Part shown: one piece after another, positions 1 through 64,000 of the stretch
How positions within the stretch are numbered: the first letter of the stretch is position 1
How the letters are laid out: every line of letters starts with the position of its first letter
Origin: an uncultured Methanosarcinales archaeon
GTDB lineage: Archaea > Nanobdellota > Nanobdellia > Woesearchaeales > DATDXC01
NCBI GenBank assembly: GCA_964510025.1
Contig: CAZDZV010000006.1
Span: 11,143-75,142, forward strand
Reading direction: 5' to 3'
DNA length: 64,000 bases
Notes under the pieces: generated by a model
Database searches by the model: none
What the model saw: the letters and a program-made list of their open reading frames with translations, nothing else
Told to the model about the DNA's origin: nothing
Program-made: the position numbers and the translations under genes

Positions 1-227
1 CACCCTTCTTTTTGACAGGTCTGCCACAGCAAATATCAGAAATAAAACTAGCAAAAACCCTATTATAGGAAATATTCTACCCTTCACCACTTTTTTATCT
101 AAATTGAAGTTCTAGTCTTAAATAGTTTTCGGTTATATATGCTACACAAAAGGTAGTTAAAAACCGCTTGCCTTAAAATAAAAAAGTTTAAAAACAAGTA
201 GGTAATTACCTATTTCTAGGTGGTAAA

Positions 228-2774
228 ATGAACAAACTAGCTTTGATAAGTTTATTCTGTGTTATAGTCCTTGTGACTGGTGTTTATGGAATTGGCTATC
301 CTGTTCGTGGTAAAGTTAATGATGCCATTGATTGCGCAGATGGGGGGGCCAGAAGAGTGATACATGTTTACGTAACAGGGGATCCAGATAACTACGACAC
401 ATGTTACACCACGTCATATTTAGACAATAATAATTACGAATGTGATACTGAAAATATACCTGGGCATACTGTCGAAATTGGAAGCAGTATCACGGTTGAG
501 GTTATAGACAAAGGGGATGGTTATTATTCTGAACCTATATCTGTATTAGTTGATACGGTAACAAATGTACCTGATCTGCAACTAATTAAAGAAGGGATAA
601 TAGAACACCCAGATTATCCAACATGCCAGGGAGACACTGATGGTGATTATATAAATCAGGTTAGCGACAACTGTCCTTCTGTTTTCAACTGGGAGCAATA
701 CAATGCAGACAACGATGGCAGCGGCGATGCCTGCGATTGCGACAGCAGCGATGATACTGTTTACCATAACGCTCCTGAAATATGCGATGGCCAGGATAAC
801 CAGTGCGATGGGGATATTGGCTTTGGTGAGGTTGATGAAGGATGCGACGATGATTCAGATGATTATTGCGACCAGGCTATGACCACAGTTGGAACTCCTG
901 CTGTCTGCCCAAACGGTGGCGATGACTGTGATGATACAAATTCAGCTGTTAATCCAGGGGCATCAGAATCATGCAATGGATTAGATGACAATTGCGATGA
1001 TGTTATTGATGAAGGAGGAGATGCTCTTTGCAATCCTGGAGAGACCTGCACTGGTGAAGATGGCTGTATTGCTTCATCTTTCACATTATCATGGGAAGTT
1101 GTATTTGAGTCTACTTTGTTAACATATACAGATAGCTTCAATGCTGGTGTCGGTACAGGAGCATCAGATGGGTATGGTTCTGAAGATATCCTTCAGCCGC
1201 CTCCAAGCCCCAGTGGGATTGAGATGAAAACCATTGTGGATCTGGTGGCTCTGACAAAAGACTACAGACTAGATGATTCTGCAACGAAAATCTGGGAGAT
1301 AAAGTTGAAAGCGCAGGACCAGACAGGGGTCGGGTTTACTGGAAAGAATACGATATCCTGGTTCTTAGCTGATATACCTGATGATGTCAGACTTCTGATG
1401 ATAGACTACGGGACTGACAGTGCAAAGACCAATGTTGTAAATACTATTGACCTAAAGGTTGATCCTGACAACAAATATAGATTTGAGGTTTCAGGGGCAG
1501 ATGGGACCTATAGGTATCTGGAACTGATAGCAAGGCAGGTATCACCATCTGACAATATCGCTTACTATCCCTTTGACTCTGATTTCCTGGATGCTTCAGG
1601 AAACTTCCATGACGGAATTTCTCATGGGGACATCCAGTTTATCCCGGGGGTGATTAATGATGCAGCACTGTTCGATGGAGATGGAGATTACCTTGATATA
1701 GGCCTTTTTGTGCCCACTGACTCATTTAGCGTATCAGCCTGGGTAAAGAAAGCTGCTACCGCAAACGAGGACCAGGCCATCTTTGGCTATGGCACAGACG
1801 ATTATTTTGGTTACATGGGATTGATGAATATAGACCACAGCGGCTATAAGATGCCTTGGGGATCCATGTATACGACTGAAAGCCTGGATGACCAGTGGAC
1901 TTTCGTCACATGGGTAAGGGAGAGCACAGATAATCATTTCAGGGTTTATGTAGACGGTGAGATTTTTGCGCATATATATGGTACATGGACAGGATTGCTT
2001 CTGCCGCCTGCAAATAATACGCAATCAATAGGGGTCTCGCTAAACCATGCAAGCCCTATGGCAGACACATATTTCAGCGGCTATCTTGATGAGCTAAGAT
2101 TCTACGACAGGGTTCTGACAGAGCAGGAGATAGTAAATATGTGCAATGCAGACCAGGCAGCATCTGGCATTATCCCGGCAGACCAATGCTATAATATGAT
2201 GCCGCTTTCATCAGGATGGAATCTTGTTTCTATGCCGATCGTACCAACTGAATTCAACAAAGACAGGGAGATTTCCCTAAAGCAGGGCTGGAATCTTTTT
2301 GGGCATGTTTCCAAGGCTCCATTCTATTGGCTTGATGCAAAGATACGAAAAGCAGGGGAGACAAAAACAATAGAAGAAGCGCATTCAGATGTGTGGGTCC
2401 AGTCTACTATATACCATTTTGACCCTGGACAACAGGTCTATACCTTTGTGCCTGGAGACACTGACTACCTGGAGCCAAGCAAAGGCTACTGGCTGTATGC
2501 GTTCGAAGATGATCTGACCCTGATACTGGAAAACGCAGGTGGAGCAGCTATGGAAAACGACTTCTTGTGGACAGACGCTGAAATAAGCGATGGAACAGAG
2601 ACAAAAACACTTGAAGAGGCAAACCAGGCCGGATGGCTGCAATCGACAGTCTATTATTATGACGCAGAAGAGCAGGTTTACAAATTCGTGCCTGGAGACG
2701 ATGACTACACTTATCCATGGAAAGGCTACTGGATCTACTGCAACATAGATGACCTGACCCTGACTATCAGCTAA
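228..2774 (+). CDS. Secreted surface protein with Cys/Asp-rich repeats and a LamG (concanavalin A-like lectin) domain; two C-terminal ~75-aa tandem repeats
   Basis: N-terminal signal peptide (MNKLALISLFCVIVLVTGVYG). Repeated CDxxDxxNPGAxExCNGxDDNCD modules resemble the putative metal-binding Cys repeat family. Central DGDGDYLDIG ... FSVSAWVK ... YLDELRFYDRVLT is typical of a LamG/pentraxin-like fold. C-terminal repeats KTIEEAHSDVWVQSTIYHFDPGQQVYTFVPGDTDY and KTLEEANQAGWLQSTVYYYDAEEQVYKFVPGDDDY. Confidence 0.5.
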   Translation: MNKLALISLFCVIVLVTGVYGIGYPVRGKVNDAIDCADGGARRVIHVYVTGDPDNYDTCYTTSYLDNNNYECDTENIPGHTVEIGSSITVEVIDKGDGYYSEPISVLVDTVTNVPDLQLIKEGIIEHPDYPTCQGDTDGDYINQVSDNCPSVFNWEQYNADNDGSGDACDCDSSDDTVYHNAPEICDGQDNQCDGDIGFGEVDEGCDDDSDDYCDQAMTTVGTPAVCPNGGDDCDDTNSAVNPGASESCNGLDDNCDDVIDEGGDALCNPGETCTGEDGCIASSFTLSWEVVFESTLLTYTDSFNAGVGTGASDGYGSEDILQPPPSPSGIEMKTIVDLVALTKDYRLDDSATKIWEIKLKAQDQTGVGFTGKNTISWFLADIPDDVRLLMIDYGTDSAKTNVVNTIDLKVDPDNKYRFEVSGADGTYRYLELIARQVSPSDNIAYYPFDSDFLDASGNFHDGISHGDIQFIPGVINDAALFDGDGDYLDIGLFVPTDSFSVSAWVKKAATANEDQAIFGYGTDDYFGYMGLMNIDHSGYKMPWGSMYTTESLDDQWTFVTWVRESTDNHFRVYVDGEIFAHIYGTWTGLLLPPANNTQSIGVSLNHASPMADTYFSGYLDELRFYDRVLTEQEIVNMCNADQAASGIIPADQCYNMMPLSSGWNLVSMPIVPTEFNKDREISLKQGWNLFGHVSKAPFYWLDAKIRKAGETKTIEEAHSDVWVQSTIYHFDPGQQVYTFVPGDTDYLEPSKGYWLYAFEDDLTLILENAGGAAMENDFLWTDAEISDGTETKTLEEANQAGWLQSTVYYYDAEEQVYKFVPGDDDYTYPWKGYWIYCNIDDLTLTIS

Positions 2775-4134
2775 ACATTATTTTTTTCTTGTTTCTTTGC
2801 GTCATTATGCATAGTAATATTAGTATGAATACCAGAACTGACAGTGCTACCAAAGCAATGTCTTTTGCGGACTTTTTTTGCGATTGGAGTATTATCTCCT
2901 GCATAATCTCTTCCTCGGTGATTCCGCTGATAGCAACATTTTCTAGATTATAGCCTTCTGCTTTAAAGTACACAAATTTTTCATCTTCATCGACCTTAAT
3001 GGTATTTAGCTTTTCCCACTGGTTTGTTTTCTGAATCCTGTTGTATAGGTATACGTCGTTTTCAGTGAGTTGATTGGTTTGCAGCCATGTTTTCTCCACC
3101 TTAAAGGTAAACACCACTTTCTCAACATCATCATCATCCATATTTCTTTTGACTATCTCAAACTGGCTATATGCTATGCCAGGTGGTTCGCTTGCAGCGA
3201 AAGCCGGTAGCACGCTTTTCACAGCCATGCCTACATTCTTGACTTTCTTTTTCGTAAAGATGGAGATGCTTTCTATAGCCATGCCATCCAGTACAACATT
3301 GACCGGCTTATCAGGGGTAATCTCCTGGTATCTGATCTTTTTCTGAATGATCTCCACAGGTGCTACCGCAACTGGCTGATCGGCGGTGGGAGCAGCGCTT
3401 CCTGCCCCGCCACCGCCGCCTCCGCCGCTGCATACCCCGCAATCCTGGGGGCAAGTCGAGCATGTTTCATCCGGACTGCAAGTCCCATCACCGCAGTCAG
3501 AGACAGCATCGACAGTAAAATAGGCATAGTTTGTCCTTACATTGTTTTCTGAATCATTTGCATAGATCTGGATTAGATATTCGCCATCCGCCAGGTCTTC
3601 GATATTTATTTCGCTGAAATTGCATTCCCTGCATAAGGTGATATTTGCTCCGCCATCAAAGCTATACCAGATTGTATCATTGTAATCCCTTATGGTTGTT
3701 GCATTCACCACAACAGAATCCTCGTCATAAGCTGTAGTTGACGGCGCATCGATTGAGACGATTGCCAGCAATTGCATTACCGGAGCTACGTTATAGGCAC
3801 CATAATCAGTAGTTAAGCTCACAGAATTAGATACATAGTTACCTTCATTATCCACCATCTTTGCATGCAAAATATCACCAGCATTCCAATCATAACTAGG
3901 TATCAAATCAGGATCGCAACAGTAAACATTGTCCCATGCATTTACAATACAGGAATCATTATTCGGTTCAGTATTCTCTGTGTAGATTACTACCTCTCTC
4001 CAAGCTGGTTCAGTTCCATCATAGGCGTTGCTGATTTCCCCACAGATTAAGGGAGCCCCAATAGCATTTATGCTCAGTAAAAAAAATACGGATATGTACA
4101 GTAGCACAAATTTATTCTTGTTGCCAGTTAACAT
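2767..4134 (-). CDS. Secreted cell-surface protein with Gly-rich linker and C-terminal TM anchor plus Lys-rich tail
   Basis: Signal peptide, many N-x-S/T sequons, Cys-rich stretch CGDGTCSPDETCSTCPQDCGVCSGGGGGGGAG, C-terminal hydrophobic helix IALVALSVLVFILILLCIM followed by QRNKKK. The 3' end overlaps the 3' end of the convergent gene by 8 nt. Confidence 0.45.
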   Translation of the reverse strand: MLTGNKNKFVLLYISVFFLLSINAIGAPLICGEISNAYDGTEPAWREVVIYTENTEPNNDSCIVNAWDNVYCCDPDLIPSYDWNAGDILHAKMVDNEGNYVSNSVSLTTDYGAYNVAPVMQLLAIVSIDAPSTTAYDEDSVVVNATTIRDYNDTIWYSFDGGANITLCRECNFSEINIEDLADGEYLIQIYANDSENNVRTNYAYFTVDAVSDCGDGTCSPDETCSTCPQDCGVCSGGGGGGGAGSAAPTADQPVAVAPVEIIQKKIRYQEITPDKPVNVVLDGMAIESISIFTKKKVKNVGMAVKSVLPAFAASEPPGIAYSQFEIVKRNMDDDDVEKVVFTFKVEKTWLQTNQLTENDVYLYNRIQKTNQWEKLNTIKVDEDEKFVYFKAEGYNLENVAISGITEEEIMQEIILQSQKKSAKDIALVALSVLVFILILLCIMTQRNKKKIMFS

Positions 4135-5581
4135 CGTCTGTTATGAATACACTATATGCTTCCTCCAAAGCTATTTCAAAATTTCCAATCTTAAAGGGCC
4201 CAATGTCAATAGAGCCATCCCATTCTTGTGTTGTTGCATCCCAGCGATTTACACTATTACTGGTTGGGATGCTGTCCATCAAATCATGAGCATCAGTATA
4301 AGTTGTATTACCATACAATGATACAAAATGTCTACCATTATGTTTGTTTTTATCTTCCACATAATTCATCGATATACTTTGGTTTTCAATGAGGCTGCCC
4401 GCCCAGCTCCACTCCATTGATATAGGGCTATCTGTCTTAAGATATACATATACAGCTGATGCTGTCTTATTGATATTAAAATTGCACGGTTCTGCACTGC
4501 AAAAAGCTGGAGGGGGGCAAGAGAATTCTGTACAAACCCAGTAATCTACTGTCGGATCTTCCGGTTGATAAATATAGAATCTCACACTATCAAACTCCTG
4601 AGAAAGCTCTAGCAAATCTTCAGCATCACTTATATATGATGCATTGAGATAAAGACCTAGATAATTCTTGGCAGAATCACCACTTTTCCTCGCAAACGTA
4701 AAATTCTGCTTTCCGACTATGTCAATTGTCTTGTTCAGGCCTCTGTCATTGACAGCAAAAACCCTGTAGTACACTCTTCTGTTCTGCAGCGCTGCTGCAT
4801 CCAGGAATGATTCTTCACCAACACCTATCGTAACGCAGTTGCTCCATCCAGACTGCAGGGAGGTTGTATTGCATATCATAATGTCCTTTGTGTAGTTAGT
4901 GTCGGCAACATCCCATGTCAAGGTGACACCCTCAGCTTCATCGAGGCTTATGTTGAGCCCCATAGGACCCAAAGGATACTTGCTGTAATTAACATCAACA
5001 TAGCTTGAGTTAACTGCTGTGCCGTTATCAGTGCCGTCGAAGGCCACAGCTTCGCATGTCCAGTTTGCCCCTATTGTGACATTTCCGTCCAATATGAGGC
5101 TGATGTTGTCAAACTCAGGCTTATGGGTGCCGTTTACGAACCATTTATAATAATACGAGAGATTATCATAGTTATCGTCAGAGCCGGTTGCAGTGCAGTT
5201 CAGATCGCTCGTCTCGTTTGGATTGGCGGGAAGAACCTCTACAGTCAGCACAGCTGGTGCTGTGTTGTCGACGCTCACATTCGCAAATGTGCTCAGGCTG
5301 TAATACCCTGTCAGGCTTGGGGCACCTAGATAGGTCAAGATTCCTGTTATGCTTAATATGACTGTTATCATGCTTATCGTCAGAAGAATATTTGTTTTTT
5401 CAAGCCTTCTTTGTTCAAGCTGCCTTATCTCTGACGTTATCTGCCTGACGCGGGCCTCGTAGCCCTCTATCCTCTCAGCATAATAACGCTTCAGCTCCCC
5501 ATCGACCATTGACCTATACCTGTCGGCAAGATGGATATAGCCTACAAGCTCTGCTCTTTTCTTCCTAAGTCTGTCGATCAT
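4112..5581 (-). CDS. Type II-like membrane protein with large sequon-rich extracellular domain (putative S-layer/surface glycoprotein)
   Basis: Charged N-terminal cytoplasmic segment with coiled-coil character, one TM helix (ILLTISMITVILSITGILTYL), then ~400 aa with >15 N-x-S/T sequons (NVSV, NETSD, NCTAT, NLSYYY, NGTHK, NVTIG, NWTC, NGTAV, NSSY). Confidence 0.4.
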   Translation of the reverse strand: MIDRLRKKRAELVGYIHLADRYRSMVDGELKRYYAERIEGYEARVRQITSEIRQLEQRRLEKTNILLTISMITVILSITGILTYLGAPSLTGYYSLSTFANVSVDNTAPAVLTVEVLPANPNETSDLNCTATGSDDNYDNLSYYYKWFVNGTHKPEFDNISLILDGNVTIGANWTCEAVAFDGTDNGTAVNSSYVDVNYSKYPLGPMGLNISLDEAEGVTLTWDVADTNYTKDIMICNTTSLQSGWSNCVTIGVGEESFLDAAALQNRRVYYRVFAVNDRGLNKTIDIVGKQNFTFARKSGDSAKNYLGLYLNASYISDAEDLLELSQEFDSVRFYIYQPEDPTVDYWVCTEFSCPPPAFCSAEPCNFNINKTASAVYVYLKTDSPISMEWSWAGSLIENQSISMNYVEDKNKHNGRHFVSLYGNTTYTDAHDLMDSIPTSNSVNRWDATTQEWDGSIDIGPFKIGNFEIALEEAYSVFITDDVNWQQE

Positions 5582-6036
5582 TTTGTTCTGTTGTATACTG
5601 TCCAGATTGTCTTTTCATTTCTGTGCAGCAACTCCCCTATATCATGATAGCTGATTTCGAAATTATCCTTGATAAAAACAACAATTGCGCCTAGCAGGCT
5701 TGATCCTGATTTCAAAGCGTCAAAAGGGATGTCATACTTTGAATAGCTGTAGCTGTAGCTTCTTGGATACTTTCTCTTAGAGTTCCTGTAAGCAAGCCAG
5801 CAAGAAGAAACCTCTTTATCCAGCAAACCCGCTATCTCCTTAAAAGACTTGTCCATATTCTCCCGCAGAAACTTAACAACTGTCTCAAGTGGGCTTAGCT
5901 TATCATTGAAGATAGAAACAGGCAATTTGTCTTCACCTTCCAGCAAGCCAAAAACCTCTTCAGCGCTAAGGTCATACTTAGCCCTAAACCTGTCAAACCT
6001 TTCCTGCAATTGCACTAAATCAGTTTCCTGAATCAT
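5578..6036 (-). CDS. Small putative DNA-binding protein with two HTH-like segments
   Basis: 152-aa ORF 4-nt coupled to the downstream gene. Segments LSPLETVVKFLRENMDKSFKEIAGLLDK and ISYHDIGELLHRNEKTIWTVYNR resemble sigma-70 region-4/HTH motifs. Sits immediately next to the repeat array. Confidence 0.3.
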   Translation of the reverse strand: MIQETDLVQLQERFDRFRAKYDLSAEEVFGLLEGEDKLPVSIFNDKLSPLETVVKFLRENMDKSFKEIAGLLDKEVSSCWLAYRNSKRKYPRSYSYSYSKYDIPFDALKSGSSLLGAIVVFIKDNFEISYHDIGELLHRNEKTIWTVYNRTK

Positions 6037-6290
6037 ATAAATAAGTATTAAAATTATATTTGTAAGTATATAAATCTTTTTATTTTATATTTGTAAGTTT
6101 CATTAAAATTTAAGTAAGTATTATCTTTTTATTTGTAAGTAATTTTATATATTTATAAGTATTTAATTTTATAAATAAGCAATAAAACAATATTTGTAAG
6201 CTTATATATTATATAAATAAGTAATTAATAAATATTTAAAAGTATAAATTTATATTAATAAGTAATAAATATTTATTTGTAAGAACTATT
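6037..6290. repeat. AT-rich iteron-like array: 5 exact TTTGTAAG copies plus ~6 degenerate (A/T)TAAGTA copies in ~250 bp
   Basis: Exact TTTGTAAG at 6058, 6090, 6132, 6193, 6275. Variants ATAAGTA/TTATAAGT at ~6041, 6113, 6163, 6217, 6259. Spacing 30-80 bp. Intergenic between two minus-strand genes. Essentially no G+C. Confidence 0.6.
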
Positions 6291-7362
6291 TCTTGACAGG
6301 TTTCATATCTTTTGTCTTTTCCTTGTCAGGCTTGTCATCCTTCTTCTCTTTATCGTTCTTCTCTTCTTTTTTCTCTGATTTGACTTCAGCTGAAGCTTCA
6401 GCTGGCTTGCCTTCCAGATGCTTATTGAGGTATTCCTGAAGCTTTAGTCCCTGTGCAAACAAGGGATTGTCCTTGAGCAGATCTTCAAAGGCCTTTGACA
6501 TTATCTCTGCTTTCTCTATCTTAAATTCAAACTCGCCCCTTAGCTTGCCTTCCATCTCCTTGAACCTGTCTGCAAGCTTCCTGAAATATTCCTCAACCTC
6601 GGCAAGTACCTTCTTAACCTTCTTATCGTGTTTCTCTATCTTCTCTATCTTTGTCTCAAACTCCTTCTTCTTCAGGAATGTGCCGGAAGAGACCTCCAGC
6701 TTATCCACCTTGGCAGTAAGCTCCTTAAGCTCGCCTTTGAGGCTTTCAAGCTTGTCTGCAAATGTGTTAAACGCTTCAAAGCTTTTCTGCGCTTCTATGA
6801 AAACATTGTCCACCCTGTCAGCATGCCTCTCTACCTCGGCAGTTATCTTCTTCACGGTCATTATCTCTGTCTTGACCTCCTCATTGAGCTTTATGACCTG
6901 CTCTATGCCCCTGAAAACATTTACCTGGTCCCTTATTTTCCTCAGCTGGTCCATTATGTTCTTCATCATCTCTTCTTTAGCTTCCAGAATTCCCCGTAAC
7001 CCTTCTATCTTTCCATCCTCTTTCTGGACCTGGATCATCAGCTTGTCTGGATGCACGCTCTCTACCAGGTCAGCTGCCTTTGTGGCCTTAACCTCGATCA
7101 TTCCGACTGTCCTTTGAGTATCATTAATCTGCCCCCTTATCTCCCCTATCTGTTCGTTCATGGTGGCAAACCTTTCGCCTGTAGATTTCCTCATCTCTTT
7201 CAGGCTTTCCAGGGTGCCGTTTATCTTCGTAAGGTCTGCCTGGATCATCTCTACTTTCTGAGAAACATTCGCATCTGCAGGAATCTCTTTGTTCTCCTCT
7301 TCCTCTTCGTCATCAGATTCCTCTTCTTGCTTCTTTTTTTTCTTTTTAAAAGGCCACATCAC
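6286..7362 (-). CDS. Long coiled-coil protein with polylysine/acidic N-terminus and K/E/D-rich C-terminal tail
   Basis: MMWPFKKKKKKQEEESDDEEEEENKE... Heptad-rich, highly charged throughout (KLEVSSGTFLKKKEFETKIEKIEKHDKK...). C-terminus KSEKKEEKNDKEKKDDKPDKEKTKDMKPVKK. No catalytic motif recognised. Confidence 0.4.
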   Translation of the reverse strand: MMWPFKKKKKKQEEESDDEEEEENKEIPADANVSQKVEMIQADLTKINGTLESLKEMRKSTGERFATMNEQIGEIRGQINDTQRTVGMIEVKATKAADLVESVHPDKLMIQVQKEDGKIEGLRGILEAKEEMMKNIMDQLRKIRDQVNVFRGIEQVIKLNEEVKTEIMTVKKITAEVERHADRVDNVFIEAQKSFEAFNTFADKLESLKGELKELTAKVDKLEVSSGTFLKKKEFETKIEKIEKHDKKVKKVLAEVEEYFRKLADRFKEMEGKLRGEFEFKIEKAEIMSKAFEDLLKDNPLFAQGLKLQEYLNKHLEGKPAEASAEVKSEKKEEKNDKEKKDDKPDKEKTKDMKPVKK

Positions 7363-7395
7363 ACCAAATAATTAATAGACTACTATATTAAACTT

Positions 7396-7929
7396 TTGCA
7401 TAAAAGAAAACTTTATATATGTATTAAACGAATATTGGCCAAAAGGGGTGATAAATTGAAGAAGGTTTCTCATATTGATGACTTTAGGACTCCTAACTAC
7501 AGGGTTTTCTATGCAGGACCTTATTTCAATCTTGATCTGTGGTATGAGATCACATGGAACAAGAAACATCTTAAAAAGCTGAAAAAACATGCGCAAAACC
7601 CCCATCTCTTCCATAAGCAGTTCCACGATAAGAAGTCAGACGATGCAAAGAAGAGGCATTTCAGGGAGCATGTGATTGACAGCATCCCTTTTCATGAAAA
7701 GATACTGGATGAGCATCAAAGAAGGCTTGACACTATCTTAGAGCTGATGCCTTTGCGAAAATACAAGAAGATCGTAGGCATCTCCATCAAACACGGCGGC
7801 ACGCCAGAATTTTTTGTCTATGACAAAATCAACAAGGAGGTATTTTTTGTTGTAGAGCATCTCACAGACGAAAGGAAAAAATGGATTAAGCTTGTCAGGA
7901 AATTATGTGATGTAATAATATTAAAATGA
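7396..7929 (+). CDS. Hypothetical basic protein; real start probably TTG at 7456
   Basis: A BRE/TATA-like AAAACTTTATATA (7409-7421) lies inside the ORF, followed by GGGGTG and an in-frame TTG at 7456 (LKKVSHIDDF...). The C-terminal FFVVEHLTDERKKWIKL could be a degenerate nuclease-like D...E.K motif. No confident family. Confidence 0.3.
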   Translation: MHKRKLYICIKRILAKRGDKLKKVSHIDDFRTPNYRVFYAGPYFNLDLWYEITWNKKHLKKLKKHAQNPHLFHKQFHDKKSDDAKKRHFREHVIDSIPFHEKILDEHQRRLDTILELMPLRKYKKIVGISIKHGGTPEFFVYDKINKEVFFVVEHLTDERKKWIKLVRKLCDVIILK

Positions 7930-8004
7930 TTATATTTAATACTTTTTAGCACTATGTTTATATATTTTTTAGGAAGGGGAAAAATCAATGCAAGGGGGTA
8001 GTAC

Positions 8005-9669
8005 ATGAAAAAAGGAACTGTACTGCTACTAATCTTGATAGTAAGCTCTTTTGCTAGCTTGGCAGATGAAGTCCTCATAAATTCCAAAGACTGGAAAGAT
8101 GTATACTCGGGCATGCAGTACGGATTTCTTTCCGGCAAAACGCCAAAATTCATAACAGGAGAAAAGCATGCCACCGTAATACTTAATGAGATCCGAAAGC
8201 AGGGCAACTTCATTGAGGTATACAGCTCACGGGACAAGCCTTTTATTATCGGTTATGAGTCGCTGCTTCTGTCAGAAGGCTATGATGCAGCCGAGACTAC
8301 ATCAAGATCATTGAGTATAGAACTCGCAAAAAAGCTTACGAATGTCACACGATTCATAATCATAGACGATTCCTACGGCTATAATGCAGTCGCAGCTTCT
8401 CCTTATGCGATGGTCACAGATGCGTATGTTCTTTTTGCAGACCGTAGCAACATTGGAGAGATTGTCAATTTCCTCGAAAGCCGTACTGTATCTTATCTAA
8501 TGATCTACGGGCACGTGGATAGGGAAGTCAGGGAAAGGCTTGCGAAGTTTAATCCTGAAGTGATAAACAATGACGGCGACAGGTTTGAGAATAATATTGA
8601 CATTGTAGAAAAATACAAGGAAGTTGAATCTACCAGGCAGGTTATCCTTACAAACGGTGAGTTCCTGGAAGGGGAGATACTGTCTGGAAACTTCCCGGTG
8701 CTGTTCATAGGGCAGAACAATGTGCCTGAAAAGATAAGGGAATATATCGTCAATAGTGATATAGAGGTCGGTGTCCTGATAGGGAACGATCTTGTTGGCA
8801 CAGCGAGCGTGGTAAGGAGACAGACAGGCATCAGCACATTTGTTAAATTTGCAAGGTCAGCCAGGCAACCACAGGGTGCAATCTCCCAGGTTGAGGGCCT
8901 GGACATATTCAGGGTTCCCAGATATGAGCTAAGCCTGAGCATCGATTCAGTAAGGTATAATGCAGCCGCAAGGCAGCTTGAGGTTTCGATAAAGAATGAT
9001 GTGGACCTTTCGACGTATCTGAGGGGGACATACACTCTCACCAGCGGAGACCAGGAGCAGACTGTAGGGGATGTCGATCCTGTTTTCTTGGAAGGCCAAG
9101 ATACAAAGACAGTTGTCTATGATATTGATCCGATAGCTGGTGAAGAGGACATAACAGCAAGAGTTTTCATAATCTATGGGGAATCCAAAGGTTCTCTAGA
9201 AAGGATATTGGAAGGGACCTACCCTGTAGACAGGATAGATGTGCTTGATGACACCTCTGTCACCATACAAAAAGTAGTCTACAACAAAGGGAACGACAAG
9301 TTCCATATCTATCTCACAAATGCTGGGGATATACCAGCTTACGCAGATACCGAGATCATAGACCTCCTTATAATAGATGAAAGGCAGACTTTTGGCTCAG
9401 ATGAAGTGATAAAGATAATGCCTGGAAGAACCAGGGCTTCTACAATTAAGGTTGAGCTGGCAGATGAGGACTTGGAGAACAATGAGATAGTGAGAGCCAG
9501 AGCTTATTACGGCCAGAGGGAGGATGCTCTTGTCAAGATCGTTGAAGGTGATTTTGAGCTGGTTATAAAAGCCTTTGATATAATGACATACTTGCCAGTA
9601 GCCCTCATCCTAGTGCTACTAATCTTGATATTGCTGGCCAGAAAGAAAAAGAAGAAAAAGAAATTCTAA
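8005..9669 (+). CDS. Secreted surface protein with C-terminal TM anchor and polylysine tail
   Basis: Signal peptide MKKGTVLLLILIVSSFASLA. C-terminal LPVALILVLLILILLA then RKKKKKKKF, the same architecture as 2767-4134. Confidence 0.45.
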   Translation: MKKGTVLLLILIVSSFASLADEVLINSKDWKDVYSGMQYGFLSGKTPKFITGEKHATVILNEIRKQGNFIEVYSSRDKPFIIGYESLLLSEGYDAAETTSRSLSIELAKKLTNVTRFIIIDDSYGYNAVAASPYAMVTDAYVLFADRSNIGEIVNFLESRTVSYLMIYGHVDREVRERLAKFNPEVINNDGDRFENNIDIVEKYKEVESTRQVILTNGEFLEGEILSGNFPVLFIGQNNVPEKIREYIVNSDIEVGVLIGNDLVGTASVVRRQTGISTFVKFARSARQPQGAISQVEGLDIFRVPRYELSLSIDSVRYNAAARQLEVSIKNDVDLSTYLRGTYTLTSGDQEQTVGDVDPVFLEGQDTKTVVYDIDPIAGEEDITARVFIIYGESKGSLERILEGTYPVDRIDVLDDTSVTIQKVVYNKGNDKFHIYLTNAGDIPAYADTEIIDLLIIDERQTFGSDEVIKIMPGRTRASTIKVELADEDLENNEIVRARAYYGQREDALVKIVEGDFELVIKAFDIMTYLPVALILVLLILILLARKKKKKKKF

Positions 9670-9710
9670 AAAGGTAAACTATTTAAACATATCAGCAACT
9701 TTAGAGGTAG

Positions 9711-9986
9711 GTGAAGACTATGGCAAAGAAAAAGAAAGAAAACGCCCCCCAGAGTGTTAGCAAAGAGGAGCAGATCGGTTTTCATAAGGGCGCTTTATCC
9801 ACATTAGCTAAAGAAAGGGAAGAGATGATGAGGATATTGCAGATTGTTGAGCAGCTTATGCAGATGCACATTAAAGGGTTGAAGGATTTGGGAATAGACT
9901 TAGAGGCAGCTGCAAAAAAAAACCAGAAACAGTCTGAAAAGAAGCCAAAGGAGCCTAAGAAACCCATAGAGGATATGCTTAGATGA
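9711..9986 (+). CDS. Small charged coiled-coil protein, unknown function
   Basis: 91 aa, Lys-rich termini, central amphipathic helix (EREEMMRILQIVEQLMQMHIKGLKDLG). Overlaps the next gene by 4 nt. Confidence 0.3.
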   Translation: MKTMAKKKKENAPQSVSKEEQIGFHKGALSTLAKEREEMMRILQIVEQLMQMHIKGLKDLGIDLEAAAKKNQKQSEKKPKEPKKPIEDMLR

Positions 9987-10378
9987 TTTTTTATGCATTT
10001 GGCCATCCAAAAATTAGCGCTAAGCATAGGACCACCCTGGAGTTCACCAAAAGCCCAAGCCTGACAAAAGCAGGAGACTGTATTCTTGGGGTAAATTCTG
10101 ATTTTGACCCAGATAGCTTAATAAGATTCATCCAGAACAGAAAAATCCTAAGCATGGCTATATCTGCTGGCCAGATATCTGATGAGCTTACTTTCACCGT
10201 AAACCCAGGTTTTAGAAGCAGAGAAGAGCTGGTAATAAGGAAAAGTGATTTTATCTCAGAACGGACCTTAGGCACCAATGCCGATAAAGCCTGCACCGAT
10301 ATAAACAGGGATTTGATCAAAAAATTAAGGAATAAAGAAAAAATCAAGATACAGCTGTATGAAAAAGACGCTAAGTAA
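9983..10378 (+). CDS. DUF371-like archaeal protein
   Basis: N-terminal FGHPKISAKHRTTLEFTKS matches the conserved GHPN(I/V)xATH(K/R)TT(L/F)E(I/F)T signature recalled for DUF371. Operon position next to a PUA protein. Confidence 0.4.
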   Translation: MIFYAFGHPKISAKHRTTLEFTKSPSLTKAGDCILGVNSDFDPDSLIRFIQNRKILSMAISAGQISDELTFTVNPGFRSREELVIRKSDFISERTLGTNADKACTDINRDLIKKLRNKEKIKIQLYEKDAK

Positions 10379-10811
10379 AAAAGATAAAAAAGAGATAAAT
10401 GAGAGGATAAGACAGTACAATTACCAGATAGACAAGAAACAGAAAGCTGATATTCTAGATGACAGGATCCTGGTCGAAGATGAGGCTTTGCTCTTTCGCA
10501 AAGACAGCGATATTTACCCCACCTTAAGGCTGATCCTCAAACAGGATACAAAGCTGAAGAAGATTACAGTGGATATGGGCGCTATCAGGTTTATCGCAGA
10601 TGGTGCAGATATCATGCGTCCCGGAATCGTGCATATTGAACCAGGAATCCAGAAAGGGGATCCTGTCGTTATAGTGGACATCGAACATGAGAAGCCATTT
10701 GCGCTTGGGATCTCTCTTCATAGTTCAGAGGATATGCAGAAAACGCAATCCGGAAAAGCGATCAAAAATATCCATTATGTGGGAGACGATATCTGGAACA
10801 CTAGTCACTAG
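10359..10811 (+). CDS. PUA-domain RNA-binding protein (MCT-1/Tma20-like, DUF1947+PUA)
   Basis: C-terminal IRFIADGADIMRPGIVHIEPGIQKGDPVVIVDIEHEKPFALGISL is a canonical PUA fold signature. Size and N-terminal region are consistent with the archaeal MCT-1 homolog. Confidence 0.55.
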   Translation: MKKTLSKKDKKEINERIRQYNYQIDKKQKADILDDRILVEDEALLFRKDSDIYPTLRLILKQDTKLKKITVDMGAIRFIADGADIMRPGIVHIEPGIQKGDPVVIVDIEHEKPFALGISLHSSEDMQKTQSGKAIKNIHYVGDDIWNTSH

Positions 10812-11262
10812 CTTTTATTCTTCTTGTTTTGGGGACATAGTTCAGCAGTTTATCTCCCGCAATCTTGCCGCACCCTAGGAAGTCATCCTTGTTTCTAACC
10901 AGCACGAATCCTGTCAGGCTGCCTTTATATTCCAGGTCATAGCCTTTGAGCCATTCTCGGGACTTTTTCTCATCCAGTTCAAGAATATTTTTGCATGCGC
11001 ATGGGCCTATGAGCTGGCTTCCTTCTATGCTAAGCCTTACCTGATCTTCTCTAAGTTCTGCGATATATAGTCCATAAGAATTTACTCTTAGTTTAGACAG
11101 ATCAATTTTTTTTACGTCCTCATTCACGATATATATCTTGTCCTTCTGGCTCAGCAGGAAGACATAATCAAGATCCTCCTCGAAGCCAAATTGCCTCCTG
11201 AATATCCCTAGAATGCCCTGTTTTTCCTTGTTGTTGAGTATCTTAAGCTTCATATTCCCCAT
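10801..11262 (-). CDS. NIP7-like ribosome-biogenesis factor (PUA-like)
   Basis: 153 aa. C-terminal GSLTGFVLVRNKDDFLGCGKIAGDKLLNY parallels NIP7's GVVVYSMADIPLGFGVAAK region. Overlaps aIF5B by 13 nt. Confidence 0.45.
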   Translation of the reverse strand: MGNMKLKILNNKEKQGILGIFRRQFGFEEDLDYVFLLSQKDKIYIVNEDVKKIDLSKLRVNSYGLYIAELREDQVRLSIEGSQLIGPCACKNILELDEKKSREWLKGYDLEYKGSLTGFVLVRNKDDFLGCGKIAGDKLLNYVPKTRRIKASD

Positions 11263-13007
11263 ACAGGATTGTTCTTTCTCTTCATCTGCGAGATTTCCTT
11301 CAGCAGCTCGATCTCTTCCTTGGACAAGTACTGCTTCAGCTCCTTCATCTTTCTGAAATCGTCTTCAGGTATGTCTGAATAGAGGATATCCCCCTCATTG
11401 ATCTGCCTTCCTACTGTAACTCCGTCCACAGATATGGCTATCTGCTGGTTCCTCTCTGCCACCCTTATGTTTTCCTGGTCTTTCTGCATGGCTTTTATCT
11501 CTCCGATGGTCCGCCCGTCCTCTTTCATTATGGGGGTGCCTATTCTAAGCTTGCCCGCTATGATATCTACCCCGCATATTGCTGGGTTGGACTGTCTGAA
11601 TACATAGCCTTTCATCAGCTGTAGCTTGGCAGGCCTTACCAGCTCATCAAGCTGTCCGGCCTCTAATCTTGTCTTTTCTTGCTGCTGCCATTTTTCTAGA
11701 TCTTCGATAAGCTTGTAGATTACGTCATTTGTGATTACCTTTACATTCTCCTTGCATATTCCTGAACTGTCTTCGACATTAAAGCCGAGCACGACAGAAT
11801 ACAGCGGATTTGACTCATAATTCGCCTCAGCATCTGCAAGCTCTTTTTTCTTAATAGTGCCGATGGTGGCCTTTTTTATCGGAACATCTTTGTCCCTTAG
11901 CAGTTTTATCAGCGCTTCCAGGGATCCCAGAGTATCTGCCTTGATGACAACCCCTTCCTTGTCTGTTTCAATGACAACCTCCTCAATTTCTTTTTGGACC
12001 TCCTCTTTTGCTTTATCTATGTTATCCGAAGCAGCTCTTATCGGCATTCCGGCTACTACAGCCTCCACACCAGGCGCAATTATCCTTACACCTGTAGCAG
12101 CGACCACCTCCTTCACAGGCTTGAACCTGCTTTTCCTGTCCCTCATCTCAGCCAGTGCTGCTGGCTCAAAAAGCCCCCTTACCTTGGTCACTATAGGTTC
12201 ACCCAGCGACCCGATAACGATAGTATCGTTCTTCTTCAGCGTTCCATCGTAGATTATGACATCCAGACAGGTGCCAAGCCCTTTCTGCTCTTTTACTTCC
12301 ATTATAGTGCCTTTTGCTTTGCCGCTGACATCGCACTTAAGGCAGCTCTCCAGAAATTTCTGTGCCAGTCCTGTGAGGACCATCAGAAGCTCAGCTATAC
12401 CTTCGCCTGTGTGCGCTGATGTAGGCACTATGGCTATCTGCTTGGTATAGTCATCAATCCTATCAAACCTTTCTGAGTTGAATCCAAGCTCAGATAATTT
12501 CCCCACAAGAGTGTAGATCTTGTTGTCCAGCTGCTGACGCACAGACTCTGCCTGGCTGCCTATGTTTTCAATCAAAAAATCCTTTTTTTTCTGCCAACCC
12601 GAAACAAGGTCAATCTTGTTCGCGGCGATGACAAAGGGGGTCTTATAGTTCTTCAATATCTCAATGGATTCCATTGTCTGGGGCTTGACGCCTTCATTGA
12701 TATCTACAACTAAGATAGCAATATCTGCCAGATTTCCCCCTCTTTTTCGAAGATTTGTAAAAGCTGCATGCCCCGGCGTATCGATAAACAGCAATCCCGG
12801 GATAGTAAGCTCCATCTTTAGCGAGGTCAGCAGTTTTCCGCAGATCTTTCTTATAACGTCCAAAGGGATTATGGAAGCGCCAATAGCCTGTGTGATTGCT
12901 CCTGCCTCTGCTTTTACAATAGCTGTCCCCCTGATCTGATCAAGGATGCTTGATTTTCCGTTGTCTACATGGCCCAATGTGGTGCATATTAAGCTTCTTG
13001 TTACCAT
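11250..13007 (-). CDS. infB: Translation initiation factor aIF5B (IF-2 homolog) GTPase
   Basis: G1 motif LGHVDNGKSSILD, G3 motif IDTPGHAAF, NKID, and full-length ~585 aa with beta-barrel domains. Confidence 0.9.
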   Translation of the reverse strand: MVTRSLICTTLGHVDNGKSSILDQIRGTAIVKAEAGAITQAIGASIIPLDVIRKICGKLLTSLKMELTIPGLLFIDTPGHAAFTNLRKRGGNLADIAILVVDINEGVKPQTMESIEILKNYKTPFVIAANKIDLVSGWQKKKDFLIENIGSQAESVRQQLDNKIYTLVGKLSELGFNSERFDRIDDYTKQIAIVPTSAHTGEGIAELLMVLTGLAQKFLESCLKCDVSGKAKGTIMEVKEQKGLGTCLDVIIYDGTLKKNDTIVIGSLGEPIVTKVRGLFEPAALAEMRDRKSRFKPVKEVVAATGVRIIAPGVEAVVAGMPIRAASDNIDKAKEEVQKEIEEVVIETDKEGVVIKADTLGSLEALIKLLRDKDVPIKKATIGTIKKKELADAEANYESNPLYSVVLGFNVEDSSGICKENVKVITNDVIYKLIEDLEKWQQQEKTRLEAGQLDELVRPAKLQLMKGYVFRQSNPAICGVDIIAGKLRIGTPIMKEDGRTIGEIKAMQKDQENIRVAERNQQIAISVDGVTVGRQINEGDILYSDIPEDDFRKMKELKQYLSKEEIELLKEISQMKRKNNPVWGI

Positions 13008-13025
13008 GATTTTTGGATTTTTTGG

Positions 13026-13454
13026 TTGTTTTTAAATGTTGCTACTTTTTCCGAACATAAATCATTATATATTCAGATGCATTCGAAATATAGAGTGGTT
13101 TGCATGCATTGGAAGCAGATAGCTCTTTTGGTTATGTTCGGGGTTGTAGGTGTTAATTTACTTGGAAGATCCTATATCCCCCCATTGGAAGCTGGCCAGG
13201 AGATGGAAATGTTTTTTACAGTGCGCAATCCGACAAAGTATGATCTTGAGGATCTAAATGTCAAGGTGCACATCTATGATCTAGGGTTGACGCTTTTTTC
13301 AAATGAATTTCACTTAAATGACGAAACGCATAAGCTTGTCAGGATCAGCTGGATAGCACCCTCAAGGCTTGGCAAAGGCAGCTACCTTGCTAGAATTTCC
13401 GTTGGAAATGACCATCTTAAGGATATAAACCATGTCTCCCTTACTGCAAATTGA
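13026..13454 (+). CDS. Hypothetical membrane-anchored beta-rich protein
   Basis: N-terminal TM (IALLVMFGVVGVNLL), no recognisable catalytic motif. Confidence 0.3.
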   Translation: MFLNVATFSEHKSLYIQMHSKYRVVCMHWKQIALLVMFGVVGVNLLGRSYIPPLEAGQEMEMFFTVRNPTKYDLEDLNVKVHIYDLGLTLFSNEFHLNDETHKLVRISWIAPSRLGKGSYLARISVGNDHLKDINHVSLTAN

Positions 13455-13489
13455 AAAGTTTTTTATTGTGATTTCTTTTTCTGGTTTTT

Positions 13490-14488
13490 ATGCAGGAAGG
13501 AAAGGCAAAGATCTCCTATAAGCCTGGAAAGATAAGCAAAGCAATGGAAGTGTTCTATAACCCTGTTATGAGACTAAATAGGGACATAACCATTTTGCTG
13601 CTTAGCTGCATCAAAGAAAGCAACCTTGCTGTCGCAGACCCCTTGGCAGGAACAGGAATACGGAGTATAAGGCTCATGTTGGAGCTGAAAAGAAAGATCA
13701 AAAGCATCTTTATAAATGATAATTCAGAAAAAGCTGTAAGATGCATAAGAAAAAACCTTAAAATAAATAAAATTAAGGAGGGTGTGGTTGTGTCAAACCA
13801 GGACGCAAACCTTTTTCTGCTGAATTCACAAGGATTTGACTTTATTGATATAGACCCCTTCGGAACGCCTAACCCTTATCTTGATTCGGCAGTTAAGAGA
13901 ATATCAAGAAAAGGCATCATGGCTGTGACTGCAACTGATACCTCAGCTCTTGCAGGGACATACCCCAAGGCATGCCTTAGAAAATATTGGGCGCATCCCT
14001 TGAGAAATGAGCTTATGCATGAGGTTGGCATTAGGATACTGATAAGAAAAGTGCAGCTGGTTGGCGCCCAGTATGATAAGGCCATGATACCTATTTTCTC
14101 CTATTCCAAGGACCATTATATGAGGATATTTCTTCGGTGCAATAAAGGAAAGGGCCACGTGGATAGCCTTCTTAGTGAGCATGGACTCTTCAGAAAGGCA
14201 GGGCCATTGTGGCTTGGTAAGCTTTGGGACAGCAGGCTGGCATCAAAGATGTACAGGAACAATAGTGTTGATGAAAATAAGAGGTTCCTTGGGATAATCA
14301 AAGACGAGAGCAGAATTGACACTGTTGGATTCATTGATACCCATAGGATCGCTAAGCAGGTACCTAGGAAATCAGAGATGATCAATAAGATAAAGGGCCT
14401 TGGCTTCAAAGCTTCTGAAACACATTTTAGCGATACAGGGATAAGGACAGATATCGATTTTGACAGGATTATCCAACTGCTCTCCTGA
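13490..14488 (+). CDS. trm1: tRNA (guanine26-N2)-dimethyltransferase Trm1
   Basis: FYNPVMRLNRDI, ADPLAGTGIRSIR and DIDPFGTP are Trm1 signature blocks. Length 332 aa. Confidence 0.85.
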   Translation: MQEGKAKISYKPGKISKAMEVFYNPVMRLNRDITILLLSCIKESNLAVADPLAGTGIRSIRLMLELKRKIKSIFINDNSEKAVRCIRKNLKINKIKEGVVVSNQDANLFLLNSQGFDFIDIDPFGTPNPYLDSAVKRISRKGIMAVTATDTSALAGTYPKACLRKYWAHPLRNELMHEVGIRILIRKVQLVGAQYDKAMIPIFSYSKDHYMRIFLRCNKGKGHVDSLLSEHGLFRKAGPLWLGKLWDSRLASKMYRNNSVDENKRFLGIIKDESRIDTVGFIDTHRIAKQVPRKSEMINKIKGLGFKASETHFSDTGIRTDIDFDRIIQLLS

Positions 14489-14747
14489 CATCGATAATCT
14501 CTGCAGAATTAACTCCCTCTAAATCTGAGATCTGTTCTGCAACAGGGTCGGGGCTTCCTTTCTGCTCATCCATCACAAAGAAAATCTTCAAAGCCTTAAG
14601 ACCGAAAGCAACCGGTTCTATCTCTGTTTTTGTCTCCCCTTCACCTGCAAATTCAGCAATCTTGGCCTTTGCTTTGGTCTCAACCTTAGAAAGATCGATT
14701 TCAGGTGACTGGGGCATTATCTTGACAGTTACAATCGCATTTGCCAT
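14469..14747 (-). CDS. Elongation factor 1-beta (aEF-1beta)
   Basis: 92 aa. IVTVKIMPQSPEIDL ... VAFGLKALKIFFVMDE ... DLEGVNSAEIIDV matches archaeal EF-1beta. Confidence 0.8.
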   Translation of the reverse strand: MANAIVTVKIMPQSPEIDLSKVETKAKAKIAEFAGEGETKTEIEPVAFGLKALKIFFVMDEQKGSPDPVAEQISDLEGVNSAEIIDVRRAVG

Positions 14748-14748
14748 C

Positions 14749-14916
14749 TTAGTTCGGACCAGTAAAGCCGCAAGAAGGGCATGTATATTTAGCAGATATG
14801 GATCTGCAGTGCTTGCACCTTATTACCTCATGCTTGCCGCATTTAGGGCAGGGAAACCTTGCTGTGCCTTCAAGATTGGTGATTCTCACCCTGCATGAAG
14901 AGCATTTTAATTCCAT
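14749..14916 (-). CDS. 55-aa four-cysteine-pair Zn-ribbon protein, conserved partner of aEF-1beta; absent from the ORF track
   Basis: Manual minus-strand translation: MELKCSSCRVRITNLEGTARFPCPKCGKHEVIRCKHCRSISAKYTCPSCGFTGPN. CxxC x4. The stop is 1 nt upstream of the EF-1beta ATG. It replaces the spurious plus-strand ORF 14662-14898. Confidence 0.7.
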   Translation of the reverse strand: MELKCSSCRVRITNLEGTARFPCPKCGKHEVIRCKHCRSISAKYTCPSCGFTGPN

Positions 14917-14939
14917 GATGCTTAGGACTCTGCCTCGCT

Positions 14940-15980
14940 TTAAAAAGGTTTTGTTTCGATAATATTTTCTTTTACAGAAATCTTTCTTCCCAAAAACCTT
15001 TCACAGACATATATGTTGGTAAGGGTATGGTCTGATACCTGTGATACCTTTATCCTTTGGCCTTTTAATGCCAAAAAAGGGATTAGGTTGTCTGCAAGAT
15101 GCTGATCAACCGGAGCTTTGCTCTCAATTTCTTTCAATAGCATCTCTGCAGCTTCCTTACCCACATCTTCAGCTCTCTTTCCCTTTTCACCCAGGGAATC
15201 TGACCCTATCCTGACAGGATTTTCATAGTCTATCTCTTCAGCATCTTTTGAGAAGATAGCCCATAGTGTGATGCCAGAGCCTGTAGACTCAGTGTTGCAG
15301 TATTCCGCCCTTATCTCCACAGGACATGACAGCTTGCTGAGCAGAAGCTTCGCAGTTCTTGCCTGCCTTTCGGCGACCTGTGCTTTTTGCAGTTCAAGCG
15401 AAGCATGAGATATGCCTTTTATCTGTATTAGCCTGCCCTGCTCTACTAGATCTATCTTTTTGTCTGACTCTTTTGGTTTTATCTTGAGGTCTATCCTGCC
15501 GCCTCCTTTCGGATAATACCCGCGTCTTATGATGCGGGAATCAATCGCTGCATATTTCAGCAGATGCACCAAAAAAACATTCTTGAAATAATCAAAAGGA
15601 ATGGCCCATCTTGTATCTGTGCCCCCGGTTATCTTGAGCCTGGATGGTCTTTTGGCTAGCACCAATGGCAGCACTATCGACTGGAGCAGAAGGCTTACCG
15701 AACCTGCAGTGCCGATATCAATAGACAAGTTTTGCGGCTTTATCGCCCCCGGTATATACCTTAATTTCAGGGACCCTACTTCTCCTCCCCCTGCCTTGGC
15801 TCCGGCAAGCATTTCAAGGGCTTTTATGCAATGGCTGTGCTGGGCCTTTAGCCCCGGGTTGGCCCTGCCCTGCCTTATGTTCTTTATCTCAAATGGTTTT
15901 CCGGTCATCGTAGACAATGCCAGCGCAGTCCTTACGATCTGCCCGCCTCCTTCGCCATAGCTGCCGTCTATTTCAATCAT
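14940..15980 (-). CDS. rtcA: RNA 3'-terminal phosphate cyclase RtcA
   Basis: MIEIDGSYGEGGGQIVRTALALS and the His-containing HSHCIKALE region are typical. Start moved to the internal ATG at 15980, because TATTTAAAT lies ~25 nt upstream, consistent with a leaderless mRNA. The ORF-track start at 16019 adds 13 unmatched aa. Confidence 0.85.
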   Translation of the reverse strand: MIEIDGSYGEGGGQIVRTALALSTMTGKPFEIKNIRQGRANPGLKAQHSHCIKALEMLAGAKAGGGEVGSLKLRYIPGAIKPQNLSIDIGTAGSVSLLLQSIVLPLVLAKRPSRLKITGGTDTRWAIPFDYFKNVFLVHLLKYAAIDSRIIRRGYYPKGGGRIDLKIKPKESDKKIDLVEQGRLIQIKGISHASLELQKAQVAERQARTAKLLLSKLSCPVEIRAEYCNTESTGSGITLWAIFSKDAEEIDYENPVRIGSDSLGEKGKRAEDVGKEAAEMLLKEIESKAPVDQHLADNLIPFLALKGQRIKVSQVSDHTLTNIYVCERFLGRKISVKENIIETKPF

Positions 15981-16107
15981 GCGAATATAGAATTGATAAG
16001 GATTTAAATATCTTGCCAATAAAAAAAATAAGAAAAAATAAAAAAAATCTATGTGAGGAACTTTGGTTCTCTCACCTCAGATAGCCAAATTTAGGTGTTA
16101 ATAGCTT

Positions 16108-16220
16108 AAAAAGCGTAGTTTATTTATAAATACGCTTATATTTGCCAAAATTTAAAGCTTTATATAGCCTCCTAAAGCTTTATAAAAGATAATTTAGCCC
16201 TTTAAAACTTTATATATGCA
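16108..16220. promoter_or_regulatory. Cluster of BRE/TATA-like AAAGCTTTATA(T/A)A elements plus inverted repeat AAGCGTA-N13-TACGCTT
   Basis: AAAGCTTTATATA at 16154, AAAGCTTTATAAAA at 16174, AAAACTTTATATAT at 16204. Inverted repeat at 16111-16138. All in the intergenic region between divergent rtcA and the 16287 gene. Confidence 0.35.
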
Positions 16221-16286
16221 TTATTGACCTATATCTCTTAAGCAATATTAGAAATCTTTTTAAAGAGTAGTCAGTTAGTAGAATCC

Positions 16287-16934
16287 ATGAAGAGAATAGC
16301 TGTTTTGGCGATGCTCATATTACTCTCGCAAATGTCTTTTGGCGCTATTCTTCATGGCACAATATACGACACGAAGTTCAATAAGCTAAACGATGTTATA
16401 GTTGAGATAAATTCAACTCCCCCCCAGATCTTTGTTTCTAAAGAAGGGCAATATTCTTTTGTTCTTGACCCAGGACCATATAAGATCACCGCTAAATACC
16501 AGCTCAGTGATGCAAACTACCTTTATTCAGAGTCAAACGTGACAATCGCCAGGAATGGCTACTTTCTGGTAGACCTGTTCCTTAGGCCTGCCAGGAAGAT
16601 TGAAATGCCGACAGGAGCTGTTGTCGGAACCAACGTATTCCTAAATTATTCGATACTCGCATCGGTTAGCGTAACTCTGCTTATAATTTTGGGATTCTCA
16701 GTCTACAAGCTTCGTTCCAGCAATCCTCAAGCCCCTGAATTTGATGACTATACAAACAAGGTCCTTAATGCTGTCAGGGAAGAGGGAGGTAGGACCACCC
16801 AGAAGGACATAAGGAAAAAGATAGCATTGTCTGAAGGAAAGATAAGCCTCATAATATCTGATTTAGAGAACAAAGGGATATTGAAGAGGATCAAAAAAGG
16901 AAGGGGAAACATCATTATCTTAAGCAAGAGATAG
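16287..16934 (+). CDS. Membrane-anchored protein with C-terminal winged-helix DNA-binding domain
   Basis: Signal/TM at the N-terminus, a second TM (LASVSVTLLIILGFSVY), and C-terminal TQKDIRKKIALSEGKISLIISDLENKGILKRIKKGRGNIIILS, which is wHTH-like. Confidence 0.4.
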   Translation: MKRIAVLAMLILLSQMSFGAILHGTIYDTKFNKLNDVIVEINSTPPQIFVSKEGQYSFVLDPGPYKITAKYQLSDANYLYSESNVTIARNGYFLVDLFLRPARKIEMPTGAVVGTNVFLNYSILASVSVTLLIILGFSVYKLRSSNPQAPEFDDYTNKVLNAVREEGGRTTQKDIRKKIALSEGKISLIISDLENKGILKRIKKGRGNIIILSKR

Positions 16935-17069
16935 TTCTATAGAAAAGTTTATAAACAATCTAAGCTAGAGCACTTCAGAAGGGGGTTGTTTAATATTGTT
17001 CAACCATTTAACAATATTCAACCATTTTACAATTAAACCACAGATTTATGGTTAAAAAAGTGGGTTTTT

Positions 17070-17882
17070 ATGGGCAGAATTCAGGAGAGATTAGAGCTAG
17101 CCTTGTCAGAATTCGCAGCTCAGGAAAAAAAGGAAAAAGAGAGTATACTATTTCTACCTTTGAGTGAAATAAAGCTTAATCCCAACAGGATAAGAAGAAA
17201 GATCAACAGAGAGGAGATTGCAGATATGGCTAACAACCTGAAGAAGTTTGGCATACTTCAGCCTCTTGAAATCAACGGAAAAAAAGAAGTGGTCCTGGGC
17301 AACAGGAGATTTGAGGCTGCAAAACTAGCTTCTTTGGAGAAGGTTCCTTGTGTAATACGCAACAGCTCAGACATCTTGGAGATGGAAAAACAGCTTGTTT
17401 CCGACCTTCACACAAAGCATCTAAGTGTGCTTGAGAGGGCAATAGCTTTTAGCACCCTTATGGAACTGAAGTCAATGACCAAATACGCGCTTGCAAAATA
17501 TCTAAATCTAAGCCACAACCTTGTATGCAGGACCTTGGCGCTGCTGAAAGCAAATGAGAATACCATGAGATTGATCAGGCTAGGCAGAATCAGCCAGAGA
17601 AAGGTAGCTATGGTTTTGTATAGGCTGAAAGACAAAAAAATGGAAGATTTCGTGATTCAGGAGATAATAGGCAGAAAGATGAATATAGTTCAGGCAGGAA
17701 ATTTCATAGCAGAGATAAATGATCCTGAGATATTCAAGAAGCATTTCTTGACAAGAATAAAGGCTTTCAAAACAACAGTGATGCACTTTAGGGAAAAGCT
17801 CGAAAAACTCAATCTTACCGAAGAGCAAAGAAAAGAGATTCTGGAAGAGCTAAGGTCCATTGATTTCAGTGAAATATTATGA
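17070..17882 (+). CDS. ParB/Srx-like N-terminal domain protein with HTH
   Basis: LPLSEIKLNPNRIRRKINREEIADMANNLKKFGILQPLEI ... GNRRFEAAKLA (ParB box II-like GxRRxxAA) and a downstream HTH (KYALAKYLNLSHNLVCRTLALL). Confidence 0.6.
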   Translation: MGRIQERLELALSEFAAQEKKEKESILFLPLSEIKLNPNRIRRKINREEIADMANNLKKFGILQPLEINGKKEVVLGNRRFEAAKLASLEKVPCVIRNSSDILEMEKQLVSDLHTKHLSVLERAIAFSTLMELKSMTKYALAKYLNLSHNLVCRTLALLKANENTMRLIRLGRISQRKVAMVLYRLKDKKMEDFVIQEIIGRKMNIVQAGNFIAEINDPEIFKKHFLTRIKAFKTTVMHFREKLEKLNLTEEQRKEILEELRSIDFSEIL

Positions 17883-18718
17883 AGGTTGATTTCGATTTCC
17901 ATACCCATACTGACGTATCTGATGGTAGCTTAAGCCCTTCTGCCCTGGTCAGAAAAGCCAAGCGTGAAGGATTGAGGCTTATTGCGATAACAGACCACGA
18001 CAATATTGACGGTATACCTGAAGCAGTTGAGACTGGCAGGAAGATAGGTATTGATGTCATTCCGGGTGTGGAGATTAGCATTGACTTCAAGGCTACGATG
18101 CATATGTGCGGCTACTTCATCGACATAACTGATACCCAGCTCAGAAAAGCCCTGAAGTTTGTGCAGGATGCTCGCAGAGACAGAAATCCTCAGATTATCG
18201 ATAAGCTGAACAAGCTGGGCATGGATGTGAGGATTGAAGATGTTAAGAAACATGCAGGCAGGGATCAGATTGGAAGGCCCCATTTCGCAAAAGCGCTTAT
18301 CGAGAAAGGCTATGTTACGACAAAAGAAGAGGCCTTTGAAAAATATCTGGCAAAAGGCAGGCCGGCGTATGTAGACAAGAAGCGGCTTGACAGGGAGAAA
18401 GCAGTGAAGACCATCCTGGATGCAGGAGGCACTGCTGTCCTTGCGCATCCCAAGCAGCTTCGCCTGGACACTGCCAAAGAATACAGGAAGCTTTTTATGG
18501 AGATGAAGGAATTGGGCGTCTCTGGCATCGAAGCATACTCAAGCTGCCATACAGAAGATGAAAATAAGATGTTCAGGGAGATCGCTGATGAGCTGGGGAT
18601 GCTTGTCACCGGAGGCAGCGACTTCCATGGTGACACAAAACAAGATGTTGAACTAGGGGAATTCGGAGAGAACATTGATATTGACGTGGATAAGTTGGTT
18701 GAAAAGATGAAAGCATGA
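17879..18718 (+). CDS. PHP-domain metal-dependent phosphoesterase (TrpH/YciV-like)
   Basis: FDFHTHTDVSDGSLSPSALV ... IAITDHDNIDG ... HPKQ, the PHP histidine/aspartate motifs. Overlaps the ParB-like gene by 4 nt. Confidence 0.75.
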   Translation: MKVDFDFHTHTDVSDGSLSPSALVRKAKREGLRLIAITDHDNIDGIPEAVETGRKIGIDVIPGVEISIDFKATMHMCGYFIDITDTQLRKALKFVQDARRDRNPQIIDKLNKLGMDVRIEDVKKHAGRDQIGRPHFAKALIEKGYVTTKEEAFEKYLAKGRPAYVDKKRLDREKAVKTILDAGGTAVLAHPKQLRLDTAKEYRKLFMEMKELGVSGIEAYSSCHTEDENKMFREIADELGMLVTGGSDFHGDTKQDVELGEFGENIDIDVDKLVEKMKA

Positions 18719-20118
18719 GAGAAAAGCACATTTTCTGGCTTCTGCTTGTTTTTATTGTATATATGCATTTTGAAGACCTGGTGAAGCTCTATTTCAATTA
18801 TCATCCGATAGCGCATGGGTTCAAGTATGTTTTTGCCCTGGTATTCTTCCTTATATGGATTTTTCAGATTGGGGTAGTTAATACAAGATTTACGATACCT
18901 CTGGCTGTTTATCTGTTCTTTGTATTTGTCCAGTTCATAAATCCCCTCATGTTTGGAAAACAGGGCTTTATGTTGTCGGTTATTGGGTCGCTTTACTATA
19001 TAGCATTTGTGCCCTTGTTTTTTGTTGCCCATCGGGTATTTGATATAGAAAGGCTGAAAAAGACACTATGGATTGTCTTAGGCTTGGCTTGCTTTTCAGC
19101 TCTGGCAGCGCATATACAGTTCTTCCTTGGCTGGCAGAGATACCTCCAGCTGATGCCTTACAGCCATGAGATGTTCCTGAGGACCAAAAACTTTGTTTTC
19201 CATGGGCCTTTGGCTTTCAGCGTAAAGCCCCCAAGATACTGGTATGTTGCAGGCATAATGATCAGCAGCATTTTTGTTCTTTCTGAAAAGAAAAAGCTCA
19301 TAGCTGGCTTTCTGGGCCTTAACTGCTTGCTTGCTTTGGCCCTTTCAGGAATGAGGTTTGCCATGGCAGCTTCTTTTTTTTCCCTGATGATAGTCTTTTT
19401 CTTTGGACTAAGAAAGCAGAAAATATCTAATGCGATGAGGATAGCTGCAGTTTTGATACTGCTATTGACTATGTTTTTCCCTTTCTCGATGCTTCCCAAG
19501 CAAAGGTACATTCAGTTCATCACAAATCCTGTTGGTACATATATCCAGCAAAGAGGGAGGATGTGGCCACAGTTTTTCAGGGATATCGTCAAATATCCGT
19601 TAGGCACAGGATTGAGGGCCGGAGGGCATATTGACACCGAAAGGTTTAAGGTACCTGATGTATCGATGCGTGCCGGAGAAAACTACATAGCAGTCATCGC
19701 TTCCCAGATTGGCATATTTGGGCTGATTGCAGTGCTTTGGCTATATGTTGCGATAGCCCGAAAATTCTATGAAAACTTGTCCCTGAGGAGATTCAGATAT
19801 TTTGTCAGTCTGGGCATATTTGCCCTGCTATTTTCCTTTATGTTTGAGGTGGGTTTTTTCCCGGGAGAAGGCCCGAGCTACTGGATGTTCTGGCTGTTTT
19901 CAGGTGTCTTGTTCAAAATAGATAAGATGGAGGTACAAAAGATGCGAAAAACATATTCTTTGGCTAGCGAAAGTTTTTTTCTCAGGGGAATTCCTGATGT
20001 AAGGGTATGGCTCTTACAAAGCAAATTTGTCAAGCTGGGCCATAGGATATTCTGTTGTTTCAGGAATTCAAGGTTTTTTAGGTTTATTGAGAATATAGTC
20101 AAGTATGCGGAAATTTAA
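18715..20118 (+). CDS. Polytopic membrane protein, O-antigen ligase/polymerase (Wzy_C)-like
   Basis: About 10-12 predicted TM helices with a large loop. First gene of the glycan locus; 4-nt overlap with the PHP gene. Confidence 0.5.
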   Translation: MREKHIFWLLLVFIVYMHFEDLVKLYFNYHPIAHGFKYVFALVFFLIWIFQIGVVNTRFTIPLAVYLFFVFVQFINPLMFGKQGFMLSVIGSLYYIAFVPLFFVAHRVFDIERLKKTLWIVLGLACFSALAAHIQFFLGWQRYLQLMPYSHEMFLRTKNFVFHGPLAFSVKPPRYWYVAGIMISSIFVLSEKKKLIAGFLGLNCLLALALSGMRFAMAASFFSLMIVFFFGLRKQKISNAMRIAAVLILLLTMFFPFSMLPKQRYIQFITNPVGTYIQQRGRMWPQFFRDIVKYPLGTGLRAGGHIDTERFKVPDVSMRAGENYIAVIASQIGIFGLIAVLWLYVAIARKFYENLSLRRFRYFVSLGIFALLFSFMFEVGFFPGEGPSYWMFWLFSGVLFKIDKMEVQKMRKTYSLASESFFLRGIPDVRVWLLQSKFVKLGHRIFCCFRNSRFFRFIENIVKYAEI

Positions 20119-20893
20119 GGTCCTGGTTGCCATACTATCGCTGATTGTCGTCGTGGAACTAGTTTTGAGGTTATTCGGTTTTGGGAACCCTGTGCTCTAC
20201 GTTGAGGACCCGGATATAGGGTATCTGCCGAAAGCCAATCAAAGCATATACAGGTTTGGCAACAAAATATACTACAATGAATATCATCAAAGGTCTGATG
20301 ACCTGATGGCAGATCCAGACTATAGGGTATTTATGTTGGGTGATTCTGTCCTGAATGGTGGGACCTTAATAGACCAGAAAGATACAATCAGTGAGATATT
20401 AGAGAGGCAGTTAAATTCATTCTGTAATTGTAAAGGCGAGGTCCTAAGCGCATCTGCCAAAGGATGGGCAATAGAAAATGAGTATGAATACCTTAGAAAA
20501 TTCGGCACTTTTAATTCAAGTCTGATTATATGGGTGATAAATGAAGGTGATTTGTACCAAAAAAAGAATTTGGGCCGAGACTATCCGTCAAAACCTTACT
20601 TATTTGCTTTGTCTAAGGTATTTTTCCACTATCTGCGCCCGAGAAAATCCGCTTCTGGATCCCAGAATCCGCCGTTGTCCTTTCTTTCACTTTTGAAGAC
20701 TGACTCTCAAGTCGTTATAGTGCAAATACCTAAAAGAAGATCTACTTCAGGAAAGCTGGATATTCAATTAGAAAGAATTGATATCAGGCTTAGTGACAAT
20801 GCGTACAGGGATGATATCCACCTTAACAGGCAAGGCAATTATATTGCCAGTGAAATTATATTTTCCACTATTAAGGACAAAATATTAGACTGA
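20105..20893 (+). CDS. SGNH/GDSL-like hydrolase (possible glycan O-acyl esterase/transferase)
   Basis: N-terminal TM anchor, then FMLGDSVLNGG (a GDSx block). Confidence 0.45.
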   Translation: MRKFKVLVAILSLIVVVELVLRLFGFGNPVLYVEDPDIGYLPKANQSIYRFGNKIYYNEYHQRSDDLMADPDYRVFMLGDSVLNGGTLIDQKDTISEILERQLNSFCNCKGEVLSASAKGWAIENEYEYLRKFGTFNSSLIIWVINEGDLYQKKNLGRDYPSKPYLFALSKVFFHYLRPRKSASGSQNPPLSFLSLLKTDSQVVIVQIPKRRSTSGKLDIQLERIDIRLSDNAYRDDIHLNRQGNYIASEIIFSTIKDKILD

Positions 20894-20937
20894 AAATCAG
20901 CCGATTATTGAAAAGTCTCTGCTAAAATAATCATAAG

Positions 20938-21762
20938 ATGGAAGGATATTTGATAATAGCAGCTTACCAACAAAAGTTCCTTGAGATGGCCTCGAATCTA
21001 GCACTATCGATAAGGTTGAAGGATGACAGGCCAATAGCAATCGCAGTTAAGGACATTAAGGTTGATCCAGGCTCTAAAAGAATATTTGATCACATAATTG
21101 AGATACCGCATGAAAAGTCCAGAAAGGCGCATCTTAATAAGTTTATTATGAATGAACTTACCCCTTTCAGCAAAACGATGTACATTGATGCAGATTGCCT
21201 AATGGTCAAGGATGATATTTCTATTATTTGGAAAAAGCTAAAGAAATACAATTTCACAGTACAGGGGACCAAGGTGGAATATGGAAACCATAGAGGGATT
21301 GACGTTTTAAATGTCAAAGACAAACTTGGCATTCCTTATTTTGTAAAGTCAAATAGCGGATTAATTTATTTTGATAAAACTAAAAAAACAAAGAAAGTTT
21401 TTGAGAAATTGAATTGGTATTTGTTGAAAGATGAAAAGATACTGCGTGTTCCATTTCGCGGTCAAATCAAAGATGAGACTTATATCGGTGCTGTAATGGG
21501 GCACCTTGAGCTTGAACCATTTCCAGTTGTATTTAGACATTATTTTCAGCTCAAGCAATGGATGCAGTGTGTATCAGCTAGGTATTGTGCAGAGATCGAT
21601 GTTTTGAAAGGAAAATCCAAGATAACCTTCCGAGATGGCCATACTGATAGCCCAACGGTCGCGCACTTTGTCGGCTTTGTAGGCAAAAGGCAGCTTTATT
21701 TAAGGGAATCGAATAGGCTAAGAAAAGAATTTGGATTTTCTAAAAATAAGATTTTATGCTGA
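20938..21762 (+). CDS. GT8-like DxD nucleotide-sugar transferase (paralog family 1 of 3)
   Basis: YLIIAAYQQKFLEMASNLALSI ... KTMYIDADCLMV. GT-A DxD architecture shared with 26088-26915 and 26912-27667. Confidence 0.35.
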   Translation: MEGYLIIAAYQQKFLEMASNLALSIRLKDDRPIAIAVKDIKVDPGSKRIFDHIIEIPHEKSRKAHLNKFIMNELTPFSKTMYIDADCLMVKDDISIIWKKLKKYNFTVQGTKVEYGNHRGIDVLNVKDKLGIPYFVKSNSGLIYFDKTKKTKKVFEKLNWYLLKDEKILRVPFRGQIKDETYIGAVMGHLELEPFPVVFRHYFQLKQWMQCVSARYCAEIDVLKGKSKITFRDGHTDSPTVAHFVGFVGKRQLYLRESNRLRKEFGFSKNKILC

Positions 21763-22667
21763 ATAGACCAAGTTGTACATTATCATTCTTCGTGGCAAGA
21801 ACAGATGTCTCATTTATGATGCATACCATACCCCATCTGGTGCGGATGGCTAATTATCCATTTAGTAAAAAAATTATTTTTGTAGATTCAAAGGATCTGA
21901 AAAGCGACAAGAAAAACCGGGCTAATATAGGGACACTAGAAGAAGTCAGAGATAAATGCAAGGAGCTGCAAGATCAGAATATAATTGATGAGATTATTGA
22001 CTTTGATTATACACATCCTATCGTAGCAGAGACATACAGAAAATATTTTGAAAAAAATTTGAGACATACCCATAATTGGAAAGGTTACCCGGTATATGGA
22101 AATCTTTTTGCAATTGAAAACTGCGATTCAGATTATTTATTGCATTTTGATAGCGACATACTAATGTATCAAGACAACAATTTTAGCTGGGTTGATGCGA
22201 GTATGAAGATAATGGGGGGTAATTGTAACATAGTTACGACCAGGCCCCTCGCAGGCCCATCTGAAAAATCTTCGCCAGGATATCACTTAAGCCAGACATT
22301 TGGAAGTCGATGCTATTTGATACATACTAAAAGACTTAAACAGATATTACCCCTGCCCCTTTTGGTAAGCTTCAGACGCACAAGAATACTGGATTCCTTT
22401 CCCCAGCGAATCAAAAAAAAGTTATATTTGAGTTTCGAAAAGGGCGAGCTGGATTCATGGGAATTGATGGTTGGAGCAGCGCTGAGGAAAAACAGGAAAT
22501 TTCGGGCAATACTATCTTCAGATAAGGCGTGGACTTTGCACCCAAAGGATCATGGTGAGCAATTTATTAGGTTGCTTCCCGAAATTATCCAGAGGATTGA
22601 GCATAAAGATTTTCCTTTGGAACAGGAAAAGAAATACGATCTTGATTTGAATTTATGGACTCGATAA
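21756..22667 (+). CDS. Hypothetical protein, possible glycosyltransferase (HFDSDILMY DxD-like)
   Basis: Embedded in the glycan locus with a DxD-like motif. No confident family. Confidence 0.25.
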   Translation: MLNRPSCTLSFFVARTDVSFMMHTIPHLVRMANYPFSKKIIFVDSKDLKSDKKNRANIGTLEEVRDKCKELQDQNIIDEIIDFDYTHPIVAETYRKYFEKNLRHTHNWKGYPVYGNLFAIENCDSDYLLHFDSDILMYQDNNFSWVDASMKIMGGNCNIVTTRPLAGPSEKSSPGYHLSQTFGSRCYLIHTKRLKQILPLPLLVSFRRTRILDSFPQRIKKKLYLSFEKGELDSWELMVGAALRKNRKFRAILSSDKAWTLHPKDHGEQFIRLLPEIIQRIEHKDFPLEQEKKYDLDLNLWTR

Positions 22668-23683
22668 GAAAGAAACCAAAAATATTTTTCTATTTGCCTG
22701 AGGAATATCTTCCGCAAGGCCAGATACCAGAGGATTATACAGAATTCTGGGACTACTGTGTAAAGAACTGGAATGGGTACTATGCGGGAATTCTAGTCTG
22801 GACCCTTAAGACGTACCTATTGCTTAAAGATTATGTTTCATGCAAATTAGTTACAAACATTCCTGAAAAAGGGATAATCATTGCTCATAGAAAATCCTTA
22901 CCTGCAAAACCGAAGCCGAAGCAGCTCTTTGTTTGCATCAAGGCAGATAAGTCAGTACACCCATATTCGCAGATCCATCTGGTGCAAAATTCTTGTGACT
23001 GTCTCTTCAAAAGGTCACCCGGACTGTGGCAGACATACTATGTCCCCCGTTGGCCCCAGGATAAATTGAAGCCAAGGTCAAAATCGAGAGGCACAAGACT
23101 AGAGAATGTTGGTTATTATGGGGTAAGACGGGAGCTGGCCAAAGAGTTACAGTCTAAAAAATTTGAGAGACTTATGCAATCGAACGGTTTTAAGTGGCAT
23201 ATTTTTTCCAATCCGAAGAAGTGGGTTGATTACAGCAAAACAGATGCTATTGTAGCGGTTAGGAGTTTTAAAAAACAGGGATTCAATAATAAGCTAGCGT
23301 CTAAACTATATAATGCGTGGCGAGCAGGTGTACCTGTATTATTGGGGCCAGAGACAGCTTATCAAAATGAGAAAAAAAGCCGGTTTGATTATATGGAAGT
23401 AAATTCAGCAAATGAAATAATCTCAGCACTTAAAAGCTTAAGAAAGAATCATAGGTTATACAAGCAAATGGTGAATAATGGAATTATCCGATCCAAAGAG
23501 GTCAGTCAGAATAAGATTATCGGTCTTTGGAAATCTTTTTTGGTGAATGTTGCAGTTCCTGCATATCGAAGGCACTGTAAAAATCGTATTTCCACTAACA
23601 TGTTCCTGCTGCAGAGATATTTTTATAACGTATATTATCAACTTCATTTTAAATTTAGGTCGAAAATTTTGTATGGCATATAA
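22655..23683 (+). CDS. Hypothetical glycan-locus protein
   Basis: 342 aa. C-terminal region vaguely GT-B-like (VPVLLGPETAYQNE). No confident family. Confidence 0.25.
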   Translation: MDSIRKKPKIFFYLPEEYLPQGQIPEDYTEFWDYCVKNWNGYYAGILVWTLKTYLLLKDYVSCKLVTNIPEKGIIIAHRKSLPAKPKPKQLFVCIKADKSVHPYSQIHLVQNSCDCLFKRSPGLWQTYYVPRWPQDKLKPRSKSRGTRLENVGYYGVRRELAKELQSKKFERLMQSNGFKWHIFSNPKKWVDYSKTDAIVAVRSFKKQGFNNKLASKLYNAWRAGVPVLLGPETAYQNEKKSRFDYMEVNSANEIISALKSLRKNHRLYKQMVNNGIIRSKEVSQNKIIGLWKSFLVNVAVPAYRRHCKNRISTNMFLLQRYFYNVYYQLHFKFRSKILYGI

Positions 23684-24194
23684 TAAAATATTTGGGATAG
23701 GTCTTTCAAAAACTGGGACTACATCTTTAGCTAGGGCCTTGGAGATTTTGGGATTTAGGACTGTTCACTCCCCTAGGAAGTCCTATTTATATGAGAAAAG
23801 AAGAGGCCTTCCATATTTCTCTACATTAGAAGAATATAGGGGTTTTACAGATTTTCCTTGTTGGGCAATATACAAAGAAGTGGATATTTTGTATCCGGGC
23901 AGCAAATTTATCCTAACTGTTCGAAATCCTCATGATTGGTACGTCAGCAGAAAGAAGCATTATAAAGCAAGACTGAAACAGGATATCAAACTTGATTGGG
24001 ATATGAGCAAAAAGTCAATGGATAAACTTCTGAAACATAACCAAGAAGTGATGGGGTATTTTAAGAGAAGAAAAAAAGATTTACTAGTGCTTGATATTGC
24101 AAAGGGAGAAGGTTGGGACAAGCTGTGCCGGTTCCTGCAGGTCCAAGAACCTTCCTTAACATTCCCCCACCTTAACAAGTCAGAATGTCTGTGA
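23673..24194 (+). CDS. Sulfotransferase-family protein (PAPS-dependent)
   Basis: 5'-PSB-like GLSKTGTTSL and 3'-PB-like VRNPHDWYVS. Start moved to ATG 23673 (MAYNKIFGIG...); the ORF-track start at 23547 lies inside the preceding gene. Confidence 0.6.
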   Translation: MAYNKIFGIGLSKTGTTSLARALEILGFRTVHSPRKSYLYEKRRGLPYFSTLEEYRGFTDFPCWAIYKEVDILYPGSKFILTVRNPHDWYVSRKKHYKARLKQDIKLDWDMSKKSMDKLLKHNQEVMGYFKRRKKDLLVLDIAKGEGWDKLCRFLQVQEPSLTFPHLNKSECL

Positions 24195-25051
24195 AACCTA
24201 TTGTTTCCGTGATTATACCTGTCTATAATGATTTCAGGATAGTAAAATGTCTAAAAGCTCTGAAGAATCAGACATATCCAAGAGAAAGATATGAGATCAT
24301 AGTAGTTGACAACAACTCTGACAAACACTTCCTGACAAATCTTAGGAAATATAAAATAAGATTATTGTCTGCAAAAGAAGGGACTTATGCAGCCAGAAAT
24401 AAGGGGATTAAGGCAGCCAAAGGGGATATATTAGCATTTACTGATGCTGACTGCATACCTGCAAAAGAGTGGATAGAAAAAGGGGTAGATGCTATTCGCA
24501 ATCAGGCAGCTGGATTAGTAGCAGGAAAAATTGAGTTGTTTCCAAAAGGAAACAGGCCGACCATTGCAGAGATGTTTGAAATCATTACTGGATTTAGGCA
24601 AGAACTTTATGTTAAAAAATGGCATTTTGGAGCTACAGCAAATGTCTTTACAAAGAAGCAAGTGATTAATAAGGTTGGGCCTTTTAATGATTACCTAATA
24701 TCTGGTGGTGACTTAGAATTCGGAAAAAGGATTTTTGAAGCAGGCTATATGCAAATCTATGCACCTGAAGTTATTGTCTGGCATCCGGCAAGAGGCTCTG
24801 TCTTGAAGATATTGGGAAAGCATCGCAGGGTAGTGAGGGGCATAAACTGCATACAAAAGACTAAATCCATAAAGAAATTATTGGTGGATATTAAGGATGA
24901 CTGGCCGCAGCTGGCAGATTTTAGAGAAATTTTAGGGGATCGACGCCTAAAAAAATTTAGGTTAAAGGCATCTATATTTTTTATTTTACTCCTTGTTCGT
25001 TTTGCACGAACATCACAAAGAATATTTTTTATAGACCGCAAAAATAGCTAA
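24185..25051 (+). CDS. Family 2 glycosyltransferase
   Basis: VSVIIPVYNDFRIVKCLKALKNQTYP ... YEIIVVDNNSD ... TDADCIP. Confidence 0.75.
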   Translation: MSVKPIVSVIIPVYNDFRIVKCLKALKNQTYPRERYEIIVVDNNSDKHFLTNLRKYKIRLLSAKEGTYAARNKGIKAAKGDILAFTDADCIPAKEWIEKGVDAIRNQAAGLVAGKIELFPKGNRPTIAEMFEIITGFRQELYVKKWHFGATANVFTKKQVINKVGPFNDYLISGGDLEFGKRIFEAGYMQIYAPEVIVWHPARGSVLKILGKHRRVVRGINCIQKTKSIKKLLVDIKDDWPQLADFREILGDRRLKKFRLKASIFFILLLVRFARTSQRIFFIDRKNS

Positions 25052-26091
25052 TGAGAAGGAAAGCAGCGCTTTTATTCCCAACATTCCATGGTGGAGGTGC
25101 GGAAGCAGTATGTGCCTGGATATTAGATGCTTTGAAAGGCAGATATGATATAGATTTATTCACCTGTCAAAAAATTACGGCAGAAGAACTTAACAGGTTT
25201 TATGGAACCAAATTATCCAGAAACTCGTTTAGGCTTATTTATAGCAAGCTATTCAATGCGCTTATCCGGATTAACAAAATTTTGCCTTTTGATCCTAATC
25301 TTAGAAGCAGACTGCTAAAAATTACCTTTGAAAAATTTAAGCAAGATTATGATCTTGTTATAAATGGGAAGGATGAAATAGACATCAGTGAAAAAAGTAT
25401 TCATTATATCCATTTTGCAGGCAATCTCATTAAGGGCAAACCATTGCATAAGCATCGTTACATAGCGAATTCCAGAAGTACGGCTAAGCGTGCTGGCTTT
25501 AGGGATATAGGGGTAGTCTATCCGCCCGTGTGTAAAAGGTTTAAAAAAGTTCCCTGGAAATCAAAAGAAGAAGGCTTCATAATAATAGGCAGGATTACAG
25601 AAGAAAAGGGTACACATAAGGCAATTCAAATACTGCAGAAAGTGAGGGCCAAAGGATATGAGGTTAACCTCCATATCGTAGGGACAGTTTATAATTGGCG
25701 CTATTTTGGTTTGGTGAAAAAGATGGCCAGGAAAAGGGATTGGGTGATCCTACATAAGTCAATTTCTAACTATCGGCTTAAAAAGTTGTTGGAAAAGAAT
25801 AAATATGGCATACATTGTAAAGGCGGTGAGCCCTTCGGTATCGATCCTGCGGAAGTGCTTTATTCAGGCGGCATACCGTTTGTACGTAATAAAGGGGGGC
25901 AGACTGAGATTGTCGGAGACAAAAGGCTGATATTCGGGTCCGAGGATGAGGCTGTAGAGAAGATATGCAAGGTGCTTAGCTCAAAAAAAATTCAGGCTCA
26001 TTTATTAAAAAAACTAAATAAAAGAAAAAAAATATTGGGATGCGACAGGTTTAGAGAGAATTTTTTGAAGGCTATCCACAAAATGCAATGA
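25051..26091 (+). CDS. Family 4 (GT-B) glycosyltransferase
   Basis: EX7E-type block EPFGIDPAEVLYSGGIPFV. Confidence 0.65.
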   Translation: MRRKAALLFPTFHGGGAEAVCAWILDALKGRYDIDLFTCQKITAEELNRFYGTKLSRNSFRLIYSKLFNALIRINKILPFDPNLRSRLLKITFEKFKQDYDLVINGKDEIDISEKSIHYIHFAGNLIKGKPLHKHRYIANSRSTAKRAGFRDIGVVYPPVCKRFKKVPWKSKEEGFIIIGRITEEKGTHKAIQILQKVRAKGYEVNLHIVGTVYNWRYFGLVKKMARKRDWVILHKSISNYRLKKLLEKNKYGIHCKGGEPFGIDPAEVLYSGGIPFVRNKGGQTEIVGDKRLIFGSEDEAVEKICKVLSSKKIQAHLLKKLNKRKKILGCDRFRENFLKAIHKMQ

Positions 26092-26915
26092 AGAGAGGCA
26101 TCTATCTCTTAGCAAATGACCAGGTCTTAGATAATACGCTCGCATTAATCAATAGCATACGTTTTTTTGATCCATATGCATCAATTATCATGATACCTTA
26201 CGATTGTCATGATGTCCGCATAACAACTATTCTGAGAGAGAAATATGGCATTCCGAAGTACCGGAATGATTCGCTGCTCAATAGAATTGACCTGAAAATT
26301 AAGGAGTTTTTTGGAAAGAAATTTTTTACCAGACCTAATCAGTTTAGGAAGCAAGCCTGTTGGTTTGGACCTTTTGATGAATTTCTTTATCTAGACACCG
26401 ACATTGTGGTTTTTGAAAGAATAATTAACAATCTAGAACATCTTAAAAACAAGGATTTTGTTTTTTGTGACTATCAGCACAAGAACGGAATAAAATATTT
26501 GTTTAATCCGCCAATCAAGAATGCCTTAGAAAAAGAGGATCTGAAATTTGTTTTTAACGCTGGTTTTTGGGGATCAAGAAAAGAACTGATAACAGAGCGC
26601 AAGCTATATGGCGCACTTGAAGAATGCGCCAAAAATATGAATTTTTTTGATTTTTCAGCAAAAGTTACTGATATGCCAATTTTTAATTATTTAGTTTTAA
26701 GGAAAATAAAAAAAAGAATCAATTTGGTAAGGGATCTAGAAAGAAAAGGACCAGGAAATTGGGCAGGGATGGATCATTTTATCAGAAAAGGGAACCGGCT
26801 TTTTGATCCAAATGTAAAGCAGTACCTCAAATACCTGCATTGGGCTGGGATTAATATCCAAAAAGGTTGTCCTTACTATGATGTATGGAATTACTATCGG
26901 AGATTGAATAAGTGA
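26088..26915 (+). CDS. GT8-like DxD nucleotide-sugar transferase (paralog 2)
   Basis: GIYLLANDQVLDNTLALINSI ... LYLDTDIVVFE. Confidence 0.35.
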   Translation: MKRGIYLLANDQVLDNTLALINSIRFFDPYASIIMIPYDCHDVRITTILREKYGIPKYRNDSLLNRIDLKIKEFFGKKFFTRPNQFRKQACWFGPFDEFLYLDTDIVVFERIINNLEHLKNKDFVFCDYQHKNGIKYLFNPPIKNALEKEDLKFVFNAGFWGSRKELITERKLYGALEECAKNMNFFDFSAKVTDMPIFNYLVLRKIKKRINLVRDLERKGPGNWAGMDHFIRKGNRLFDPNVKQYLKYLHWAGINIQKGCPYYDVWNYYRRLNK

Positions 26916-27667
26916 ATATCTGTTTTTCAACGCTCGCATTGGGAAAAAAGTACCAAGAAATGGCCAAGACCCTTGCCGCTGATATCAAAAAATTCAATCC
27001 AAAAATGAAGATAATTATTTTATCAGACGATACTAAGGTCTTTGAAGATATGGACAATGTGATGGCGATACATCATTGCCAGCAGGGAGTGATGTTCCCT
27101 TACCATGATAAAAGATTTGTTGTAGCTGAAGCGTTGAGACGATTTGACGCTACATTATTTGTAGATGCTGACAGCAGGTTGAACTCGTATGTTGATATAT
27201 CGGGCATATCAAGAGAGGATATATACTGTAACCAGACTGAAAATCTGATAGCTCACATTAAGAAATACAACCCAGATCGTTTATACCATGTAAACAAGAT
27301 AGCCAAGAAAATGTCAATTAATCCCGATAAGGTAACTTATATGGGAGAATCTTTTTTTTTTATCGGAACAAAAAAGATTCAGGATTTTATCTATTATTGG
27401 GGCAAGATAGTAGGATATTTGGAAATTCACAGGATTGTTGCAGGAGCAGGCATTTCGATGGGACTCGCTGCACATAAGGCAGGTATCAAAATATGTGAAT
27501 CAGACAGGTTGCTTACCGCTTCAAGATCCTTTGAACATATCAATATTGCCAAAAAAAAGAGTAAGCAGTCTCTTTACGAATCATTTAAGAACAGGTTCCT
27601 TTACCACTATAGGCTTAATAAAGCTAGGATAAAAGCTATATCAGATTTTGATTTTTACTACAGATAA
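26912..27667 (+). CDS. GT8-like DxD transferase (paralog 3); contains a T10 homopolymer
   Basis: NICFSTLALGKKYQEMAKTLAADI ... LFVDADSRL. Poly-T tract at 27352-27361 inside the CDS. Confidence 0.3.
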   Translation: MNICFSTLALGKKYQEMAKTLAADIKKFNPKMKIIILSDDTKVFEDMDNVMAIHHCQQGVMFPYHDKRFVVAEALRRFDATLFVDADSRLNSYVDISGISREDIYCNQTENLIAHIKKYNPDRLYHVNKIAKKMSINPDKVTYMGESFFFIGTKKIQDFIYYWGKIVGYLEIHRIVAGAGISMGLAAHKAGIKICESDRLLTASRSFEHINIAKKKSKQSLYESFKNRFLYHYRLNKARIKAISDFDFYYR

Positions 27668-28598
27668 TATGAATGAACCTAAGCCTTTTCTCTCAATCGT
27701 GACACCAACATTGGGAAGATTTTCAGAATATTGGCTAGAATCATTGCTGTCAATTGAAGGGGATGTTGAGTTTATCTTGGCATATCCACCACATTCCGAT
27801 ACCCTTACGATAAACGACCTTAGACTAAAGGTCATTATTAGCGATTTTATTGGGGAGGTCATGCAAAGAGCAGCTGGATTAAGGCATGCGAAAGGAAAAT
27901 ATGTTTTAGCATTGGATGACGATGATTATGTGCACCCCAATATAGTTGAATTGGCTAAGGATTATTTTGATAAATATCCCGGAAGCTGGCTTTTTAGGTT
28001 GCAGAAACATGGTATCGATTACAAGAATATGCAGGATATTCGAGCCCCGTGGAAACCTGTCAAAAAAGTCGAGAAGATGAAGCTCTTAGAAATACCCATT
28101 GCTCCCCTAAGAAAAAGGTTTGAACCGATGGCTTTATGGCCCCAGTATAGAAGAAAAGACCATCATGGCATTCATTCAGAAAATTTCGTAGATAGGATAT
28201 GGAGAAACGATTTGGTACAGCCTGCAGTAGATGATTTTTTTGACTGTTTGAAAATTTTTGGACAGGTCAGATATATCCCCCCGAAAAATTCATATGGATT
28301 TGACAGAGTTATGTCCCTTTTTCTGCAGGCCAAATACTTTGAGCCTGGAATAAAAATAGGGCATTGGATTAAAGATTCAGAAGCACAGATAAGAAAAGTA
28401 CATATGCCAAATGAGTTAAAGCCTGCTAGATTCCACTTTCTTTCCCATTTAGTTTTAGTGAAGAAATTTCCCCGATACGGCTACCTTTGGAACTTATTTT
28501 TTGAGACATTTTGGGATATACCCCGAAAAATTGGGAAGGCATTAAAGATCAGACAGCGGCAGAATCATAAACTGGGTAAGACGATTAAAATGAGGTAG
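27648..28598 (+). CDS. GT-A fold glycosyltransferase (GT2-like)
   Basis: LSIVTPTLGRFSEYWLESLLSI ... LALDDDDYVHPN. Confidence 0.45.
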   Translation: MIFTTDNMNEPKPFLSIVTPTLGRFSEYWLESLLSIEGDVEFILAYPPHSDTLTINDLRLKVIISDFIGEVMQRAAGLRHAKGKYVLALDDDDYVHPNIVELAKDYFDKYPGSWLFRLQKHGIDYKNMQDIRAPWKPVKKVEKMKLLEIPIAPLRKRFEPMALWPQYRRKDHHGIHSENFVDRIWRNDLVQPAVDDFFDCLKIFGQVRYIPPKNSYGFDRVMSLFLQAKYFEPGIKIGHWIKDSEAQIRKVHMPNELKPARFHFLSHLVLVKKFPRYGYLWNLFFETFWDIPRKIGKALKIRQRQNHKLGKTIKMR

Positions 28599-28612
28599 TC
28601 TGCAAGAAGAAA

Positions 28613-29476
28613 TTGGCTAACGAAACATATATTTCCGTGATTGTCCCCGTATATAACGGAGAGAAGACCATTGAGAGATGTTTATGCTCACTTGCAAATC
28701 AGCGCTATCCTAAAAAAAGATATGAAGTGATAATAGTCGACAATAATTCCACTGATGATACAAAAAAAATAATTGAGAAATATCCAGCTAAATATTTGTG
28801 TGAAAAAAAAAGAGGTTCTTATGCTGCAAGAAATAAAGGTATTAGATATGCTAAAGGCAGAATCTTGGCATTTACTGATGCAGACTGCATGGCTCATGTG
28901 AATTGGATAGCAGATGCTGTTAGGGAATTTTCAGACAAAAAAACCGGATGCGTCGCCGGAAGGATAGGTGCAGGTCAAAGAAATAGCCATATAGAAAGGT
29001 ATATTGCTAAAAAGAAGCTGCTTATACAAAAGAAAGAACCATGCGGTCTGCCGCTCCCCTATGCAAAGACAGCAAACGCTTTTTATAGAAAAGAAGTTTT
29101 TGACAAGATAGGATTGTTTGAAGAATGGATTTCCGGAGGAGATGCTGATCTCTGCTGGAGGATGCAGAAGAAAACAGAATATGGGCTGAAGTTTTCGCGT
29201 GCGCTAGTTATACATAAACATAGGACCTCAACAGCAGGATTGTTTAAGCAGTGCTTTAAGTGGGGTATAGGCAATGCCTTCTTGAAAAAAAAATACCGAG
29301 AAATGCCGCAAATATCATTTAGGGGCCGTTTGTGGATTATTTGCCGGATCCTCTTCGGTTTGCCCATGCTTTTTTATCTGATCCTAAAAAAGGACTCATC
29401 TGACAGATTATTTGATAGGCTAGCATTTATTGGATGGCATTTAGGAATGTTTATCGGATTTATAAAAAAAAGATGA
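28613..29476 (+). CDS. Family 2 glycosyltransferase (paralog of 24185-25051)
   Basis: ISVIVPVYNGEKTIERCLCSLANQRYP ... YEVIIVDNNSTDDT ... TDADCMA. Confidence 0.75.
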   Translation: MANETYISVIVPVYNGEKTIERCLCSLANQRYPKKRYEVIIVDNNSTDDTKKIIEKYPAKYLCEKKRGSYAARNKGIRYAKGRILAFTDADCMAHVNWIADAVREFSDKKTGCVAGRIGAGQRNSHIERYIAKKKLLIQKKEPCGLPLPYAKTANAFYRKEVFDKIGLFEEWISGGDADLCWRMQKKTEYGLKFSRALVIHKHRTSTAGLFKQCFKWGIGNAFLKKKYREMPQISFRGRLWIICRILFGLPMLFYLILKKDSSDRLFDRLAFIGWHLGMFIGFIKKR

Positions 29477-30303
29477 AAGGTCCAGATTTCATTGTCTTAG
29501 GAGCGGCAAAAGCAGGAACTACCTCTCTTTATCATTACTTAAAGCAGCATCCGGCAATTTTTATTCCAAGTAAAAAGGAATTAAGATTTTTTACTAACAG
29601 GACAGCTGATATTGACGAATATCTGAGGTTTTTCGTGGAGAAATCTGATAAAGTAGCCGGGGAAGTTTCAAGTGATTACTTGTATTCCGGACCCGATACT
29701 GCTAAAAGGATAAAGAAATATTTTCCAGGTGTAAAGCTTATAGCTATACTGCGAAATCCTATTGATAGGGCATATTCAGAATATTGTATGGATCTAAGAC
29801 TTGGAAAAGTCACAGGAAGTTTTGCTGATGAGTTGGGGGGGAAATTCAAAACAAGGTATCTTAATCAGGGATTTTATCATAAGCAGATAAAAAGATATTT
29901 AAAAATATTTGATGAGAAACAATTTAGGGTTTGGCTTTATGATGACCTGTGCCAGGATCCTATGAAGCTATTACAGGAAATTTTTAAATATATCCGTGTA
30001 GATACTAACTTTATACCCAATATCAAAATAAAACATAATAAAGGGGCTGTACCAAAAAATATTTTTGTTCAGGTTTTAGTCCAAAGACCTAATATATTAA
30101 GAAAAGTATTTAGAAATTTTTCAGCACTATTTTTTCCTTTACATATTAGACAAAGAATTCGTAATAGTATAATAAATCACAATTTAAGGAAAATTCTTCC
30201 TATGGATTCAGACATAAGAAGGTCTTTATTAGAGTTTTATAGATCTGACATAATTAAGTTACAGACCCTAATGAATCGTGATTTGTCTTCATGGTTGCGC
30301 TAA
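29473..30303 (+). CDS. Sulfotransferase-family protein (PAPS-dependent)
   Basis: 5'-PSB LGAAKAGTTSL and textbook 3'-PB ILRNPIDRAYSEY. Start moved to ATG 29473 (MKGPDFIVLG...). Confidence 0.7.
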   Translation: MKGPDFIVLGAAKAGTTSLYHYLKQHPAIFIPSKKELRFFTNRTADIDEYLRFFVEKSDKVAGEVSSDYLYSGPDTAKRIKKYFPGVKLIAILRNPIDRAYSEYCMDLRLGKVTGSFADELGGKFKTRYLNQGFYHKQIKRYLKIFDEKQFRVWLYDDLCQDPMKLLQEIFKYIRVDTNFIPNIKIKHNKGAVPKNIFVQVLVQRPNILRKVFRNFSALFFPLHIRQRIRNSIINHNLRKILPMDSDIRRSLLEFYRSDIIKLQTLMNRDLSSWLR

Positions 30304-30309
30304 CATAAT

Positions 30310-31218
30310 ATGCAAATCCAAATATCTGCCATAGTATGTACATATAACAGAAGCAATTATCTTAAGAGAACTTTGAAAAGCTTGATTAAACAGAGTTTAG
30401 ATAACCAGGTGTATGAAATAATTGTGGTAGATAACGCATCAACAGATAATACTAAGAAGATGGTTTCAGAATATTCAAGAATTAATTTTAAATACAGCTA
30501 TGAGAGCAAATTGGCTTTATCTATTGCTAGAAATACAGGTTTAGAAAAAGCAAAAGGTAAATATGTTGCATATATCGACGATGATGCAATAGCTGATGAA
30601 TATTGGTTACAGAATATTCTAAGTTCTTTTAAAAAAGAGAAGAATGTTGGCTGTATCGGAGGGAGGGTAAAACCAATTTGGGAAAGCAAAAAACCAGTAT
30701 GGTTGGATTACAACCTATACCCTTTTCTCAGCTTGCTGGATAAGGGAAAGAAAAGATATATCTTTTCGGAATCTGAGTGGTTCTCCGGGACCAATATGGC
30801 TTTCAGAAAGGATTTGTTAAGAAAAATAGGGGGGTTTCCCGTACATCTCGGTAGAAAAGGCAATTATCTTTTGTCCGGGGAAGAGGTTTATGTCAAGCAG
30901 AAAATCGAGAACCTAGGCTACTTAGCCCTCTATAATCCAGAAGCTCTTGTGCATCACAGTATACCTGGCAGTAGGCTTGCAAAGCAGTGGTTTATTGGAA
31001 GGTTGTTTTGGCAAGGCGTTACCAATGCCGTAATGGAGCCAAAAAAACCTTTTTTGCACCAGCTAAGATCGGGAATCGCTATGTCCCTGCCCGTTTTCTT
31101 CAACCTAGATTCACTTTCTGCCTTGTTCGACAGTTCAGATGATCCAAAGCTTTTCTATGAGAAATGCAGGGTGATTGGCAGATTTGGCTATAGCATGAAG
31201 ATGCTAAGATTGATATGA
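30310..31218 (+). CDS. Family 2 glycosyltransferase
   Basis: ISAIVCTYNRSNYLKRTLKSLIKQS ... YEIIVVDNASTDNT ... IDDDAIA. Confidence 0.75.
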   Translation: MQIQISAIVCTYNRSNYLKRTLKSLIKQSLDNQVYEIIVVDNASTDNTKKMVSEYSRINFKYSYESKLALSIARNTGLEKAKGKYVAYIDDDAIADEYWLQNILSSFKKEKNVGCIGGRVKPIWESKKPVWLDYNLYPFLSLLDKGKKRYIFSESEWFSGTNMAFRKDLLRKIGGFPVHLGRKGNYLLSGEEVYVKQKIENLGYLALYNPEALVHHSIPGSRLAKQWFIGRLFWQGVTNAVMEPKKPFLHQLRSGIAMSLPVFFNLDSLSALFDSSDDPKLFYEKCRVIGRFGYSMKMLRLI

Positions 31219-32231
31219 AAATCGCGTATCTATCAGACAACTGGCCATGGTTTGGTAGATATAGCTCATATTCTCGATTAATTCACTATATTAAGAAGCT
31301 TTCAGATGTTGATGTTGTAGAGACAAAATACACTTTACCCAGGAAGGTCATGGGAAAGATTTATTCTACTGTCCAGGGCGTCGGCAGAAAAGACTCAGTG
31401 TTTGCTGCATCTGAATTTCTGTTCAGGAAAAAAATAAACAGGGGACTGGCCCATGTCCTGTATTACGATACGCATTATCCGATGTGGAAAAAAGAGCTGA
31501 AAAATGTTGTTACCACCATACATCATCCGCCAGACAGGATGCTTCCGGCCCTTATGAAGATGAATCTTAGAAATGTTTCCAAAGCCATCGTACTATCTAG
31601 AAAAAATATTGAATTCTACAAAGAAGCTGTGGGTGAAAATAATGTTGTATTCATCCCTCATGGTGTAGACACTGAATTTTTCAGCCCTGCTGAAACCTGC
31701 GATGAACAAAGAATGCTTTTCGTAGGTCAAAATGGAAGGAATACTGTAATGTTTTCAAAAGTTGTAAAAAAATTGCTCAGACATAATCCTGATTTGATAT
31801 TTGATTTGCTAGTAGTAAAAGACAAGAGGACTGTCTCAGGATTGAAAGAACTTAGGCACCTTCCTAATGTTAACTGGCTTTCTACTAAGAGCAGCGAAGA
31901 GCTTAGAGATATTTACCAGAGAAGTTATCTGTTAGTGATGCCAATGGAAAGCTGCTCAGCCAACAACGCTATTGTTGAGTCTTTGGCATGCGGGCTGCCT
32001 GTAGTGACAACTGATGTTGGTGGTATCAGGGATTATGGTGGAGGAACTGTCTATAAGACAGCAGATAATGTTCAGGAGACTGTTGAACTTGTAGAAAAGT
32101 ATTTGGAAGATAGATCATTTCGGGATAAGATCGCAAAAGACTGCAGGTATTTTGCAGTTGAAATTCTGGATTGGAAGAAAATTGCAATATTGCATATGGA
32201 TTTTTACATTCAGATGGCCTATGAAAAATAG
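31215..32231 (+). CDS. Family 4 (GT-B) glycosyltransferase
   Basis: C-terminal ESLACGLPVVTTDVGG block of the EX7E region. Confidence 0.65.
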   Translation: MKIAYLSDNWPWFGRYSSYSRLIHYIKKLSDVDVVETKYTLPRKVMGKIYSTVQGVGRKDSVFAASEFLFRKKINRGLAHVLYYDTHYPMWKKELKNVVTTIHHPPDRMLPALMKMNLRNVSKAIVLSRKNIEFYKEAVGENNVVFIPHGVDTEFFSPAETCDEQRMLFVGQNGRNTVMFSKVVKKLLRHNPDLIFDLLVVKDKRTVSGLKELRHLPNVNWLSTKSSEELRDIYQRSYLLVMPMESCSANNAIVESLACGLPVVTTDVGGIRDYGGGTVYKTADNVQETVELVEKYLEDRSFRDKIAKDCRYFAVEILDWKKIAILHMDFYIQMAYEK

Positions 32232-33129
32232 TCTTGAAAAGAAAAAACCACTGGCGACAGTTATTGTACCCACATACAACCATGCCTGTTTCATCGAAGA
32301 TGCACTGGATAGCCTGCTGAATCAGAGCTATGAAGAAATTCAGATAATTGTCGTGGATGATGGCTCAACAGACCAGACAAGCAAGATTTTGACAAAATAC
32401 AAAAAAGACATTAAATATGTTTATCAAAAGAATTCAGGCCAGGCCGCTGCAATCAAAAAAGGCATAGGGTTGGCAAAAGGCACATATATCTTCATCTTAA
32501 ATGCTGATGATATGTTCATGGCAAATAAGATTGGCAAAGTTGTTTCAGTATTCGAATCCTGCCCGACGGTAACGCATGTCTCGCATCCTGTCCTGGAATG
32601 GGATGGAACATCTAGAAAAATAGAGCCTATACCCAGCCAGATATTGAATAAAGTAATCGATGGAAAAAGACTGTTAGAGTATTTTTACCTGAACAGGTTC
32701 TACGGCGGTGGATCTACCGTAGCTGGCAGAGCATCTATCTGGAAAGAAATCCATATTCCAAGGCAGGTTGATATGTTCATTGATGAATATCTGGCCATCT
32801 CATCTTTAAGAACCGGTTCAGGCTATTTTATAGGTACACCCCTCTCCATATACCGGATTCATGATTCCAACTATTCCAGAATCCCAATAGCCAGGAAGGC
32901 TCTAAGAAATATGAAGGCAAATAAGGCCATACTGGATCAGCTGGACGGTGAGATAAAAATAATGTATGAACTAAAAACAAGGATAGCATATCTGAAATAT
33001 AAGGAGATTATATGCAAAAAAGAGCTCGCGGATGTGATCTCTTTGTGGCAATTTCTATTTAGGCATAAGAGCCTGATGAGATGGAAGACAATCAAAAATT
33101 ATCGGATCCTGCATAGAACAGTCCTATGA
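32221..33129 (+). CDS. Family 2 glycosyltransferase
   Basis: ATVIVPTYNHACFIEDALDSLLNQSY ... IQIIVVDDGSTDQT ... NADD. Start moved to ATG 32221 (MKNSLEKKKPLATVIVP). Confidence 0.75.
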   Translation: MKNSLEKKKPLATVIVPTYNHACFIEDALDSLLNQSYEEIQIIVVDDGSTDQTSKILTKYKKDIKYVYQKNSGQAAAIKKGIGLAKGTYIFILNADDMFMANKIGKVVSVFESCPTVTHVSHPVLEWDGTSRKIEPIPSQILNKVIDGKRLLEYFYLNRFYGGGSTVAGRASIWKEIHIPRQVDMFIDEYLAISSLRTGSGYFIGTPLSIYRIHDSNYSRIPIARKALRNMKANKAILDQLDGEIKIMYELKTRIAYLKYKEIICKKELADVISLWQFLFRHKSLMRWKTIKNYRILHRTVL

Positions 33130-34034
33130 AAACCAGTGTAATCATCCCTAGCTATAGAAGACCGGCATGCCTGCAAAAATGCTTAAACGCATTGGAGAAC
33201 CAGTCAGTTGCGCCGGAAGAAATAATTGTGGTTCTCAGAAAAAATGATATAGAGACTGTCAGCATGGTAAAAAGAGAGAATTGCAGGGCTATTTATGTAA
33301 ATAGTCCTGGGCAGGTAGCTGCACTCAACACTGGATTAGATAATGCCTTAGGCGACATAATAGCGATTACAGACGATGATGCTGTACCCCACAAGGATTG
33401 GATTAAACTGATTGAAAGGCACTTTAGAAATGACAATGATTTGGCTGGACTCGGGGGGAAGGACAATCTTTACATCGATTACAGGTTGTTGAGGGGTAAA
33501 AAAAGGCTGGTTGGAAAGATCCGATGGTTTGGAAGCATAGTGGGAAATCACCATCTGGGATACGGGCGACCCAGGGAGGTGGACCATCTTAAAGGCGTCA
33601 ATATGAGTTTCCGCAAGGAAGCTATCAAAGATTTACGCTTCGATAAGCGGTTAAGGGGGCTGGGTGCCCAGGTTAGAAATGACACTGCCTTCTGCTTACA
33701 GCTCAAGAGAAAAGGCGCCAAGCTGGTATATGACCCAGAAGTTGTCGCTGACCATTTTCAGGCACCTAGATTTGAGAGGGATAAACGTGGAAATTTTGAC
33801 TATAGTGCTGTATTAGACGGTGCTTTTAACGAGACTCTTGTTCTATTAGAGTACCTCCCTTTCTTTGGAAAGATCTGCCACCTTTTTTTTGCCTTACTTA
33901 CGGGGAATATCTTCACCCCGGGCCTGATCCAGTTCATCCGAATCCTGCCAAGAGAAAAAAAAGATGCTGTTCATAGGTTTTTGGCTTCTTTGGAAGGCAG
34001 AAAGAAAGCCATTCTATTAACATGGATAAAGTAG
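33126..34034 (+). CDS. Family 2 glycosyltransferase
   Basis: TSVIIPSYRRPACLQKCLNALENQS ... ITDDDAVP. Confidence 0.7.
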   Translation: MKTSVIIPSYRRPACLQKCLNALENQSVAPEEIIVVLRKNDIETVSMVKRENCRAIYVNSPGQVAALNTGLDNALGDIIAITDDDAVPHKDWIKLIERHFRNDNDLAGLGGKDNLYIDYRLLRGKKRLVGKIRWFGSIVGNHHLGYGRPREVDHLKGVNMSFRKEAIKDLRFDKRLRGLGAQVRNDTAFCLQLKRKGAKLVYDPEVVADHFQAPRFERDKRGNFDYSAVLDGAFNETLVLLEYLPFFGKICHLFFALLTGNIFTPGLIQFIRILPREKKDAVHRFLASLEGRKKAILLTWIK

Positions 34035-35155
34035 CTTTCATAGTCAGCCACCCGATCCAGTATTTCTCTCCGCTATTTAGATTACTATCGAAAAAAATGG
34101 ACCTTACGGTCATTTATCTATCAGATGAAACATTGAAGACTTTCATGGATAAAGAATTTTCAGCAGCGATTAAGTGGGATATTCCTTTGTTAAAAGGGTA
34201 TAGGTACAAATTACTAAAAAATAATTCACCTGTCCATTCTGTTTCCAGGCCACCTTTTGGTTTATTAAATCTTGGGATTCTAAATGAGATAACCAATAAA
34301 AAATATGATTGCATAATAGTCCATGGGTGGCATTATGTAAGCCATTGGTTAGTCTACATCCTATGTATCCTTAGGCAGCTGCCTTTCTATATTAGGTCTG
34401 AATCTCCCCTAAACCAGGAAAAAACAAAGCCTGATTGGAAGATTTACATCAAAAAAATTTTACTTGGATATTTATTTCGTAGGGCAGCTGGTCTTCTGGC
34501 GATTGGAACTCAAAACAGGAGATTCTATGGGTTCTATGGGGTAGAAAATAAAAAAATCTTTTATGCACCTTATTCTGTCGATAATGATAGGCTTATGCCA
34601 AAAAAACGTAAAACTAAAAAAGACAAAATAGTAATCTTGTTTGTTGGGAAGCTTATAGAGAAAAAAAGGCCTATGGATCTGTTGCAGGCCTTTGAAAGGA
34701 TAAGTTATGAAACAAAAGCCCTGTATTTTGTAGGCGAAGGAAAAATGAAGAGACAGCTGCAAAAATATACGAAAAAAAATCATCTAAAAAACGTATTTTT
34801 CCCTGGATTTGTAAATCAGACAGCCCTCCCAGACTATTATAATATGGCGGATATATTTGTGCTTCCGTCTGGAATAGGAGAAACCTGGGGGCTGGTAGTA
34901 AACGAAGCAATGTGTTTTGGCCTCCCAGTTATAGTATCGGATATTTCAGGATGCAGCACAGATTTGGTAAAACAAGGCAAAAATGGCTACATATTTAAAA
35001 CAGGAGATATAGGACAATTGTCACGATATTTGAACATGCTTATAAAAAATAAGAAACTAAGAAACCAGATGGGATCTAGGTCTCTCAAAATCATAGGTCA
35101 ATTTAGCTGCAAAGCAGCAGCCGAAGGGATTGCTAAGGCTGTCAAGAGAAAATGA
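34022..35155 (+). CDS. Family 4 (GT-B) glycosyltransferase
   Basis: ADIFVLPSGIGETWGLVVNEAMCFGLPVIVSD (EX7E). Confidence 0.75.
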   Translation: MDKVAFIVSHPIQYFSPLFRLLSKKMDLTVIYLSDETLKTFMDKEFSAAIKWDIPLLKGYRYKLLKNNSPVHSVSRPPFGLLNLGILNEITNKKYDCIIVHGWHYVSHWLVYILCILRQLPFYIRSESPLNQEKTKPDWKIYIKKILLGYLFRRAAGLLAIGTQNRRFYGFYGVENKKIFYAPYSVDNDRLMPKKRKTKKDKIVILFVGKLIEKKRPMDLLQAFERISYETKALYFVGEGKMKRQLQKYTKKNHLKNVFFPGFVNQTALPDYYNMADIFVLPSGIGETWGLVVNEAMCFGLPVIVSDISGCSTDLVKQGKNGYIFKTGDIGQLSRYLNMLIKNKKLRNQMGSRSLKIIGQFSCKAAAEGIAKAVKRK

Positions 35156-36963
35156 AGCCATTTTTAAAAATAAGGAAAATTTTAGGACTTTTCAGAAAAC
35201 TCGAAATCCGCTTAGTTTACTTTGCGATCCCTATAGTTCTTTCGTTTCTAATAGCATTTTTTGAAGGCCTAAGCATCGGACTGCTAATACCCTTGGCTAA
35301 AGGGATTGTGGAGATGGAATTCAGTTTTGTGAGAAACCTTCCTTTTTTTAAGACAATCAATGACCTTTTCCCCCAGTTGCTAGCGCATAATAGGGCGATC
35401 TTTGTGACTCTTGTACTGATCATATTCATCTCAGCAGTCTTAAAAAATGTCTTCACCTATCTATCTTCCGTCATAGTAAGATATCAAATACGGCAAGCTG
35501 CGCATAAAGCAAGAAAGCACATATTCAATAGATATCTAAGTTTTGGCAAGCTTTTTTATGACAGGAATAATGAGGGCCATCTGCAAAGCATACTGCTCAG
35601 CTATACAAACTCGATCATAGGTCAGCTAGGCTCTATCTCCCACCTCATGAACGGCTCCGCTATGCTTCTTGTGTATTTTATTATGATGTTTTCCATATCC
35701 TGGAGATTGACTGTATTCATTCTGCTGATATTTCCGGTCCTGAACCTATCACTGAAATATCTGATTGCGAAGATAAAGAAAACCTCAAAGTTCTCGGCAG
35801 ATGCTAGGAAGAGGATGAACAGGGCAGTCTTCAACGTGCTTTCGTCTATACCGATTATAAAGGCATATACGAAAGAGGAGGAGGAAAAGAAGAACTTTGA
35901 CAAAATGAGCGAAGAAATGTCAAAATGGGACTTCAGTATGGATAAAAAATACGACCTGATAGGGCCAATGCAGGAAGTTATAACCTTGATAGCAGTACTG
36001 TTGGTAATCTCAGCCATGGCCTTCTTGTTTATAAAAACTAAGACAGGTGATATCTACGGGTTTGCCGTATTTTTTTATCTGTTGAAGAAATCCATGGGCA
36101 CGTTTGGTATCTTTAACAGCTTCAAGGGATCATTGGCAAAAGCCTCCGGACAGGTGCAAGAAATAATGCATATTCTCAGTGAGAAGAATAAGCATTATGT
36201 AAAAGGAGGAAGAAAAGAATTCAATGGATTGGAATCAGAGATTAAGCTGAGTAGGCTAAGCTTCCATTATGACTCAAAAGTTCCCATAATCAAGGACATA
36301 TCCTTCTCTATCAGAAAAGGAAAGATGACGGCTATTGTAGGGCCAACTGGCTCAGGTAAGACAACAATAATCAATCTTCTTCTGAGATTTTATGAATGCC
36401 CTGAAGGTTCTATATTTGTAGATGGGCGGGATATCAAGGAGTTCACGTTAAAATCGATAAGAAAGCATATGGCCCTTGTCAGCCAGGATACTATGCTTTT
36501 CAATGATACATTGAGAAAAAATATGACCTACGGAATAGACAGACAGGTGTCTCAGCAGGAGTTGGCTAGGATAGCAAAAAAGGCCCGGATCTATGACTAC
36601 ATCAAGAAGCTTCCGCGTGGCTTTGAAACGGTTATAGGTGATAGGGGAGTGCAGCTTTCTGGAGGTGAAAAGCAGAGGATATCGATTGCAAGAGCCCTCT
36701 TGAAGAACGCCGATATATTGATACTAGATGAAGCCACAAGCTCCCTGGACTCCAGAACAGAAAAGCTCATTCAGGAAGCTATCTACGAAGCTGTGAAGGG
36801 GAGAACCTCTATAGTCATCGCACACCGGCTTTCGACTATAAAGAACGCTGACAAGATTATCATCATTGAGAAAGGCAAGATAATTGAAAAAGGAAAACCC
36901 AAGGAACTGCTTGGAAAAAAAGGCAGATTCTATCAATATTGGCAGGAGCAGAAGTTTGAATAA
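35152..36963 (+). CDS. ABC exporter, fused permease-ATPase (MsbA/lipid-linked glycan flippase type)
   Basis: Six N-terminal TM helices. Walker A GPTGSGKTT, signature LSGGEKQRISIARAL, Walker B ILILDEATSSLD, H-loop IVIAHRLSTI. Confidence 0.8.
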   Translation: MKPFLKIRKILGLFRKLEIRLVYFAIPIVLSFLIAFFEGLSIGLLIPLAKGIVEMEFSFVRNLPFFKTINDLFPQLLAHNRAIFVTLVLIIFISAVLKNVFTYLSSVIVRYQIRQAAHKARKHIFNRYLSFGKLFYDRNNEGHLQSILLSYTNSIIGQLGSISHLMNGSAMLLVYFIMMFSISWRLTVFILLIFPVLNLSLKYLIAKIKKTSKFSADARKRMNRAVFNVLSSIPIIKAYTKEEEEKKNFDKMSEEMSKWDFSMDKKYDLIGPMQEVITLIAVLLVISAMAFLFIKTKTGDIYGFAVFFYLLKKSMGTFGIFNSFKGSLAKASGQVQEIMHILSEKNKHYVKGGRKEFNGLESEIKLSRLSFHYDSKVPIIKDISFSIRKGKMTAIVGPTGSGKTTIINLLLRFYECPEGSIFVDGRDIKEFTLKSIRKHMALVSQDTMLFNDTLRKNMTYGIDRQVSQQELARIAKKARIYDYIKKLPRGFETVIGDRGVQLSGGEKQRISIARALLKNADILILDEATSSLDSRTEKLIQEAIYEAVKGRTSIVIAHRLSTIKNADKIIIIEKGKIIEKGKPKELLGKKGRFYQYWQEQKFE

Positions 36964-38053
36964 TAAATTAAGAGTTCTCTTGATAGGCAATTATGCTGCC
37001 AATAATCAAAAAAGCATGCAAAGATTTGCCACTATGATGAAAAAAGGGCTGGAAAAAAGAGGGCATTATGCTATTTTAGCTATACCTACAGCGATTTTTG
37101 GAAAATTTTTTGCAGATACCAATAAGGGGCTCGGTAAATGGCTAGCATATATTGATAAGTTTATTGTTTATCCCTTCTATTTGATCAGACAAGCGAAAAA
37201 ATTCGACCTTGTGCATATTTGCGACCATGGTAATTCCATCTACTCGTTATTTACCGGAAGAACGCCGTGTGTGGTTACCTGCCACGACACAATGGCTATC
37301 AGATGCGCTTTAGGAAAGATAAAAGAAAATAAGCTTCATTTAACTGGAAGAATATTCCAGAAGCTGATAGCCTTCGGCATAAAAAAATCTGACTATGTCG
37401 TATGCATATCAAAAAAAACCAAATCGGATCTGCTAAAAATACTACGTATAGACAGGATTAGCTTGGTTTATAATGGACAGGTGTTTAAGCCGATGCCAAA
37501 AAAAGTATCAAAAAGATATCTCAGGAAGCTTAAAGTCAATATCCCTTACTTTCTGCATGTAGGCAATAACAATTGGTATAAGAACCGGATCGGCGTTTTA
37601 AAGATATTTAGCGATCTAGAACTGCCAGGTTACGGCTTGGTGATGGTGGGCGCTTCTTTTTCAAGGGGCATGAAGGATTTTGTAGCTAAACATAATTTAC
37701 CTGTAAGAGAAATCACATCAGCTGACGATAATGAGCTGGGGGCATTGTATTCTAATGCTGAAGCGCTGATATTTCCGTCTCTGGAAGAAGGTTTTGGTTG
37801 GCCTATAATTGAGGCCCAGGCATGCGGATGTCCTGTCTTCACCACTGACAGAAATCCGATGAAAGAGGTTGCAGGAGATGGCGCTATATATTTTCAGAAT
37901 CCCGAGAGCCACAGACAATGTGCGGATATTATTATCAATAATTTGGCGAAAGCAAGGAATAAAATAAAAAAAGGTTTAGAAAACGCTGCAAGTTTCAAAC
38001 CGAGTTACATGATAGATGGTTATATCAAAATCTACAAGTCATTGAAAAAATGA
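36884..38053 (+). CDS. Family 4 (GT-B) glycosyltransferase; start uncertain
   Basis: KLRVLLIGNY N-terminal beta1 strand and EGFGWPIIEAQACGCPVFTTD. The ORF-track ATG at 36884 overlaps the ABC gene by 80 nt. A TTG/TTA start near 36968-36982 or ATG 37016 is possible. Confidence 0.65.
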   Translation: MKKENPRNCLEKKADSINIGRSRSLNNKLRVLLIGNYAANNQKSMQRFATMMKKGLEKRGHYAILAIPTAIFGKFFADTNKGLGKWLAYIDKFIVYPFYLIRQAKKFDLVHICDHGNSIYSLFTGRTPCVVTCHDTMAIRCALGKIKENKLHLTGRIFQKLIAFGIKKSDYVVCISKKTKSDLLKILRIDRISLVYNGQVFKPMPKKVSKRYLRKLKVNIPYFLHVGNNNWYKNRIGVLKIFSDLELPGYGLVMVGASFSRGMKDFVAKHNLPVREITSADDNELGALYSNAEALIFPSLEEGFGWPIIEAQACGCPVFTTDRNPMKEVAGDGAIYFQNPESHRQCADIIINNLAKARNKIKKGLENAASFKPSYMIDGYIKIYKSLKK

Positions 38054-38170
38054 GGATTCTTTACATTGTCTAAATGAAGGATATAATAGCTCAAGCTACA
38101 ACAAGATGAAACTAAGTACGATACAAATTAAAGAAAGGATTGTAGGTTTGTTCAGTTTAGTAGGAACAAG

Positions 38171-38935
38171 ATGTTAATCAACATGCTAAAAAAGAGTGAA
38201 TATGTGCGAAAAAAATACCATGGCATAAAAGATTTTTTTTATGGCCTTAAATACTTTTCAGGAACTAAAAAAGGTCTAAAATACTTTATAGTTGTATGTC
38301 AAGCAAGGACAGGCAGTACATTATTGATGGACTTATTAGGTTCACACCCGAATATTAAAGTAGACCATCACAGCTTTTTTAAGATAGATAATTTGAAGCA
38401 TAAAATAACCCAGCAAAAAGCAAATACGCGTAAATTCTGCAGGGGATTCAAGTTTAGGTTGTACGATGATGGAAAGGAATATGATTTTAGCAAAATGTAT
38501 CAATTCTTTTGCTCTCTGGATAATGCAGATATTAAGATGATCCACCTAATCAGAAAAAACCAGCTAAGACAGTCCCTTTCCGCAGAAGTGGTAGACTATT
38601 ACAAGAAAATTGGATTGACAAGGCTTCATTCAAAAGATAAGAATCCTGAGATACCGAAAATAAAGGTAGATATCCAAAAGACGCTAAATCGGATTAATTA
38701 TTCAAGAAAGTTGCTAAAGGCAGAGAATGATCTGCTCAAGCATTTCCGCCATCATACAGTTAATTATGAAAAAGATCTTTTGCATTCAACCGACCATCAA
38801 AAAACATCAGACAAGATATTTGCATTTTTGGGCCTCCCCTCTGCTAAGGTCAGTTCAGATTATCGAAAGACAAGTATTGACAACCCATCAGAATATATTG
38901 ATAATTTTAATCAATTGAGGTTGCACTACGAATGA
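38171..38935 (+). CDS. Stf0-type sulfotransferase-like protein
   Basis: VVCQARTGSTLLMDLLGSHPNI (P-loop-like RxGSTxL) and IHLIRKNQLRQSLS resemble Stf0-family PAPS-binding blocks. Confidence 0.5.
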   Translation: MLINMLKKSEYVRKKYHGIKDFFYGLKYFSGTKKGLKYFIVVCQARTGSTLLMDLLGSHPNIKVDHHSFFKIDNLKHKITQQKANTRKFCRGFKFRLYDDGKEYDFSKMYQFFCSLDNADIKMIHLIRKNQLRQSLSAEVVDYYKKIGLTRLHSKDKNPEIPKIKVDIQKTLNRINYSRKLLKAENDLLKHFRHHTVNYEKDLLHSTDHQKTSDKIFAFLGLPSAKVSSDYRKTSIDNPSEYIDNFNQLRLHYE

Positions 38936-40059
38936 AAGTCCTGGAAGTGATATCATCACTGAATCCTAGAACAGGCGGCACTGCTGAATCCCTAAAGCAA
39001 CTGGAAAAGATACTGTCCAGCAAGCATACTATAGAAATACTCTGTCTTGATAAACCAAAATCTCCATGGCTAAGGGATTTCAAAAGCAAGATATATGCCT
39101 TGGGTCCAGCAATCACCAGATATGCATTTTCTAAAAGGCTTCTAGGTTGGCTAAGAAAGAATGCAGTCAGCTATGATTGCATTATAGTCAATGGCATATG
39201 GCAATATGTGGGTTTTGCTGTATGGCTCATCCTAAAAAATTCCGAAACACCGTATTTTATCTATGCACATGGAATGCTGGATCCTTGGTTTAAAAAAAAC
39301 TATCTTATCAAGCATTTAAAGAAGTCAATTTATTGGCCTATCCAATACAGAATACTAAAAGACGCAGAAGCGGTTGTTTTTAACTGCAAGGAAGAAGCCC
39401 GGTTAGCCTCAAAATCATTCTGGCCAAATAGATGGAATTCAAAAATAATTAGTCATGGCATCTTTAAGCCGCCTGTCAACAAATCTCATCTTGTTGCCGG
39501 CTTTTTGGACAGATACAAAATACCTAGAAACCAGAATTTAATCCTCTTTTTGGGACGCATACACGAAAAAAAAGGCATTGATAACCTGGTGAAATCATTC
39601 GCAGAACTTAGCTCCGATTACCGCTTAATCATTGCCGGTCCTGAGTCAGCCTACGGCAATAGGATGAAAAGGCTTGCAAAAAAACTCGGTATCAGCCACA
39701 AAATTACATGGACAGGGATGCTCGAAAACGACCTAAAATGGGGTGCTTTCTATGCATCAGATGCATTTATTCTTCCTTCTCATCAAGAAAACTTTGGGAT
39801 TGCAGTAGTAGAAGCTTTGGCATGTGGATTGCCTGTCTTGATTTCAGATAAGGTGAATATATGGAAGAAGATTTATGATTTCAGTGCGGGTTTTGTTGAG
39901 AATGATAGCCTTGAAGGAACTTCAAAATTGTTGAAAAGATGGCATCTAGCTAGTGAAGAGAAAAAGAAAAAGATGGCTAAGTCAGCGAAAATTTGTTTTG
40001 AGTCTAACTTTGATATAAACAAGAATATCAGCCAGTTGATTAGGCTTGTCAGTAAATGA
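38932..40059 (+). CDS. Family 4 (GT-B) glycosyltransferase
   Basis: ENFGIAVVEALACGLPVLISD. Confidence 0.7.
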   Translation: MKVLEVISSLNPRTGGTAESLKQLEKILSSKHTIEILCLDKPKSPWLRDFKSKIYALGPAITRYAFSKRLLGWLRKNAVSYDCIIVNGIWQYVGFAVWLILKNSETPYFIYAHGMLDPWFKKNYLIKHLKKSIYWPIQYRILKDAEAVVFNCKEEARLASKSFWPNRWNSKIISHGIFKPPVNKSHLVAGFLDRYKIPRNQNLILFLGRIHEKKGIDNLVKSFAELSSDYRLIIAGPESAYGNRMKRLAKKLGISHKITWTGMLENDLKWGAFYASDAFILPSHQENFGIAVVEALACGLPVLISDKVNIWKKIYDFSAGFVENDSLEGTSKLLKRWHLASEEKKKKMAKSAKICFESNFDINKNISQLIRLVSK

Positions 40060-41021
40060 ATGTGAAAAAAGACATCTCAATAGTCATCCCGACATATAAC
40101 GGCTCAAGGTACCTGCCCGAAGTGTTAAACGCTTTGAGGAATCAGGAAGGCCTAAAGGAGATATCCTGGGAGGTTATTGTCGTAGATAATAACAGCACAG
40201 ACACTACGCCGAAGATCGTCGAAGAATTTCAGAAAAAATGGGATATGGACAATAAATTAAGGTATCTTGTTGAAAAAAGACAAGGCGCAGCGTATGCGAG
40301 GGAAACTGGTGTAAGAAATGCAAAAAGCAAGATTATTGGGTTTCTTGATGATGATAATATTCCTGAGAAGAACTGGATCCTGGAAGCTTATAGATTTGGG
40401 TCTGAACATCATGAAGCAGGAGCATGGGGGAGTAGGATCAAAGCAAGATATGAAAAAATGCCGCCTGAAAATTTCGATAGCATAAAGATGTATTTTGCGA
40501 TTATGGAAAAAGGGGAAAATGCTTATTGTTCTGAAGCTAAAAAATTTGTCTTGCCCCCTAGTGCTGGTCTTGTGGTAAGAAAAGATATATGGCCCGCATC
40601 ACCTTTATTGCTAACTGGAAGAACAAAGGAAACATGGCTAGCTGGTGAAGATATAGAGCTATTAGTTAGAATACAGAATAAAGGCTATGGAATATGGTAC
40701 AATCCAAGGATGGAAATTACACATATAATACCTGCTGCAAGGCTTGAGCCAGAATATGCCATTAACTTGATGAAAGGGATTGGATTATGCAAATACATAA
40801 CCAGGATGTTGAGACAATATGTATTGGCTAGACCTGTGGCCATAGTGGGATATTGTATTTCAGATTTTTTAAAGATGATGAAATTTATGCTCAGGTTCCG
40901 AGCCAAAATAATAAAAGATGCTCTGCTGAAGGCTGAATTTTTTTTATATCTGTACAGTTTTTATAGCCCTTTTTATTTTTTATTTAGATACCCAAAAAAG
41001 TTTTTTCTGATAGGAAAATGA
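40056..41021 (+). CDS. Family 2 glycosyltransferase
   Basis: ISIVIPTYNGSRYLPEVLNALRNQE ... WEVIVVDNNSTDTT ... LDDDNIP. Confidence 0.75.
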   Translation: MNVKKDISIVIPTYNGSRYLPEVLNALRNQEGLKEISWEVIVVDNNSTDTTPKIVEEFQKKWDMDNKLRYLVEKRQGAAYARETGVRNAKSKIIGFLDDDNIPEKNWILEAYRFGSEHHEAGAWGSRIKARYEKMPPENFDSIKMYFAIMEKGENAYCSEAKKFVLPPSAGLVVRKDIWPASPLLLTGRTKETWLAGEDIELLVRIQNKGYGIWYNPRMEITHIIPAARLEPEYAINLMKGIGLCKYITRMLRQYVLARPVAIVGYCISDFLKMMKFMLRFRAKIIKDALLKAEFFLYLYSFYSPFYFLFRYPKKFFLIGK

Positions 41022-41833
41022 CAAAAATTAAAGATGCTGTTGATAAAGCATATATCATTTGTCATAGCTCATCCACTGAAGAATTATCCAAGAGTTTAAC
41101 AAAGAACAATTTAGATGTAGAAGAATTAAGACAAAAACCTAAAAAAAGTTGGAATAAATATTCAAACATATACAAATGCTTGCTTAATCACGAAAGGGCA
41201 TGGAAAAAAGCACTGAACAATGAATTTACATTGATAGTTGAAGAGGATTTTGTACCTGTTAGTAATTTTGGAGACTTTTCTTTACCATTTGATCCAAAAA
41301 AGGATTTTGGAATCTGCTGGATTTATTACTGCGGACCAAGGATTTATAGTGCTTCAGACACAGGCTATATAGAAGGTGGTGCAACTTCCCTAGTTGCATA
41401 TATAATAAACAAAAAAAGCGCAGCGCTTCTAATCGAATTTGCCAAAAAAATGAAAAAAACTATGAAGGGAAAGTATTATCCATTTGATTCAGATATAGAC
41501 GGTTATTTTATAAAGAAAGGATTGAAAAACTATATCGCTTTCAGAAACTATGGCGAGCATGGCGGGCTTCCGAATCCTGAACACAGGCAGAATAAAACAG
41601 GAAACCAAGGTATACACAGGGCTGATGTGTTGGCCGGAAAACTTGATTTTATGCCCCTTTATTCCAAGCACAATATCATTATATATATCGTTGTAAGGAT
41701 AAAGGCAAGAATCAAGGGACTAGTACGTTTATTCAGCGGAAGATATTTAAGGCCAAAGATCTTCTGCTCATCAAGCTTTCCGTTGAGGCTTTTGAAGTGT
41801 GCGATTAAAAGGCATTTGACATGGAACCTATGA
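41018..41833 (+). CDS. GT25-like (LPS-type) glycosyltransferase
   Basis: AYIICHSSST ... HERAWKKALNNEFTLIVEEDFVP parallels GT25 H..AW ... (I/L)EDD blocks. Confidence 0.4.
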   Translation: MTKIKDAVDKAYIICHSSSTEELSKSLTKNNLDVEELRQKPKKSWNKYSNIYKCLLNHERAWKKALNNEFTLIVEEDFVPVSNFGDFSLPFDPKKDFGICWIYYCGPRIYSASDTGYIEGGATSLVAYIINKKSAALLIEFAKKMKKTMKGKYYPFDSDIDGYFIKKGLKNYIAFRNYGEHGGLPNPEHRQNKTGNQGIHRADVLAGKLDFMPLYSKHNIIIYIVVRIKARIKGLVRLFSGRYLRPKIFCSSSFPLRLLKCAIKRHLTWNL

Positions 41834-42384
41834 AAGACTTGCTTAAAGGGACAGTTGCATCTGCCGGCCCAAGTTTTAGCTTGAGCAACAGGTTTAGAAG
41901 AGCTGTCTGGAATCTGGTATATCATGTTATGTTCAGGTTATCTCCGGTGTTTTTTCATGAGTGGCGCTCTATCCTGCTAAGGCTGTTCGGGGCAGAAATC
42001 GGCAAAGGCTGCCACATATACCCAAGAGCAGCAATATGGGCCCCGTGGAACCTTAAAACAGGTGATTTTGTAGGCATAGCCGATGATGTGAAGCTTTATA
42101 ACCAGGCAGAGATAGTCATAGGTGACCTCACAGTAATCTCACAAGGGTCCCATATATGTACCGGCACACATGATTATCAGAAAAAGGCGTTTCCGGTCAT
42201 CATCAAGCCAGTTACCATAGGAAAAAGGGCCTGGATATGCGCTGATGCATTCATACATCCGGGAGTCAGCATCGGCGAAGGGGCAGTTGTCGGAGCTAGA
42301 TCTGTTGTGACTAGAGATATTAAGAAATGGACAGTCTGCGCTGGAAATCCGTGCACTGAGATTAGGAAAAGAAATGTTATATAA
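41821..42384 (+). CDS. Hexapeptide-repeat acetyltransferase (WcaF/LbH family)
   Basis: Left-handed beta-helix repeats IGKGCHIYPRAAIWAPWNLKTGDFVGIADDVKLYN ... IGEGAVVGARSVV. Confidence 0.75.
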   Translation: MEPMKDLLKGTVASAGPSFSLSNRFRRAVWNLVYHVMFRLSPVFFHEWRSILLRLFGAEIGKGCHIYPRAAIWAPWNLKTGDFVGIADDVKLYNQAEIVIGDLTVISQGSHICTGTHDYQKKAFPVIIKPVTIGKRAWICADAFIHPGVSIGEGAVVGARSVVTRDIKKWTVCAGNPCTEIRKRNVI

Positions 42385-43222
42385 TCTTACTATAGTCATT
42401 CTCACATTCAATTCAGCAAGAACAATCAACGAAGTTGTTTCTTCATGCAGGCATTTGTCTGAAAAAATACTGGTTGTGGACTCATACAGCAAGGATGACA
42501 CTGTTAAGATTGCAAGGTCTCTCGGATGCAAAGTCCTGCAGCATACGTTCAAGGATTACTCGACGCAAAGGAACTGGGCGCAGCAGAAAGTAAGAACTCA
42601 ATGGGTTCTGCATCTCGATAGTGATGAGATAATCTCCAAGAAACTGGCTGACAGCATCCAGGCAGCTTTCTCAAAAAAATCAGATAATGACGGCTATCTT
42701 ATGAAAAGGCTTACTTATTTTATGGGCAAGCCAATCAGATTTGGCCACATGAACCCAAACTGGCACCTGAGGCTTTTTAAGGTCAAGACCGGATATTGTG
42801 AGGACAGGTTGTATGACCAGCATTTTATCGCAAAAGGCAATCTCGCAAGATTGGACGGCTACATATTGGATGTTCCCAAAAAATCTGTAGAAGAATGGAT
42901 AGATAATCATAATCGATGGTCGACAGCAGAAGCAGAGGAGCTCTTGTCTGGAAATTCTTTATGCAAGAGCCTGCCTGGGAAACTTAACAAGGATCCCAGA
43001 ATAAGGAAAAGGCTGATAAAGAATAATGTGTATTACAGGCTACCGCCGCTTGTCAGGCCTTTTATCTTCTTTGGTTACAGCTACATCGTGCGGCTGGGCT
43101 TTTTAGATGGACGGGCGGGATTTATATACAGCATACTCCAGTCTTTCTGGTTCCGGTTCCTGGTGGATGTGAAAATTCTAGAAAGGAAAATCTTTATAAA
43201 ATACGCTAGATTCAGGAGATAA
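42374..43222 (+). CDS. Family 2 glycosyltransferase
   Basis: LTIVILTFNSARTINEVVSSCRHLSEKILVVDSYSKDDT ... LDSDE. Confidence 0.7.
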   Translation: MLYNLTIVILTFNSARTINEVVSSCRHLSEKILVVDSYSKDDTVKIARSLGCKVLQHTFKDYSTQRNWAQQKVRTQWVLHLDSDEIISKKLADSIQAAFSKKSDNDGYLMKRLTYFMGKPIRFGHMNPNWHLRLFKVKTGYCEDRLYDQHFIAKGNLARLDGYILDVPKKSVEEWIDNHNRWSTAEAEELLSGNSLCKSLPGKLNKDPRIRKRLIKNNVYYRLPPLVRPFIFFGYSYIVRLGFLDGRAGFIYSILQSFWFRFLVDVKILERKIFIKYARFRR

Positions 43223-43223
43223 G

Positions 43224-44444
43224 ATGAAGTTAGTGGATGATAAAGGGAAAGTCTTGGGAAGGATAAACATATTTGATCTGATGATAGTCATACTGGTTTT
43301 TTTGCTTCTGTTGCAGGGGACTATCCATATAGCTAGGAACTGGACACTTTCCGAGCCTGAACAGGTTCTTGTTAAGATAAAAGGTGAGCTCTGCAATGTT
43401 GATTCCAGCCTGAAAACAAGAGATTGTGGCTCTTCATTGCCAGAATATTTTTACGACAATATCTACATCGGACAGGCTATGAGAAGCAAGGGCGAAATTA
43501 TAGCCAAGGTTGATAAGATAGAAGCCATAGGTGAAACAGAAGCCAAAAAGATTGTTCTCACGCTTGAGGTCAGGGCACAGCTTCAGGACAATGAGCTTAC
43601 CTTTCTGGGCCAAGAGCTGAAGATCAACAGAAGATTTGTATTCGCTACGCCGACGATTAATTTTGGGGTGAATGTCATATATCTTGACAGCAATATCATT
43701 GAGCAGGCAGCCGAGACCATAACCGATGCAACTGCAAACCGGCAAACCAGGATATATGATGGCTGGGATTCTGTCATAGGGGAGTTGTGCACTTTGGATG
43801 AGGCAGATCACGCAAAAGAATGTGGAATAGATATTCCGGACTGGTTTGTCAATCGTATCGAAAATCTGGGGACTATTGAAGATAAGAATGCGATTATCAA
43901 GGTTCAGGAGATAAGGCAGATGATGGTAGACCAGATGACAACTGTCATCATCCTTAACTTAACCACCTATGACAATGAAGCCAAAGAAAAGATGTTTCAG
44001 GGGGTACCTTTGAAGATAAACAATAGGCTGGTTGTAAAAAGTCCCCAAATTAATTTTGGGGTAAAGATATTGAATATCGGGACTGGGCTTCCTGAAGAAT
44101 CCAGGCTTCACGAAAAAACAATAATACTGAAAATAGAAAATCTGGAGCCGGAAATATTCAACAGTATACAGGAAGGCATGACAGAGAAAAACAACAACAA
44201 TGAAGTTATAGCTGAGATAGTTGGCAAGACAGTCCAGCCCCACATTTTGCTGTTGACTACAGAAGATGGCCAGCTGCTGACAGAAGAGCATCCGATAAAC
44301 AAGGATATCACCCTGGAGACCCTTATAAAAGCATCGAAATCCAGGGATTACTATTATAACGGGCAGCTCGTTAAGATCGGAAATCCCCTCACAGTAAAGA
44401 CCGATATTATGGATTTAAATGGAGAGATAATAGCGATATCTTGA
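43224..44444 (+). CDS. Hypothetical N-terminally membrane-anchored protein with internal duplication
   Basis: TM (IFDLMIVILVFLLLL). Repeated LKINRRFVFATPTINFGVNVIYL and LKINNRLVVKSPQINFGVKILNI modules. Confidence 0.3.
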   Translation: MKLVDDKGKVLGRINIFDLMIVILVFLLLLQGTIHIARNWTLSEPEQVLVKIKGELCNVDSSLKTRDCGSSLPEYFYDNIYIGQAMRSKGEIIAKVDKIEAIGETEAKKIVLTLEVRAQLQDNELTFLGQELKINRRFVFATPTINFGVNVIYLDSNIIEQAAETITDATANRQTRIYDGWDSVIGELCTLDEADHAKECGIDIPDWFVNRIENLGTIEDKNAIIKVQEIRQMMVDQMTTVIILNLTTYDNEAKEKMFQGVPLKINNRLVVKSPQINFGVKILNIGTGLPEESRLHEKTIILKIENLEPEIFNSIQEGMTEKNNNNEVIAEIVGKTVQPHILLLTTEDGQLLTEEHPINKDITLETLIKASKSRDYYYNGQLVKIGNPLTVKTDIMDLNGEIIAIS

Positions 44445-45595
44445 TTGAAGTGAATATTCTTACAAGGGATTTCTTCCCAGACTACAGTGCGGTGGCTAAA
44501 AAGATGACCGGGCTAGCAGAGGATCTTACAGCTGCCGGCATAGACGTTCAGGTATACACAGCTAATCCGCAGTATTACTGCAGAGAAAAGCCTGAAAAGC
44601 GCAGAAATATCAGAAGGGTTTTATGCACCTCGTTCGATAAGGATAATCTCTTATTGAGGGCCATTAATGAGGTTAGCTTTGGAATATCAATATTTGCTAT
44701 CTTGCTTTTTTCGAAAAAAAAGATGAATATAATCCCCTCTCTTCCATTTTCGCTTCAGCTCTCTGCTCTCCTTTTAAGGAAAATAAGAAACCAGGATTAC
44801 ATCATAATAAACTATGAGATTATGCCCGAACTTATGTGTTCCTCCGGTCTAATGTCATATGATGGCCCCTTCTTCCGGATGCTCAACAAGATAGCCAAGA
44901 AAGTGCTTGATAACGCCAGGTGCATTATTACTTTAACTGCATCTATGAGCAAAAAGCTGGAAAGCAAGGTCAGAAAAAAGATAGTGACTATCCCGAATTG
45001 GACTGACACAGATGTCTATTACCCCATCAAAAGAAAAGAAAACGAATTCTTGAGAAGAAACAAGCTTTCAGATAGCTTCGTTGTATCATACTCAGGTAAT
45101 TTCGGCAGGTACATGGATTTTGATACTGTACTTAAGGCTGCGGAGCTTTTGCCCCAGATAAGATTTCTTTTTATAGGTAATGGGGCGCAAAAGGGCAGAA
45201 TAACCAAGGCAGACAATATTTTTTATCATGATTATCTGCCAAACTCAAGGATCAATGAATCTCTGAATTCCGGAAATATAGCATTGGTGCTTACAAACCA
45301 GAAAGATGACGATTATGTTATGCCGAGCAAGATCCTTGACCTGATGGCTGCTGGAAGGCCAATAGTTGCTGTATCAAGAAATTCGGAGATTAAAAAGATA
45401 ATTGCCAGGTCAAGGAACGGGTTTGTTGTAAATCCTGGAGAACCAGATAGCCTAAAAAGAGCTATTCTGGCCCTGAAGAACGACAAAAAATTGCAGAAAG
45501 AAATGGGCAAAAACTCAAGGGATTATGCTGCTAGACATTTTTCCAGAAAGAAGATTACCGGGCAGTATGTTGAACTGCTGAAGAAAAATTTATAA
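44441..45595 (+). CDS. Family 4 (GT-B) glycosyltransferase
   Basis: GT-B C-terminal block ILDLMAAGRPIVAVSRNSEIKKII. Coupled to neighbours. Confidence 0.6.
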   Translation: MIEVNILTRDFFPDYSAVAKKMTGLAEDLTAAGIDVQVYTANPQYYCREKPEKRRNIRRVLCTSFDKDNLLLRAINEVSFGISIFAILLFSKKKMNIIPSLPFSLQLSALLLRKIRNQDYIIINYEIMPELMCSSGLMSYDGPFFRMLNKIAKKVLDNARCIITLTASMSKKLESKVRKKIVTIPNWTDTDVYYPIKRKENEFLRRNKLSDSFVVSYSGNFGRYMDFDTVLKAAELLPQIRFLFIGNGAQKGRITKADNIFYHDYLPNSRINESLNSGNIALVLTNQKDDDYVMPSKILDLMAAGRPIVAVSRNSEIKKIIARSRNGFVVNPGEPDSLKRAILALKNDKKLQKEMGKNSRDYAARHFSRKKITGQYVELLKKNL

Positions 45596-45617
45596 ACTAC
45601 CTGCCTAGGCGAAGATT

Positions 45618-46229
45618 ATGGGCATTCTGAAAAGGGTTTTGGATTTTGGGATAGCTGCCATAGCTTTAGCTGTTTCTCTGCCGGTCTTCATCACAATTTC
45701 GGCCCTTATAGTGGCAGATTCAGGCTTCCCTGTTTTTTTTAGTCAGCGGAGGGTAGGCCATAGGCAGAAAAAATTTACCCTGTATAAATTTCGCACAATG
45801 GTTAAAGATGCCGAAAAGATCAAGCACAGGTACAAGAAGCTTGATTATACTGACGGGCCTGTTTTTAAGATTAGAAAAGATCCAAGATACACAAAAATAG
45901 GGCTTTTCCTTGCAAAGACGAGCTTGGATGAGCTACCTCAGCTTTTCAACGTCCTGAAAGGTGACATGTTCATTGTTGGGTTTAGGCCGCCTACACCTGA
46001 AGAGGTAAAAGAGTATAAAGAATGGCAGCTTGAGCGTTTTAAGGGCTATCCTGGGATTACATCTCTTTGGGCCATATCGGGGATGCACAATATAAGGTTT
46101 GATGACTGGATAAAGATGGATATAAAATACAGCAAAAAAGCCAATTTTTTTCTGGATATGAAAATAGTTGCAAAAACAGTCACAAAAATCATAGAAAACA
46201 TATATGCTTCACTTAAACACGGTCTGTAG
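45618..46229 (+). CDS. Bacterial-type monotopic phosphoglycosyltransferase (PglC/WbaP C-terminal, Bac_transf)
   Basis: 203 aa, single N-terminal re-entrant helix. RRVG...FTLYKFRTM, MFIVGFRPPTPEE (VGPRP block) and KPGITSLWAISG match the sugar-transferase superfamily signature. Confidence 0.8.
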   Translation: MGILKRVLDFGIAAIALAVSLPVFITISALIVADSGFPVFFSQRRVGHRQKKFTLYKFRTMVKDAEKIKHRYKKLDYTDGPVFKIRKDPRYTKIGLFLAKTSLDELPQLFNVLKGDMFIVGFRPPTPEEVKEYKEWQLERFKGYPGITSLWAISGMHNIRFDDWIKMDIKYSKKANFFLDMKIVAKTVTKIIENIYASLKHGL

Positions 46230-46571
46230 TTTTCTCGTATATTTTATCGGATCCTTTTCCTTTAGGGTTTTTATTAGCTTGAAATAAGGGATAACCTCTG
46301 ATTCTATTTTTCTGAACAATCTCTCCCCCTTTGCAGTCAGCTTCAGCTCTTTGTTCTCATAGCTGACCAGTTTTTTTTTCTGCAGTATCTCTAGATTCTT
46401 ATATAATGCCCTCTCCTGTTTCTTCGCAATTTTAGCTTTCTTGACAATCTCAATAAAGCTGACCTTGTTAATCGAGACAACAAGGGGCCTGTCCTTTATC
46501 CTTTTATTGGCTTCCTGGAACCATTTGCCCAGTGCGTAAAGGATGTACTTTTGTACCTTGGTCATCTTCAT
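46209..46571 (-). CDS. Small basic winged-helix-like protein
   Basis: KYILYALGKWFQEANKRI ... LEILQKKKLVSYENKELKLTAKGERLF resembles an MarR/PadR-type wHTH. Convergent with the end of the glycan locus. Confidence 0.3.
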   Translation of the reverse strand: MKMTKVQKYILYALGKWFQEANKRIKDRPLVVSINKVSFIEIVKKAKIAKKQERALYKNLEILQKKKLVSYENKELKLTAKGERLFRKIESEVIPYFKLIKTLKEKDPIKYTRKLQTVFK

Positions 46572-46608
46572 ATTTCTTCAATATTGAAACCAAGATATAA
46601 AAATATTG

Positions 46609-47019
46609 CTATTTTAGCCTTCTTATCATCTTAAGCGCAGATTCAACGCTTCTTTTTGCATAGCTTTCTATTCTCTTTATGCCGTCTGCCCGGGTCATCT
46701 TGGGTCCTGAAATTCCCAAAGACACCGGTTTGCCTGACTGTACGCTTATGTCTGCGATCTTTCTTGCTGCGTTATTGGCCACGATCTGATCATGGTCTGT
46801 ATCTCCCTCTACAACCGCGCCTAAGCAGACTACCCCGTCAATTTCTTTCCTCTTGACAAGCTTGCTTACCGCGAGGGGTATATCAAAAGCTCCTGGCACC
46901 CTTATTGTCTTGGCTGCCGTTGCTCCCAAAAATCCCGCATGCTCTTGTGCAATCTTGCTCATAAGATGGGTTATATCTGCGTTGTAGTCTGAGACCACAA
47001 ATCCTAGCTTTTCGTTCAT
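46609..47019 (-). CDS. ribH: 6,7-dimethyl-8-ribityllumazine synthase
   Basis: 136 aa. VSDYNADIT ... VPGAFDIPLAV ... VCLGAVVEGDTDH are conserved lumazine synthase blocks. Confidence 0.75.
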   Translation of the reverse strand: MNEKLGFVVSDYNADITHLMSKIAQEHAGFLGATAAKTIRVPGAFDIPLAVSKLVKRKEIDGVVCLGAVVEGDTDHDQIVANNAARKIADISVQSGKPVSLGISGPKMTRADGIKRIESYAKRSVESALKMIRRLK

Positions 47020-47540
47020 TTTTTTGCCTCCACCTGATCTCTGAATTTGATCAGGTACTTATCATAATCATAAACCCTTGCACCCCTGACCCCGAAGATA
47101 TATGCTAAATTCACTTTCAAGAAATCAGTGACGTCGAATCCATTTCCGTCCCATCGGGTGAAGTATCTTCCGTCACGATAATAGAAAGACGCATAGCCGG
47201 CTTGGGCCAGAGCAGCCAGATTGCCGGGTGTCAGGTCGGTATTTGGCTGGGAATATGCCCTTACTAGAGCCGTTAGCTCCGTTTGATACACTCCAATATC
47301 GGCCTTAGGTAGCATTTCTGAAATTGCCTTTCTTAAAGCTTTGCGCTTTCTTGTTCTAACCAAGTTAGTTGCCATTGTTCTTCTTTGTAAAAAGTCTGAA
47401 TCTCTAGGTACCGGCTGTCTTCCTGTTCTGTAGGCTCTTTCTTCCGAATATAGACTGTCTATGTCATATCTCGCTATCTCCCTTTCTGCTAAGAAATTCC
47501 TGTTTCGGATTCTTCCTGTCAGCAGCTGCATCCTGGTCAT
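47016..47540 (-). CDS. Uncharacterised protein embedded in the riboflavin operon
   Basis: 174 aa, 4-nt overlaps on both sides (ribC upstream, ribH downstream). No recognised motif. Confidence 0.3.
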   Translation of the reverse strand: MTRMQLLTGRIRNRNFLAEREIARYDIDSLYSEERAYRTGRQPVPRDSDFLQRRTMATNLVRTRKRKALRKAISEMLPKADIGVYQTELTALVRAYSQPNTDLTPGNLAALAQAGYASFYYRDGRYFTRWDGNGFDVTDFLKVNLAYIFGVRGARVYDYDKYLIKFRDQVEAKK

Positions 47541-48004
47541 CTGATTCCACCTGCATCTGATTTGCCCTGCCTGACGCCCTTGCCTGCCTTCATCTTTAGC
47601 TTGTCCTTTCCTGTTGCAAGCGCTATTGTATTCAAGGCATGGTCATAGGTCCGGTTGTAGACAATATCATAAAGTTCCTTGTCGCCCTGTGCCTCATCCA
47701 GGTGCACAAAAACCTCGATTATGTGCTTGTTGGCCAGAAGCTGGACAGTGATTATGCCCTGAGAAGCCTCATGCGCGCATGTCTTGTCAACTGGCTTATC
47801 CCCTGGCATCCCCAAAGCCATACATATATCGCAGCTATGCTCTTCAAAAAGCTTCTTGCATGCGACAGGCAGATCTTTAACGCCCGGTACAGTATACCTC
47901 TCAATCTTGATTCCGCTTAGCATACTATCGTCTACAGCCTTCCTCACTATATGGTACATGTCCACCCTGGCGAACATTGTATCTGCTATGCCTATCTTAA
48001 TCAT
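47537..48004 (-). CDS. ribC: Archaeal-type riboflavin synthase (RibC, MJ1184-like)
   Basis: 155 aa. IGIADTMFARVDM ... VPGVKDLPVACKKL ... MALGMPG ... CAHEASQG ... NKHIIEVFVH closely parallels the archaeal riboflavin synthase family. Confidence 0.75.
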   Translation of the reverse strand: MIKIGIADTMFARVDMYHIVRKAVDDSMLSGIKIERYTVPGVKDLPVACKKLFEEHSCDICMALGMPGDKPVDKTCAHEASQGIITVQLLANKHIIEVFVHLDEAQGDKELYDIVYNRTYDHALNTIALATGKDKLKMKAGKGVRQGKSDAGGIR

Positions 48005-48018
48005 GCTGCACCCCCAGA

Positions 48019-48657
48019 TTATTTCGTTATAATGACAGTATCACTTTCATTGATCTTTAGGTATTTTCTAAGATTAACAGGCGAGATTATCTCAATAATA
48101 TCCTCGCCATGCCTGGTTCTTTCAGGAACAACTATAGCTGCTTGTTTCCCCCCTAGCTTTATCTTGTAGCATTTCAATGAACCGAATGTCCTCTCTTTTG
48201 TTTTAAACCCTGATATTTTTATTTCTTCTAGGTCAGATAAAAACAACAAAAGCGATTCCTTGTCTATCTTGACATTTAGTGTGCCTGGATAGGCCTCAAA
48301 CCCGAGTCTGCTGTTGAACTGCCTCTGATAATTTAATTGGGATACATAATATGACCCTTCTCCTATTCCTGATTTCACAGAACCTTCTAAAGAATCTTTA
48401 GCATCAAATAATTTTCTTATCCTGCAATAGTGTTCTTTTAAGAAGCTCCTGCCTTTTTCATCAATATTTAATACAACACCACTTGTAGATGCTAGCCGTC
48501 TTATGAGCCCAGACTGCTCCATTTCCCGCAATTTTCTGCTTATGGACTGTTGGGATAAACCAAATTTTTTGGCTAACTTAATAGTGGATGTTTCAAACTT
48601 GCCAAAAAATCCGCCTTTTTTCGCGATATGGACTAGTAGCTCCAGATATTCATACAT
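48019..48657 (-). CDS. ribK: CTP-dependent riboflavin kinase with N-terminal wHTH (RbkR-like)
   Basis: N-terminal LELLVHIAKKGG ... LAKKFGLSQQSISRKLREMEQSGLI (HTH). C-terminal GFEAYPGTLNVKI ... PERTRHGEDIIEIISP (archaeal RibK). Confidence 0.65.
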   Translation of the reverse strand: MYEYLELLVHIAKKGGFFGKFETSTIKLAKKFGLSQQSISRKLREMEQSGLIRRLASTSGVVLNIDEKGRSFLKEHYCRIRKLFDAKDSLEGSVKSGIGEGSYYVSQLNYQRQFNSRLGFEAYPGTLNVKIDKESLLLFLSDLEEIKISGFKTKERTFGSLKCYKIKLGGKQAAIVVPERTRHGEDIIEIISPVNLRKYLKINESDTVIITK

Positions 48658-48762
48658 ATCTTATAGGAATAAGTAGATACTTATAAATTTTATGATACTT
48701 ATAGATGAGTAATTAAAGATAAACAAAAAATATTATAAAACAAGCTGCAACATTGATCATAG

Positions 48763-49944
48763 ATGCAAAAAAAGCTGCTTATTGTTGGCATTGATCCTGG
48801 CACTACTCTAGCCTATGCAGCTATCGATACAGCGGGTAATCTGGTCAGAGTATTCTCAAAAAAAAATATTGATCTTAGCACCCTGATTGCTCACCTGATT
48901 GGTTTGGGCAAGCCGCTGGTTATTACCGGAGATAAAGAGCATACGCCGGAATTTGTGCAAAAGGTGGCTGTGAAGGTTGGTGCGAAGGTAGTGTCCCCAA
49001 GCTACGATCTCAAGGTAGAAGAGAAAAGGAGACTGGTAAAGGAATATGATACTAACAACCAGCATGAGATTGATGCCCTTGCATCTGCCTTCTTTGCTCT
49101 TAACAAGGTAAGCCCGTTGCTAAAAAAGATAGATATCTTCGTGAAACACTATGGCAAAGAGAAGATAAGGAACGAGCTTATAGAATTTGTGGTCGGAAAA
49201 GAGCTTAATATAAAAGATGCGGCCGATATCATCGAAGAGCCTGAAAAAGAGGAAGTGAAGATAATTAAGGATGTTGTTGATGAGAAAAAGTTGTCTGAAA
49301 AAGACTTCCTCCAGCTATACAGGAAATATAAGGATGCACTAGAAGATATTGAATTGCTGAGAAATCAGAATAACAAGCTAAGGGACAGGCTGAAACAGAT
49401 AAAGAAGGACTATACATATATGTTTCAGAAAGCCACAAGATCTCAGTTGGATGATAAGTTGCAGTCCTTATTGACCTTCAAGGAAAGAAGACTAAAGGTC
49501 TATGACAGCCAGATCAGGCAAAAGGAGAACGGAATAAAGGAAATGCAGGATGAGATAACTACCTTGATCTATTTCTTATCAAATGTAGGTTCAAATATCC
49601 TGTTGAAGAAATTAGACAATTTAGGTACCAAGGAATTTCAGAAAAAGGAGGAGATTCTGAATATATCCGAAGGTGATGTCCTGCTGGTTAAAGACCCGGA
49701 CATAATAAGCGACAGCGTGGTTGACAAAATAAGAGATAAGGTAAACTATATATTCTATAAGAAAAAGGTCAGTAGGAAAATAAAGGAAAAGCTGCCTTTT
49801 GTTTTTATTGACTCGGGGAAAATCAGGATCGAGGAAAACAGTTATTTTGCTATCACCGACAAAGACAGGTTTAATGCGCTAAAAGGCGATCAGGACCTGA
49901 TAAAGGATATTGTCAACAACTATCAGAAAAGCAGAAAAGTCTAA
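48763..49944 (+). CDS. DUF460 archaeal protein (RNase H-like fold)
   Basis: LLIVGIDPGTTLAYAAIDTAGNLV ... LVITGDKEHTPEFV N-terminal block characteristic of DUF460, plus a long coiled-coil C-terminus. Confidence 0.5.
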   Translation: MQKKLLIVGIDPGTTLAYAAIDTAGNLVRVFSKKNIDLSTLIAHLIGLGKPLVITGDKEHTPEFVQKVAVKVGAKVVSPSYDLKVEEKRRLVKEYDTNNQHEIDALASAFFALNKVSPLLKKIDIFVKHYGKEKIRNELIEFVVGKELNIKDAADIIEEPEKEEVKIIKDVVDEKKLSEKDFLQLYRKYKDALEDIELLRNQNNKLRDRLKQIKKDYTYMFQKATRSQLDDKLQSLLTFKERRLKVYDSQIRQKENGIKEMQDEITTLIYFLSNVGSNILLKKLDNLGTKEFQKKEEILNISEGDVLLVKDPDIISDSVVDKIRDKVNYIFYKKKVSRKIKEKLPFVFIDSGKIRIEENSYFAITDKDRFNALKGDQDLIKDIVNNYQKSRKV

Positions 49945-50240
49945 TAAAAACGGAACAAGACAGTTACTCTATATACTTGCCTGCTGGTAAGCCTGTTCTT
50001 TGAATGCAGTCTTCTCGAAATCTTCAGCTCTCCTTTAAAGCTTTTCTTCAGCTTCTTGCCCAGGGAAAGCAGAAATCTGTTCGAAGATATATAATAGTCC
50101 ACCCCTGTCTTCAGCTTCTCAACCTTGGCAATCCATGCTTTCTCGTTGTTCTTAAATTGGTTTTTGATAAACCTGAATGCTTCTTCATCAGGATTTCTTA
50201 GCTGCAGTATTCCCTCAAAATATTGCGGATTTTTTTCCAT
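49941..50240 (-). CDS. Hypothetical small basic protein
   Basis: 99 aa, no recognised motif. Divergent from the signal peptidase gene. Confidence 0.25.
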   Translation of the reverse strand: MEKNPQYFEGILQLRNPDEEAFRFIKNQFKNNEKAWIAKVEKLKTGVDYYISSNRFLLSLGKKLKKSFKGELKISRRLHSKNRLTSRQVYRVTVLFRFY

Positions 50241-50340
50241 GATATTGTTGATATATCTTTTTTTAAATAACTATCTATATTTTTAACTGAATCTCCCTAA
50301 ATAGAAAGCTTTTTATTTAGGCCGTGAACCAATCATAAGG

Positions 50341-50946
50341 ATGGGCAAAAAAAATAATTTTTTAAAAGGTGTCAAAAAAACCTGGAAGTTTATATGGGAG
50401 GATGACAGTCTCCTGAGCTGGATTCTGAACATAATCCTGGCCTTTGTACTCATCAAGTTTATTGTGTATCCCGGCCTGGGTTTTGTTCTTTCGACATCTC
50501 ATCCTATTGTTGCTGTTGTTTCAGGATCTATGGAACATGACCAGGCTTTTGACGGTTGGTGGGAATCAAATGGGGAATGGTATGTTAGTGCTGGGATCAC
50601 CAAAGAGCAGTTTGCAGGTTTCGATTTTCAAGATGGCTTTAATAAAGGCGACATAATGATACTTAGGGGCATAAAAACAAAAGATATAAAAATAGGGGAA
50701 GTGATTGTTTTTGAGAGCAAAAGACCTGACCCCATAATACATAGGGTAGTGAAGAAATGGGAGCAGGATAATGATTACCTGTTTCAGACAAAAGGGGATA
50801 ATAATATCGGCTCTATAAAATCGCCGTATCTGGATGAGACAACTATCGGAGAAGAACGGATCATCGGTAAGGCAGTATTTCGGGTTCCCCTGCTAGGCTA
50901 TATCAAGATATGGTTTGTGGAGCTTATCCAGTTGTTTACAAGGTGA
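50341..50946 (+). CDS. Signal peptidase I (archaeal/eukaryal S26B type)
   Basis: TM anchor, then AVVSGSMEHD (catalytic Ser box) and a DIMILRG-type box. Confidence 0.6.
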   Translation: MGKKNNFLKGVKKTWKFIWEDDSLLSWILNIILAFVLIKFIVYPGLGFVLSTSHPIVAVVSGSMEHDQAFDGWWESNGEWYVSAGITKEQFAGFDFQDGFNKGDIMILRGIKTKDIKIGEVIVFESKRPDPIIHRVVKKWEQDNDYLFQTKGDNNIGSIKSPYLDETTIGEERIIGKAVFRVPLLGYIKIWFVELIQLFTR

Positions 50947-50950
50947 GAAT

Positions 50951-51271
50951 ATGTTTTGTCCAAAATGCGGTTCAATATTGGTGCCAAAAAAAGAAGGTAA
51001 AAAGACAGTAGTTAAGTGCTCCTGCGGCTATAAGGCAAAAAACCAGGAATCTACCATAATCCGTGAGGAGGTGGTGGATAATACTAAAGAAGTAGAGCTT
51101 ATTGATGATGATAAAAGCCTTGAGACCCTGCCTAAGATGAAGGCAGAATGCCCAAAATGCCAGAACAATGAGGCTTATTTCTGGGAAGTGCAGACCAGAG
51201 CTTCAGATGAGCCCGCAACCAAATTTCTTAAGTGCACGAAATGCAAGCATGTGTGGCGGGACTATAATTAA
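50951..51271 (+). CDS. tfs: Transcription factor S / RNAP subunit M
   Basis: MFCPKCGS...CSCGY N-terminal Zn ribbon and C-terminal CPKCQNNEAYFWEVQTRASDEPATKFLKCTKCKHVW (TFIIS-type Zn ribbon with acidic hairpin DE). Start moved to ATG 50951. Confidence 0.8.
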   Translation: MFCPKCGSILVPKKEGKKTVVKCSCGYKAKNQESTIIREEVVDNTKEVELIDDDKSLETLPKMKAECPKCQNNEAYFWEVQTRASDEPATKFLKCTKCKHVWRDYN

Positions 51272-51813
51272 AGTATATAAGGGTTATTTCTAGCTTGCTC
51301 GAGAACACCTACTAGCTGCACCAGGCCCTCAGCTCCTGGAAACCCATTGCCTATATAGCCTCTTGCTCTAAGAATATCGCATGCGTCCCTGAATTCGTCC
51401 CCGCCGCCTGTCACCATCACAACAGCAATACGTTGGGTAGCAGCATCTCTCCCAAGCAAAGCCAGGGTTTCAATGCCTGATTCATCATGAGAATAAGACA
51501 GGGTGTTTCCTGTTCTTGGATGTACAATCTGGATTCTCCTGCTATCAACAGGCTCTCCTTGAACTAATCTTTTTGTGCTATAATTTACAGCTAAGAAAAC
51601 CATCAGTGGATCTAGTTCCCTTACCCTATCAGCTACAGACTCAGGGGTTGTTTCGGCTGAAACAGCTTCTGCAACAGCATCATAACCAGCATCCTTCAGC
51701 GTACTTATGTAAAGATCCGCTAACTCAGTTCTAGGATGAAACACTGCAATCTTATTTGGCATACAGGATATGTATAAAGCTTTACTATATAAATGTTTGT
51801 ATTTAGTTATCAC
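51268..51813 (-). CDS. Hypothetical Rossmann-like protein
   Basis: 181 aa, no confident family. Confidence 0.25.
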   Translation of the reverse strand: MITKYKHLYSKALYISCMPNKIAVFHPRTELADLYISTLKDAGYDAVAEAVSAETTPESVADRVRELDPLMVFLAVNYSTKRLVQGEPVDSRRIQIVHPRTGNTLSYSHDESGIETLALLGRDAATQRIAVVMVTGGGDEFRDACDILRARGYIGNGFPGAEGLVQLVGVLEQARNNPYIL

Positions 51814-52036
51814 TTTTAAGTGATGACTGCCCTACAAACCTAGAATTCTGCAATTTTAGGCTTTAATGCGTCTTTCATGCAAGACATGAATAACGACTCT
51901 GTGCTTCTCTTTGATCGGCCCACATCGGCTTTCTATTTTCATTGAGCCCATTTTATTTATATATAGGCAAGATAATGCTTTGATAATATATAAAAGCTGT
52001 GTTTATTTTGGGGAATTTGTGAGTCGACAAATCCCT

Positions 52037-52966
52037 CTAAATTATGATGTCTTTTAGGATTCCTTGTTTTACTAATTCGATATTTATCAAGTAATCATTA
52101 TGCAGAAAAGTTTCAAATAATGATTTCTTTGTTGTTTTCCATCCAAGACCATCGGTAATCCAAATTAAGTCGATTCCTTGTTTTCTTAAGAAGTCTGATA
52201 AGTACTGATATTCACCAGCTGTTGACTTTAATTTTGACCCACCGCCACTATAATAATTGGTTTCAATTACAAAAATCTTATTTTTTGATTTCTCAAATAC
52301 TGCAAAATCAAATATTCGATTGGTTTTATCAAGTTCAATATCAAAATTCCATTTCTCCTTGATCTTTTTTTGTGTTGCTTGCGGAATGTAGTCCAAGTTA
52401 TTTTTCTCTGAGAATTTCAGTATTATCTTCTCAACAATGCTCTCCATTGATTGACCTGTACGGTTTTTTCTTGCATTTGTATCCATTCCTACTTCGACAC
52501 CAAAGCAATAGTCAACAATATTCTTAACATTTTTATCTTTGAATATACTTTTTAATCCCGATTCCTTAAAGAAAATTAGTATGTCTTCTCTTATATCTGA
52601 AGTAAGCTCAACATCAGGATTAAATAATTCCAGTTTACTACCAGACTTTAGCTCTTCAAAATCATCAATGATGTTTACTGCCTTTAATTTGCTTTTTCTG
52701 ATAGCAATGAGAATTGGAAGAACCTTTCTTACATTTGGATATTCAGTAATAAGTTCAATGAATTCTTTTTCTATATCGCTTTTTCCAATTAACACATTAA
52801 GAAGATTTAGCTCTTTTTCAATTAAGTGAGTGTTATTCTTAACTTTCTCAAAATCAACAAAATAATCCCATGTAAATATGGAATCTGTCAAAGTTTGTAC
52901 AAGATAGTCAAATATCCCTTTCTCATCTTTTAGGTTTAATTTTTCATATGTTTGTAAGTATTTCAT
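52037..52966 (-). CDS. Putative type II restriction endonuclease (DpnII/MboI-like by context)
   Basis: 309 aa, 10 bp downstream of a Dam-class MTase in an operon with two MTases, the dpnM-dpnA-dpnB-like arrangement. Family assignment is contextual, not motif-based. Confidence 0.45.
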   Translation of the reverse strand: MKYLQTYEKLNLKDEKGIFDYLVQTLTDSIFTWDYFVDFEKVKNNTHLIEKELNLLNVLIGKSDIEKEFIELITEYPNVRKVLPILIAIRKSKLKAVNIIDDFEELKSGSKLELFNPDVELTSDIREDILIFFKESGLKSIFKDKNVKNIVDYCFGVEVGMDTNARKNRTGQSMESIVEKIILKFSEKNNLDYIPQATQKKIKEKWNFDIELDKTNRIFDFAVFEKSKNKIFVIETNYYSGGGSKLKSTAGEYQYLSDFLRKQGIDLIWITDGLGWKTTKKSLFETFLHNDYLINIELVKQGILKDIII

Positions 52967-52975
52967 TTCTTCACC

Positions 52976-53809
52976 TTAATAGTTTGTAACGACAACTTCA
53001 TTTATCTTTCCCCTTTTGTCCCCATTACAATTGATCATTCTTGTTGCCTGAACAAAATGGATTTCATAATTAGGATATAATTCTTTAATAAATTTTGTAT
53101 CGCTATTGCTTAACATCACAAGGCAACCATTATCATCCAGTTTTTTGAATACTTCAGCAAGCTGTTTCTGCTCTTCTTCTAAAAATGTGTCTTTTGTGTA
53201 GGTTGTAAAACTCTTTCCTTTTTTAAGTGGATAATAAGGAGGATCAAAATAAATAAAGTCTCCTTTATTTGCTAGATTAACAACCTTTTCGAAAGACATT
53301 ACTTTAATCGTAACATTTTTCAATAATTCTGAAACTAGTCTTAATCTATCTTCTTGGACAATATCTGGATTTTTGTAGGAACCCATCGGAACGTTGAATT
53401 TTCCCTTTGAGTTTACTCTATATAGTCCATTGAAGCAAGTCTTATTTAAATAAATGAATCGTGCTGCTCTTTCAAGAGAAGGTAATTCTTTTGGATTTGT
53501 TGCACGAATTGTTAAATAATATTTTTTGCCTTCAACCATATGATATTCCTTATGCTGTTTTAATTCAATTATTAATCTCTCTACATCACCCCTTATGGTT
53601 TCGTAAGCATTGATTAATTCTTCATTTATGTCTGAAATAATAATTTCAGAAGGATTAAACTTTTGAATTATATAGAAGAAAACTGCTCCGCTACCAACAA
53701 AAGGCTCTAAATAGCGATTAAACTTCTTTGGAAATAATGGCTCAAACTGTTCTAAAAGTTGACCTTTACCGCCTGCCCATTTAACAAATTTGGGGATTTG
53801 GATATTCAT
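52976..53809 (-). CDS. Dam-class (alpha) N6-adenine DNA methyltransferase
   Basis: KWAGGKGQLL (motif X), EPFVGSGAVFF (motif I), IYFDPPYY (motif IV), in alpha order. Confidence 0.85.
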   Translation of the reverse strand: MNIQIPKFVKWAGGKGQLLEQFEPLFPKKFNRYLEPFVGSGAVFFYIIQKFNPSEIIISDINEELINAYETIRGDVERLIIELKQHKEYHMVEGKKYYLTIRATNPKELPSLERAARFIYLNKTCFNGLYRVNSKGKFNVPMGSYKNPDIVQEDRLRLVSELLKNVTIKVMSFEKVVNLANKGDFIYFDPPYYPLKKGKSFTTYTKDTFLEEEQKQLAEVFKKLDDNGCLVMLSNSDTKFIKELYPNYEIHFVQATRMINCNGDKRGKINEVVVTNY

Positions 53810-55563
53810 TTTTTATTCTCCACCAATTCAGAAACAAATACTTTTAAATTGTCTGTTACCAAATAACTTTTTTCTAATAATTTTTCACATATCATCTTAC
53901 AAATATACTTTTTCAACCCTTCATCACAGAAATTAATCACTTCTTTATCTGAATTTTTACTTTTTATCTTTTCAGTTGCAAAATTCAAAATTTCACTATT
54001 ATTATATGCCTGATTTGTTCTTTCCTTAAATTCATCATAAGCCATAATAGTATAGTGGTTTCTTTTATCTTTTAAAAATTCATTAATTGTTTCTAAAATT
54101 AATTTTGGTTCAAAAATATCTTCAATCTCAAAATTAGCTACATTATTTTCATAATTATCAAAACGCTTAACATATTTACATTCTACACTAAAACAGTTAT
54201 ATGTTTTTGACTTTATTTGTTGAAATATACTTTTTCCAGCTGTATCAAAATCAAAAAGTGCGATAATTTTTGGCTTAAAAGATAGATTATTGCAAAACAA
54301 TTCTAGAAATTGTAGGTAACCTTTATATTTATCAACCCCTCCTGCAACAAGAATATTAGGTTTGATAATTTTTAGTTGTTCAAATAATGCAAATAAATAA
54401 TCTTTATCTTCCTGTCCTTCCACCAATAGATTGAAAGGCAAGATCTCCCAAGAATCATTCTTAGAAATTCCTAGGTGCTCTTTGACCATGTACACTTTTT
54501 CAATACCTGCAGCATTATTTATTCTTGTATTTACTTCATAGAATTTCTCGTCTTTTTTCCTGATGTATTCTTTTAATTGTATATCTGCTTCTAGCAAAAC
54601 TACTTCTTCCACTTTCTCAAGCCGTATAAAATTTGGAGAATGTGTATTAATAATGGTTTGATATTTTTTTGAAAGTTGAAACAAGATATCACTTACCCTT
54701 TTCTGAAGTGATGGTTGAAGAAATGCTTCTGGCTCGTCAAACCCCCAGATAATCTCTTTTCCAGTTTTATCAGATATATATTCGATTAAAGAGTATAAAA
54801 CAATTCTCTGAATTCCGCTCCCTTTTGTTTCAATTTTGTTTGAATTGCTATCAATCAGAGTAAAATCAATTAAATCAGATAAAACTTCTCGTAAGTTAAT
54901 GTATTTTGGGAATAGAATTTCTGCCCTCCATAATGAATTATCTATCCCATTAATTCCATTTGTATATTTTTTGATATTTTCAGTAAGTTCTTTTTTTATT
55001 TCTACTAATGCCTTTTCAGATTCTTCAATAAAAGTATTCAAATGTTCCATTGGTTTTGTTTTTCTTTTTCTCAGATTATCCAGGGGAGTTAATAATTCAT
55101 TACTAACAAACCTTGCAATCTCTTTAGAAGTGTCAATATTACTAGCTTCGACCATAATAAATTGATATTTATTTAGAACATTTTTACAATCTTTATCGCT
55201 CATTAGGGTTTCTTGTTTACCTTTTACTTTTATTTTGCCCTCTATCGTTAATGATTTGATTCCCTTTTTCTGCTCTTTATATGTTGTAGAAATAGTAATT
55301 CTATCTTGATTTTTATTAACAAATTCAGCTGTGATTTTTGTTCTGAATCCTGCTCCTCTTTTTCCATAGTAGATATGATGAGGAATATCCTCGTTAGCAT
55401 TAAATTTATTTTCGTCTAACGAGAAGAACAAATTTATAGCTCGTAATACATTTGTTTTACCAACATTATTTGAACCACAAATGATTTTATAGTTATCATT
55501 AGAGAAATCAATCTTTAACTTACTTATTGATCTGTAATTACTTATACTTATTTTCTTTAACAT
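53806..55563 (-). CDS. OLD-family ATP-dependent nuclease: ABC-type ATPase (AAA_15/21-like) fused to C-terminal Toprim
   Basis: Walker A ICGSNNVGKTNVLRAI, Walker B/D-loop IIWGFDEPEAFLQPS, Toprim glutamate LLVEGQEDKDYL and DxD LFDFDTAGKS. 4-nt overlap with the Dam gene start. Confidence 0.75.
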   Translation of the reverse strand: MLKKISISNYRSISKLKIDFSNDNYKIICGSNNVGKTNVLRAINLFFSLDENKFNANEDIPHHIYYGKRGAGFRTKITAEFVNKNQDRITISTTYKEQKKGIKSLTIEGKIKVKGKQETLMSDKDCKNVLNKYQFIMVEASNIDTSKEIARFVSNELLTPLDNLRKRKTKPMEHLNTFIEESEKALVEIKKELTENIKKYTNGINGIDNSLWRAEILFPKYINLREVLSDLIDFTLIDSNSNKIETKGSGIQRIVLYSLIEYISDKTGKEIIWGFDEPEAFLQPSLQKRVSDILFQLSKKYQTIINTHSPNFIRLEKVEEVVLLEADIQLKEYIRKKDEKFYEVNTRINNAAGIEKVYMVKEHLGISKNDSWEILPFNLLVEGQEDKDYLFALFEQLKIIKPNILVAGGVDKYKGYLQFLELFCNNLSFKPKIIALFDFDTAGKSIFQQIKSKTYNCFSVECKYVKRFDNYENNVANFEIEDIFEPKLILETINEFLKDKRNHYTIMAYDEFKERTNQAYNNSEILNFATEKIKSKNSDKEVINFCDEGLKKYICKMICEKLLEKSYLVTDNLKVFVSELVENKK

Positions 55564-55579
55564 TATTTCCCCAGTATAG

Positions 55580-56365
55580 TCAAATAAGCTTATTCTTTAT
55601 AGAGTTTATCCTTTTTATTGTGGTTTTTAAAAAATTCTCCTCTTTATCAATACCTATAAATTGTCGATTAAGCATACTTGATACAACCCCTGTAGTACCA
55701 GATCCATTAAATGGATCTAGTACAACGGCATTTTCTTTTGTTGAAGATGCGATAATTCTTCTCAATAATTCTATTGGCTTTTGAGTGGGATGCTTTCCAT
55801 GAGTCTTTTCGCTCATTGGAGTTAACGGAATATGCCAAATGCTCCTCATTTGTTTACCTTTTGGAGCAATATTATCATCCCATTCCCTCATTAAATCATA
55901 ATTAAAAACATGAGGAATCTTCCCATCTTTTCTTGCCCATAAAACAGTTTCATGTGCATGAGCAAAATACCTGCAGCTTAAATTTGGTGGTGCATTAGGT
56001 TTAAACCATGCAATTTCATTTAATAATTTGAAATTGAGCTTTTGTAACGCATATCCTACTTGGTATATATTATGCATTGTCCCAGAAATCCAAATAGTAC
56101 CATTATCTTTTAATACCTTACGACATGCATTTATCCATTCATAAGTGAATTTGAAATCTTTGTCTATTCCATTAGATTTATCCCAGTCTGCTTTATTAAC
56201 TGAGACCATTTTACCAGCCCTGCAAGAGATCCCTCCGTTAGATAGGAAATAAGGTGGATCTGCAAAAACCATATCAACAGATTTTTCAGGTAATGTGTTT
56301 AGAATACTAATACAATCATTATGGAAAAGTTGCACAGTTTCAGACTTGTAATAGGGTTTAATCAT
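55580..56365 (-). CDS. Beta-class N6-adenine/N4-cytosine DNA methyltransferase (DpnA-like)
   Basis: VFADPPYFLSNGG (motif IV) near the N-terminus and DPFNGSGTTG (motif I) near the C-terminus, the beta-class order. Confidence 0.8.
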   Translation of the reverse strand: MIKPYYKSETVQLFHNDCISILNTLPEKSVDMVFADPPYFLSNGGISCRAGKMVSVNKADWDKSNGIDKDFKFTYEWINACRKVLKDNGTIWISGTMHNIYQVGYALQKLNFKLLNEIAWFKPNAPPNLSCRYFAHAHETVLWARKDGKIPHVFNYDLMREWDDNIAPKGKQMRSIWHIPLTPMSEKTHGKHPTQKPIELLRRIIASSTKENAVVLDPFNGSGTTGVVSSMLNRQFIGIDKEENFLKTTIKRINSIKNKLI

Positions 56366-56495
56366 TTATAAATCTAATAAAGTCCTTTATTATAAACTTT
56401 GTTATTAAACTTTCGAAATATTACTATTTTCTTTGCAATGAGCCGTCTCATCGCCCCCTCTCTTCGCAGATCCTTCTATATACAATGCAAGCCTT

Positions 56496-57113
56496 ATGTA
56501 TTACATACTCCGAACGTTGCTTATAAACGATGGGAGCCTTAAATTAGGTGGTGATAAAATGACCTTGGAATATAAGCGTGAACCTCTAGAAGAGGATGAA
56601 GTGTTGGCTTTAAGGAGAGCATCTACTTTCTTTGAAGAAGAATTAGTTATAAACTGTCTGTTAGATACTGGCATGAGAGTATCAGAGCTTGCCAACCTAA
56701 GAGAAGAAAATATCTCCTGGCAAAGAAACTGTATCAGCTTGATAGGAAAAGGTAATAAGCGTAGGGTGATCCCAATGAGTAAAAGAGTAAGGCTACTCCT
56801 ATTAGACTGTTTTTCTCACAATAATACCAAATTTCCATTAGCCATGCGAACAATCCAAAAATATGTTAAAATCGTGGCAGACAAGGCAAGGATAAGAAAA
56901 ACTGTAAGCCCTCACGTGCTAAGACACACATTTGCAGTAACCTATCTTCACAGAGGAGGCAATTTAAGGGCATTACAGGCTATTCTAGGGCATAGTTCCA
57001 TAACAACTACTGATATTTACCTCAACTACTCAGGGAAGCGAGTTATTGATGATTTTCAAAGAATATGGAATGAGCCAGATACAAATAACAAGTTATTGAC
57101 GGGGTATTTTTAA
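56496..57113 (+). CDS. Short tyrosine recombinase (catalytic domain only)
   Basis: TGMRVSEL (Arg), HVLRHTFAVTYL (HxxR), GHSSITTTDIYLNY (catalytic Tyr). The likely true start is the internal ATG near 56559 (MTLEYK...). Confidence 0.7.
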   Translation: MYYILRTLLINDGSLKLGGDKMTLEYKREPLEEDEVLALRRASTFFEEELVINCLLDTGMRVSELANLREENISWQRNCISLIGKGNKRRVIPMSKRVRLLLLDCFSHNNTKFPLAMRTIQKYVKIVADKARIRKTVSPHVLRHTFAVTYLHRGGNLRALQAILGHSSITTTDIYLNYSGKRVIDDFQRIWNEPDTNNKLLTGYF

Positions 57114-57115
57114 AA

Positions 57116-58162
57116 ATGGCAAAAAACATCTTCTTTTTTATTATTAAGCATGGAGCTTTGCTTGGCATAGCATTTCCATTTATATTATCCATAAAAATAA
57201 GCACATCTCCTTTTGGTTTGGTACATTTAGTGTTAACCCTAATTATTTTGGAATACTATGCTTATTCCATACACCAGTTTTTATTTGATTTTCAGGATAA
57301 AAGAAGAAAGTTAAGAATAAAAAAATTTGAAGAGTCTAAACTGATTGATAAATTCCTAAATGCTAAATTAGATTACTCTAAATCTTCAGAACTATTAGAG
57401 TTAATTTCTATTATAAAGAATACAGAATTCTTGCCAAAATTAAAAGAAATGTATAATCAGAAAATCGAAGAAAAAATGATTTATGCTGAAAGACTACTTG
57501 AGAAATTACAGCACCAAGAAGAAATACAAGAACTTGAGCTGAAGAAAAGTCAACTTAATAACAACATTCAATATCTAATAAAGCAAGAAAAGGAGATGAC
57601 TCAAACAGAAGAAGAAAGGAAGGAAGATCTAAAGGGGGAGATGAATCTTGAAGAAAATAAGGTGTTTGAAGAGTCAGATCTTACTGATGAAAAAGCAAAT
57701 TTTCTTCTGGAAGAAGGATACGAACAAACCAATCAATATTCAATTATGGAAGAAGGAAATATCTCGGTTTATATCAAACCCGTACTTAATCATTCAAAAT
57801 CACATATGTTTTTGGTTTACGAATTAAAGCAGATTTTGGAACATTGGTATGAAGCTGAAAACATAGAAGAGCATCTAACAAAGGATGCAGACCTTACTTT
57901 CAAGTATAACAAGAAAATCTACGCTCTGGAAGTTGAGACAGGAACATTGCTGAAAAAGAAAGACCAAGCTAGAGATAAAGTAGAATATCTAAATAGGAAA
58001 TATCAAAACAGATGGATGTTCATAGTAACAAATAGAAACCAAGTGGCTAAATACAAGAAATTAGGAATAGTCAGTGAGAGAAAGCAGGTGACAAAAAATC
58101 TTGATAAGATGCTAAAACTCCGCACCCCCCTAGATCGGGTGTCTGAGGAATTTCCCGACTAA
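57116..58162 (+). CDS. Membrane-anchored coiled-coil protein with C-terminal PD-(D/E)xK/Hjc-like motif
   Basis: Two N-terminal TM helices, a ~150-aa coiled coil, then HMFLVYELKQ...DADLTFKYNKKIYALEVETGTLLKKK...RWMFIVTNRN, which fits a D...(E/D)xE...K restriction-endonuclease-like core. 3 nt after the integrase stop. Confidence 0.3.
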   Translation: MAKNIFFFIIKHGALLGIAFPFILSIKISTSPFGLVHLVLTLIILEYYAYSIHQFLFDFQDKRRKLRIKKFEESKLIDKFLNAKLDYSKSSELLELISIIKNTEFLPKLKEMYNQKIEEKMIYAERLLEKLQHQEEIQELELKKSQLNNNIQYLIKQEKEMTQTEEERKEDLKGEMNLEENKVFEESDLTDEKANFLLEEGYEQTNQYSIMEEGNISVYIKPVLNHSKSHMFLVYELKQILEHWYEAENIEEHLTKDADLTFKYNKKIYALEVETGTLLKKKDQARDKVEYLNRKYQNRWMFIVTNRNQVAKYKKLGIVSERKQVTKNLDKMLKLRTPLDRVSEEFPD

Positions 58163-58215
58163 AAAATCACTAAAATAGTCACTTATTCAATCTCCGTATA
58201 ATATCACTTCTTATA

Positions 58216-58977
58216 TTACATAAGGCTATTTTCCAGCTTCTCAATTTTTACAAGCATCTCGTACTTCTCTTTGAATTCTTCCATACTTAACTCTCCCTCC
58301 ACATACTTCATCTTGAGTGCTTCCAATGGTTCAATTGTAGATTCTTTTGTGGATTGCTTCGGCTCTCTCTTCGTACCAAAAGCCATGTTTATCTTGTTTT
58401 GTAAGTCTTTATTTGTAATGTAAGCATAGATTTGGGTAGTATGGATATCAACATGCCCAAGAGATCTCTGAACATAGTAGAGGTCGACTCCTTTTTCTAG
58501 TAGATAGGTTGCATAGGTATGTCTCAATGTATGAAAACTGTAAGCATACCTTTGCTGTCCAAGTTGTGTTTTGAAAGTCTCGATACTAAGCTTAGCTTTC
58601 AGAAGATATTTTCTAAAATGCTTGCTTAAAATGTTGTTAGCAAATGGTCTTCCAGAATAGTTTGAAATAAAATACTCTGATTCATCTGAAAGCCTGAACC
58701 ATTTCTCAATCAATGGTTTGACTTTTTCAGGTAGCATCACTACTCTGTCTTTGCTACCTTTTCCCTGTCTTACAATTACCCTTTCAGCTTCAAGATCAAC
58801 ATCTTGTTTTTTCAGATTGCAGACTTCACTTATACGCAGACCACAAAACAAGGCAATAATACAGCCCATAAATATATTTGCATCATCAATCTGCTCAAAA
58901 AGTGCCATTAATTGCTTTTTATTGAAAACATTAGGTAGTTTTCTTTTTGTATTTGGTCTCCCGAATCTCATCTTCAC
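58216..58977 (-). CDS. Tyrosine recombinase/integrase (XerC/D-like catalytic domain)
   Basis: GLRISEV (Arg), HTLRHTYATYLL (HxxR), GHVDIHTTQIYAYI (Tyr). Confidence 0.8.
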   Translation of the reverse strand: MKMRFGRPNTKRKLPNVFNKKQLMALFEQIDDANIFMGCIIALFCGLRISEVCNLKKQDVDLEAERVIVRQGKGSKDRVVMLPEKVKPLIEKWFRLSDESEYFISNYSGRPFANNILSKHFRKYLLKAKLSIETFKTQLGQQRYAYSFHTLRHTYATYLLEKGVDLYYVQRSLGHVDIHTTQIYAYITNKDLQNKINMAFGTKREPKQSTKESTIEPLEALKMKYVEGELSMEEFKEKYEMLVKIEKLENSLM

Positions 58978-59381
58978 ATCCTCGCAATAAGGTTTAATCC
59001 ATGATCCCTGATCACTTGGGTTACATCTTCAAACCTTTCCTGTCTTCGCTTTAAAGCCTCAGAAACCGCTTTTTTCTGCGATATAGTCCTCTGCTTGATC
59101 TGGAACTTGATGTCAATCGGAATCTTTTCTAAAAGCAACCATCTGTAAACCGTAAAGGGGTTATAGCTACTTTTGATAAGAAAATCATACAACTCCTTCT
59201 CTAGCCCAAGAACTAGAAACTTCTTCCTATTATAATGAAAATGAGCTAATTTACCCATAATCTGCAAGAAATCACGACTCTCTAGCTGAGGAAGACGACT
59301 ATATACCAATTTCCTCAAGCATTCTAGCTTCTGGACAAAATTTTTCTGCATATCTGCTTGTTTCACGACCGACACCCCCAT
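58974..59381 (-). CDS. Hypothetical protein 4-nt coupled upstream of the integrase (possible detached N-terminal core-binding domain)
   Basis: 135 aa, basic and helical. 135+253 aa equals the usual full-length integrase size. Confidence 0.3.
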   Translation of the reverse strand: MGVSVVKQADMQKNFVQKLECLRKLVYSRLPQLESRDFLQIMGKLAHFHYNRKKFLVLGLEKELYDFLIKSSYNPFTVYRWLLLEKIPIDIKFQIKQRTISQKKAVSEALKRRQERFEDVTQVIRDHGLNLIARM

Positions 59382-59507
59382 GTCAGCTCAATAAGAAAGA
59401 AAAGACCGACGTGAACTCACAAGATGCAGAATCTATAAATCTTTCTATTATTTACTATTAATTAGTAATAACATATCCTTAAAAATATTGGATTATCTAT
59501 ACAATAT

Positions 59508-59738
59508 ATGGATATCGAAGGGCCTGTATTCAGGATTATCGTAAAGCCGAGCAGTCCAAATAATAAGGTGCTTGGCTATGATAAGGCTAAAAAAGCATAT
59601 AAGGTACAGATAAAAGCAAAACCAGAAAAAGATAAGGCTAACATTGAAACAGTAAAATTTTTGTCCAGATTGCTTAAGAGAAAGGTAAAGATAATAAAAG
59701 GCTTCAGGAGTAAGCAGAAGATACTATCTTTTGAATAA
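59508..59738 (+). CDS. DUF167 (YggU/UPF0235) family protein
   Basis: 76 aa. IIVKPSSPNNKV ... AKPEKDKANIETVKFLSRLLKRKVKIIKGFRSKQK matches the DUF167 consensus (pattern ...G(K/R)AN..l...l...v.i..G..s..K). Confidence 0.55.
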   Translation: MDIEGPVFRIIVKPSSPNNKVLGYDKAKKAYKVQIKAKPEKDKANIETVKFLSRLLKRKVKIIKGFRSKQKILSFE

Positions 59739-61688
59739 TTTTCGCCTAACCAGGACCACCAAGATAATAAGGATACCGAAGATAGTCAGGAGGCCGCCTA
59801 AAATGTCAGCAAAAGTCTTTCCATAATAAAGCCTGACATGCTCTGATTCTGGATATACAAGCATAAAGCTTGGGCTAACCAGGTATACCTTATCCGCTCC
59901 TTGCACCTTCCAGTTAGGGAAGTAGGAAACCTTGATTACATGCGGTTTGCCTGTGCAGTCTGTCCTGAATATGATTTCTTCGTCGCTAATTAGCTCTTCG
60001 TTTATTTCACATGCATTATCGATCTTTTTTATGGCCATATTTTCAGCTGAATTCTCAAAGACAACATAATAGCTCAGATTAGACTGCTCAAACCATATCA
60101 TGGAATTTTTTTTCCAGTTCCTCCTCGGATATGTCAGTGGACGATATTTTGGAACTTCGATATATCCTGTCTGGCTGATTTCATATATCTCAATATTTTC
60201 TATCTTCTCCAAAAGCCGGAAACCTGGATGATTCCTAGCCTTGAATTTTACAGAATCAGAGGTAGCTAAGAAATATCTTATGTTGAATAGTCCCATATGT
60301 TTCAGGCCCCTGTCAATATCGACATCAGGGCAGCTCAGGCCCATGATAGGGCAGGAAGCATTTTCAGATAGCTCTGCCTGCATTATGAAATGGAAAGGTG
60401 CTGTGATAGATGAGTCTACAAACAGCCCGGTGATTACTGGTTTATTCGCAAAAACAGGTATAGTCTCAAATGCTCTTGGACTCCCGAATCTGTCATGAGA
60501 GTCGCTGTATTCGTAGAAAATCCTTCCATCAGGCAGATTCTTGAGATAATGTGTTAGTTCAAAGAAAGAACCTTCTTTTTTTTCCAAACCTTCATAGTTC
60601 CATTTTATCCAGCTGGGGGTGTACGCTGTTGTCAGGTTGGCGTATACTAGGACAAGAAGGACAAATAATACGATAAAAATCTCAGTATATTTGGTCTTTT
60701 CTAGAAGATTCTTTATCGGTATAGCGGCCAGAAGCAGCATGAACAGGTAAACAAAAGGTAAAAATCTCACGTTCCATATATGGCCATCTGGCAGTGCAAA
60801 AAAGACAACAAGGGACACAAAGACTATATACATAAAGAAACGTATACGCTCATCCTTGAAGTATAGGATAGCCCCTAAGATTGCGACTGCATAGAAGACA
60901 ATAAGTGTGGGCGGAACTAGAAGCATGATGTTATGCAGCTGGTTCCAGTTGTAGGAGGTTGTATAGCCTATCTTAGCCATGAATGGAACTGACCAGAAAG
61001 CAGAAAGCGAAAAAGCCAGCAGTCCAATTTTCGTAAGATAGACAGAATTATGCTTCAACCTCCTTTGTAGTAAAAAAAAGACCGAGCCTAACGCCGCTAT
61101 CACTGCAACAAAAACATGCGTTAAGGCTATGGAAGCCAGCAACACCGAGTTCAAAATGATATGCTTCCTATGCTTAATGCCATAGTAGAGAAAACCGAAA
61201 TACACCAGCAGTAGTGAAATTGCAATGCTGTGACAAAACTCGCCTGCTAAAGTGCTGGCAATATTACCCCCATACATAGAATGGCTCTCTAAAAAAAGGA
61301 AAGGCAGCACCAGGACAGAGGCTATGACTGGCTTTCTTATGCCCATAAGCTTGAACATCAGATAGGCTGAAGCTGGTAAGGAAAATATTCCTATGACTGT
61401 AATGATCCTAAATGCCAGCTCCAGCGGGATTACATAGGACAAGCCGGCAATTAGTAGAAAAGGCAGCTGGAAATAAAACTGAAACATTGGCAGCCCTGCA
61501 AACCAGGACAAAGAAAAACCTGAAATCCTGCCTTTACCCAGGCTCTCCCTCATAAATCCTGCTGCATGATAATGTGATATAGTGTCTCCTCCAGCCACAG
61601 CCTCAGACTGAAAAACCAGCTGCGGGCTGAAGTAAGCAAATAAGAAAGAGTAGATTATAACCAAAATCAGCATATCTATGTATTTCAT
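59724..61688 (-). CDS. Large polytopic membrane protein with C-terminal soluble domain (possible ArnT/PMT-like glycosyltransferase-C fold)
   Basis: About 13 TM helices in the first ~400 aa, a ~230-aa extracytoplasmic C-terminal domain, and a final TM. No WWDYG (AglB) motif seen. Confidence 0.3.
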   Translation of the reverse strand: MKYIDMLILVIIYSFLFAYFSPQLVFQSEAVAGGDTISHYHAAGFMRESLGKGRISGFSLSWFAGLPMFQFYFQLPFLLIAGLSYVIPLELAFRIITVIGIFSLPASAYLMFKLMGIRKPVIASVLVLPFLFLESHSMYGGNIASTLAGEFCHSIAISLLLVYFGFLYYGIKHRKHIILNSVLLASIALTHVFVAVIAALGSVFFLLQRRLKHNSVYLTKIGLLAFSLSAFWSVPFMAKIGYTTSYNWNQLHNIMLLVPPTLIVFYAVAILGAILYFKDERIRFFMYIVFVSLVVFFALPDGHIWNVRFLPFVYLFMLLLAAIPIKNLLEKTKYTEIFIVLFVLLVLVYANLTTAYTPSWIKWNYEGLEKKEGSFFELTHYLKNLPDGRIFYEYSDSHDRFGSPRAFETIPVFANKPVITGLFVDSSITAPFHFIMQAELSENASCPIMGLSCPDVDIDRGLKHMGLFNIRYFLATSDSVKFKARNHPGFRLLEKIENIEIYEISQTGYIEVPKYRPLTYPRRNWKKNSMIWFEQSNLSYYVVFENSAENMAIKKIDNACEINEELISDEEIIFRTDCTGKPHVIKVSYFPNWKVQGADKVYLVSPSFMLVYPESEHVRLYYGKTFADILGGLLTIFGILIILVVLVRRKLFKR

Positions 61689-61689
61689 C

Positions 61690-62868
61690 TCAGATATTCA
61701 AAATTCTTGAAACGTTCTCCTTGATTCTTTTTTCAAAATCTGAAACCTTCTCGCCCTCATTTCTTCCGGTAGAAAGCACCTTCATAAGTTCTTTTGTAAT
61801 CTCCAGATTGCCTGCATTTTCCCTGATAAGCTTATCCTCAATATCCTCGACACTGTCAGCATCTATCTTAATCTCATCAAACTCCTTGGTTGTTAAGGAT
61901 ACGGTATTTTTCATGACAAAATATGCTCCTTTATCATATATCATCTGGATGATGCTCTTAAAGTCGATATCAGAAGGTTTCCCTGTCTCCAGCACGCCGC
62001 CTAACCTTATGGTCACGATTGTATTGATAAACTCCTTATCCTTGATTTCGTCCTTAAGCATCGATTCCACCTGCTCCACGGTCCTGTGGTCGCATTCCAG
62101 CTTTATAGGATAGGTGTTGTAGATCTGCACAGGTTCCCAGCTAAGCTGGCCTTCTTCGTAAATATAGAAGCCGCCGTTTCCTAGTTTTTCCAGCTCCGAG
62201 AAGTTGTTTGGAAAAAGCGGCCCTGGATATGAGATCATACCATAGCCTTGCTCAGCCTTATTGTAGACAAAATGTGGATGTCCGCCAGCGTAGTAATTGA
62301 AATTCCTTGGAAGCAGGGAGATGGGTTGCGAATCTGCATTTTGCATCTCCTTTGGCTTTAGCTCTGTCAGCAATGAGTGGAACATGAAAATTTTGAAGCC
62401 ACCTTCCTTTTCCAGAGGATCCCGGTTAAGTTCTTCATAAAAACCCTTTTCAAGGCCCCCTCTTTTGCCCACCAGCCCTGTAATCTTTGCTCCTGTAATC
62501 TCATCTATGGTGAACTGCAGGTCCAGCTTCCCGTCCTTTACCTTGCCTCTAGCTACGTTTATGCATAAACCAGCATTTTCGAGCACATCCAGCATAGTCT
62601 TTCCAGAAGGTGAAAAATCGTGGCTGCCTGCAATTATATAGAAAGGGATTCCTTTGTCCTTGATCTCCTTGAGCTTTTTTGTGACCGCTTTAAGCTTGTC
62701 GATGGCTGGCAAAGAAGTATTGAAAAGGTCACCTGAAACTATGATAAAGTCGACTTTTTTGCTTGCTGCAAGGTCAATTGCCTTTTGGAATGCCTGCAGG
62801 CTTATGTTGTTTAGCTTAGGGTCTCTCCAGCTGCCAATATGGCAGTCTGCCAGATGAGCGAATTTCAT
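61690..62868 (-). CDS. mre11: Mre11 DNA double-strand-break repair nuclease
   Basis: Phosphoesterase motifs HLADCHIG (I), GDLFN (II), IIAGSHD (III), and downstream His motifs (HSLL, GGHPH). Confidence 0.85.
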   Translation of the reverse strand: MKFAHLADCHIGSWRDPKLNNISLQAFQKAIDLAASKKVDFIIVSGDLFNTSLPAIDKLKAVTKKLKEIKDKGIPFYIIAGSHDFSPSGKTMLDVLENAGLCINVARGKVKDGKLDLQFTIDEITGAKITGLVGKRGGLEKGFYEELNRDPLEKEGGFKIFMFHSLLTELKPKEMQNADSQPISLLPRNFNYYAGGHPHFVYNKAEQGYGMISYPGPLFPNNFSELEKLGNGGFYIYEEGQLSWEPVQIYNTYPIKLECDHRTVEQVESMLKDEIKDKEFINTIVTIRLGGVLETGKPSDIDFKSIIQMIYDKGAYFVMKNTVSLTTKEFDEIKIDADSVEDIEDKLIRENAGNLEITKELMKVLSTGRNEGEKVSDFEKRIKENVSRILNI

Positions 62869-62901
62869 ATTAGCAGGTAATCGACAAATATATATAAAGA
62901 T

Positions 62902-64000
62902 TTATGATAATTTGATGCCGCTAAAATCTCTTGGGCTATCAGATTTATCTTTCCTGGAAAAATTATCGAAGAGGCTGATCTTTATAGGCGTGGCGAACCT
63001 AGCGAAGTTGCTTGAAAGGATAGCTTCGCCCACATCTAGCGAAGCGATGTTCCTGTCGTCCTCGCTAAGATCCTGGGCTGCTGAATCTATGATGGCCTGT
63101 CTTTCAGGCTTCATCTCTATGCCCAAGATTATCTTAGTATTTATATTTGCCAGTATCTGCCTCGGTATCAGAGAGGGCAGCTGCGTTATGGCTGTCAGAC
63201 CAACTTTAAATTTCCTTCCTTCCCTAGCGATCGTGGAAAATATATTTGGACCTTTTTCCAGGACTTCCTTGCCTAGCACTCTGGGTGCTTCTTCTAATAT
63301 TATTGAAATAACAGGCTTGTCCCGTAAAGTCCCTTCTGTTTTGTAATGCTTGTATTTGTTAAAGACCTCTGTGCTAATGAGGCTGCCGATCAGGATCTCT
63401 ATTTCACCAGCATATCCTGAAGTGTCTATTATTACTGTTTTGCTTGCTTCAAGCTCTTGGCCTATATCCCTTAATGTCGAAATCCCGCTCTTAAGCTGGA
63501 AGATACCGTTAAAAAATAGCTGGTTATCTGCAAAATCAATATCCAACAGCCTGAGCATCCTTCTTCTTAGGACAGCAAGTGTAGCTTCATTGAACCCATC
63601 CACTGGTTTCTCCAGGATTATGGCTTCGATCCATTTTTTTTGGTATTTGTGATAAAAGGCAGCCAGGCCTTCCCTTTGGGCCTGCGACCAGTCAACGACC
63701 CCGTTGAAATGTGCAGGTCTGATGAGCTCCAGGTTTATCCTAAGGGTTTTGCCCCCGGGAGGGGCATCTTTTGGCCGGTAATATACGATATTATTCTTAG
63801 TAGGGTGGTTCTTTATCCTACCATAGTACTCATCATGAGGATCAAGGACAAGTATGCCGCAGTAATCCTTGTCGATGCTGTCCCAGAGCATGCATGACAT
63901 AAGGTTAGATTTTCCTTTTCCTGTTGTTGCAGGAATAAGGATATGATGTGAGAAAGCCTTTACACCATCCAGGTATATGCCTACATCCAACACCTTGCTG
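62902..64000 (-). CDS. herA: HerA-type FtsK/HerA-superfamily ATPase, 5'-truncated by the window edge
   Basis: Walker [13 protein letters not shown], Walker [11 protein letters not shown], and a C-terminal arginine-finger region. Immediately upstream of mre11, as in archaeal herA-mre11 operons. The N-terminal HAS-barrel region must lie beyond 64000. Confidence 0.7.

Follow-up and report, generated by a model that had tools for sequence, protein, structure and literature searches.

A putative small monotopic phosphoglycosyl transferase in a bacterial-style glycan locus of a Woesearchaeota-like archaeon

Introduction

Archaeal N-glycosylation is initiated by AglH, a polytopic enzyme of the GPT family, and by AglJ and AglK, which are Dol-P-sugar synthases of the GT2 type. 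Their role parallels that of the phosphoglycosyl transferases, namely the first membrane-committed loading of a sugar or sugar phosphate onto a polyprenyl-type phosphate. Monotopic phosphoglycosyl transferases (monoPGTs) are regarded as specific to bacteria, where they control entry into glycoconjugate synthesis and are considered antibiotic targets. The small monoPGTs (SmPGTs), which initiate many surface polysaccharides of bacteria, have been described as "exclusively bacterial" (PMC11626204). Here we ask whether a gene at the end of a glycan locus on an archaeal contig encodes such an enzyme, what it might do there and where it came from. The analysis covers a 64-kb stretch of DNA, hereafter the window.

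Results

The gene is an ATG-started open reading frame (ORF) at 45618..46229 (+ strand) and encodes a protein of 203 aa, hereafter the PGT. Its match to the Pfam family PF02397 (Bac_transf; E = 2.8e-58, 196.8 bits against a gathering cutoff of 27) aligns residues 5–192 with profile positions 1–178 of 179, that is, nearly end to end, and this sequence similarity is far beyond what could be attributed to chance. The NCBIfam models EPS_sugtrans (230 bits), EpsZ (197), WbaP (188) and WcaJ (178), all scoring below their full-length cutoffs, are covered by the PGT only in their C-terminal catalytic part. The AF2 model of the protein (pLDDT 94.6) matched only PglC (8E37/8G1N, E = 4e-15) and WbaP (8T53, E = 1e-10, rmsd 2.1 Å) at E ≤ 0.001 in a Foldseek search against the PDB. 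The SmPGT class comprises proteins of ~150–250 aa that consist of the catalytic core without extra domains (PMC11626204). The PGT has the catalytic core alone, aligned to WbaP residues 330–521 only; it begins at the predicted re-entrant helix, and Pfam gave no match to PF13727, the CoA-binding-like domain that large monoPGTs carry N-terminally together with a four-TM bundle. Sequence and structural model confirm the predicted product as an SmPGT with a complete monoPGT domain, and the PF02397 match and the PglC/WbaP fold bear out the original prediction of a small monotopic Bac_transf enzyme. By homology, the PGT would be monotopic and form a covalent Asp intermediate, in contrast to the polytopic AglH, which is unrelated in fold and mechanism. 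The PGT gene and a convergent wHTH gene share 21 nt. Scans for promoters and terminators near the PGT gene stayed at chance level, and Rfam and tRNA scans of the window gave no match.

The best sequence match is to the large monoPGTs WbaP, WcaJ and EpsZ (S. enterica WbaP, PDB 8T53, residues 330–521; E = 4e-32), with PglC slightly weaker (E = 1.5e-27). The PGT shares with the WbaP-type core an FK(I/L)xxDPR segment and a longer insert before it, both of which PglC lacks. It differs from the large enzymes in size (203 aa versus ~450–530 aa), in lacking their N-terminal four-TM and regulatory domains, in having FRPP rather than PRP, in the loss of two Arg and a Gln, and in its archaeal host. Its minimal architecture and size are those of Campylobacter PglC (8G1N/8E37/5W7L), the prototype small monoPGT, with which it is 36.5% identical. 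The re-entrant helix and core, the Lys-Arg pair, the helix-breaking Pro, the Asp-Glu pair and the equivalent of Asp169 are present in both proteins, whereas Arg88, Pro111, Gln141 and Arg145 of PglC are all replaced. The label "PglC-type", which had been attached to the protein, therefore describes its small single-domain architecture but not its sequence, which is nearer to WbaP and lacks the diNAcBac fingerprints. These fingerprints, which mark diNAcBac-specific PGTs, are a GLLLP loop, a five-residue aromatic box and a C-terminal extension (PMC10186338). The PGT has GPVF..R at the loop, matches two of the five box residues (E129, Y133, F161, I165 and nothing at F197) and has no extension. Genes for diNAcBac biosynthesis (PglF/PglE/PglD-type) were not found in the locus, nor were Epimerase/Polysacc_synt_2 or DegT-type families among the ~30 genes scanned at 16.3–46.2 kb. 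Since both fingerprints and biosynthesis genes are missing, a start with a diNAc-sugar, one of the options originally suggested, is unlikely: no dehydratase or aminotransferase genes were found, and the sole acetyltransferase of the locus is a WcaF-family O-acetyltransferase. A hexose-1-phosphate start appears more likely.

Secondary structure of the AF2 model and hydropathy predict a re-entrant membrane helix at residues 2–35 (45621..45722, +). The model has helices at residues 2–19 and 21–35 with a break at residue 20, the helix break being assigned to L21-P22 (nt 45678–45683), and Kyte-Doolittle values of at least 1.6 occur only at centres 10–33, which indicates a single hydrophobic segment. 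K5-R6 is the counterpart of PglC Lys7-Arg8, and P22 is invariant in the clade of related sequences described below; the Ser-Pro motif is known in a form with a branched-chain residue preceding Pro (PMC6133551). The predicted topology is thus that of a monoPGT, with a single re-entrant helix broken at Pro and an N-terminal Lys-Arg. The putative catalytic dyad, Asp104-Glu105 (45927..45932, +; AKTSLDE in the translation; D93-E94 in PglC), lies within SLDELPQ, matching the family motif S/N-L-D-E-L-P-Q. In a residue comparison of 37 clade sequences with 149 bacterial sequences, both residues of the dyad were invariant throughout (37/37 and 149/149). The conserved residues of the PGT are K5-R6, L21-P22, K57, R59, R90, D104-E105, R123 and D180, for which the PglC counterparts K7-R8, S23-P24, K59, D93-E94, R112 and D169 are listed.

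The substrate-binding motifs are altered. The nucleotide-binding motif PRP (PMC10186338; P111-R112-P113 in PglC) appears as the variant G-F-R-P-P (45978..45992, +), so that in F122-R123-P124-P125 the Arg and the second Pro are retained and the first Pro is replaced. The VGFRPP block quoted in the original prediction is real (G121–P125), but its second motif was slightly misread (YPGITSLWAISG, not KPGITSLWAISG). At the first position of PRP, 139 of the 149 bacterial sequences have Pro and all 37 clade members have F or Y. The position of PglC Arg88 is A99 in the PGT (nt 45912–45914) and holds Arg in all 149 bacterial sequences versus 7 of the 37 in the clade. Further downstream, T-S-L-W-A-I-S-G-M-H (46059..46088, +) is the clade signature for bacterial T-G/C-L-W-Q-x-S-G-R-N. 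Within it, Gln141 of PglC becomes A152 (Gln in 146/149 bacterial sequences, A or V in 37/37 clade members), Arg145 becomes M156 (Arg in 145/149 versus 0/37, non-basic in the clade), and H157 is a His in every clade member and in none of the bacterial sequences. The signature of the clade accordingly consists of VG[F/Y]RPP for GPRP, Gln141→Ala, Arg145→non-basic and the invariant His, and most members also lack Arg88; the equivalents of both Arg88 and Arg145 are missing in 30 of 37 clade members and present in 145 of 149 bacterial sequences. Canonical GPRP and WQ..GR motifs were found in all 79 named bacterial genomes and on one contig with bacterial context (L088).

In PglC, Arg88 and Arg145 are the UndP-binding arginines; Arg145 contacts the UndP phosphate, and its replacement (R145A/Q) lowers activity 100–200-fold (PMC10519829). 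The PGT thus lacks the basic residues that bind polyprenyl phosphate in PglC, having A99 and M156 instead, and across the clade the residues known from PglC to bind the nucleotide and the polyprenyl phosphate are, judging from the alignment, remodelled. With these arginines lost, the PGT could be weak, use another acceptor or rely on compensation by K100 and H157. The other invariant basic residues, K57, R59, R90, R123 and R140, are fully conserved, like the Asp-Glu dyad, and the 41 invariant columns of the clade alignment argue for purifying selection.

The PGT is the last of ~30 co-directional genes (~17.0–46.2 kb, all features given here on the + strand), most of them glycan-related, and it closes a glycan locus on the 3′ side, as originally described. 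The 28-kb locus comprises a Wzy_C protein, a HepA/MsbA-like ABC exporter, 14 glycosyltransferases (GTs), three sulfotransferases and a WcaF acetyltransferase. By gene content the whole locus is bacterial in style, with EPS/O-antigen parts throughout rather than the Agl-type set that an archaeal glycan locus, as first proposed, would imply. A Wzy_C-domain membrane protein of the O-antigen polymerase/ligase/O-OTase family (18715..20118; Pfam E = 1e-7, 32.3 bits, barely above the cutoff of 31.7) lies at the 5′ end, preceded by a PHP-family phosphoesterase (17879..18718; Pfam PHP) that resembles pAp phosphatases (NCBIfam 3′,5′-nucleoside bisphosphate phosphatase, 240.7 bits, below the cutoff of 400) and may remove pAp that the sulfotransferases form as a by-product. 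The body of the locus (20105..43222; Pfam, NCBIfam) encodes eight GT2 enzymes (one weak), five GT4 enzymes, the three sulfotransferases (23547–24194, 29434–30303 and 38171–38935), one Npun_R2821/2-family protein and several ORFs without a family match. It also includes a fused TMD-NBD ABC exporter (35152..36963; Pfam ABC_membrane and ABC_tran), a candidate flippase or exporter of lipid-linked glycan that scores 504 bits with the HepA family, 422 with MsbA and 246 with PglK, all below the equivalog cutoffs, and the WcaF-family polysaccharide O-acetyltransferase (41821..42384; PRK10502, 195.4 bits, above the cutoff of 192; Pfam Hexapep). A DUF4330 membrane protein (43224..44444; Pfam E = 9.7e-21) follows, and 22 nt upstream of the PGT gene ends a GT4 glycosyltransferase resembling the WcaI family (44441..45595; Pfam Glycos_transf_1, E = 1.7e-15; NCBIfam WcaI, 146 bits, below the cutoff of 276).

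No other initiating enzyme was seen by Pfam in the locus. Among the ORFs scanned in the 64-kb window, which leave aside several at its edges, we detected no homologues of AglH, AglJ or AglB and no gene for lipid-carrier synthesis; apart from a scanned 848-aa LamG protein, no listed ORF of the window is of typical AglB size. On other contigs, too, the PGTs of the clade lie within clusters of GT, ABC, Wzy_C, WecG or Wzx genes: Wzy_C proteins accompany them in L087 and L089, and the DUF4330 protein recurs in L087 and L090.

The remodelled binding sites could mean that the fold was kept and the job changed, the protein using another lipid or a non-lipid acceptor or persisting as a catalytically crippled scaffold. 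The replacement of Pro111 by F and of Gln141 by A and the loss of two arginines that matter experimentally in PglC (PMC10519829) favor such a change. We nevertheless regard it as unlikely, given the fully conserved dyad and remaining basic residues, the strong conservation across the clade, the location of the gene, typical of an initiating PGT, among GT, exporter and Wzy_C genes at no fewer than six loci, the lack of a second initiating enzyme in the locus, and the same substitutions in a relative from Patescibacteria that likewise adjoins a Wzm/Wzt-type transporter. A functional, priming SmPGT remains our preferred reading.

The flanks of the locus carry archaeal markers, as expected from the original assignment of the DNA to an archaeal genome. 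Upstream lies aIF5B (11250..13007, −; NCBIfam archaeal IF-2, 807 bits), whose nearest named homologues are from Woesearchaeota/Nanoarchaeota (65–71% identity; other metagenome matches up to 75%). Downstream are the archaeal riboflavin synthase RibC (47537–48004, −; ribC_arch, 177.8 bits, cutoff 100.55) and the CTP-dependent riboflavin kinase RibK (48019–48657, −), which best matches PRK14165 (wHTH/riboflavin kinase, 202 bits, cutoff 279) and then ribK_Meth (110.7 bits, cutoff 168), both below cutoff. By these marker sequences the contig is archaeal on both flanks, with a Woesearchaeota-like (DPANN) host.

We recovered ~50 sequences of the clade, and the six lineages that could be classified are all on archaeal contigs. 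The bacterial host that is part of the SmPGT description does not apply to the PGT contig, nor to L084 (ribosomal L21e and RpoF/Rpb4), L083, L085 and L002 (thermosome; L002 is an NCBI "archaeon" MAG) or L089 (TFE, RpoL, a RadA-like protein and an ATP-dependent DNA ligase). L090 carries DUF1616, a weaker archaeal marker. The contigs L082, L086 and L087 have no decisive domain marker; L082 and L086 share with L084 a PGT-adjacent protein (59% and 41% identity, respectively). Pfam scans of the neighbors of three loci with a partial signature (L054, L138 and L148) yielded no domain-diagnostic genes, and the FRPP signature was in none of the 80 metagenome loci listed by a clade-profile scan, whose patterns were generic and uninformative on host range. 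A pattern search gave more than 600 matches; of the 80 species-representative genomes that matched best, 79 are bacterial and one is archaeal. The FRPP motif occurs in only four of the 150 best among 78,740 family representatives (50% identity), a search that returned mostly tandem two-domain bacterial PGTs and few clade members and informs on the smallness of the clade alone. The sequences indicate a clade that is small and established in DPANN-like archaea, and its presence on several archaeal contigs shows that the PGT is not a one-off acquisition.

The closest bacterial relatives that were verified are small PGTs of Patescibacteria (CPR), P0039 and P0040 (JBHPGZ010000004.1; 51% identity). 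Like the clade, they have Ser at the Arg88 position, T-S-x-W, the G-x-His signature and a length of ~200 aa, and they adjoin glycan ABC-transporter genes; unlike the clade, they keep the canonical GPRP, and their contig carries the bacterial rpmH-rnpA-yidD-yidC-jag operon. Whether they fall within the archaeal clade or next to it is poorly supported (20–28% bootstrap). The closest bacterial proteins reach at most ~51% identity to the PGT, versus 54–61% for proteins on other archaeal contigs. At 47–51% identity to the nearest bacterial catalytic domains, compared with 38% between PglC and WbaP, the clade would fall inside bacterial diversity. The neighbor-joining (NJ) tree, which has query-biased sampling and no outgroup so that the direction and number of transfers are not readable from it, groups the clade with five partial-signature relatives at 72% bootstrap; support along the backbone is low, at 12.5% for the split that holds FRPP sequences only and 28% once the three nearest relatives are included. 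NJ distances are 0.81 to the nearest bacterial sequence, 1.21 to WbaP and 1.37 to PglC, the largest among non-clade sequences being 1.67. A genuine Patescibacteria genome is among the nearest partial-signature relatives, and Patescibacteria sequences interleave with the clade in this tree. The outcome lies between an archaeal-specific lineage and a nesting of the PGT among bacterial sequences: the PGT belongs to a clade found on several archaeal contigs, and this clade, joined by a small number of relatives that are bacterial or unplaced, lies within the much larger bacterial diversity and not outside it.

A deep vertical lineage of archaeal monoPGTs, whose similarity to bacterial enzymes would reflect ancestry before the split of the domains, would account for the coherence of the clade, its own invariant signature and its position near the midpoint root of the query-biased NJ tree. 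We consider it quite improbable in view of the tiny size of the clade, the single archaeon among the best-matching species representatives, the position inside bacterial diversity suggested by the identities and the interleaved Patescibacteria sequences. The clade probably arose when a WbaP/EPS-type catalytic core was passed between the domains long ago, and its nearest relatives include Patescibacteria-like sequences.

That this particular genome recently took up the single gene, or the 3′ module, from a bacterium is very unlikely. The family is overwhelmingly bacterial and the specialist literature calls it exclusively so, and the codon-usage z of the PGT gene (2.4) is above zero, but this value lies within the leave-one-out range of the housekeeping genes (−0.9 to 3.8), GC (0.402) and GC3 (0.431) are also in the housekeeping range, and the neighboring GT4, DUF4330, ABC and Wzy_C genes have z ≤ 1.2. 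The composition comparison thus gave no sign of acquisition. The higher identities on other archaeal contigs and the clade-specific substitutions, found in none of the 149 bacterial sequences compared, also speak against it. Within the locus, the stretch at 20.1–41.8 kb has low GC3 (mostly 0.26–0.40), with host-like values for the GT2 gene at 33126 and for the ABC exporter; codon usage of two genes in this stretch was compared with the core and gave z of 4.6 and 5.8. As far as sequence can tell, nothing points to a recent transfer of the PGT gene, and that reading is already largely refuted. Of the horizontal acquisition originally inferred, the bacterial origin of the family stands as the most economical reading, but a recent transfer does not, given the host-like composition and the modest bacterial identity. 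Finally, an assembly or binning artefact that fused a bacterial fragment to an archaeal contig is scarcely conceivable: although the source is a metagenome assembly and two contigs, one of 81.7 kb (NCBI) and one of 1.7 kb (Logan), are the only records of the exact protein, archaeal markers flank the locus on both sides within a single 64-kb stretch, the PGT–wHTH junction recurs in an independent assembly (run SRR7048224), and five more contigs from other samples and three lineages carry clade PGTs beside archaeal hallmark genes.

Discussion

Starting from the observed domain, fold, catalytic residues, archaeal host, locus content, clade membership and signature substitutions, we consider it likely that a Woesearchaeota-like (DPANN) archaeon possesses a functional SmPGT, derived from an old inter-domain transfer, that primes a bacterial-style glycan pathway. 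From homology and gene content we infer the activity, sugar, lipid carrier, order of steps and final acceptor as follows. The PGT would be seated in the cytoplasmic leaflet via its one re-entrant helix, and Asp104-Glu105 would take a sugar-1-phosphate, most likely of a hexose rather than diNAcBac, from a UDP-sugar and pass it to a polyprenyl (dolichyl-type) phosphate, yielding a lipid-PP-sugar primer. The fourteen GT2/GT4 transferases would extend the primer, and the three sulfotransferases and the WcaF-type O-acetyltransferase would decorate the glycan, which the HepA/MsbA-like ABC exporter would carry across the membrane and the Wzy_C protein may polymerise or ligate to a surface acceptor.

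A bolder and doubtful extension is that some ultra-small archaea, perhaps CPR bacteria too, prime their surface glycan with a monoPGT whose lipid-phosphate site was rebuilt to load another carrier, such as an alpha-saturated dolichyl-type or a host-scavenged polyprenyl phosphate. The observations behind it are the loss of Arg88 and Arg145, the gain of the invariant His and the change from PRP to FRPP. If true, this would give Archaea their first glycan pathway started by a monoPGT and would amount to a natural experiment on how the acceptor is recognised. Adaptation to archaeal lipids was considered as an explanation of the lost arginines and given less weight, because a genuine Patescibacteria relative has the same losses.

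DPANN archaea depend on cell–cell contact and surface structures. The coherent group of archaeal SmPGTs indicates that polysaccharide pathways of the bacterial kind, primed by a PGT, are active in these organisms or are at any rate maintained by selection, and the clade would be a concrete case of gene traffic between CPR bacteria and DPANN archaea. Because its members have replaced the residues that hold undecaprenyl phosphate in PglC, the clade may also serve as a test case for lipid acceptor recognition and for archaeal dolichyl-type carriers.

Identity and fold of the phosphoglycosyl transferase

The open reading frame at 45618-46229 (+ strand) has an ATG start and encodes 203 aa, with boundaries exactly as originally predicted, and is matched over its whole length by Pfam PF02397 (Bac_transf; E=2.8e-58, 196.8 bits against a cutoff of 27). 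The previously reported VGFRPP block is present in the translation; a second motif, quoted as KPGITSLWAISG, reads YPGITSLWAISG. In NCBIfam, the protein's matches to the EPS_sugtrans, EpsZ, WbaP and WcaJ models are confined to their C-terminal catalytic part, and all scores lie below the full-length cutoffs, consistent with its lack of the N-terminal domains of those models. The solved structures that it matches best in sequence are WbaP catalytic domains (8T53, E=4e-32), with C. concisus PglC (8G1N, E=1.5e-27) slightly behind.

The protein contains a single hydrophobic segment (residues ~8-35), and its AlphaFold2 model, built with 34 homologues as input (mean pLDDT 94.6), has helices at residues 2-19 and 21-35 with a break between them. 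Foldseek comparison of this model with the PDB yielded significant matches only to PglC (E=4e-15) and WbaP (E=1e-10), the latter superposing with an rmsd of 2.1 Å over 191 columns. In the alignment to PglC, Lys7-Arg8, Lys59, the catalytic Asp93-Glu94, Arg112 and Asp169 correspond to K5-R6, K57, D104-E105, R123 and D180, respectively, and the helix-breaking Pro24 corresponds to P22, which is preceded by Leu; a branched-chain residue before the proline is a documented variant of the Ser-Pro motif (PMC6133551). Taken together, the residue equivalents, the model and the Foldseek matches indicate that this gene product is a small monotopic phosphoglycosyl transferase (monoPGT) by architecture and fold.

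To this extent the designation "PglC-type" in the original prediction holds; it probably does not extend to the sugar specificity of PglC. Three features distinguish the diNAcBac-specific PGTs, namely a GLLLP loop, an aromatic box of five residues and an extension at the C-terminus (PMC10186338). In contrast, the loop of the window protein differs from GLLLP, the aromatic-box positions are occupied by E129, Y133, F161 and I165 with the F197 position empty, and the extension is absent, whereas an FKIxxDPR segment and the long insert preceding it are WbaP-type features. No diNAc-sugar dehydratase or aminotransferase was found in the glycan locus, the sole acetyltransferase of which is a WcaF-family O-acetyltransferase (195.4 bits against the NCBIfam cutoff of 192), so that the proposed diNAc-sugar start is unlikely. 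Given also the WcaI-like GT4 encoded directly upstream, hexose-1-phosphate would be the better guess for the start of the pathway.

A bacterial-style glycan locus in an archaeal chromosome

Archaeal genes flank the glycan locus on either side. Upstream, the aIF5B gene (11250-13007) scores 807 bits to the archaeal IF-2 equivalog, and its nearest named homologues are all from Woesearchaeota, Nanoarchaeota or Nanoarchaeia (65-71% identity), with unnamed metagenome matches reaching 75%. Downstream lie genes for an archaeal riboflavin synthase RibC (above cutoff) and a CTP-dependent riboflavin kinase. Furthermore, the junction between the PGT gene and the convergent wHTH gene, which shares 21 nt with the PGT 3' end, recurs in an independent Logan assembly of run SRR7048224. 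Thus, a chimeric or mis-binned contig is very unlikely. The downstream riboflavin cluster (46609-48657, - strand) comprises RibH (lumazine synthase), RibC, the kinase, which is fused to a wHTH domain, and a 174-aa ORF without a family match; these biosynthesis genes are notable because DPANN-like genomes are usually described as biosynthetically poor.

The glycan locus, as delineated with Pfam and NCBIfam, spans 17.9-46.2 kb on the + strand, and the PGT gene is the last in a run of ~30 co-directional genes. However, the locus is not an archaeal Agl locus with a foreign cap: no homologues of AglB, AglH or AglJ were found among the window ORFs scanned, and the gene content is bacterial in style, as in a polysaccharide or O-antigen-like locus, within a chromosome that is archaeal. 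It encodes eight GT2 (one weak) and six GT4 glycosyltransferases, three sulfotransferases (starts at 23547, 29434 and 38171), a Wzy_C protein barely above the Pfam threshold, a fused ABC exporter (35152-36963; HepA family 504 bits, MsbA 422 and PglK 246, all below cutoffs), an Npun_R2821/2-family protein (26088-26915; 264 bits against a cutoff of 250) and, at the 3' end, the WcaF acetyltransferase, a DUF4330 protein, the WcaI-like member of the six GT4 enzymes and the PGT. Heading this sulfotransferase-bearing locus is a PHP phosphoesterase (17879-18718), with 3',5'-nucleoside bisphosphate (pAp) phosphatase as its best NCBIfam match (240.7 bits, below the cutoff of 400); this enzyme may clear the pAp that PAPS-dependent sulfation yields as a by-product. 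Cyanobacterial EPS families are the best matches for several locus proteins, including the Npun_R2821/2-family protein and the HepA-family exporter, along with HpsU-like acetyltransferase matches and a HepC match for the PGT, which hints at a possible source of parts of the locus. Two same-strand neighbours, 22655-23683 and the sulfotransferase gene 23547-24194, overlap by 137 nt, which may reflect a mis-called sulfotransferase start or upstream ORF end, or a frameshift.

The originally proposed comparison of base composition and codon usage with core genes shows no sign of a recent arrival of the PGT gene, since its GC3 (0.431, with GC 0.402) falls within the range of the housekeeping genes (GC3 0.36-0.55) and its codon usage is likewise within the core range (z=2.4, against -0.9 to 3.8 for ten core genes in leave-one-out comparisons, under a null of synonymous codons drawn from core-gene usage). 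The neighbouring GT4 and DUF4330 genes and the ABC and Wzy_C genes are similarly host-like (z <= 1.2). The centre of the locus (20105-41833) deviates from both ends and the exporter, with a low GC3 (mostly 0.26-0.40) and z of 4.6 and 5.8 for the two genes tested; the locus may thus be a mosaic whose middle part is exchangeable, comparable to bacterial O-antigen or capsule loci. Separately, a low-GC island at 52037-58977 (GC 0.27-0.38, GC3 0.21-0.35) encodes a DpnII endonuclease, a Dam-type D12 methyltransferase, an AAA_15 ATPase, an N6_N4 methyltransferase and two Phage_integrase proteins. Its codon usage is far from that of the core genes (z=7.3 for the DpnII gene), so it is clearly foreign, and it looks like a mobile restriction-modification/defence island.

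A distinct clade on archaeal contigs

The small monoPGT family has been described as "exclusively bacterial" (PMC11626204), and the superfamily as "exclusively prokaryotic", in two recent papers from the main laboratory of the field. No account of archaeal monoPGTs turned up in full-text searches that paired PGT terms with DPANN or archaea, and public databases already contain such proteins auto-annotated as "sugar transferase [archaeon]". Bacterial genes in DPANN genomes are commonplace.

Among 5.8 billion clustered proteins, the closest relatives of the window protein are ~35 metagenomic proteins of ~200 aa (50-64% identity), the only organism-bearing name among which is "sugar transferase [archaeon]". 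Of the 80 best species-representative genomes, that archaeal MAG ranked first (51%), and the other 79 were bacteria (<= 47%), mostly with large WbaP-like proteins. The clade is thus small: only four of the 150 best among 78,740 family representatives carried the FRPP motif, and ~50 clade sequences were recovered overall.

In an alignment of 199 sequences, including 37 from the clade and 149 from bacteria, a signature (window/PglC numbering) cleanly divides the close relatives of the window protein from all others. At F122/P111, Pro is found in 139 of 149 bacterial sequences and Phe or Tyr throughout the clade (37/37); at A152/Q141, Gln in 146/149 gives way to Ala or Val in 37/37; His at H157/N146 is universal in the clade (37/37) and absent from this bacterial set (0/149); Arg occurs at M156/R145 in 145/149 bacterial and 0/37 clade sequences, and at A99/R88 in 149/149 and 7/37. 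Canonical motifs were found in every named bacterium and in L088, a contig with heptosyltransferases and Wza. A few intermediate sequences keep GPRP, yet have Ser at the Arg88 position and G-x-His; one of these, P0039, adjoins rpmH-rnpA-yidD-yidC-jag and is a genuine Patescibacteria gene.

Hosts of the clade were assigned from flanking genes, covering six lineages, and all contigs with domain-diagnostic genes are archaeal: L084 carries ribosomal protein L21e and RpoF; L083, L085 and L002 a thermosome; and L089 TFE, RpoL, a RadA-like protein and an ATP-dependent DNA ligase. L090 encodes DUF1616, a mainly archaeal family, and L082 and L086 have a PGT-adjacent protein in common with L084 (59% and 41% identity). 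On L087, no decisive domain marker was found.

In three clade loci (window, 43224-44444; L087, 4242-5030; L090, 7932-9383), a gene for a DUF4330 protein precedes that of the PGT, at a distance of one or two genes in the window and in L090 and of seven in L087; this protein may be a conserved partner. Several archaeal contigs encode large proteins (480-850 aa), mostly with the concanavalin-like Laminin_G_3 domain, next to clade PGTs or in their vicinity (L084, 5511-7436 and 8200-10125; L082, 8448-9884 and 10644-12587; L086, 11743-13197; L089, 16117-18099; and the 848-aa LamG/MopE protein at 228-2774 of the window); the L082 and L086 copies with 59% and 41% identity to those of L084 have no recorded Pfam match. 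The large proteins could be the glycosylated surface proteins. One relative, P0316 (582 aa), combines an FRPP-signature PGT domain (residues 1-197) with a ~380-aa C-terminal region of no assigned function and would be a bifunctional clade member.

Origin and acceptor site

In a neighbour-joining tree (158 sequences, query-biased sampling, 200 bootstraps, weak backbone support), the clade and five intermediate relatives group at 72%, with tighter groupings around the clade at only 12-28%. The mean Kimura distance within the clade is 0.69; from the window protein, the nearest bacteria are at 0.81, WbaP at 1.21 and PglC at 1.37, and bacterial sequences differ among themselves by up to 1.67. Sequence identity is 36-37% between the window protein and either PglC or WbaP, and 38% between the latter two. 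Our reading of this weakly supported tree is that the clade is probably nested in bacterial diversity, in line with the proposed horizontal acquisition; the gene itself, however, belongs to a clade whose age was apparently sufficient for it to diversify among DPANN-like archaea. CPR bacteria appear among the nearest relatives outside the clade.

Simulation and mutagenesis of PglC have shown that undecaprenyl phosphate is held at its phosphate by Arg88 and Arg145: R145A/Q lowers activity 100-200-fold, and R88Q leaves <30% even at a tenfold enzyme concentration (PMC10519829); PRP is described as the nucleotide-binding motif (PMC10186338). Both arginines are missing in 30 of 37 clade members, including the window protein, and present in 145 of 149 bacterial sequences. 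These losses might reflect a different lipid carrier; that a Patescibacteria relative has them too speaks against their being simply an adaptation to archaeal lipids. The catalytic dyad and the remaining basic residues are intact across the clade, which has 41 invariant columns; on this basis we think that the enzyme is active and that its acceptor site has been rebuilt. Within this site, the lost arginines may be compensated by His157, which is invariant, and by the basic residue at position 100, a Lys in the window protein that varies among clade members.

Follow-up and report, generated by a model that had tools for sequence, protein, structure and literature searches.

What is a gene for an OLD-family nuclease doing inside a Type II R-M operon, and how did that operon come to lie in an archaeal genome? 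The window, by which we mean the whole 64,000-nucleotide stretch of archaeal DNA that was analysed, contains an island in which an OLD gene separates the two methylase genes of a DpnII-like R-M cassette (Table 1). An earlier note on this DNA had described the island as integrase-bounded and horizontally acquired. It had further suggested that the cassette is a composite, non-standard module in which OLD could back up restriction.

We found the four ORFs of the cassette at the positions, in the order and on the strand first described, tightly packed, and Pfam supports each of the four identities, with OLD between a beta-class methylase and a Dam-like methylase followed by a DpnII-type endonuclease gene. 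The junction sequence between OLD and the Dam gene contains the 4-nt ATGA overlap of stop and start that had been reported. The other two junctions of the cassette measure 16 and 9 nt and carry SD-like GGGGA and GGTGA motifs. Judged from this layout, the cassette genes are likely to be co-transcribed. The AT-rich composition was also evident in windowed GC, which is 0.28-0.30 over 52-56 kb vs ~0.40 in neighbouring genes.

Table 1. Features of the island and of the R-M and OLD cassette, with positions counted from the first letter of the window.
Feature	Position	Strand	Remarks
Inserted island	51272-59507		8,236 bp between archaeal TFS gene (50915-51271) and DUF167 gene (59508-59738)
181-aa ORF at the left edge of the insertion	51268-51813	-	No family match; GC 0.40-0.48, above cassette
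Four-gene R-M and OLD cassette	52044-56407	-	Unit common to the window and another genome (L001)
DpnII-family type II restriction endonuclease	52037-52966	-	Last operon gene; Pfam DpnII
Alpha-class Dam/DpnM-like N6-adenine methyltransferase	52976-53809	-	MethyltransfD12, TIGR00571; start overlaps OLD stop
OLD-family ABC ATPase-Toprim protein, 585 aa	53806-55563	-	Pfam AAA_15, PADLOC Old
Beta-class N6_N4 DNA methyltransferase	55580-56365	-	Operon gene 1, DpnA-like position; Pfam N6_N4_Mtase
Divergent intergenic region upstream of operon	56366-56495		A/T-rich TATA-like motifs, read from sequence; putative promoter region
Tyrosine recombinase 1, 205 aa	56496-57113	+	Catalytic domain only; Phage_integrase 6.9e-28
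348-aa protein	57116-58162	+	ORF, no family match; GC 0.26-0.33
Tyrosine recombinase 2, 253 aa	58216-58977	-	Catalytic domain only; Phage_integrase 1.5e-32
135-aa ORF	58974-59381	-	No family match; overlaps recombinase 2 start by 4 nt

The R-M genes have clear family assignments. The 309-aa protein, whose restriction endonuclease fold had been put forward only as a possibility, is a strong DpnII-family member (PF04556, covering 2-277 of the 278 profile positions at 3.5e-90; PADLOC REase_II, 2.5e-92), and a search by sequence found no solved relative of it. The Dam-like methylase matches MethyltransfD12 (7.4e-68) and scores 307 bits against TIGR00571 dam, vs a cut-off of 115. Its best match among solved sequences is DpnM (2dpm, 2.7e-76). 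The beta methylase matches Pfam N6_N4_Mtase (9.1e-61) and PADLOC MTase_II (1.3e-99). Its nearest solved sequences are CcrM (6pbd, 1.1e-63) and then 'DpnA' (5hek, 7.7e-27), which places it nearer in sequence to CcrM, a GANTC enzyme, than to any solved GATC enzyme. Methylases of this type co-occur with Dam and DpnII in many loci.

From these family memberships, the cassette would be specific for GATC, and G6mATC would protect against its cleavage. As indirect support, the host DNA contains 184 GATC sites vs 289 expected, an observed/expected ratio of 0.64, which is the second lowest among the 16 four-base palindromes.

The 585-aa protein combines the two halves of an OLD protein. It matches Pfam AAA_15 (1.4e-24), and its best PADLOC model is Old (4.5e-29). 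The N-terminal ABC ATPase retains Walker A, the signature motif, Walker B and the H-loop, and the best sequence match of this half among solved structures is GajA (3e-18). No NCBIfam model reaches its cut-off with the OLD protein, and neither this protein nor P0061 had an exact-sequence match on record. In the structural model, the full-length fold resembles that of solved OLD proteins, and its best structural match is TsOLD, with which it shares just 18% sequence identity.

The Toprim half can be recognised by its residues. In the model, E382 follows beta-1, G408/G409 follow beta-2 and D438-x-D440 follows beta-3. Residues D386, E481/D482 and K551 are also invariant, with a spacing like that of E404, E508 and K562 in BpOLD. 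The acidic Toprim residues, on which the catalytic assignment in the earlier note depended, are invariant in 70 homologues. Sequence matches of the C-terminal region are weak (OLD-like_TOPRIM, E = 0.026; Toprim_2, E = 0.047), as is a match to the Toprim-like DUF3226, which lies right at its cut-off (3.6e-6). A C-terminal profile found no solved Toprim protein among PDB sequences, and the C-terminal Toprim region alone had no PADLOC match. When the isolated C-terminal model was searched with Foldseek, the matches were likewise weak: T7 primase (E = 0.023, prob 0.97) and topoisomerase I (prob 0.80) came out on top, and TsOLD was at rank 14.

How did the cassette reach this genome? In the distant relative L083, the genes for the signal peptidase, TFS and DUF167 follow one another directly in the same direction, and the flank proteins are 39-50% identical to those of the window. 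In the window, TFS and DUF167 are 8.2 kb apart. L083 is a distant synteny proxy; we found no close sister genome with an empty site, a second genome (L084) had no synteny with the window, and the flanking 654-aa membrane protein has no relatives closer than ~43% identity. The 181-aa ORF at the left edge is absent from the syntenic L083 region.

A second copy of the cassette lies in contig L001, in the same gene order and in another genomic context. Comparing the window with L001 by blastn gave a single block of 4,391 nt at 78% identity (L001 7147-11528), which stops at the cassette edges and reaches ~40 nt into the intergenic region upstream of the operon. The beta methylase is 88% identical between the two copies at the amino acid level, the R-M genes as a whole are 85-88% identical, and OLD is 71% identical. 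L001 carries a bacterial-type AspRS and is probably a bacterial contig; the window's host is archaeal. Three observations, namely the deviating composition, the 8.2-kb insertion relative to L083 and the presence of the cassette in another context in L001, lead us to conclude that the cassette was acquired horizontally, as the earlier note had argued. As read from this alignment, only the four genes of the cassette were transferred.

The two tyrosine recombinases predicted next to the cassette are indeed present, and both have Phage_integrase domains. They are 29% identical to each other and XerA-like, and both lack the N-terminal domain: recombinase 1 aligns to positions 94-258 only of the 263 in XerA_Arch (137 bits vs a cut-off of 220), and recombinase 2 to positions 85-261 (136 bits vs 220). 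The description 'integrase-bounded' is incorrect: the two recombinases flank the cassette on one side only and so do not bound the island. We found no tRNA genes in the window and no convincing direct or inverted att-like repeats at the island, and the two borders of the island have a single 11-mer in common (0.27 expected by chance). We also considered the recombinases as part of the transferred unit and rejected this, as neither lies within the block homologous to L001, whose own integrase is just 33-34% identical.

The remaining island proteins (348 aa, 135 aa and 181 aa) had no matches in four libraries. To see whether the 135-aa ORF could be the missing N-terminal domain of recombinase 2, we compared it with the corresponding domain of the L001 integrase; no similarity was detectable, and the idea was dropped. 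The 348-aa protein, previously called membrane nuclease-like, had no match in Pfam, NCBIfam, PHROGs or PADLOC; by eye, its translation appears to have a hydrophobic N-terminus, a charged middle and a possible C-terminal D...ExE...K motif.

Is the pairing of OLD with a GATC cassette peculiar to this locus? Among 59 species-representative genomes that carry the window's OLD clade, 22 have GATC-type R-M genes adjoining OLD. Adjoining R-M genes lie on the strand of OLD in every locus except L059. The pairing with GATC-type genes is spread over at least seven lineages of the OLD tree and at least four gene orders, and the endonuclease belongs to one of two nuclease families, DpnII or MutH. Other members of the clade sit inside Type I R-M operons. 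In the plasmid collection we found only relatives of 28% identity or less, too remote to be informative, and viral contigs contained two real relatives, neither with R-M genes. Because the same pairing recurs in many unrelated bacteria, the module looks like a real and undescribed one and not a one-off. The proposal of a non-standard composite therefore stands in part: what is new is the Type II GATC host in particular, together with the recurrence, but the case is not singular, as the same OLD clade is repeatedly linked to GATC-type and Type I R-M genes.

We favor, as the probable explanation, a mobile two-layer defence cassette in which OLD is an embedded second-line effector in a DpnII/DpnM-type R-M system. 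In the outer layer, the Dam-like alpha methylase and the beta methylase would mark host DNA, most likely at GATC, and the DpnII-family endonuclease would cut incoming unmethylated DNA. OLD, encoded within the operon, would be co-transcribed with the R-M genes and translationally coupled to the Dam gene. With its ABC ATPase sensor fused to a Toprim nuclease, as in Class 1 OLD proteins, it would normally be inactive. It would be switched on through the ATPase when infection is sensed, for example through aberrant DNA ends or structures or through a failure of restriction. Once active, OLD would abort infection by cleaving nucleic acid, either tRNA or DNA, in the manner of PrrC in EcoprrI, HEC-04 in Hma and P2 OLD; trigger and target are both modelled on such analogues. 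Embedding would guarantee that both layers move together, and the whole cassette has moved between a probable bacterium and the window's DPANN-like archaeon. By the same analogy, the suggestion that OLD backs up restriction is plausible.

A bolder reading, which we put forward only tentatively and consider less likely than not, is that the OLD clade is functionally wired to GATC R-M and so would form a context class of its own among OLD proteins. The Toprim nuclease would fire when the ATPase senses that the GATC system has failed or detects one of its products. Candidate signals would include DpnII-made ends, unmethylated or hemimethylated GATC, and phage Dam or anti-restriction proteins. If so, restriction and abortive infection would be joined in a single circuit, which would have spread through bacterial phyla and reached the archaea.

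The embedding could instead reflect pure hitch-hiking, in which an autonomous Class 1-type OLD merely has its transfer and retention linked to a selected R-M system and does not interact functionally with GATC methylation or cleavage. About half of the OLD-clade members are solitary genes (L002, L003 and others) and OLD is absent from all 80 of the closest DpnII loci, so neither side requires a dedicated functional partner. Some DpnII cassettes have unrelated defence genes in this slot (AIPR, GmrSD and NOV_C), and several unknown genes are found there too. Hitch-hiking would also fit the members of the clade in Type I operons, the faster divergence of OLD than of the R-M genes between the window and L001, and the selfish-benefit argument made in the embedding paper. 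We nonetheless regard it as unlikely, because the partner is overwhelmingly of one specificity class, a Dam-like and a beta methylase with a DpnII- or MutH-family nuclease, in 22 of the 59 loci, across lineages and gene orders. Such a pattern is not easily accounted for by insertion at random into R-M systems of any kind, and the tight translational coupling of OLD to the Dam gene also counts against it. That same coupled, operonic arrangement could be taken to mean that OLD is an integral subunit, an ATP-dependent nuclease that degrades DpnII-cut fragments or loads at ends as a RecBCD substitute, so that the four genes form one enzyme system. A review reports TsOLD and P2 Old as 5'-3' exonucleases on linear dsDNA that are able to linearise plasmids, and a preprint describes binding of P2 OLD to unresolved DNA termini when cells are recB-deficient. 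Several of the hosts belong to the archaea or the CPR bacteria, which presumably lack RecBCD. However, most DpnII-family systems have no OLD and work without it, as is established for DpnII and MboI, the position of OLD relative to the endonuclease varies, and in L041 an intact OLD lies beside a DpnII homologue with in-frame stops. Moreover, according to a 2026 preprint P2 OLD has no dsDNA nuclease activity and is a DNA-sensing tRNase that cleaves tRNA instead. An integral subunit is therefore quite improbable in our judgement.

Could the island simply be decaying? The cassette would then be a non-functional passenger that arrived recently with an integrative element now degraded, which would fit recombinases without N-terminal domains, the failure to find att repeats and a composition that has not been ameliorated toward the host. 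Yet the four ORFs are complete and uninterrupted, and their catalytic motifs are all conserved. Although 22% of the DNA differs between the two copies, their R-M proteins remain 85-88% identical, which indicates purifying selection, and the host DNA is depleted in GATC. We consider such a relic very improbable, the least likely of the alternatives, and retain the two-layer cassette as the preferred explanation.

Class 1-type OLD nucleases are abundant, yet to our knowledge few of their triggers are known outside the P2/lambda case. An OLD clade that is repeatedly built into GATC R-M operons offers a testable handle on what OLD senses. It also widens the reach of guilt-by-embedding, which then covers small Type II cassettes as well as large systems (Type I, BREX, Hma). 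Since AIPR, GmrSD and several unknown genes also occur in these slots, a search for further defence genes might usefully turn to GATC cassettes, which are compact. Finally, an archaeon and a probable bacterium with the same cassette, at 78% DNA identity, provide a clean case of a composite defence module crossing domains.

The cassette can be compared with several known systems. It resembles the DpnII/MboI/LlaDCHI type in its DpnII-family endonuclease, DpnM-like Dam and second, beta-class N6_N4 methylase, all co-directional. In Streptococcus pneumoniae, the order is a contiguous dpnM-dpnA-dpnB. Unlike this, the order in the window is beta methylase, OLD, Dam, endonuclease, with the 1.76-kb OLD gene splitting the methylases, and the host is an archaeon. 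The embedded gene encodes the 585-aa ATPase-nuclease.

[quoted passage not shown] In contrast to PARIS, AbiL and RloAB, ATPase and Toprim are fused in one ORF and not divided between two genes. Unlike Class 3 OLD (retron) systems, the island proteins have no RT domain.

In AbiR/LlaKR2I of Lactococcus lactis, an abortive-infection module is physically interleaved with the genes of a Type II R-M system, much as OLD is in the window's cassette. The R-M system there, LlaKR2I, is of the Sau3AI type and specific for GATC. AbiR needs the LlaKR2I methylase and is toxic without it. Its proteins (sigma-like, ParB-like and SNF2-like), however, are unrelated to those of the window.

Among Class 1 OLD proteins (P2 Old, Thermus scotoductus OLD, E. 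coli YbjD), the best structural match is again TsOLD. A review defines Class 1 as stand-alone genes, isolated from other defence genes; the window's OLD, in contrast, sits inside an R-M operon.

In the embedding study, PrrC in EcoprrI, RloA/RloB, and HEC-04 in Hma, BREX, DISARM and Type I R-M systems are ABC-ATPase nucleases nested among methylation-system genes on the same strand, and HEC-04 is an ABC-ATPase-TOPRIM fusion embedded in R-M-like systems. The window's OLD likewise lies on the same strand within a methylation system and has un-embedded homologues elsewhere. HEC-04 was not among the 25 PADLOC models listed for it, of which Old was the best. By analogy with these nested nucleases, OLD may serve as a back-up or second-line defence. 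Small Type II GATC cassettes such as the one hosting it are not named as hosts in the available text of that study. The earlier note had held that an OLD nuclease in an R-M operon is not a described standard system. Since embedded defence genes have already been described (PrrC; HEC-04), the novelty lies in the Type II GATC host and the recurrence and not in the principle.

The four minus-strand ORFs that the earlier note read as a DpnII-like cassette recur at identical coordinates in the ORF list, and all four gave family matches (see table). The Dam-class methylase scored 307 bits against an NCBIfam dam cut-off of 115, and its nearest solved relative is DpnM itself (2dpm, 2.7e-76). For the beta-class methylase the nearest solved sequences are CcrM and chains that bear the name DpnA, so its target sequence is an inference. 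The OLD stop and Dam start overlap in ATGA, and the remaining two gaps (16 and 9 nt) carry GGGGA and GGTGA motifs. These junctions appear operon-like.

PADLOC labelled the 585-aa protein Old (4.5e-29, residues 2-446 aligned). When 70 homologues were compared, the Walker A (N32-N33, K36-T37), ABC signature (K247, G250, Q252), Walker B (D276-E277) and H-loop (H308) residues were invariant. The OLD nuclease identity proposed in the earlier note depended on Toprim catalytic residues, and these are present: E382, D386, D438, D440, E481, D482 and K551 are invariant in the same set and mirror the two-metal site of Burkholderia OLD (E400, E404, D455-x-D457, T506/E508, K562; PMC6755086). A confident AlphaFold model (pLDDT 85.8) contains a four-stranded parallel sheet with E382 after beta-1, G408/G409 after beta-2 and the DxD after beta-3, a predicted Toprim arrangement. 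The assignment is weakest for the C-terminal domain on its own: Toprim models in Pfam fell below threshold, its profile had no match among solved proteins, and its isolated model matched T7 primase and topoisomerase I weakly (E = 0.02-0.08). From the conserved motifs and the model, we conclude that the protein is a divergent member of the OLD family, predicted to be catalytically equipped.

Coordinates of cassette genes and of features at related loci
Feature	Locus	Coordinates	Strand	Match or position
N6_N4_Mtase beta-class methylase, 261 aa	window	55580-56365	-	Pfam N6_N4_Mtase 9.1e-61; PADLOC MTase_II
OLD, 585 aa	window	53806-55563	-	AAA_15/AAA_21/SMC_N ABC-type ATPase 1.4e-24; weak Toprim-like DUF3226 match
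Dam-class methylase, 277 aa	window	52976-53809	-	MethyltransfD12 7.4e-68; PADLOC MTase_II
DpnII endonuclease, 309 aa	window	52037-52966	-	Pfam DpnII 3.5e-90; PADLOC REase_II
181-aa ORF	window	51268-51813	-	no family match
Second recombinase	window	58216-58977	-	GTG start
135-aa ORF	window	58974-59381	-	
OLD	L001	8001-9758		
RloB-domain gene	L001	17637-17758		~6 kb downstream of cassette
MutH-family nuclease	L014	1378-1998		replaces DpnII
MutH-family nuclease	L045	4353-5009		replaces DpnII
DpnII homologue	L041	2335-3204		beside intact OLD
Type I R-M operons with OLD	L019, L023, L024	~3000-11000 each		between HsdS-like and HsdR-like genes
Four AAA_14/DUF4143 ATPases	L084	2259-7844		tandem paralogues
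AIPR	L088	4292-5995		slot between R-M genes
GmrSD	L114	1248-2900		slot between R-M genes
GmrSD	L121	935-2584		slot between R-M genes
GmrSD	L119			slot between R-M genes
DUF6996/DUF6997	L119			slot between R-M genes
L119 slot, GmrSD and/or DUF6996/DUF6997	L119	6881-9438		
NOV_C	L095	3010-3816		slot between R-M genes
Unannotated ORFs, 150-405 aa, no family match	L106, L123, L090, L141, L147			slot between R-M genes

A scan of one genome per species gave 79 loci with OLD relatives; 59 of these have a near-full-length OLD gene and were searched by tblastn with the R-M proteins of the window. GATC-type R-M genes directly adjoin OLD in 22 of the 59, on the same strand in every case except one (L059). 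Hosts of the relatives include Patescibacteria, Alphaproteobacteria, Bacillales, Bacteroidota, Clostridia, Veillonella, Leptotrichia and Helicobacter. R-M-linked members are spread over at least seven separate lineages of a neighbour-joining tree, and linked loci show at least four gene orders (D12, N6N4, DpnII, OLD; D12, DpnII, OLD, N6N4; D12, OLD, DpnII; and N6N4, OLD, D12, DpnII, where D12 and N6N4 are the Dam-like and beta-class methylases). Loci from Firmicutes, Fusobacteria, Helicobacter and CPR share a conserved ORF of ~250 aa beside OLD, which proved to be a permuted N6_N4 methylase. Because a MutH-family nuclease replaces DpnII in two loci with otherwise similar Dam, N6_N4 and OLD genes, what stays constant in the pairing is the GATC-type system with its two methylases, not a particular nuclease fold. 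At another locus, L068, a DUF6996/DUF6997/DUF7226 protein occupies the position of the DpnII-family gene.

In the other OLD loci, closely linked neighbours were tallied by Pfam family; they comprise the Type I genes HsdM, HsdS and HsdR (four or five loci), other methylases and a single DpnI. Roughly half of the clade occurs as solitary genes. One OLD clade sits inside three Type I R-M operons, in the position held by PrrC in EcoprrI.

Seen from the R-M side, the 80 metagenomic loci most similar to the window in their DpnII protein yielded no detectable OLD homologue. In several of these loci a further gene separates the R-M genes, including AIPR, GmrSD and NOV_C, and thus GATC cassettes host varied embedded defence genes. 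OLD is one of several occupants.

The flank genes exceed the TFS_arch, ribC_arch and sigpep_I_arch equivalog cut-offs and are archaeal housekeeping genes; one flank gene is ~43% identical to its closest relatives, with Aenigmatarchaeota among the named examples. In L083, the best long relative, the genes for the signal peptidase, TFS and DUF167 follow one another without a gap, whereas the window has the end of TFS at 51271 and the start of DUF167 at 59508, so the 8,236 bp between them are an insertion. The AT-richness reported earlier held up, with a GC of 0.28-0.30 in the cassette against ~0.40 in the host. The description "integrase-bounded" is inaccurate, since both recombinases lie on one side of the cassette, match solely the catalytic two-thirds of archaeal XerA with scores under the cut-off, and have no att repeats beside them; ARAGORN found no tRNA gene in the whole 64-kb window (1-64000). 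The two share 29% identity. The 135-aa ORF shares 4 nt with the start of the second recombinase, and jointly they would reach 388 aa, a typical integrase length; similarity of this ORF to integrase N-terminal domains was not detected. The 181-aa ORF (GC 0.40-0.48, well above the cassette) is convergent with the TFS gene, overlaps its stop by 4 nt and has no counterpart at the syntenic position in L083. It may belong to the insertion or be specific to this lineage. On L084, a relative's contig, the ATPase paralogues lie directly upstream of a PTPS-related membrane protein gene.

L001, a 939-kb metagenomic contig, carries counterparts of all four genes, in unchanged order. Its DNA homology with the window is a single 4,391-nt block of 78% identity (window 52044-56407) with nothing beyond, and the mobile unit is thus narrower than the island. 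GC is 0.23-0.30 along all of L001 and its AspRS is bacterial-type (745 bits, cut-off 374). Transfer of the composite cassette between this archaeon and a bacterium of low GC is therefore probable, with the domain of L001 called from one marker gene, which is thin. The RloB-domain gene (a Toprim-like, restriction-linked ORF) suggests a wider defence island on that contig. Between window and L001, the R-M proteins are 85-88% identical and OLD 71%; the OLD segments differing most (residues 91-120, 481-510 and 571-585) may correspond to sensor or surface regions that evolve fast.

In host DNA (1-51271 and 59508-64000), GATC occurs 184 times where an order-2 Markov model predicts 289 (observed/expected 0.64); of the 16 four-base palindromes, only CGCG (0.51) has a lower ratio. 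This depletion fits long exposure of the lineage to GATC restriction and is no proof of activity of this copy. CCGG is slightly enriched (1.21).

DpnII-type R-M, the OLD family and ABC-ATPase nucleases embedded in methylation-based systems are known. A search for OLD with DpnII or Type II R-M returned nothing relevant, and in this incomplete literature coverage we could not find a description of one particular OLD clade that is repeatedly part of Type II GATC cassettes. The sources name other contexts: the OLD review treats Class 1 as isolated genes and names helicase and retron contexts alone, a 2019 survey gives only unspecified "species-specific operons", and the available part of an embedding study names Hma, BREX, DISARM and Type I as hosts.

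We lean towards OLD being an embedded second line of defence. The R-M layer would cut unmethylated GATC DNA, and OLD, predicted to be a co-expressed, ATP-regulated nuclease, would fire once infection is sensed. Pure hitch-hiking of OLD in R-M operons is a less probable reading, against which stands the strong bias of its partners to one specificity class. It is improbable that OLD is an integral processing subunit, as OLD is rare among DpnII systems and L041 keeps an intact OLD beside a DpnII homologue disrupted by two in-frame stop codons (ORF truncated, 235 aa); there the endonuclease may have been lost and OLD and the methylases retained. That the cassette is a decaying relic seems very unlikely.

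A second-line role for OLD has published analogies. PrrC is kept silent by EcoprrI until the phage Stp peptide releases it, and HEC-04, in which an ABC ATPase is fused to TOPRIM, is embedded in Hma systems, with validation from mutants of its Walker A and metal sites. P2 OLD is reported in a 2026 preprint to cleave tRNA after recognising unresolved DNA termini and ssDNA hairpins. AbiR and the LlaKR2I R-M system are interleaved, and AbiR is toxic when the LlaKR2I methylase is missing.

What the first reader, a model, noticed from the sequence alone, without database searches (positions are those of the whole stretch)
53806..55563. Stand-alone (class 1-like) OLD nuclease: ABC ATPase with DEPE Walker-B plus C-terminal Toprim
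Walker A (GSNNVGKTNVLRAI), DEPEAFLQP and Toprim E (LLVEGQEDKD) plus DxD (DFDTAG) are all visible. No UvrD/GajB-like helicase gene is adjacent, so it is not a classical Gabija or class 2 OLD. Its partners are methyltransferases. Archaeal OLD homologs in R-M context are poorly studied.
Basis: seen in the sequence. Interest (0 to 1): 0.7.

Follow-up and report, generated by a model that had tools for sequence, protein, structure and literature searches.

The report
OLD nuclease embedded in DpnII restriction cassette
The gene is a real, intact OLD-family ATPase-nuclease, but it is not free-standing: it sits as an optional extra gene inside a complete, horizontally acquired GATC restriction-modification operon of a DPANN archaeon, most likely as a second layer of anti-virus defence.

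Summary

The OLD gene lies inside a tightly packed four-gene operon: N6_N4 MTase, OLD, Dam-type MTase, DpnII REase. This low-GC cassette (0.295 against 0.40 for the host) sits beside tyrosine recombinase genes in a Woesearchaeota/Nanoarchaeota-like genome.

A 71%-identical OLD sits in the same cassette in a probably bacterial contig. An equally close cassette (L082) is collinear but lacks exactly the OLD ORF, so OLD is a dispensable embedded module.

In 55 other species, about 40% of family members lie in or beside R-M operons: DpnII/Dam type, type I in the prrC slot, BglII, C5 MTase. The rest stand alone, including in prophages. No helicase, reverse transcriptase or retron RNA is present.

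The most likely role is an ATP-regulated two-metal nuclease acting as backup or synergistic defence. I rate it a new variant of a known kind, of moderate interest.

The parts
53806..55563 (-). OLD-family ATPase-Toprim nuclease gene (585 aa), the finding itself
   Evidence: ORF. Pfam AAA_15 1.4e-24 and PADLOC Old 4.5e-29. AF2 model pLDDT 84 with Foldseek top hits GajA, TsOLD and retron Eco8. dN/dS 0.13 against the 71% relative.
54574..55563 (-). ABC ATPase region (residues 1-330): Walker A at 55453..55476, Walker B D276/E277 at 54733..54738, H308. It includes a lower-confidence helical insert (residues 141-245, 54829..55143) in the place of the OLD dimerisation domain.
   Evidence: Motifs read and positions. 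Alignment to GajA residues 5-326. pLDDT 59-78 over the insert. Invariance.
54109..54438 (-). Toprim core (residues 376-485): E382 and D386 (54406..54420), DxD D438/D440 (54244..54252), E479/E481/D482
53809..54108 (-). C-terminal helical bundle (residues 486-585) carrying near-invariant K551 (53911..53913). It is the fastest-evolving part of the protein.
   Evidence: Five helices in both models. K551 conserved in 48 of 50 sequences while K487 is variable. 52% identity and dN/dS about 0.42 against L001.
55580..56365 (-). N6_N4 (beta-class, DpnA/CcrM-like) DNA methyltransferase, first gene of the operon
   Evidence: PF01555 9.1e-61 and PADLOC MTase_II 1.3e-99. DPPY and FNGSG motifs in the translation. 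88% identical to the L001 gene.
52976..53809 (-). Dam/DpnM-type D12-class N6-adenine methyltransferase. Its ATG overlaps the OLD stop codon (ATGA).
   Evidence: PF02086 7.4e-68 and TIGR00571 dam 9.7e-92. Junction read.
52037..52966 (-).
   Evidence: PF04556 3.5e-90 over profile positions 2-277 of 278, and PADLOC REase_II 2.5e-92.
56386..56396 (-). TATA-box-like element TTTATAATAAA about 26 nt upstream of the first ATG of the operon (candidate archaeal promoter)
   Evidence: Read directly. Not tested functionally.
52044..56407 (.). Extent of the mobile cassette: the only DNA shared with the related contig L001 (78% nt identity over 4391 nt). GC 0.295 against 0.40 in the host.
   Evidence: blastn. 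GC content.
56496..58977 (.). Adjacent island flank: two tyrosine-recombinase genes (56496..57113 +, 58216..58977 -) around an unannotated 348-aa ORF
   Evidence: PF00589 6.9e-28 and 1.5e-32. GC 0.347. An integrase also flanks the cassette in L001.

Best explanation
The ORF encodes an intact OLD-family enzyme. It has an N-terminal ABC ATPase with a helical insert, a two-metal Toprim nuclease domain and a C-terminal helical bundle. The gene is an optional 'embedded' defence module lodged precisely between the two methyltransferase genes of a mobile DpnII-type (GATC) type II R-M cassette. A DPANN archaeon acquired that cassette horizontally, probably from a low-GC bacterial lineage.

OLD is co-transcribed and translationally coupled with the R-M genes, so it is made whenever the R-M system is made. 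I infer that it acts on its own as an ATP-regulated nickase or exonuclease, in the manner of P2 Old, TsOLD and VcOLD. In that role it gives a second line of defence: it attacks or aborts infections that the DpnII system fails to stop, such as methylated, GATC-poor or anti-restriction-encoding invaders. This follows the logic of PrrC, RloAB and PARIS at type I R-M loci.

Shown: domain identity, conserved catalytic residues, purifying selection, operon embedding, presence/absence polymorphism, and recurrent R-M linkage across the family. Inferred: nuclease activity, the defence role, and what triggers it.

For: Catalytic residues are conserved in 50 homologues, and dN/dS is 0.13 against the 71% relative.

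Operon structure: a 16-nt gap with a G-rich ribosome-binding site, an ATGA overlap and a 9-nt gap.

Module behaviour: the same four-gene order occurs in L001. The equally related cassette L082 is collinear and lacks exactly the OLD ORF. Its blastn blocks end at L001 9998 and resume at 11751, and the OLD gene is 10001..11758. Only 1 of 80 DpnII loci has an OLD nearby, so the R-M system works without it.

Recurrence: among 55 species representatives with near-full-length homologues, 20 have the gene in a tight same-strand run with R-M genes. Fourteen are DpnII/D12/N6_N4/MutH-like with varying gene order. Three are HsdM-HsdS-OLD-HsdR. The others are BglII, a C5 MTase and a type IIG enzyme. Three more lie nearby. 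These members are scattered over at least 9 branches of a neighbour-joining tree.

Autonomy: about half of the family members stand alone, including as cargo next to the integrase of Vibrio Vinavirales prophages.

Literature: RloAB (ATPase plus Toprim) lies inside type I R-M, and PARIS is triggered by anti-restriction proteins (PMC10802264). Defence genes are found embedded in other defence systems, and the ABC-ATPase-Toprim fusion HEC-04 has been validated (bioRxiv 10.1101/2024.01.29.577857). OLD-ABC/Toprim modules have been proposed as backup effectors (PMC12839542). VcOLD is a defence nickase (PMC12392090).
Against: No experiment bears on this protein or on any member of its subfamily. The trigger is unknown and I found no sensor-specific feature. 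Roughly half of the family has unrelated neighbours, so R-M linkage is not obligatory. Defence genes cluster in islands in any case, and part of the linkage could be inherited rather than independently gained. dS is saturated (about 1.4-1.6), so the dN/dS values are rough. For E. coli YbjD the Toprim domain was dispensable for the phenotype (PMC13261556), and P2 Old is reported there to cleave tRNA, so the substrate may not be DNA. Whether an archaeal host expresses a bacterial-type cassette is unknown.
Confidence: 0.6

Rival explanations
1. Integrated helper of the R-M system. OLD works with DpnII rather than independently. For example, a 5'-3' exonuclease or nickase could destroy GATC-cut fragments before they are repaired or methylated, standing in for RecBCD/AddAB in small-genome hosts (CPR bacteria, DPANN archaea).
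For: There is translational coupling within the operon. The linkage is preferentially with GATC systems: 14 of the 20 operonic cases. Several of the closest relatives are from Patescibacteria. P2 Old and TsOLD are 5'-3' exonucleases on linear dsDNA (PMC10568477, PMC7049728).
Against: The same subfamily also sits in type I, BglII, C5-MTase and type IIG contexts and stands alone in many genomes and prophages. That argues against dependence on one enzyme. 79 of 80 DpnII cassettes have no OLD. No physical interaction was tested.
Confidence: 0.2
2. Incidental neighbour. This is an ordinary autonomous class 1 OLD that landed in an R-M operon by chance, or hitch-hikes because both are mobile defence cargo, with no functional coupling.
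For: About half of the family stands alone. OLD is a clean presence/absence polymorphism. Class 1 is described as single genes in variable neighbourhoods (PMC12796447, PMC10568477).
Against: Twenty of 55 species have it in a tight same-strand run with R-M genes, in different gene orders and R-M types and on many branches. The position between hsdS and hsdR repeats the known prrC slot. The 4-nt overlap with the next gene implies selection for co-expression.
Confidence: 0.13
3. Addiction or stabilisation toxin. The nuclease strengthens post-segregational killing so that the selfish R-M cassette is harder to lose.
For: The cassette is mobile (recombinases adjacent, foreign GC). OLD proteins are toxic when misregulated (PMC13261556).
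Against: No antitoxin-like partner is present. Close cassettes persist without it. Lone copies are common.
Confidence: 0.05
4. Housekeeping archaeal OLD (Cran1-like cell-cycle ATPase-nickase), or a RecF/SbcC-type repair ATPase.
For: The host is an archaeon. An archaeal OLD class with a cell-cycle role exists (PMC12796447). There are weak SMC_N and RecF N-terminal hits.
Against: The gene lies in a foreign low-GC cassette, all named relatives are bacterial, and it is absent from an otherwise identical cassette. RecF scores 39.8 bits against a cut-off of 172. A Toprim domain is present.
Confidence: 0.02

Closest known systems
Class 1 OLD nucleases (P2 Old, Thermus scotoductus OLD 6P74, V. cholerae OLD, E. 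coli YbjD)
   Same: A single polypeptide with an ABC ATPase, a helical insert and a Toprim domain. No helicase, RT or split partner. The best PADLOC model is 'Old'. The metal-A/B acidic residues align with TsOLD E377/D381/D431/D433. Family members occur as lone prophage cargo, as P2 old does.
Class 2 OLD / Gabija GajA (BpOLD 6NK8, BcGajA)
   Different: No GajB/UvrD-like helicase next to it, elsewhere in the window, or among recurrent neighbours of the family. GajA HMM matches cover only the ATPase part.
PrrC/EcoprrI, RloAB and PARIS (AriAB): ABC-ATPase-based effectors linked to R-M loci or triggered by anti-restriction proteins
   Different: Here ATPase and Toprim are fused, whereas AriA/AriB and RloA/RloB are split. 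The effector is Toprim, not the PrrC anticodon nuclease. The host system is mostly a type II GATC R-M. No trigger is known.
DpnII cassette of Streptococcus pneumoniae (dpnM-dpnA-dpnB)
   Same: The same three enzyme families are present: a Dam-type D12 MTase, an N6_N4 MTase and a DpnII REase. That the pneumococcal cassette has these three genes is my own background knowledge.
   Different: The gene order differs (N6_N4 first) and a fourth, unrelated OLD gene is inserted between the two MTases. 79 of 80 related cassettes lack it.

Membership tests
OLD family nucleases | N-terminal ABC-type ATPase with Walker A, signature, Walker B and H-loop | tested here: met
   AAA_15 1.4e-24. Motifs at residues 30-37, 247-253, 276-277 and 308, invariant in the family. 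Aligns to GajA residues 5-326.
OLD family nucleases | C-terminal Toprim fold with a conserved Glu and DxD (metal A) and a second acidic cluster (metal B) | tested here: met
Class 1 OLD | No UvrD/PcrA/Rep helicase, RT or split partner; a stand-alone gene | tested here: inconclusive
   No helicase or RT and no retron RNA: that part is met. The gene is not stand-alone, though, because it is operonic with three R-M genes. It fits class 1 only as a residual category.
Class 1 OLD | Catalytic Arg/Lys in the loop just after the metal-B residues (TsOLD R487, P2 K550) and no C-terminal helical bundle (PMC7049728) | tested here: not met
   Position 487 is mostly E or D in the family. About 100 residues of helices follow the Toprim core, with a near-invariant K551. 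I could not measure spatial proximity of K551 to the metal site, because no model coordinates were available.
Class 2 OLD / Gabija | GajB (UvrD-like helicase) gene immediately downstream | tested here: not met
   The downstream genes are the D12 MTase and DpnII. No helicase family occurs among the window's large ORFs or among recurrent family neighbours.
Class 3 OLD (retron effectors) | Adjacent reverse transcriptase and msr/msd ncRNA | tested here: not met
   All neighbours are identified as MTases, a REase and recombinases. The Rfam scan of 50000..61000 found nothing at E<=0.1.
Class 4 OLD / PARIS | Separate AriA (ATPase) and AriB (Toprim) genes | tested here: not met
   Both domains are in one ORF. 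The AriA HMM matches only residues 1-313.
Class 5 / Cran1 archaeal OLD | Sulfolobales-type core gene with a cell-cycle role | not tested
   No Cran1 sequence was available for comparison. Context argues against membership: a foreign cassette, bacterial relatives and a presence/absence polymorphism.
DpnII-type type II R-M system (the operon) | DpnII-family REase plus cognate adenine MTase(s), all intact | tested here: met
   PF04556 3.5e-90 at full length, PF02086 7.4e-68 and PF01555 9.1e-61, with catalytic DPPY motifs present. GATC specificity is inferred from family membership and was not tested.
MADS / PD-Lambda-5 (methylase-associated defence) | Full-length match to the system-specific proteins | tested here: not met
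   MAD3 scores 39.4 bits against a cut-off of 420. The D12 MTase matches MTase_II at 3e-100 but PD-Lambda-5_B only at 3.8e-16.

The most novel reading that the evidence does not exclude
This subfamily could be a dedicated R-M-coupled guard: a single-polypeptide counterpart of PARIS or PrrC. It would be held inactive by, or would monitor, the methyltransferase/endonuclease proteins of type II GATC and type I systems. It would fire its Toprim nuclease when a virus inhibits or evades restriction. Its rapidly evolving C-terminal helical bundle would be the sensing or partner surface. The whole guarded cassette would move between CPR bacteria and DPANN archaea.
Probability: 0.2. Interest if true: 0.7.

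Novelty: new variant of a known kind. Interest (0 to 1): 0.45.

Why it matters
Reviews describe class 1 OLD nucleases as isolated genes with few known functions. Here a coherent and rather rare subfamily (76 clusters at 50% identity) is repeatedly nested in R-M operons. Natural cassettes exist that differ only by the OLD gene. That gives a ready-made matched pair for testing whether, and how, an OLD nuclease backs up or cooperates with a type II restriction system. It would extend the PrrC/RloAB/PARIS 'guarded R-M' idea from type I to type II systems and to a fused ATPase-Toprim enzyme. It also documents a likely bacterium-to-DPANN-archaeon transfer of a layered defence cassette. The general principle that defence genes embed in other defence systems is already published, so the advance is incremental rather than conceptual.

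Tried and rejected

(2) Pfam Toprim_Old did not hit the window protein. Only sub-threshold DUF3226 was found.

(3) Attachment-site search. Direct and inverted repeats around 50800..60000 gave only short matches that look like chance, and there is no tRNA gene in the window. The island boundaries are not defined beyond the shared 52044..56407 block.

(4) An exact look-up of the window protein's contig failed, and cluster look-ups carried no names. Host taxonomy was inferred from aIF5B relatives instead.

(5) Helicase partner elsewhere. Ten large ORFs in the window were scanned and none is UvrD-like.

(6) Viral origin. Only 2 loci were found in IMG/VR and 2 full-length prophage copies in GenBank phages, all lone genes. 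The cassette is not evidently viral.

(7) The plasmid collection gave only distant (<28% identity) partial matches.

(8) RecF/SbcC, Gabija, retron, PARIS, MADS and PD-Lambda-5 memberships were considered and rejected (see the membership table).

(9) The unannotated 348-aa ORF gave nothing in Pfam, NCBIfam, PADLOC or PHROGs, except a sub-threshold CoiA nuclease-like hit on its C-terminus.
Full report
OBSERVATION. The window has an uninterrupted 585-codon ORF at exactly 53806..55563 on the minus strand. These are Walker A G30-T37, an ABC signature-like K247-GSGIQR, Walker B D276-E277 (DEPEAFLQP), H308, the Toprim Glu E382 with D386, and the DxD D438/D440. Pfam gives AAA_15 at E=1.4e-24. PADLOC's best model is 'Old' at E=4.5e-29, covering residues 2-446 and so including the Toprim Glu and the DxD. 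RecF and RecN models match only the first ~47 residues, far below their cut-offs.

CATALYTIC LAYOUT. The acidic residues have the spacing of TsOLD E377/D381/D431/D433 and of BpOLD E400/E404/D455/D457. In 50 genomic homologues K36, E277, H308, E382, D386, D438 and D440 are invariant, counting one alignment gap at K36. E481, D482 and K551 are conserved in 47-49 of the 50. The basic residue that TsOLD (R487) and P2 Old (K550) place just after the metal-B residues is not conserved here. Instead a near-invariant K551 sits in a ~100-residue helical bundle after the Toprim core, which is the arrangement reported for class 2 BpOLD K562 (PMC7049728). By context the protein falls in class 1, but its nuclease region is built more like class 2. 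That is not alarming, because class 2 is reported to be nested within class 1 phylogenetically (PMC12796447).

SURROUNDINGS. On the same strand, in order, lie:
- an N6_N4 MTase (55580..56365);
- OLD (53806..55563);
- a Dam/D12 MTase (52976..53809);
- a full-length DpnII-family restriction endonuclease (52037..52966; PF04556, 3.5e-90).

The gaps are 16 nt, -4 nt (ATGA overlap) and 9 nt. Each start has a purine-rich ribosome-binding site, and a TATA-like TTTATAATAAA lies about 26 nt before the first ATG. This is one operon: a complete GATC-type type II R-M system with an OLD gene in the middle.

The cassette has GC 0.295 against 0.40 for the rest of the window. It is followed by two tyrosine-recombinase genes. 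The host is a DPANN archaeon. It has TFS, aIF5B and HerA-Mre11 genes, and its aIF5B is 65-71% identical to Woesearchaeota/Nanoarchaeota proteins. No UvrD-like helicase, reverse transcriptase or Rfam RNA is present.

THE CASSETTE ELSEWHERE. The closest OLD homologue (71% identity) lies on a 939-kb metagenomic contig (L001) in the same four-gene order. Its R-M genes are 85-88% identical to the window's. DNA similarity between the two contigs covers only window 52044..56407, which is exactly the four genes. L001 has a native-looking GC of 0.25-0.30 and a bacterial-type AspRS with a GAD domain. The archaeal copy is therefore most simply explained as an import from a low-GC bacterial lineage.

I then scanned metagenomes with a DpnII alignment. 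Locus L082 has R-M genes just as close (82-85% identity) and collinear, but it has no OLD. Its blastn blocks against L001 end at position 9998 and resume at 11751, and the OLD gene occupies 10001..11758. OLD is thus a clean gene-sized presence/absence polymorphism, and the R-M system does not need it. Only 1 of the 80 DpnII loci examined (L131) had an OLD homologue nearby.

SELECTION. Against L001, dN/dS is 0.13 for OLD and 0.03-0.06 for the R-M genes. The OLD C-terminal helical bundle is the fastest-evolving part (52% identity, dN/dS about 0.42). dS is saturated, so these are rough values. The gene is maintained by selection but evolves faster than its neighbours.

THE FAMILY. The subfamily is coherent: about 585 aa, with 36-47% identity over the full length. 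It is fairly rare, with 76 clusters at 50% identity at E<=1e-30 among 1.84 billion representatives. Every relative with an organism name is bacterial. These include Patescibacteria, Bacteroidota, Psychrobacter, Halobacillus and Neisseria.

I examined 55 species-representative loci with near-full-length homologues. In 20 the gene is in a tight same-strand run with R-M genes:
- 14 are with DpnII/D12/N6_N4/MutH-like genes in at least five different gene orders;
- 3 are HsdM-HsdS-OLD-HsdR, the slot that prrC occupies in the prr locus;
- 1 each is next to a BglII endonuclease, a C5 methylase and a type IIG enzyme.

Three further loci have R-M genes within a few genes. These R-M-linked members are scattered over at least nine branches of a rough neighbour-joining tree. 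The remaining loci have unrelated or other defence neighbours (Fic, CRISPR-Cas). Two Vibrio Vinavirales prophages carry a lone copy beside their integrase, as P2 carries old. The protein can therefore evidently work alone, yet it has a marked and recurrent tendency to lodge inside R-M operons.

MECHANISM. What is shown:
- an intact ATPase-Toprim enzyme under purifying selection;
- co-expression with a GATC R-M system;
- dispensability for that system;
- recurrent embedding in R-M operons.

What is inferred from characterised relatives is metal-dependent nicking or exonucleolytic cleavage, regulated by the ATPase (PMC7049728, PMC12392090, PMC10568477), with a role in defence.

The best-supported model (confidence about 0.6) is an autonomous second-line nuclease that covers failures of restriction. 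It parallels PrrC, RloAB and PARIS, and the published 'embedded defence' and 'backup effector' ideas (PMC10802264; bioRxiv 10.1101/2024.01.29.577857; PMC12839542). The main rival (about 0.2) is direct cooperation, for example degrading GATC-cut fragments in small genomes that lack RecBCD. Incidental co-location (about 0.13), an addiction role (about 0.05) and a housekeeping Cran1-like or RecF-like role (about 0.02) are less likely.

Two caveats apply. YbjD does not need its Toprim domain for its phenotype, and P2 Old is reported to cut tRNA (PMC13261556). The substrate is therefore uncertain.

NOVELTY AND VERDICT. OLD nucleases, DpnII cassettes and the nesting of defence genes inside other defence systems are all known. 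What I did not find described in the papers I searched is the following combination:
- a fused ATPase-Toprim OLD subfamily habitually embedded in type II (mainly GATC) R-M operons as well as type I operons;
- a class-2-like nuclease region without a helicase partner;
- natural cassettes that differ only by this gene;
- its presence in a DPANN archaeon through probable inter-domain transfer.

Reviews still describe class 1 OLDs as isolated genes (PMC10568477). I rate it a new variant of a known kind, with interest 0.45.

Noticed in passing
window 52044..56407 versus L001 9147..13528: The cassette is 78% identical at nucleotide level between a DPANN-archaeal window (host GC 0.40) and a 939-kb low-GC contig with a bacterial-type AspRS (GAD domain). 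This suggests a recent bacterium-to-archaeon transfer. The closest other OLD relatives are from Patescibacteria (CPR).
   Followed up: partly
window 57116..58162 (+): A 348-aa ORF lies between the two recombinase genes. It has an N-terminal hydrophobic segment, a Glu/Lys-rich middle and a C-terminus with only a sub-threshold CoiA nuclease-like (PD-(D/E)xK) hit (E 0.002, 18.7 bits against a cut-off of 20.3). It has no family in Pfam, NCBIfam, PADLOC or PHROGs and could be another island cargo nuclease.
   Followed up: partly
whole window: GATC occurs 206 times against 258 +/- 14 expected from dinucleotide-preserving shuffles, below all 100 shuffles. This is a mild depletion of the site recognised by the acquired R-M system.
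   Followed up: no
L001 19637..21740: About 6 kb from the cassette, the related contig carries an RloB (Toprim-like) gene next to an AAA_21 ATPase gene. This is a split ATPase-plus-Toprim pair of the RloAB/AbiL type in the same neighbourhood.
   Followed up: no
L081 (PQ189369.1) 1310..3067; also PQ189310.1: Vibrio cyclitrophicus Vinavirales (PM2-like) prophages carry a full-length member of this OLD subfamily (33% identity) directly beside the integrase. The depositors labelled it 'Retron_I_B ATPase_TOPRIM', but no RT is annotated.
   Followed up: partly
L017, L021, L022 (OLD at about 3905..5644, 7974..9710 and 7971..9707): In three unrelated bacteria the homologue sits between hsdS and hsdR of a type I R-M operon, with overlaps or gaps of at most 18 nt. 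This is the same position as prrC in the E. coli prr locus.
   Followed up: partly
L039 6300..9791: In Kingella denitrificans the homologue directly follows cas7 and cas4 of a CRISPR-Cas locus (gap 37 nt).
   Followed up: no
L003, L005, L031 and relatives (downstream of OLD): Five loci, mostly in the Flavobacteriia clade of lone OLD genes, have a Fic/DOC-family gene within two genes downstream.
   Followed up: no
window 17070..45595 (+): A long run of about 28 co-directional, tightly packed ORFs of 250-600 aa, with lower GC (0.35-0.39) than the flanks, includes an ABC exporter (35152..36963). It may be a surface-polysaccharide or glycosylation cluster. It was not annotated.
   Followed up: no
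window 61690..63993 (-): Mre11-like phosphoesterase and HerA helicase genes (archaeal HerA-Mre11 repair cluster) border the island. The window ends inside or just after herA.
   Followed up: no
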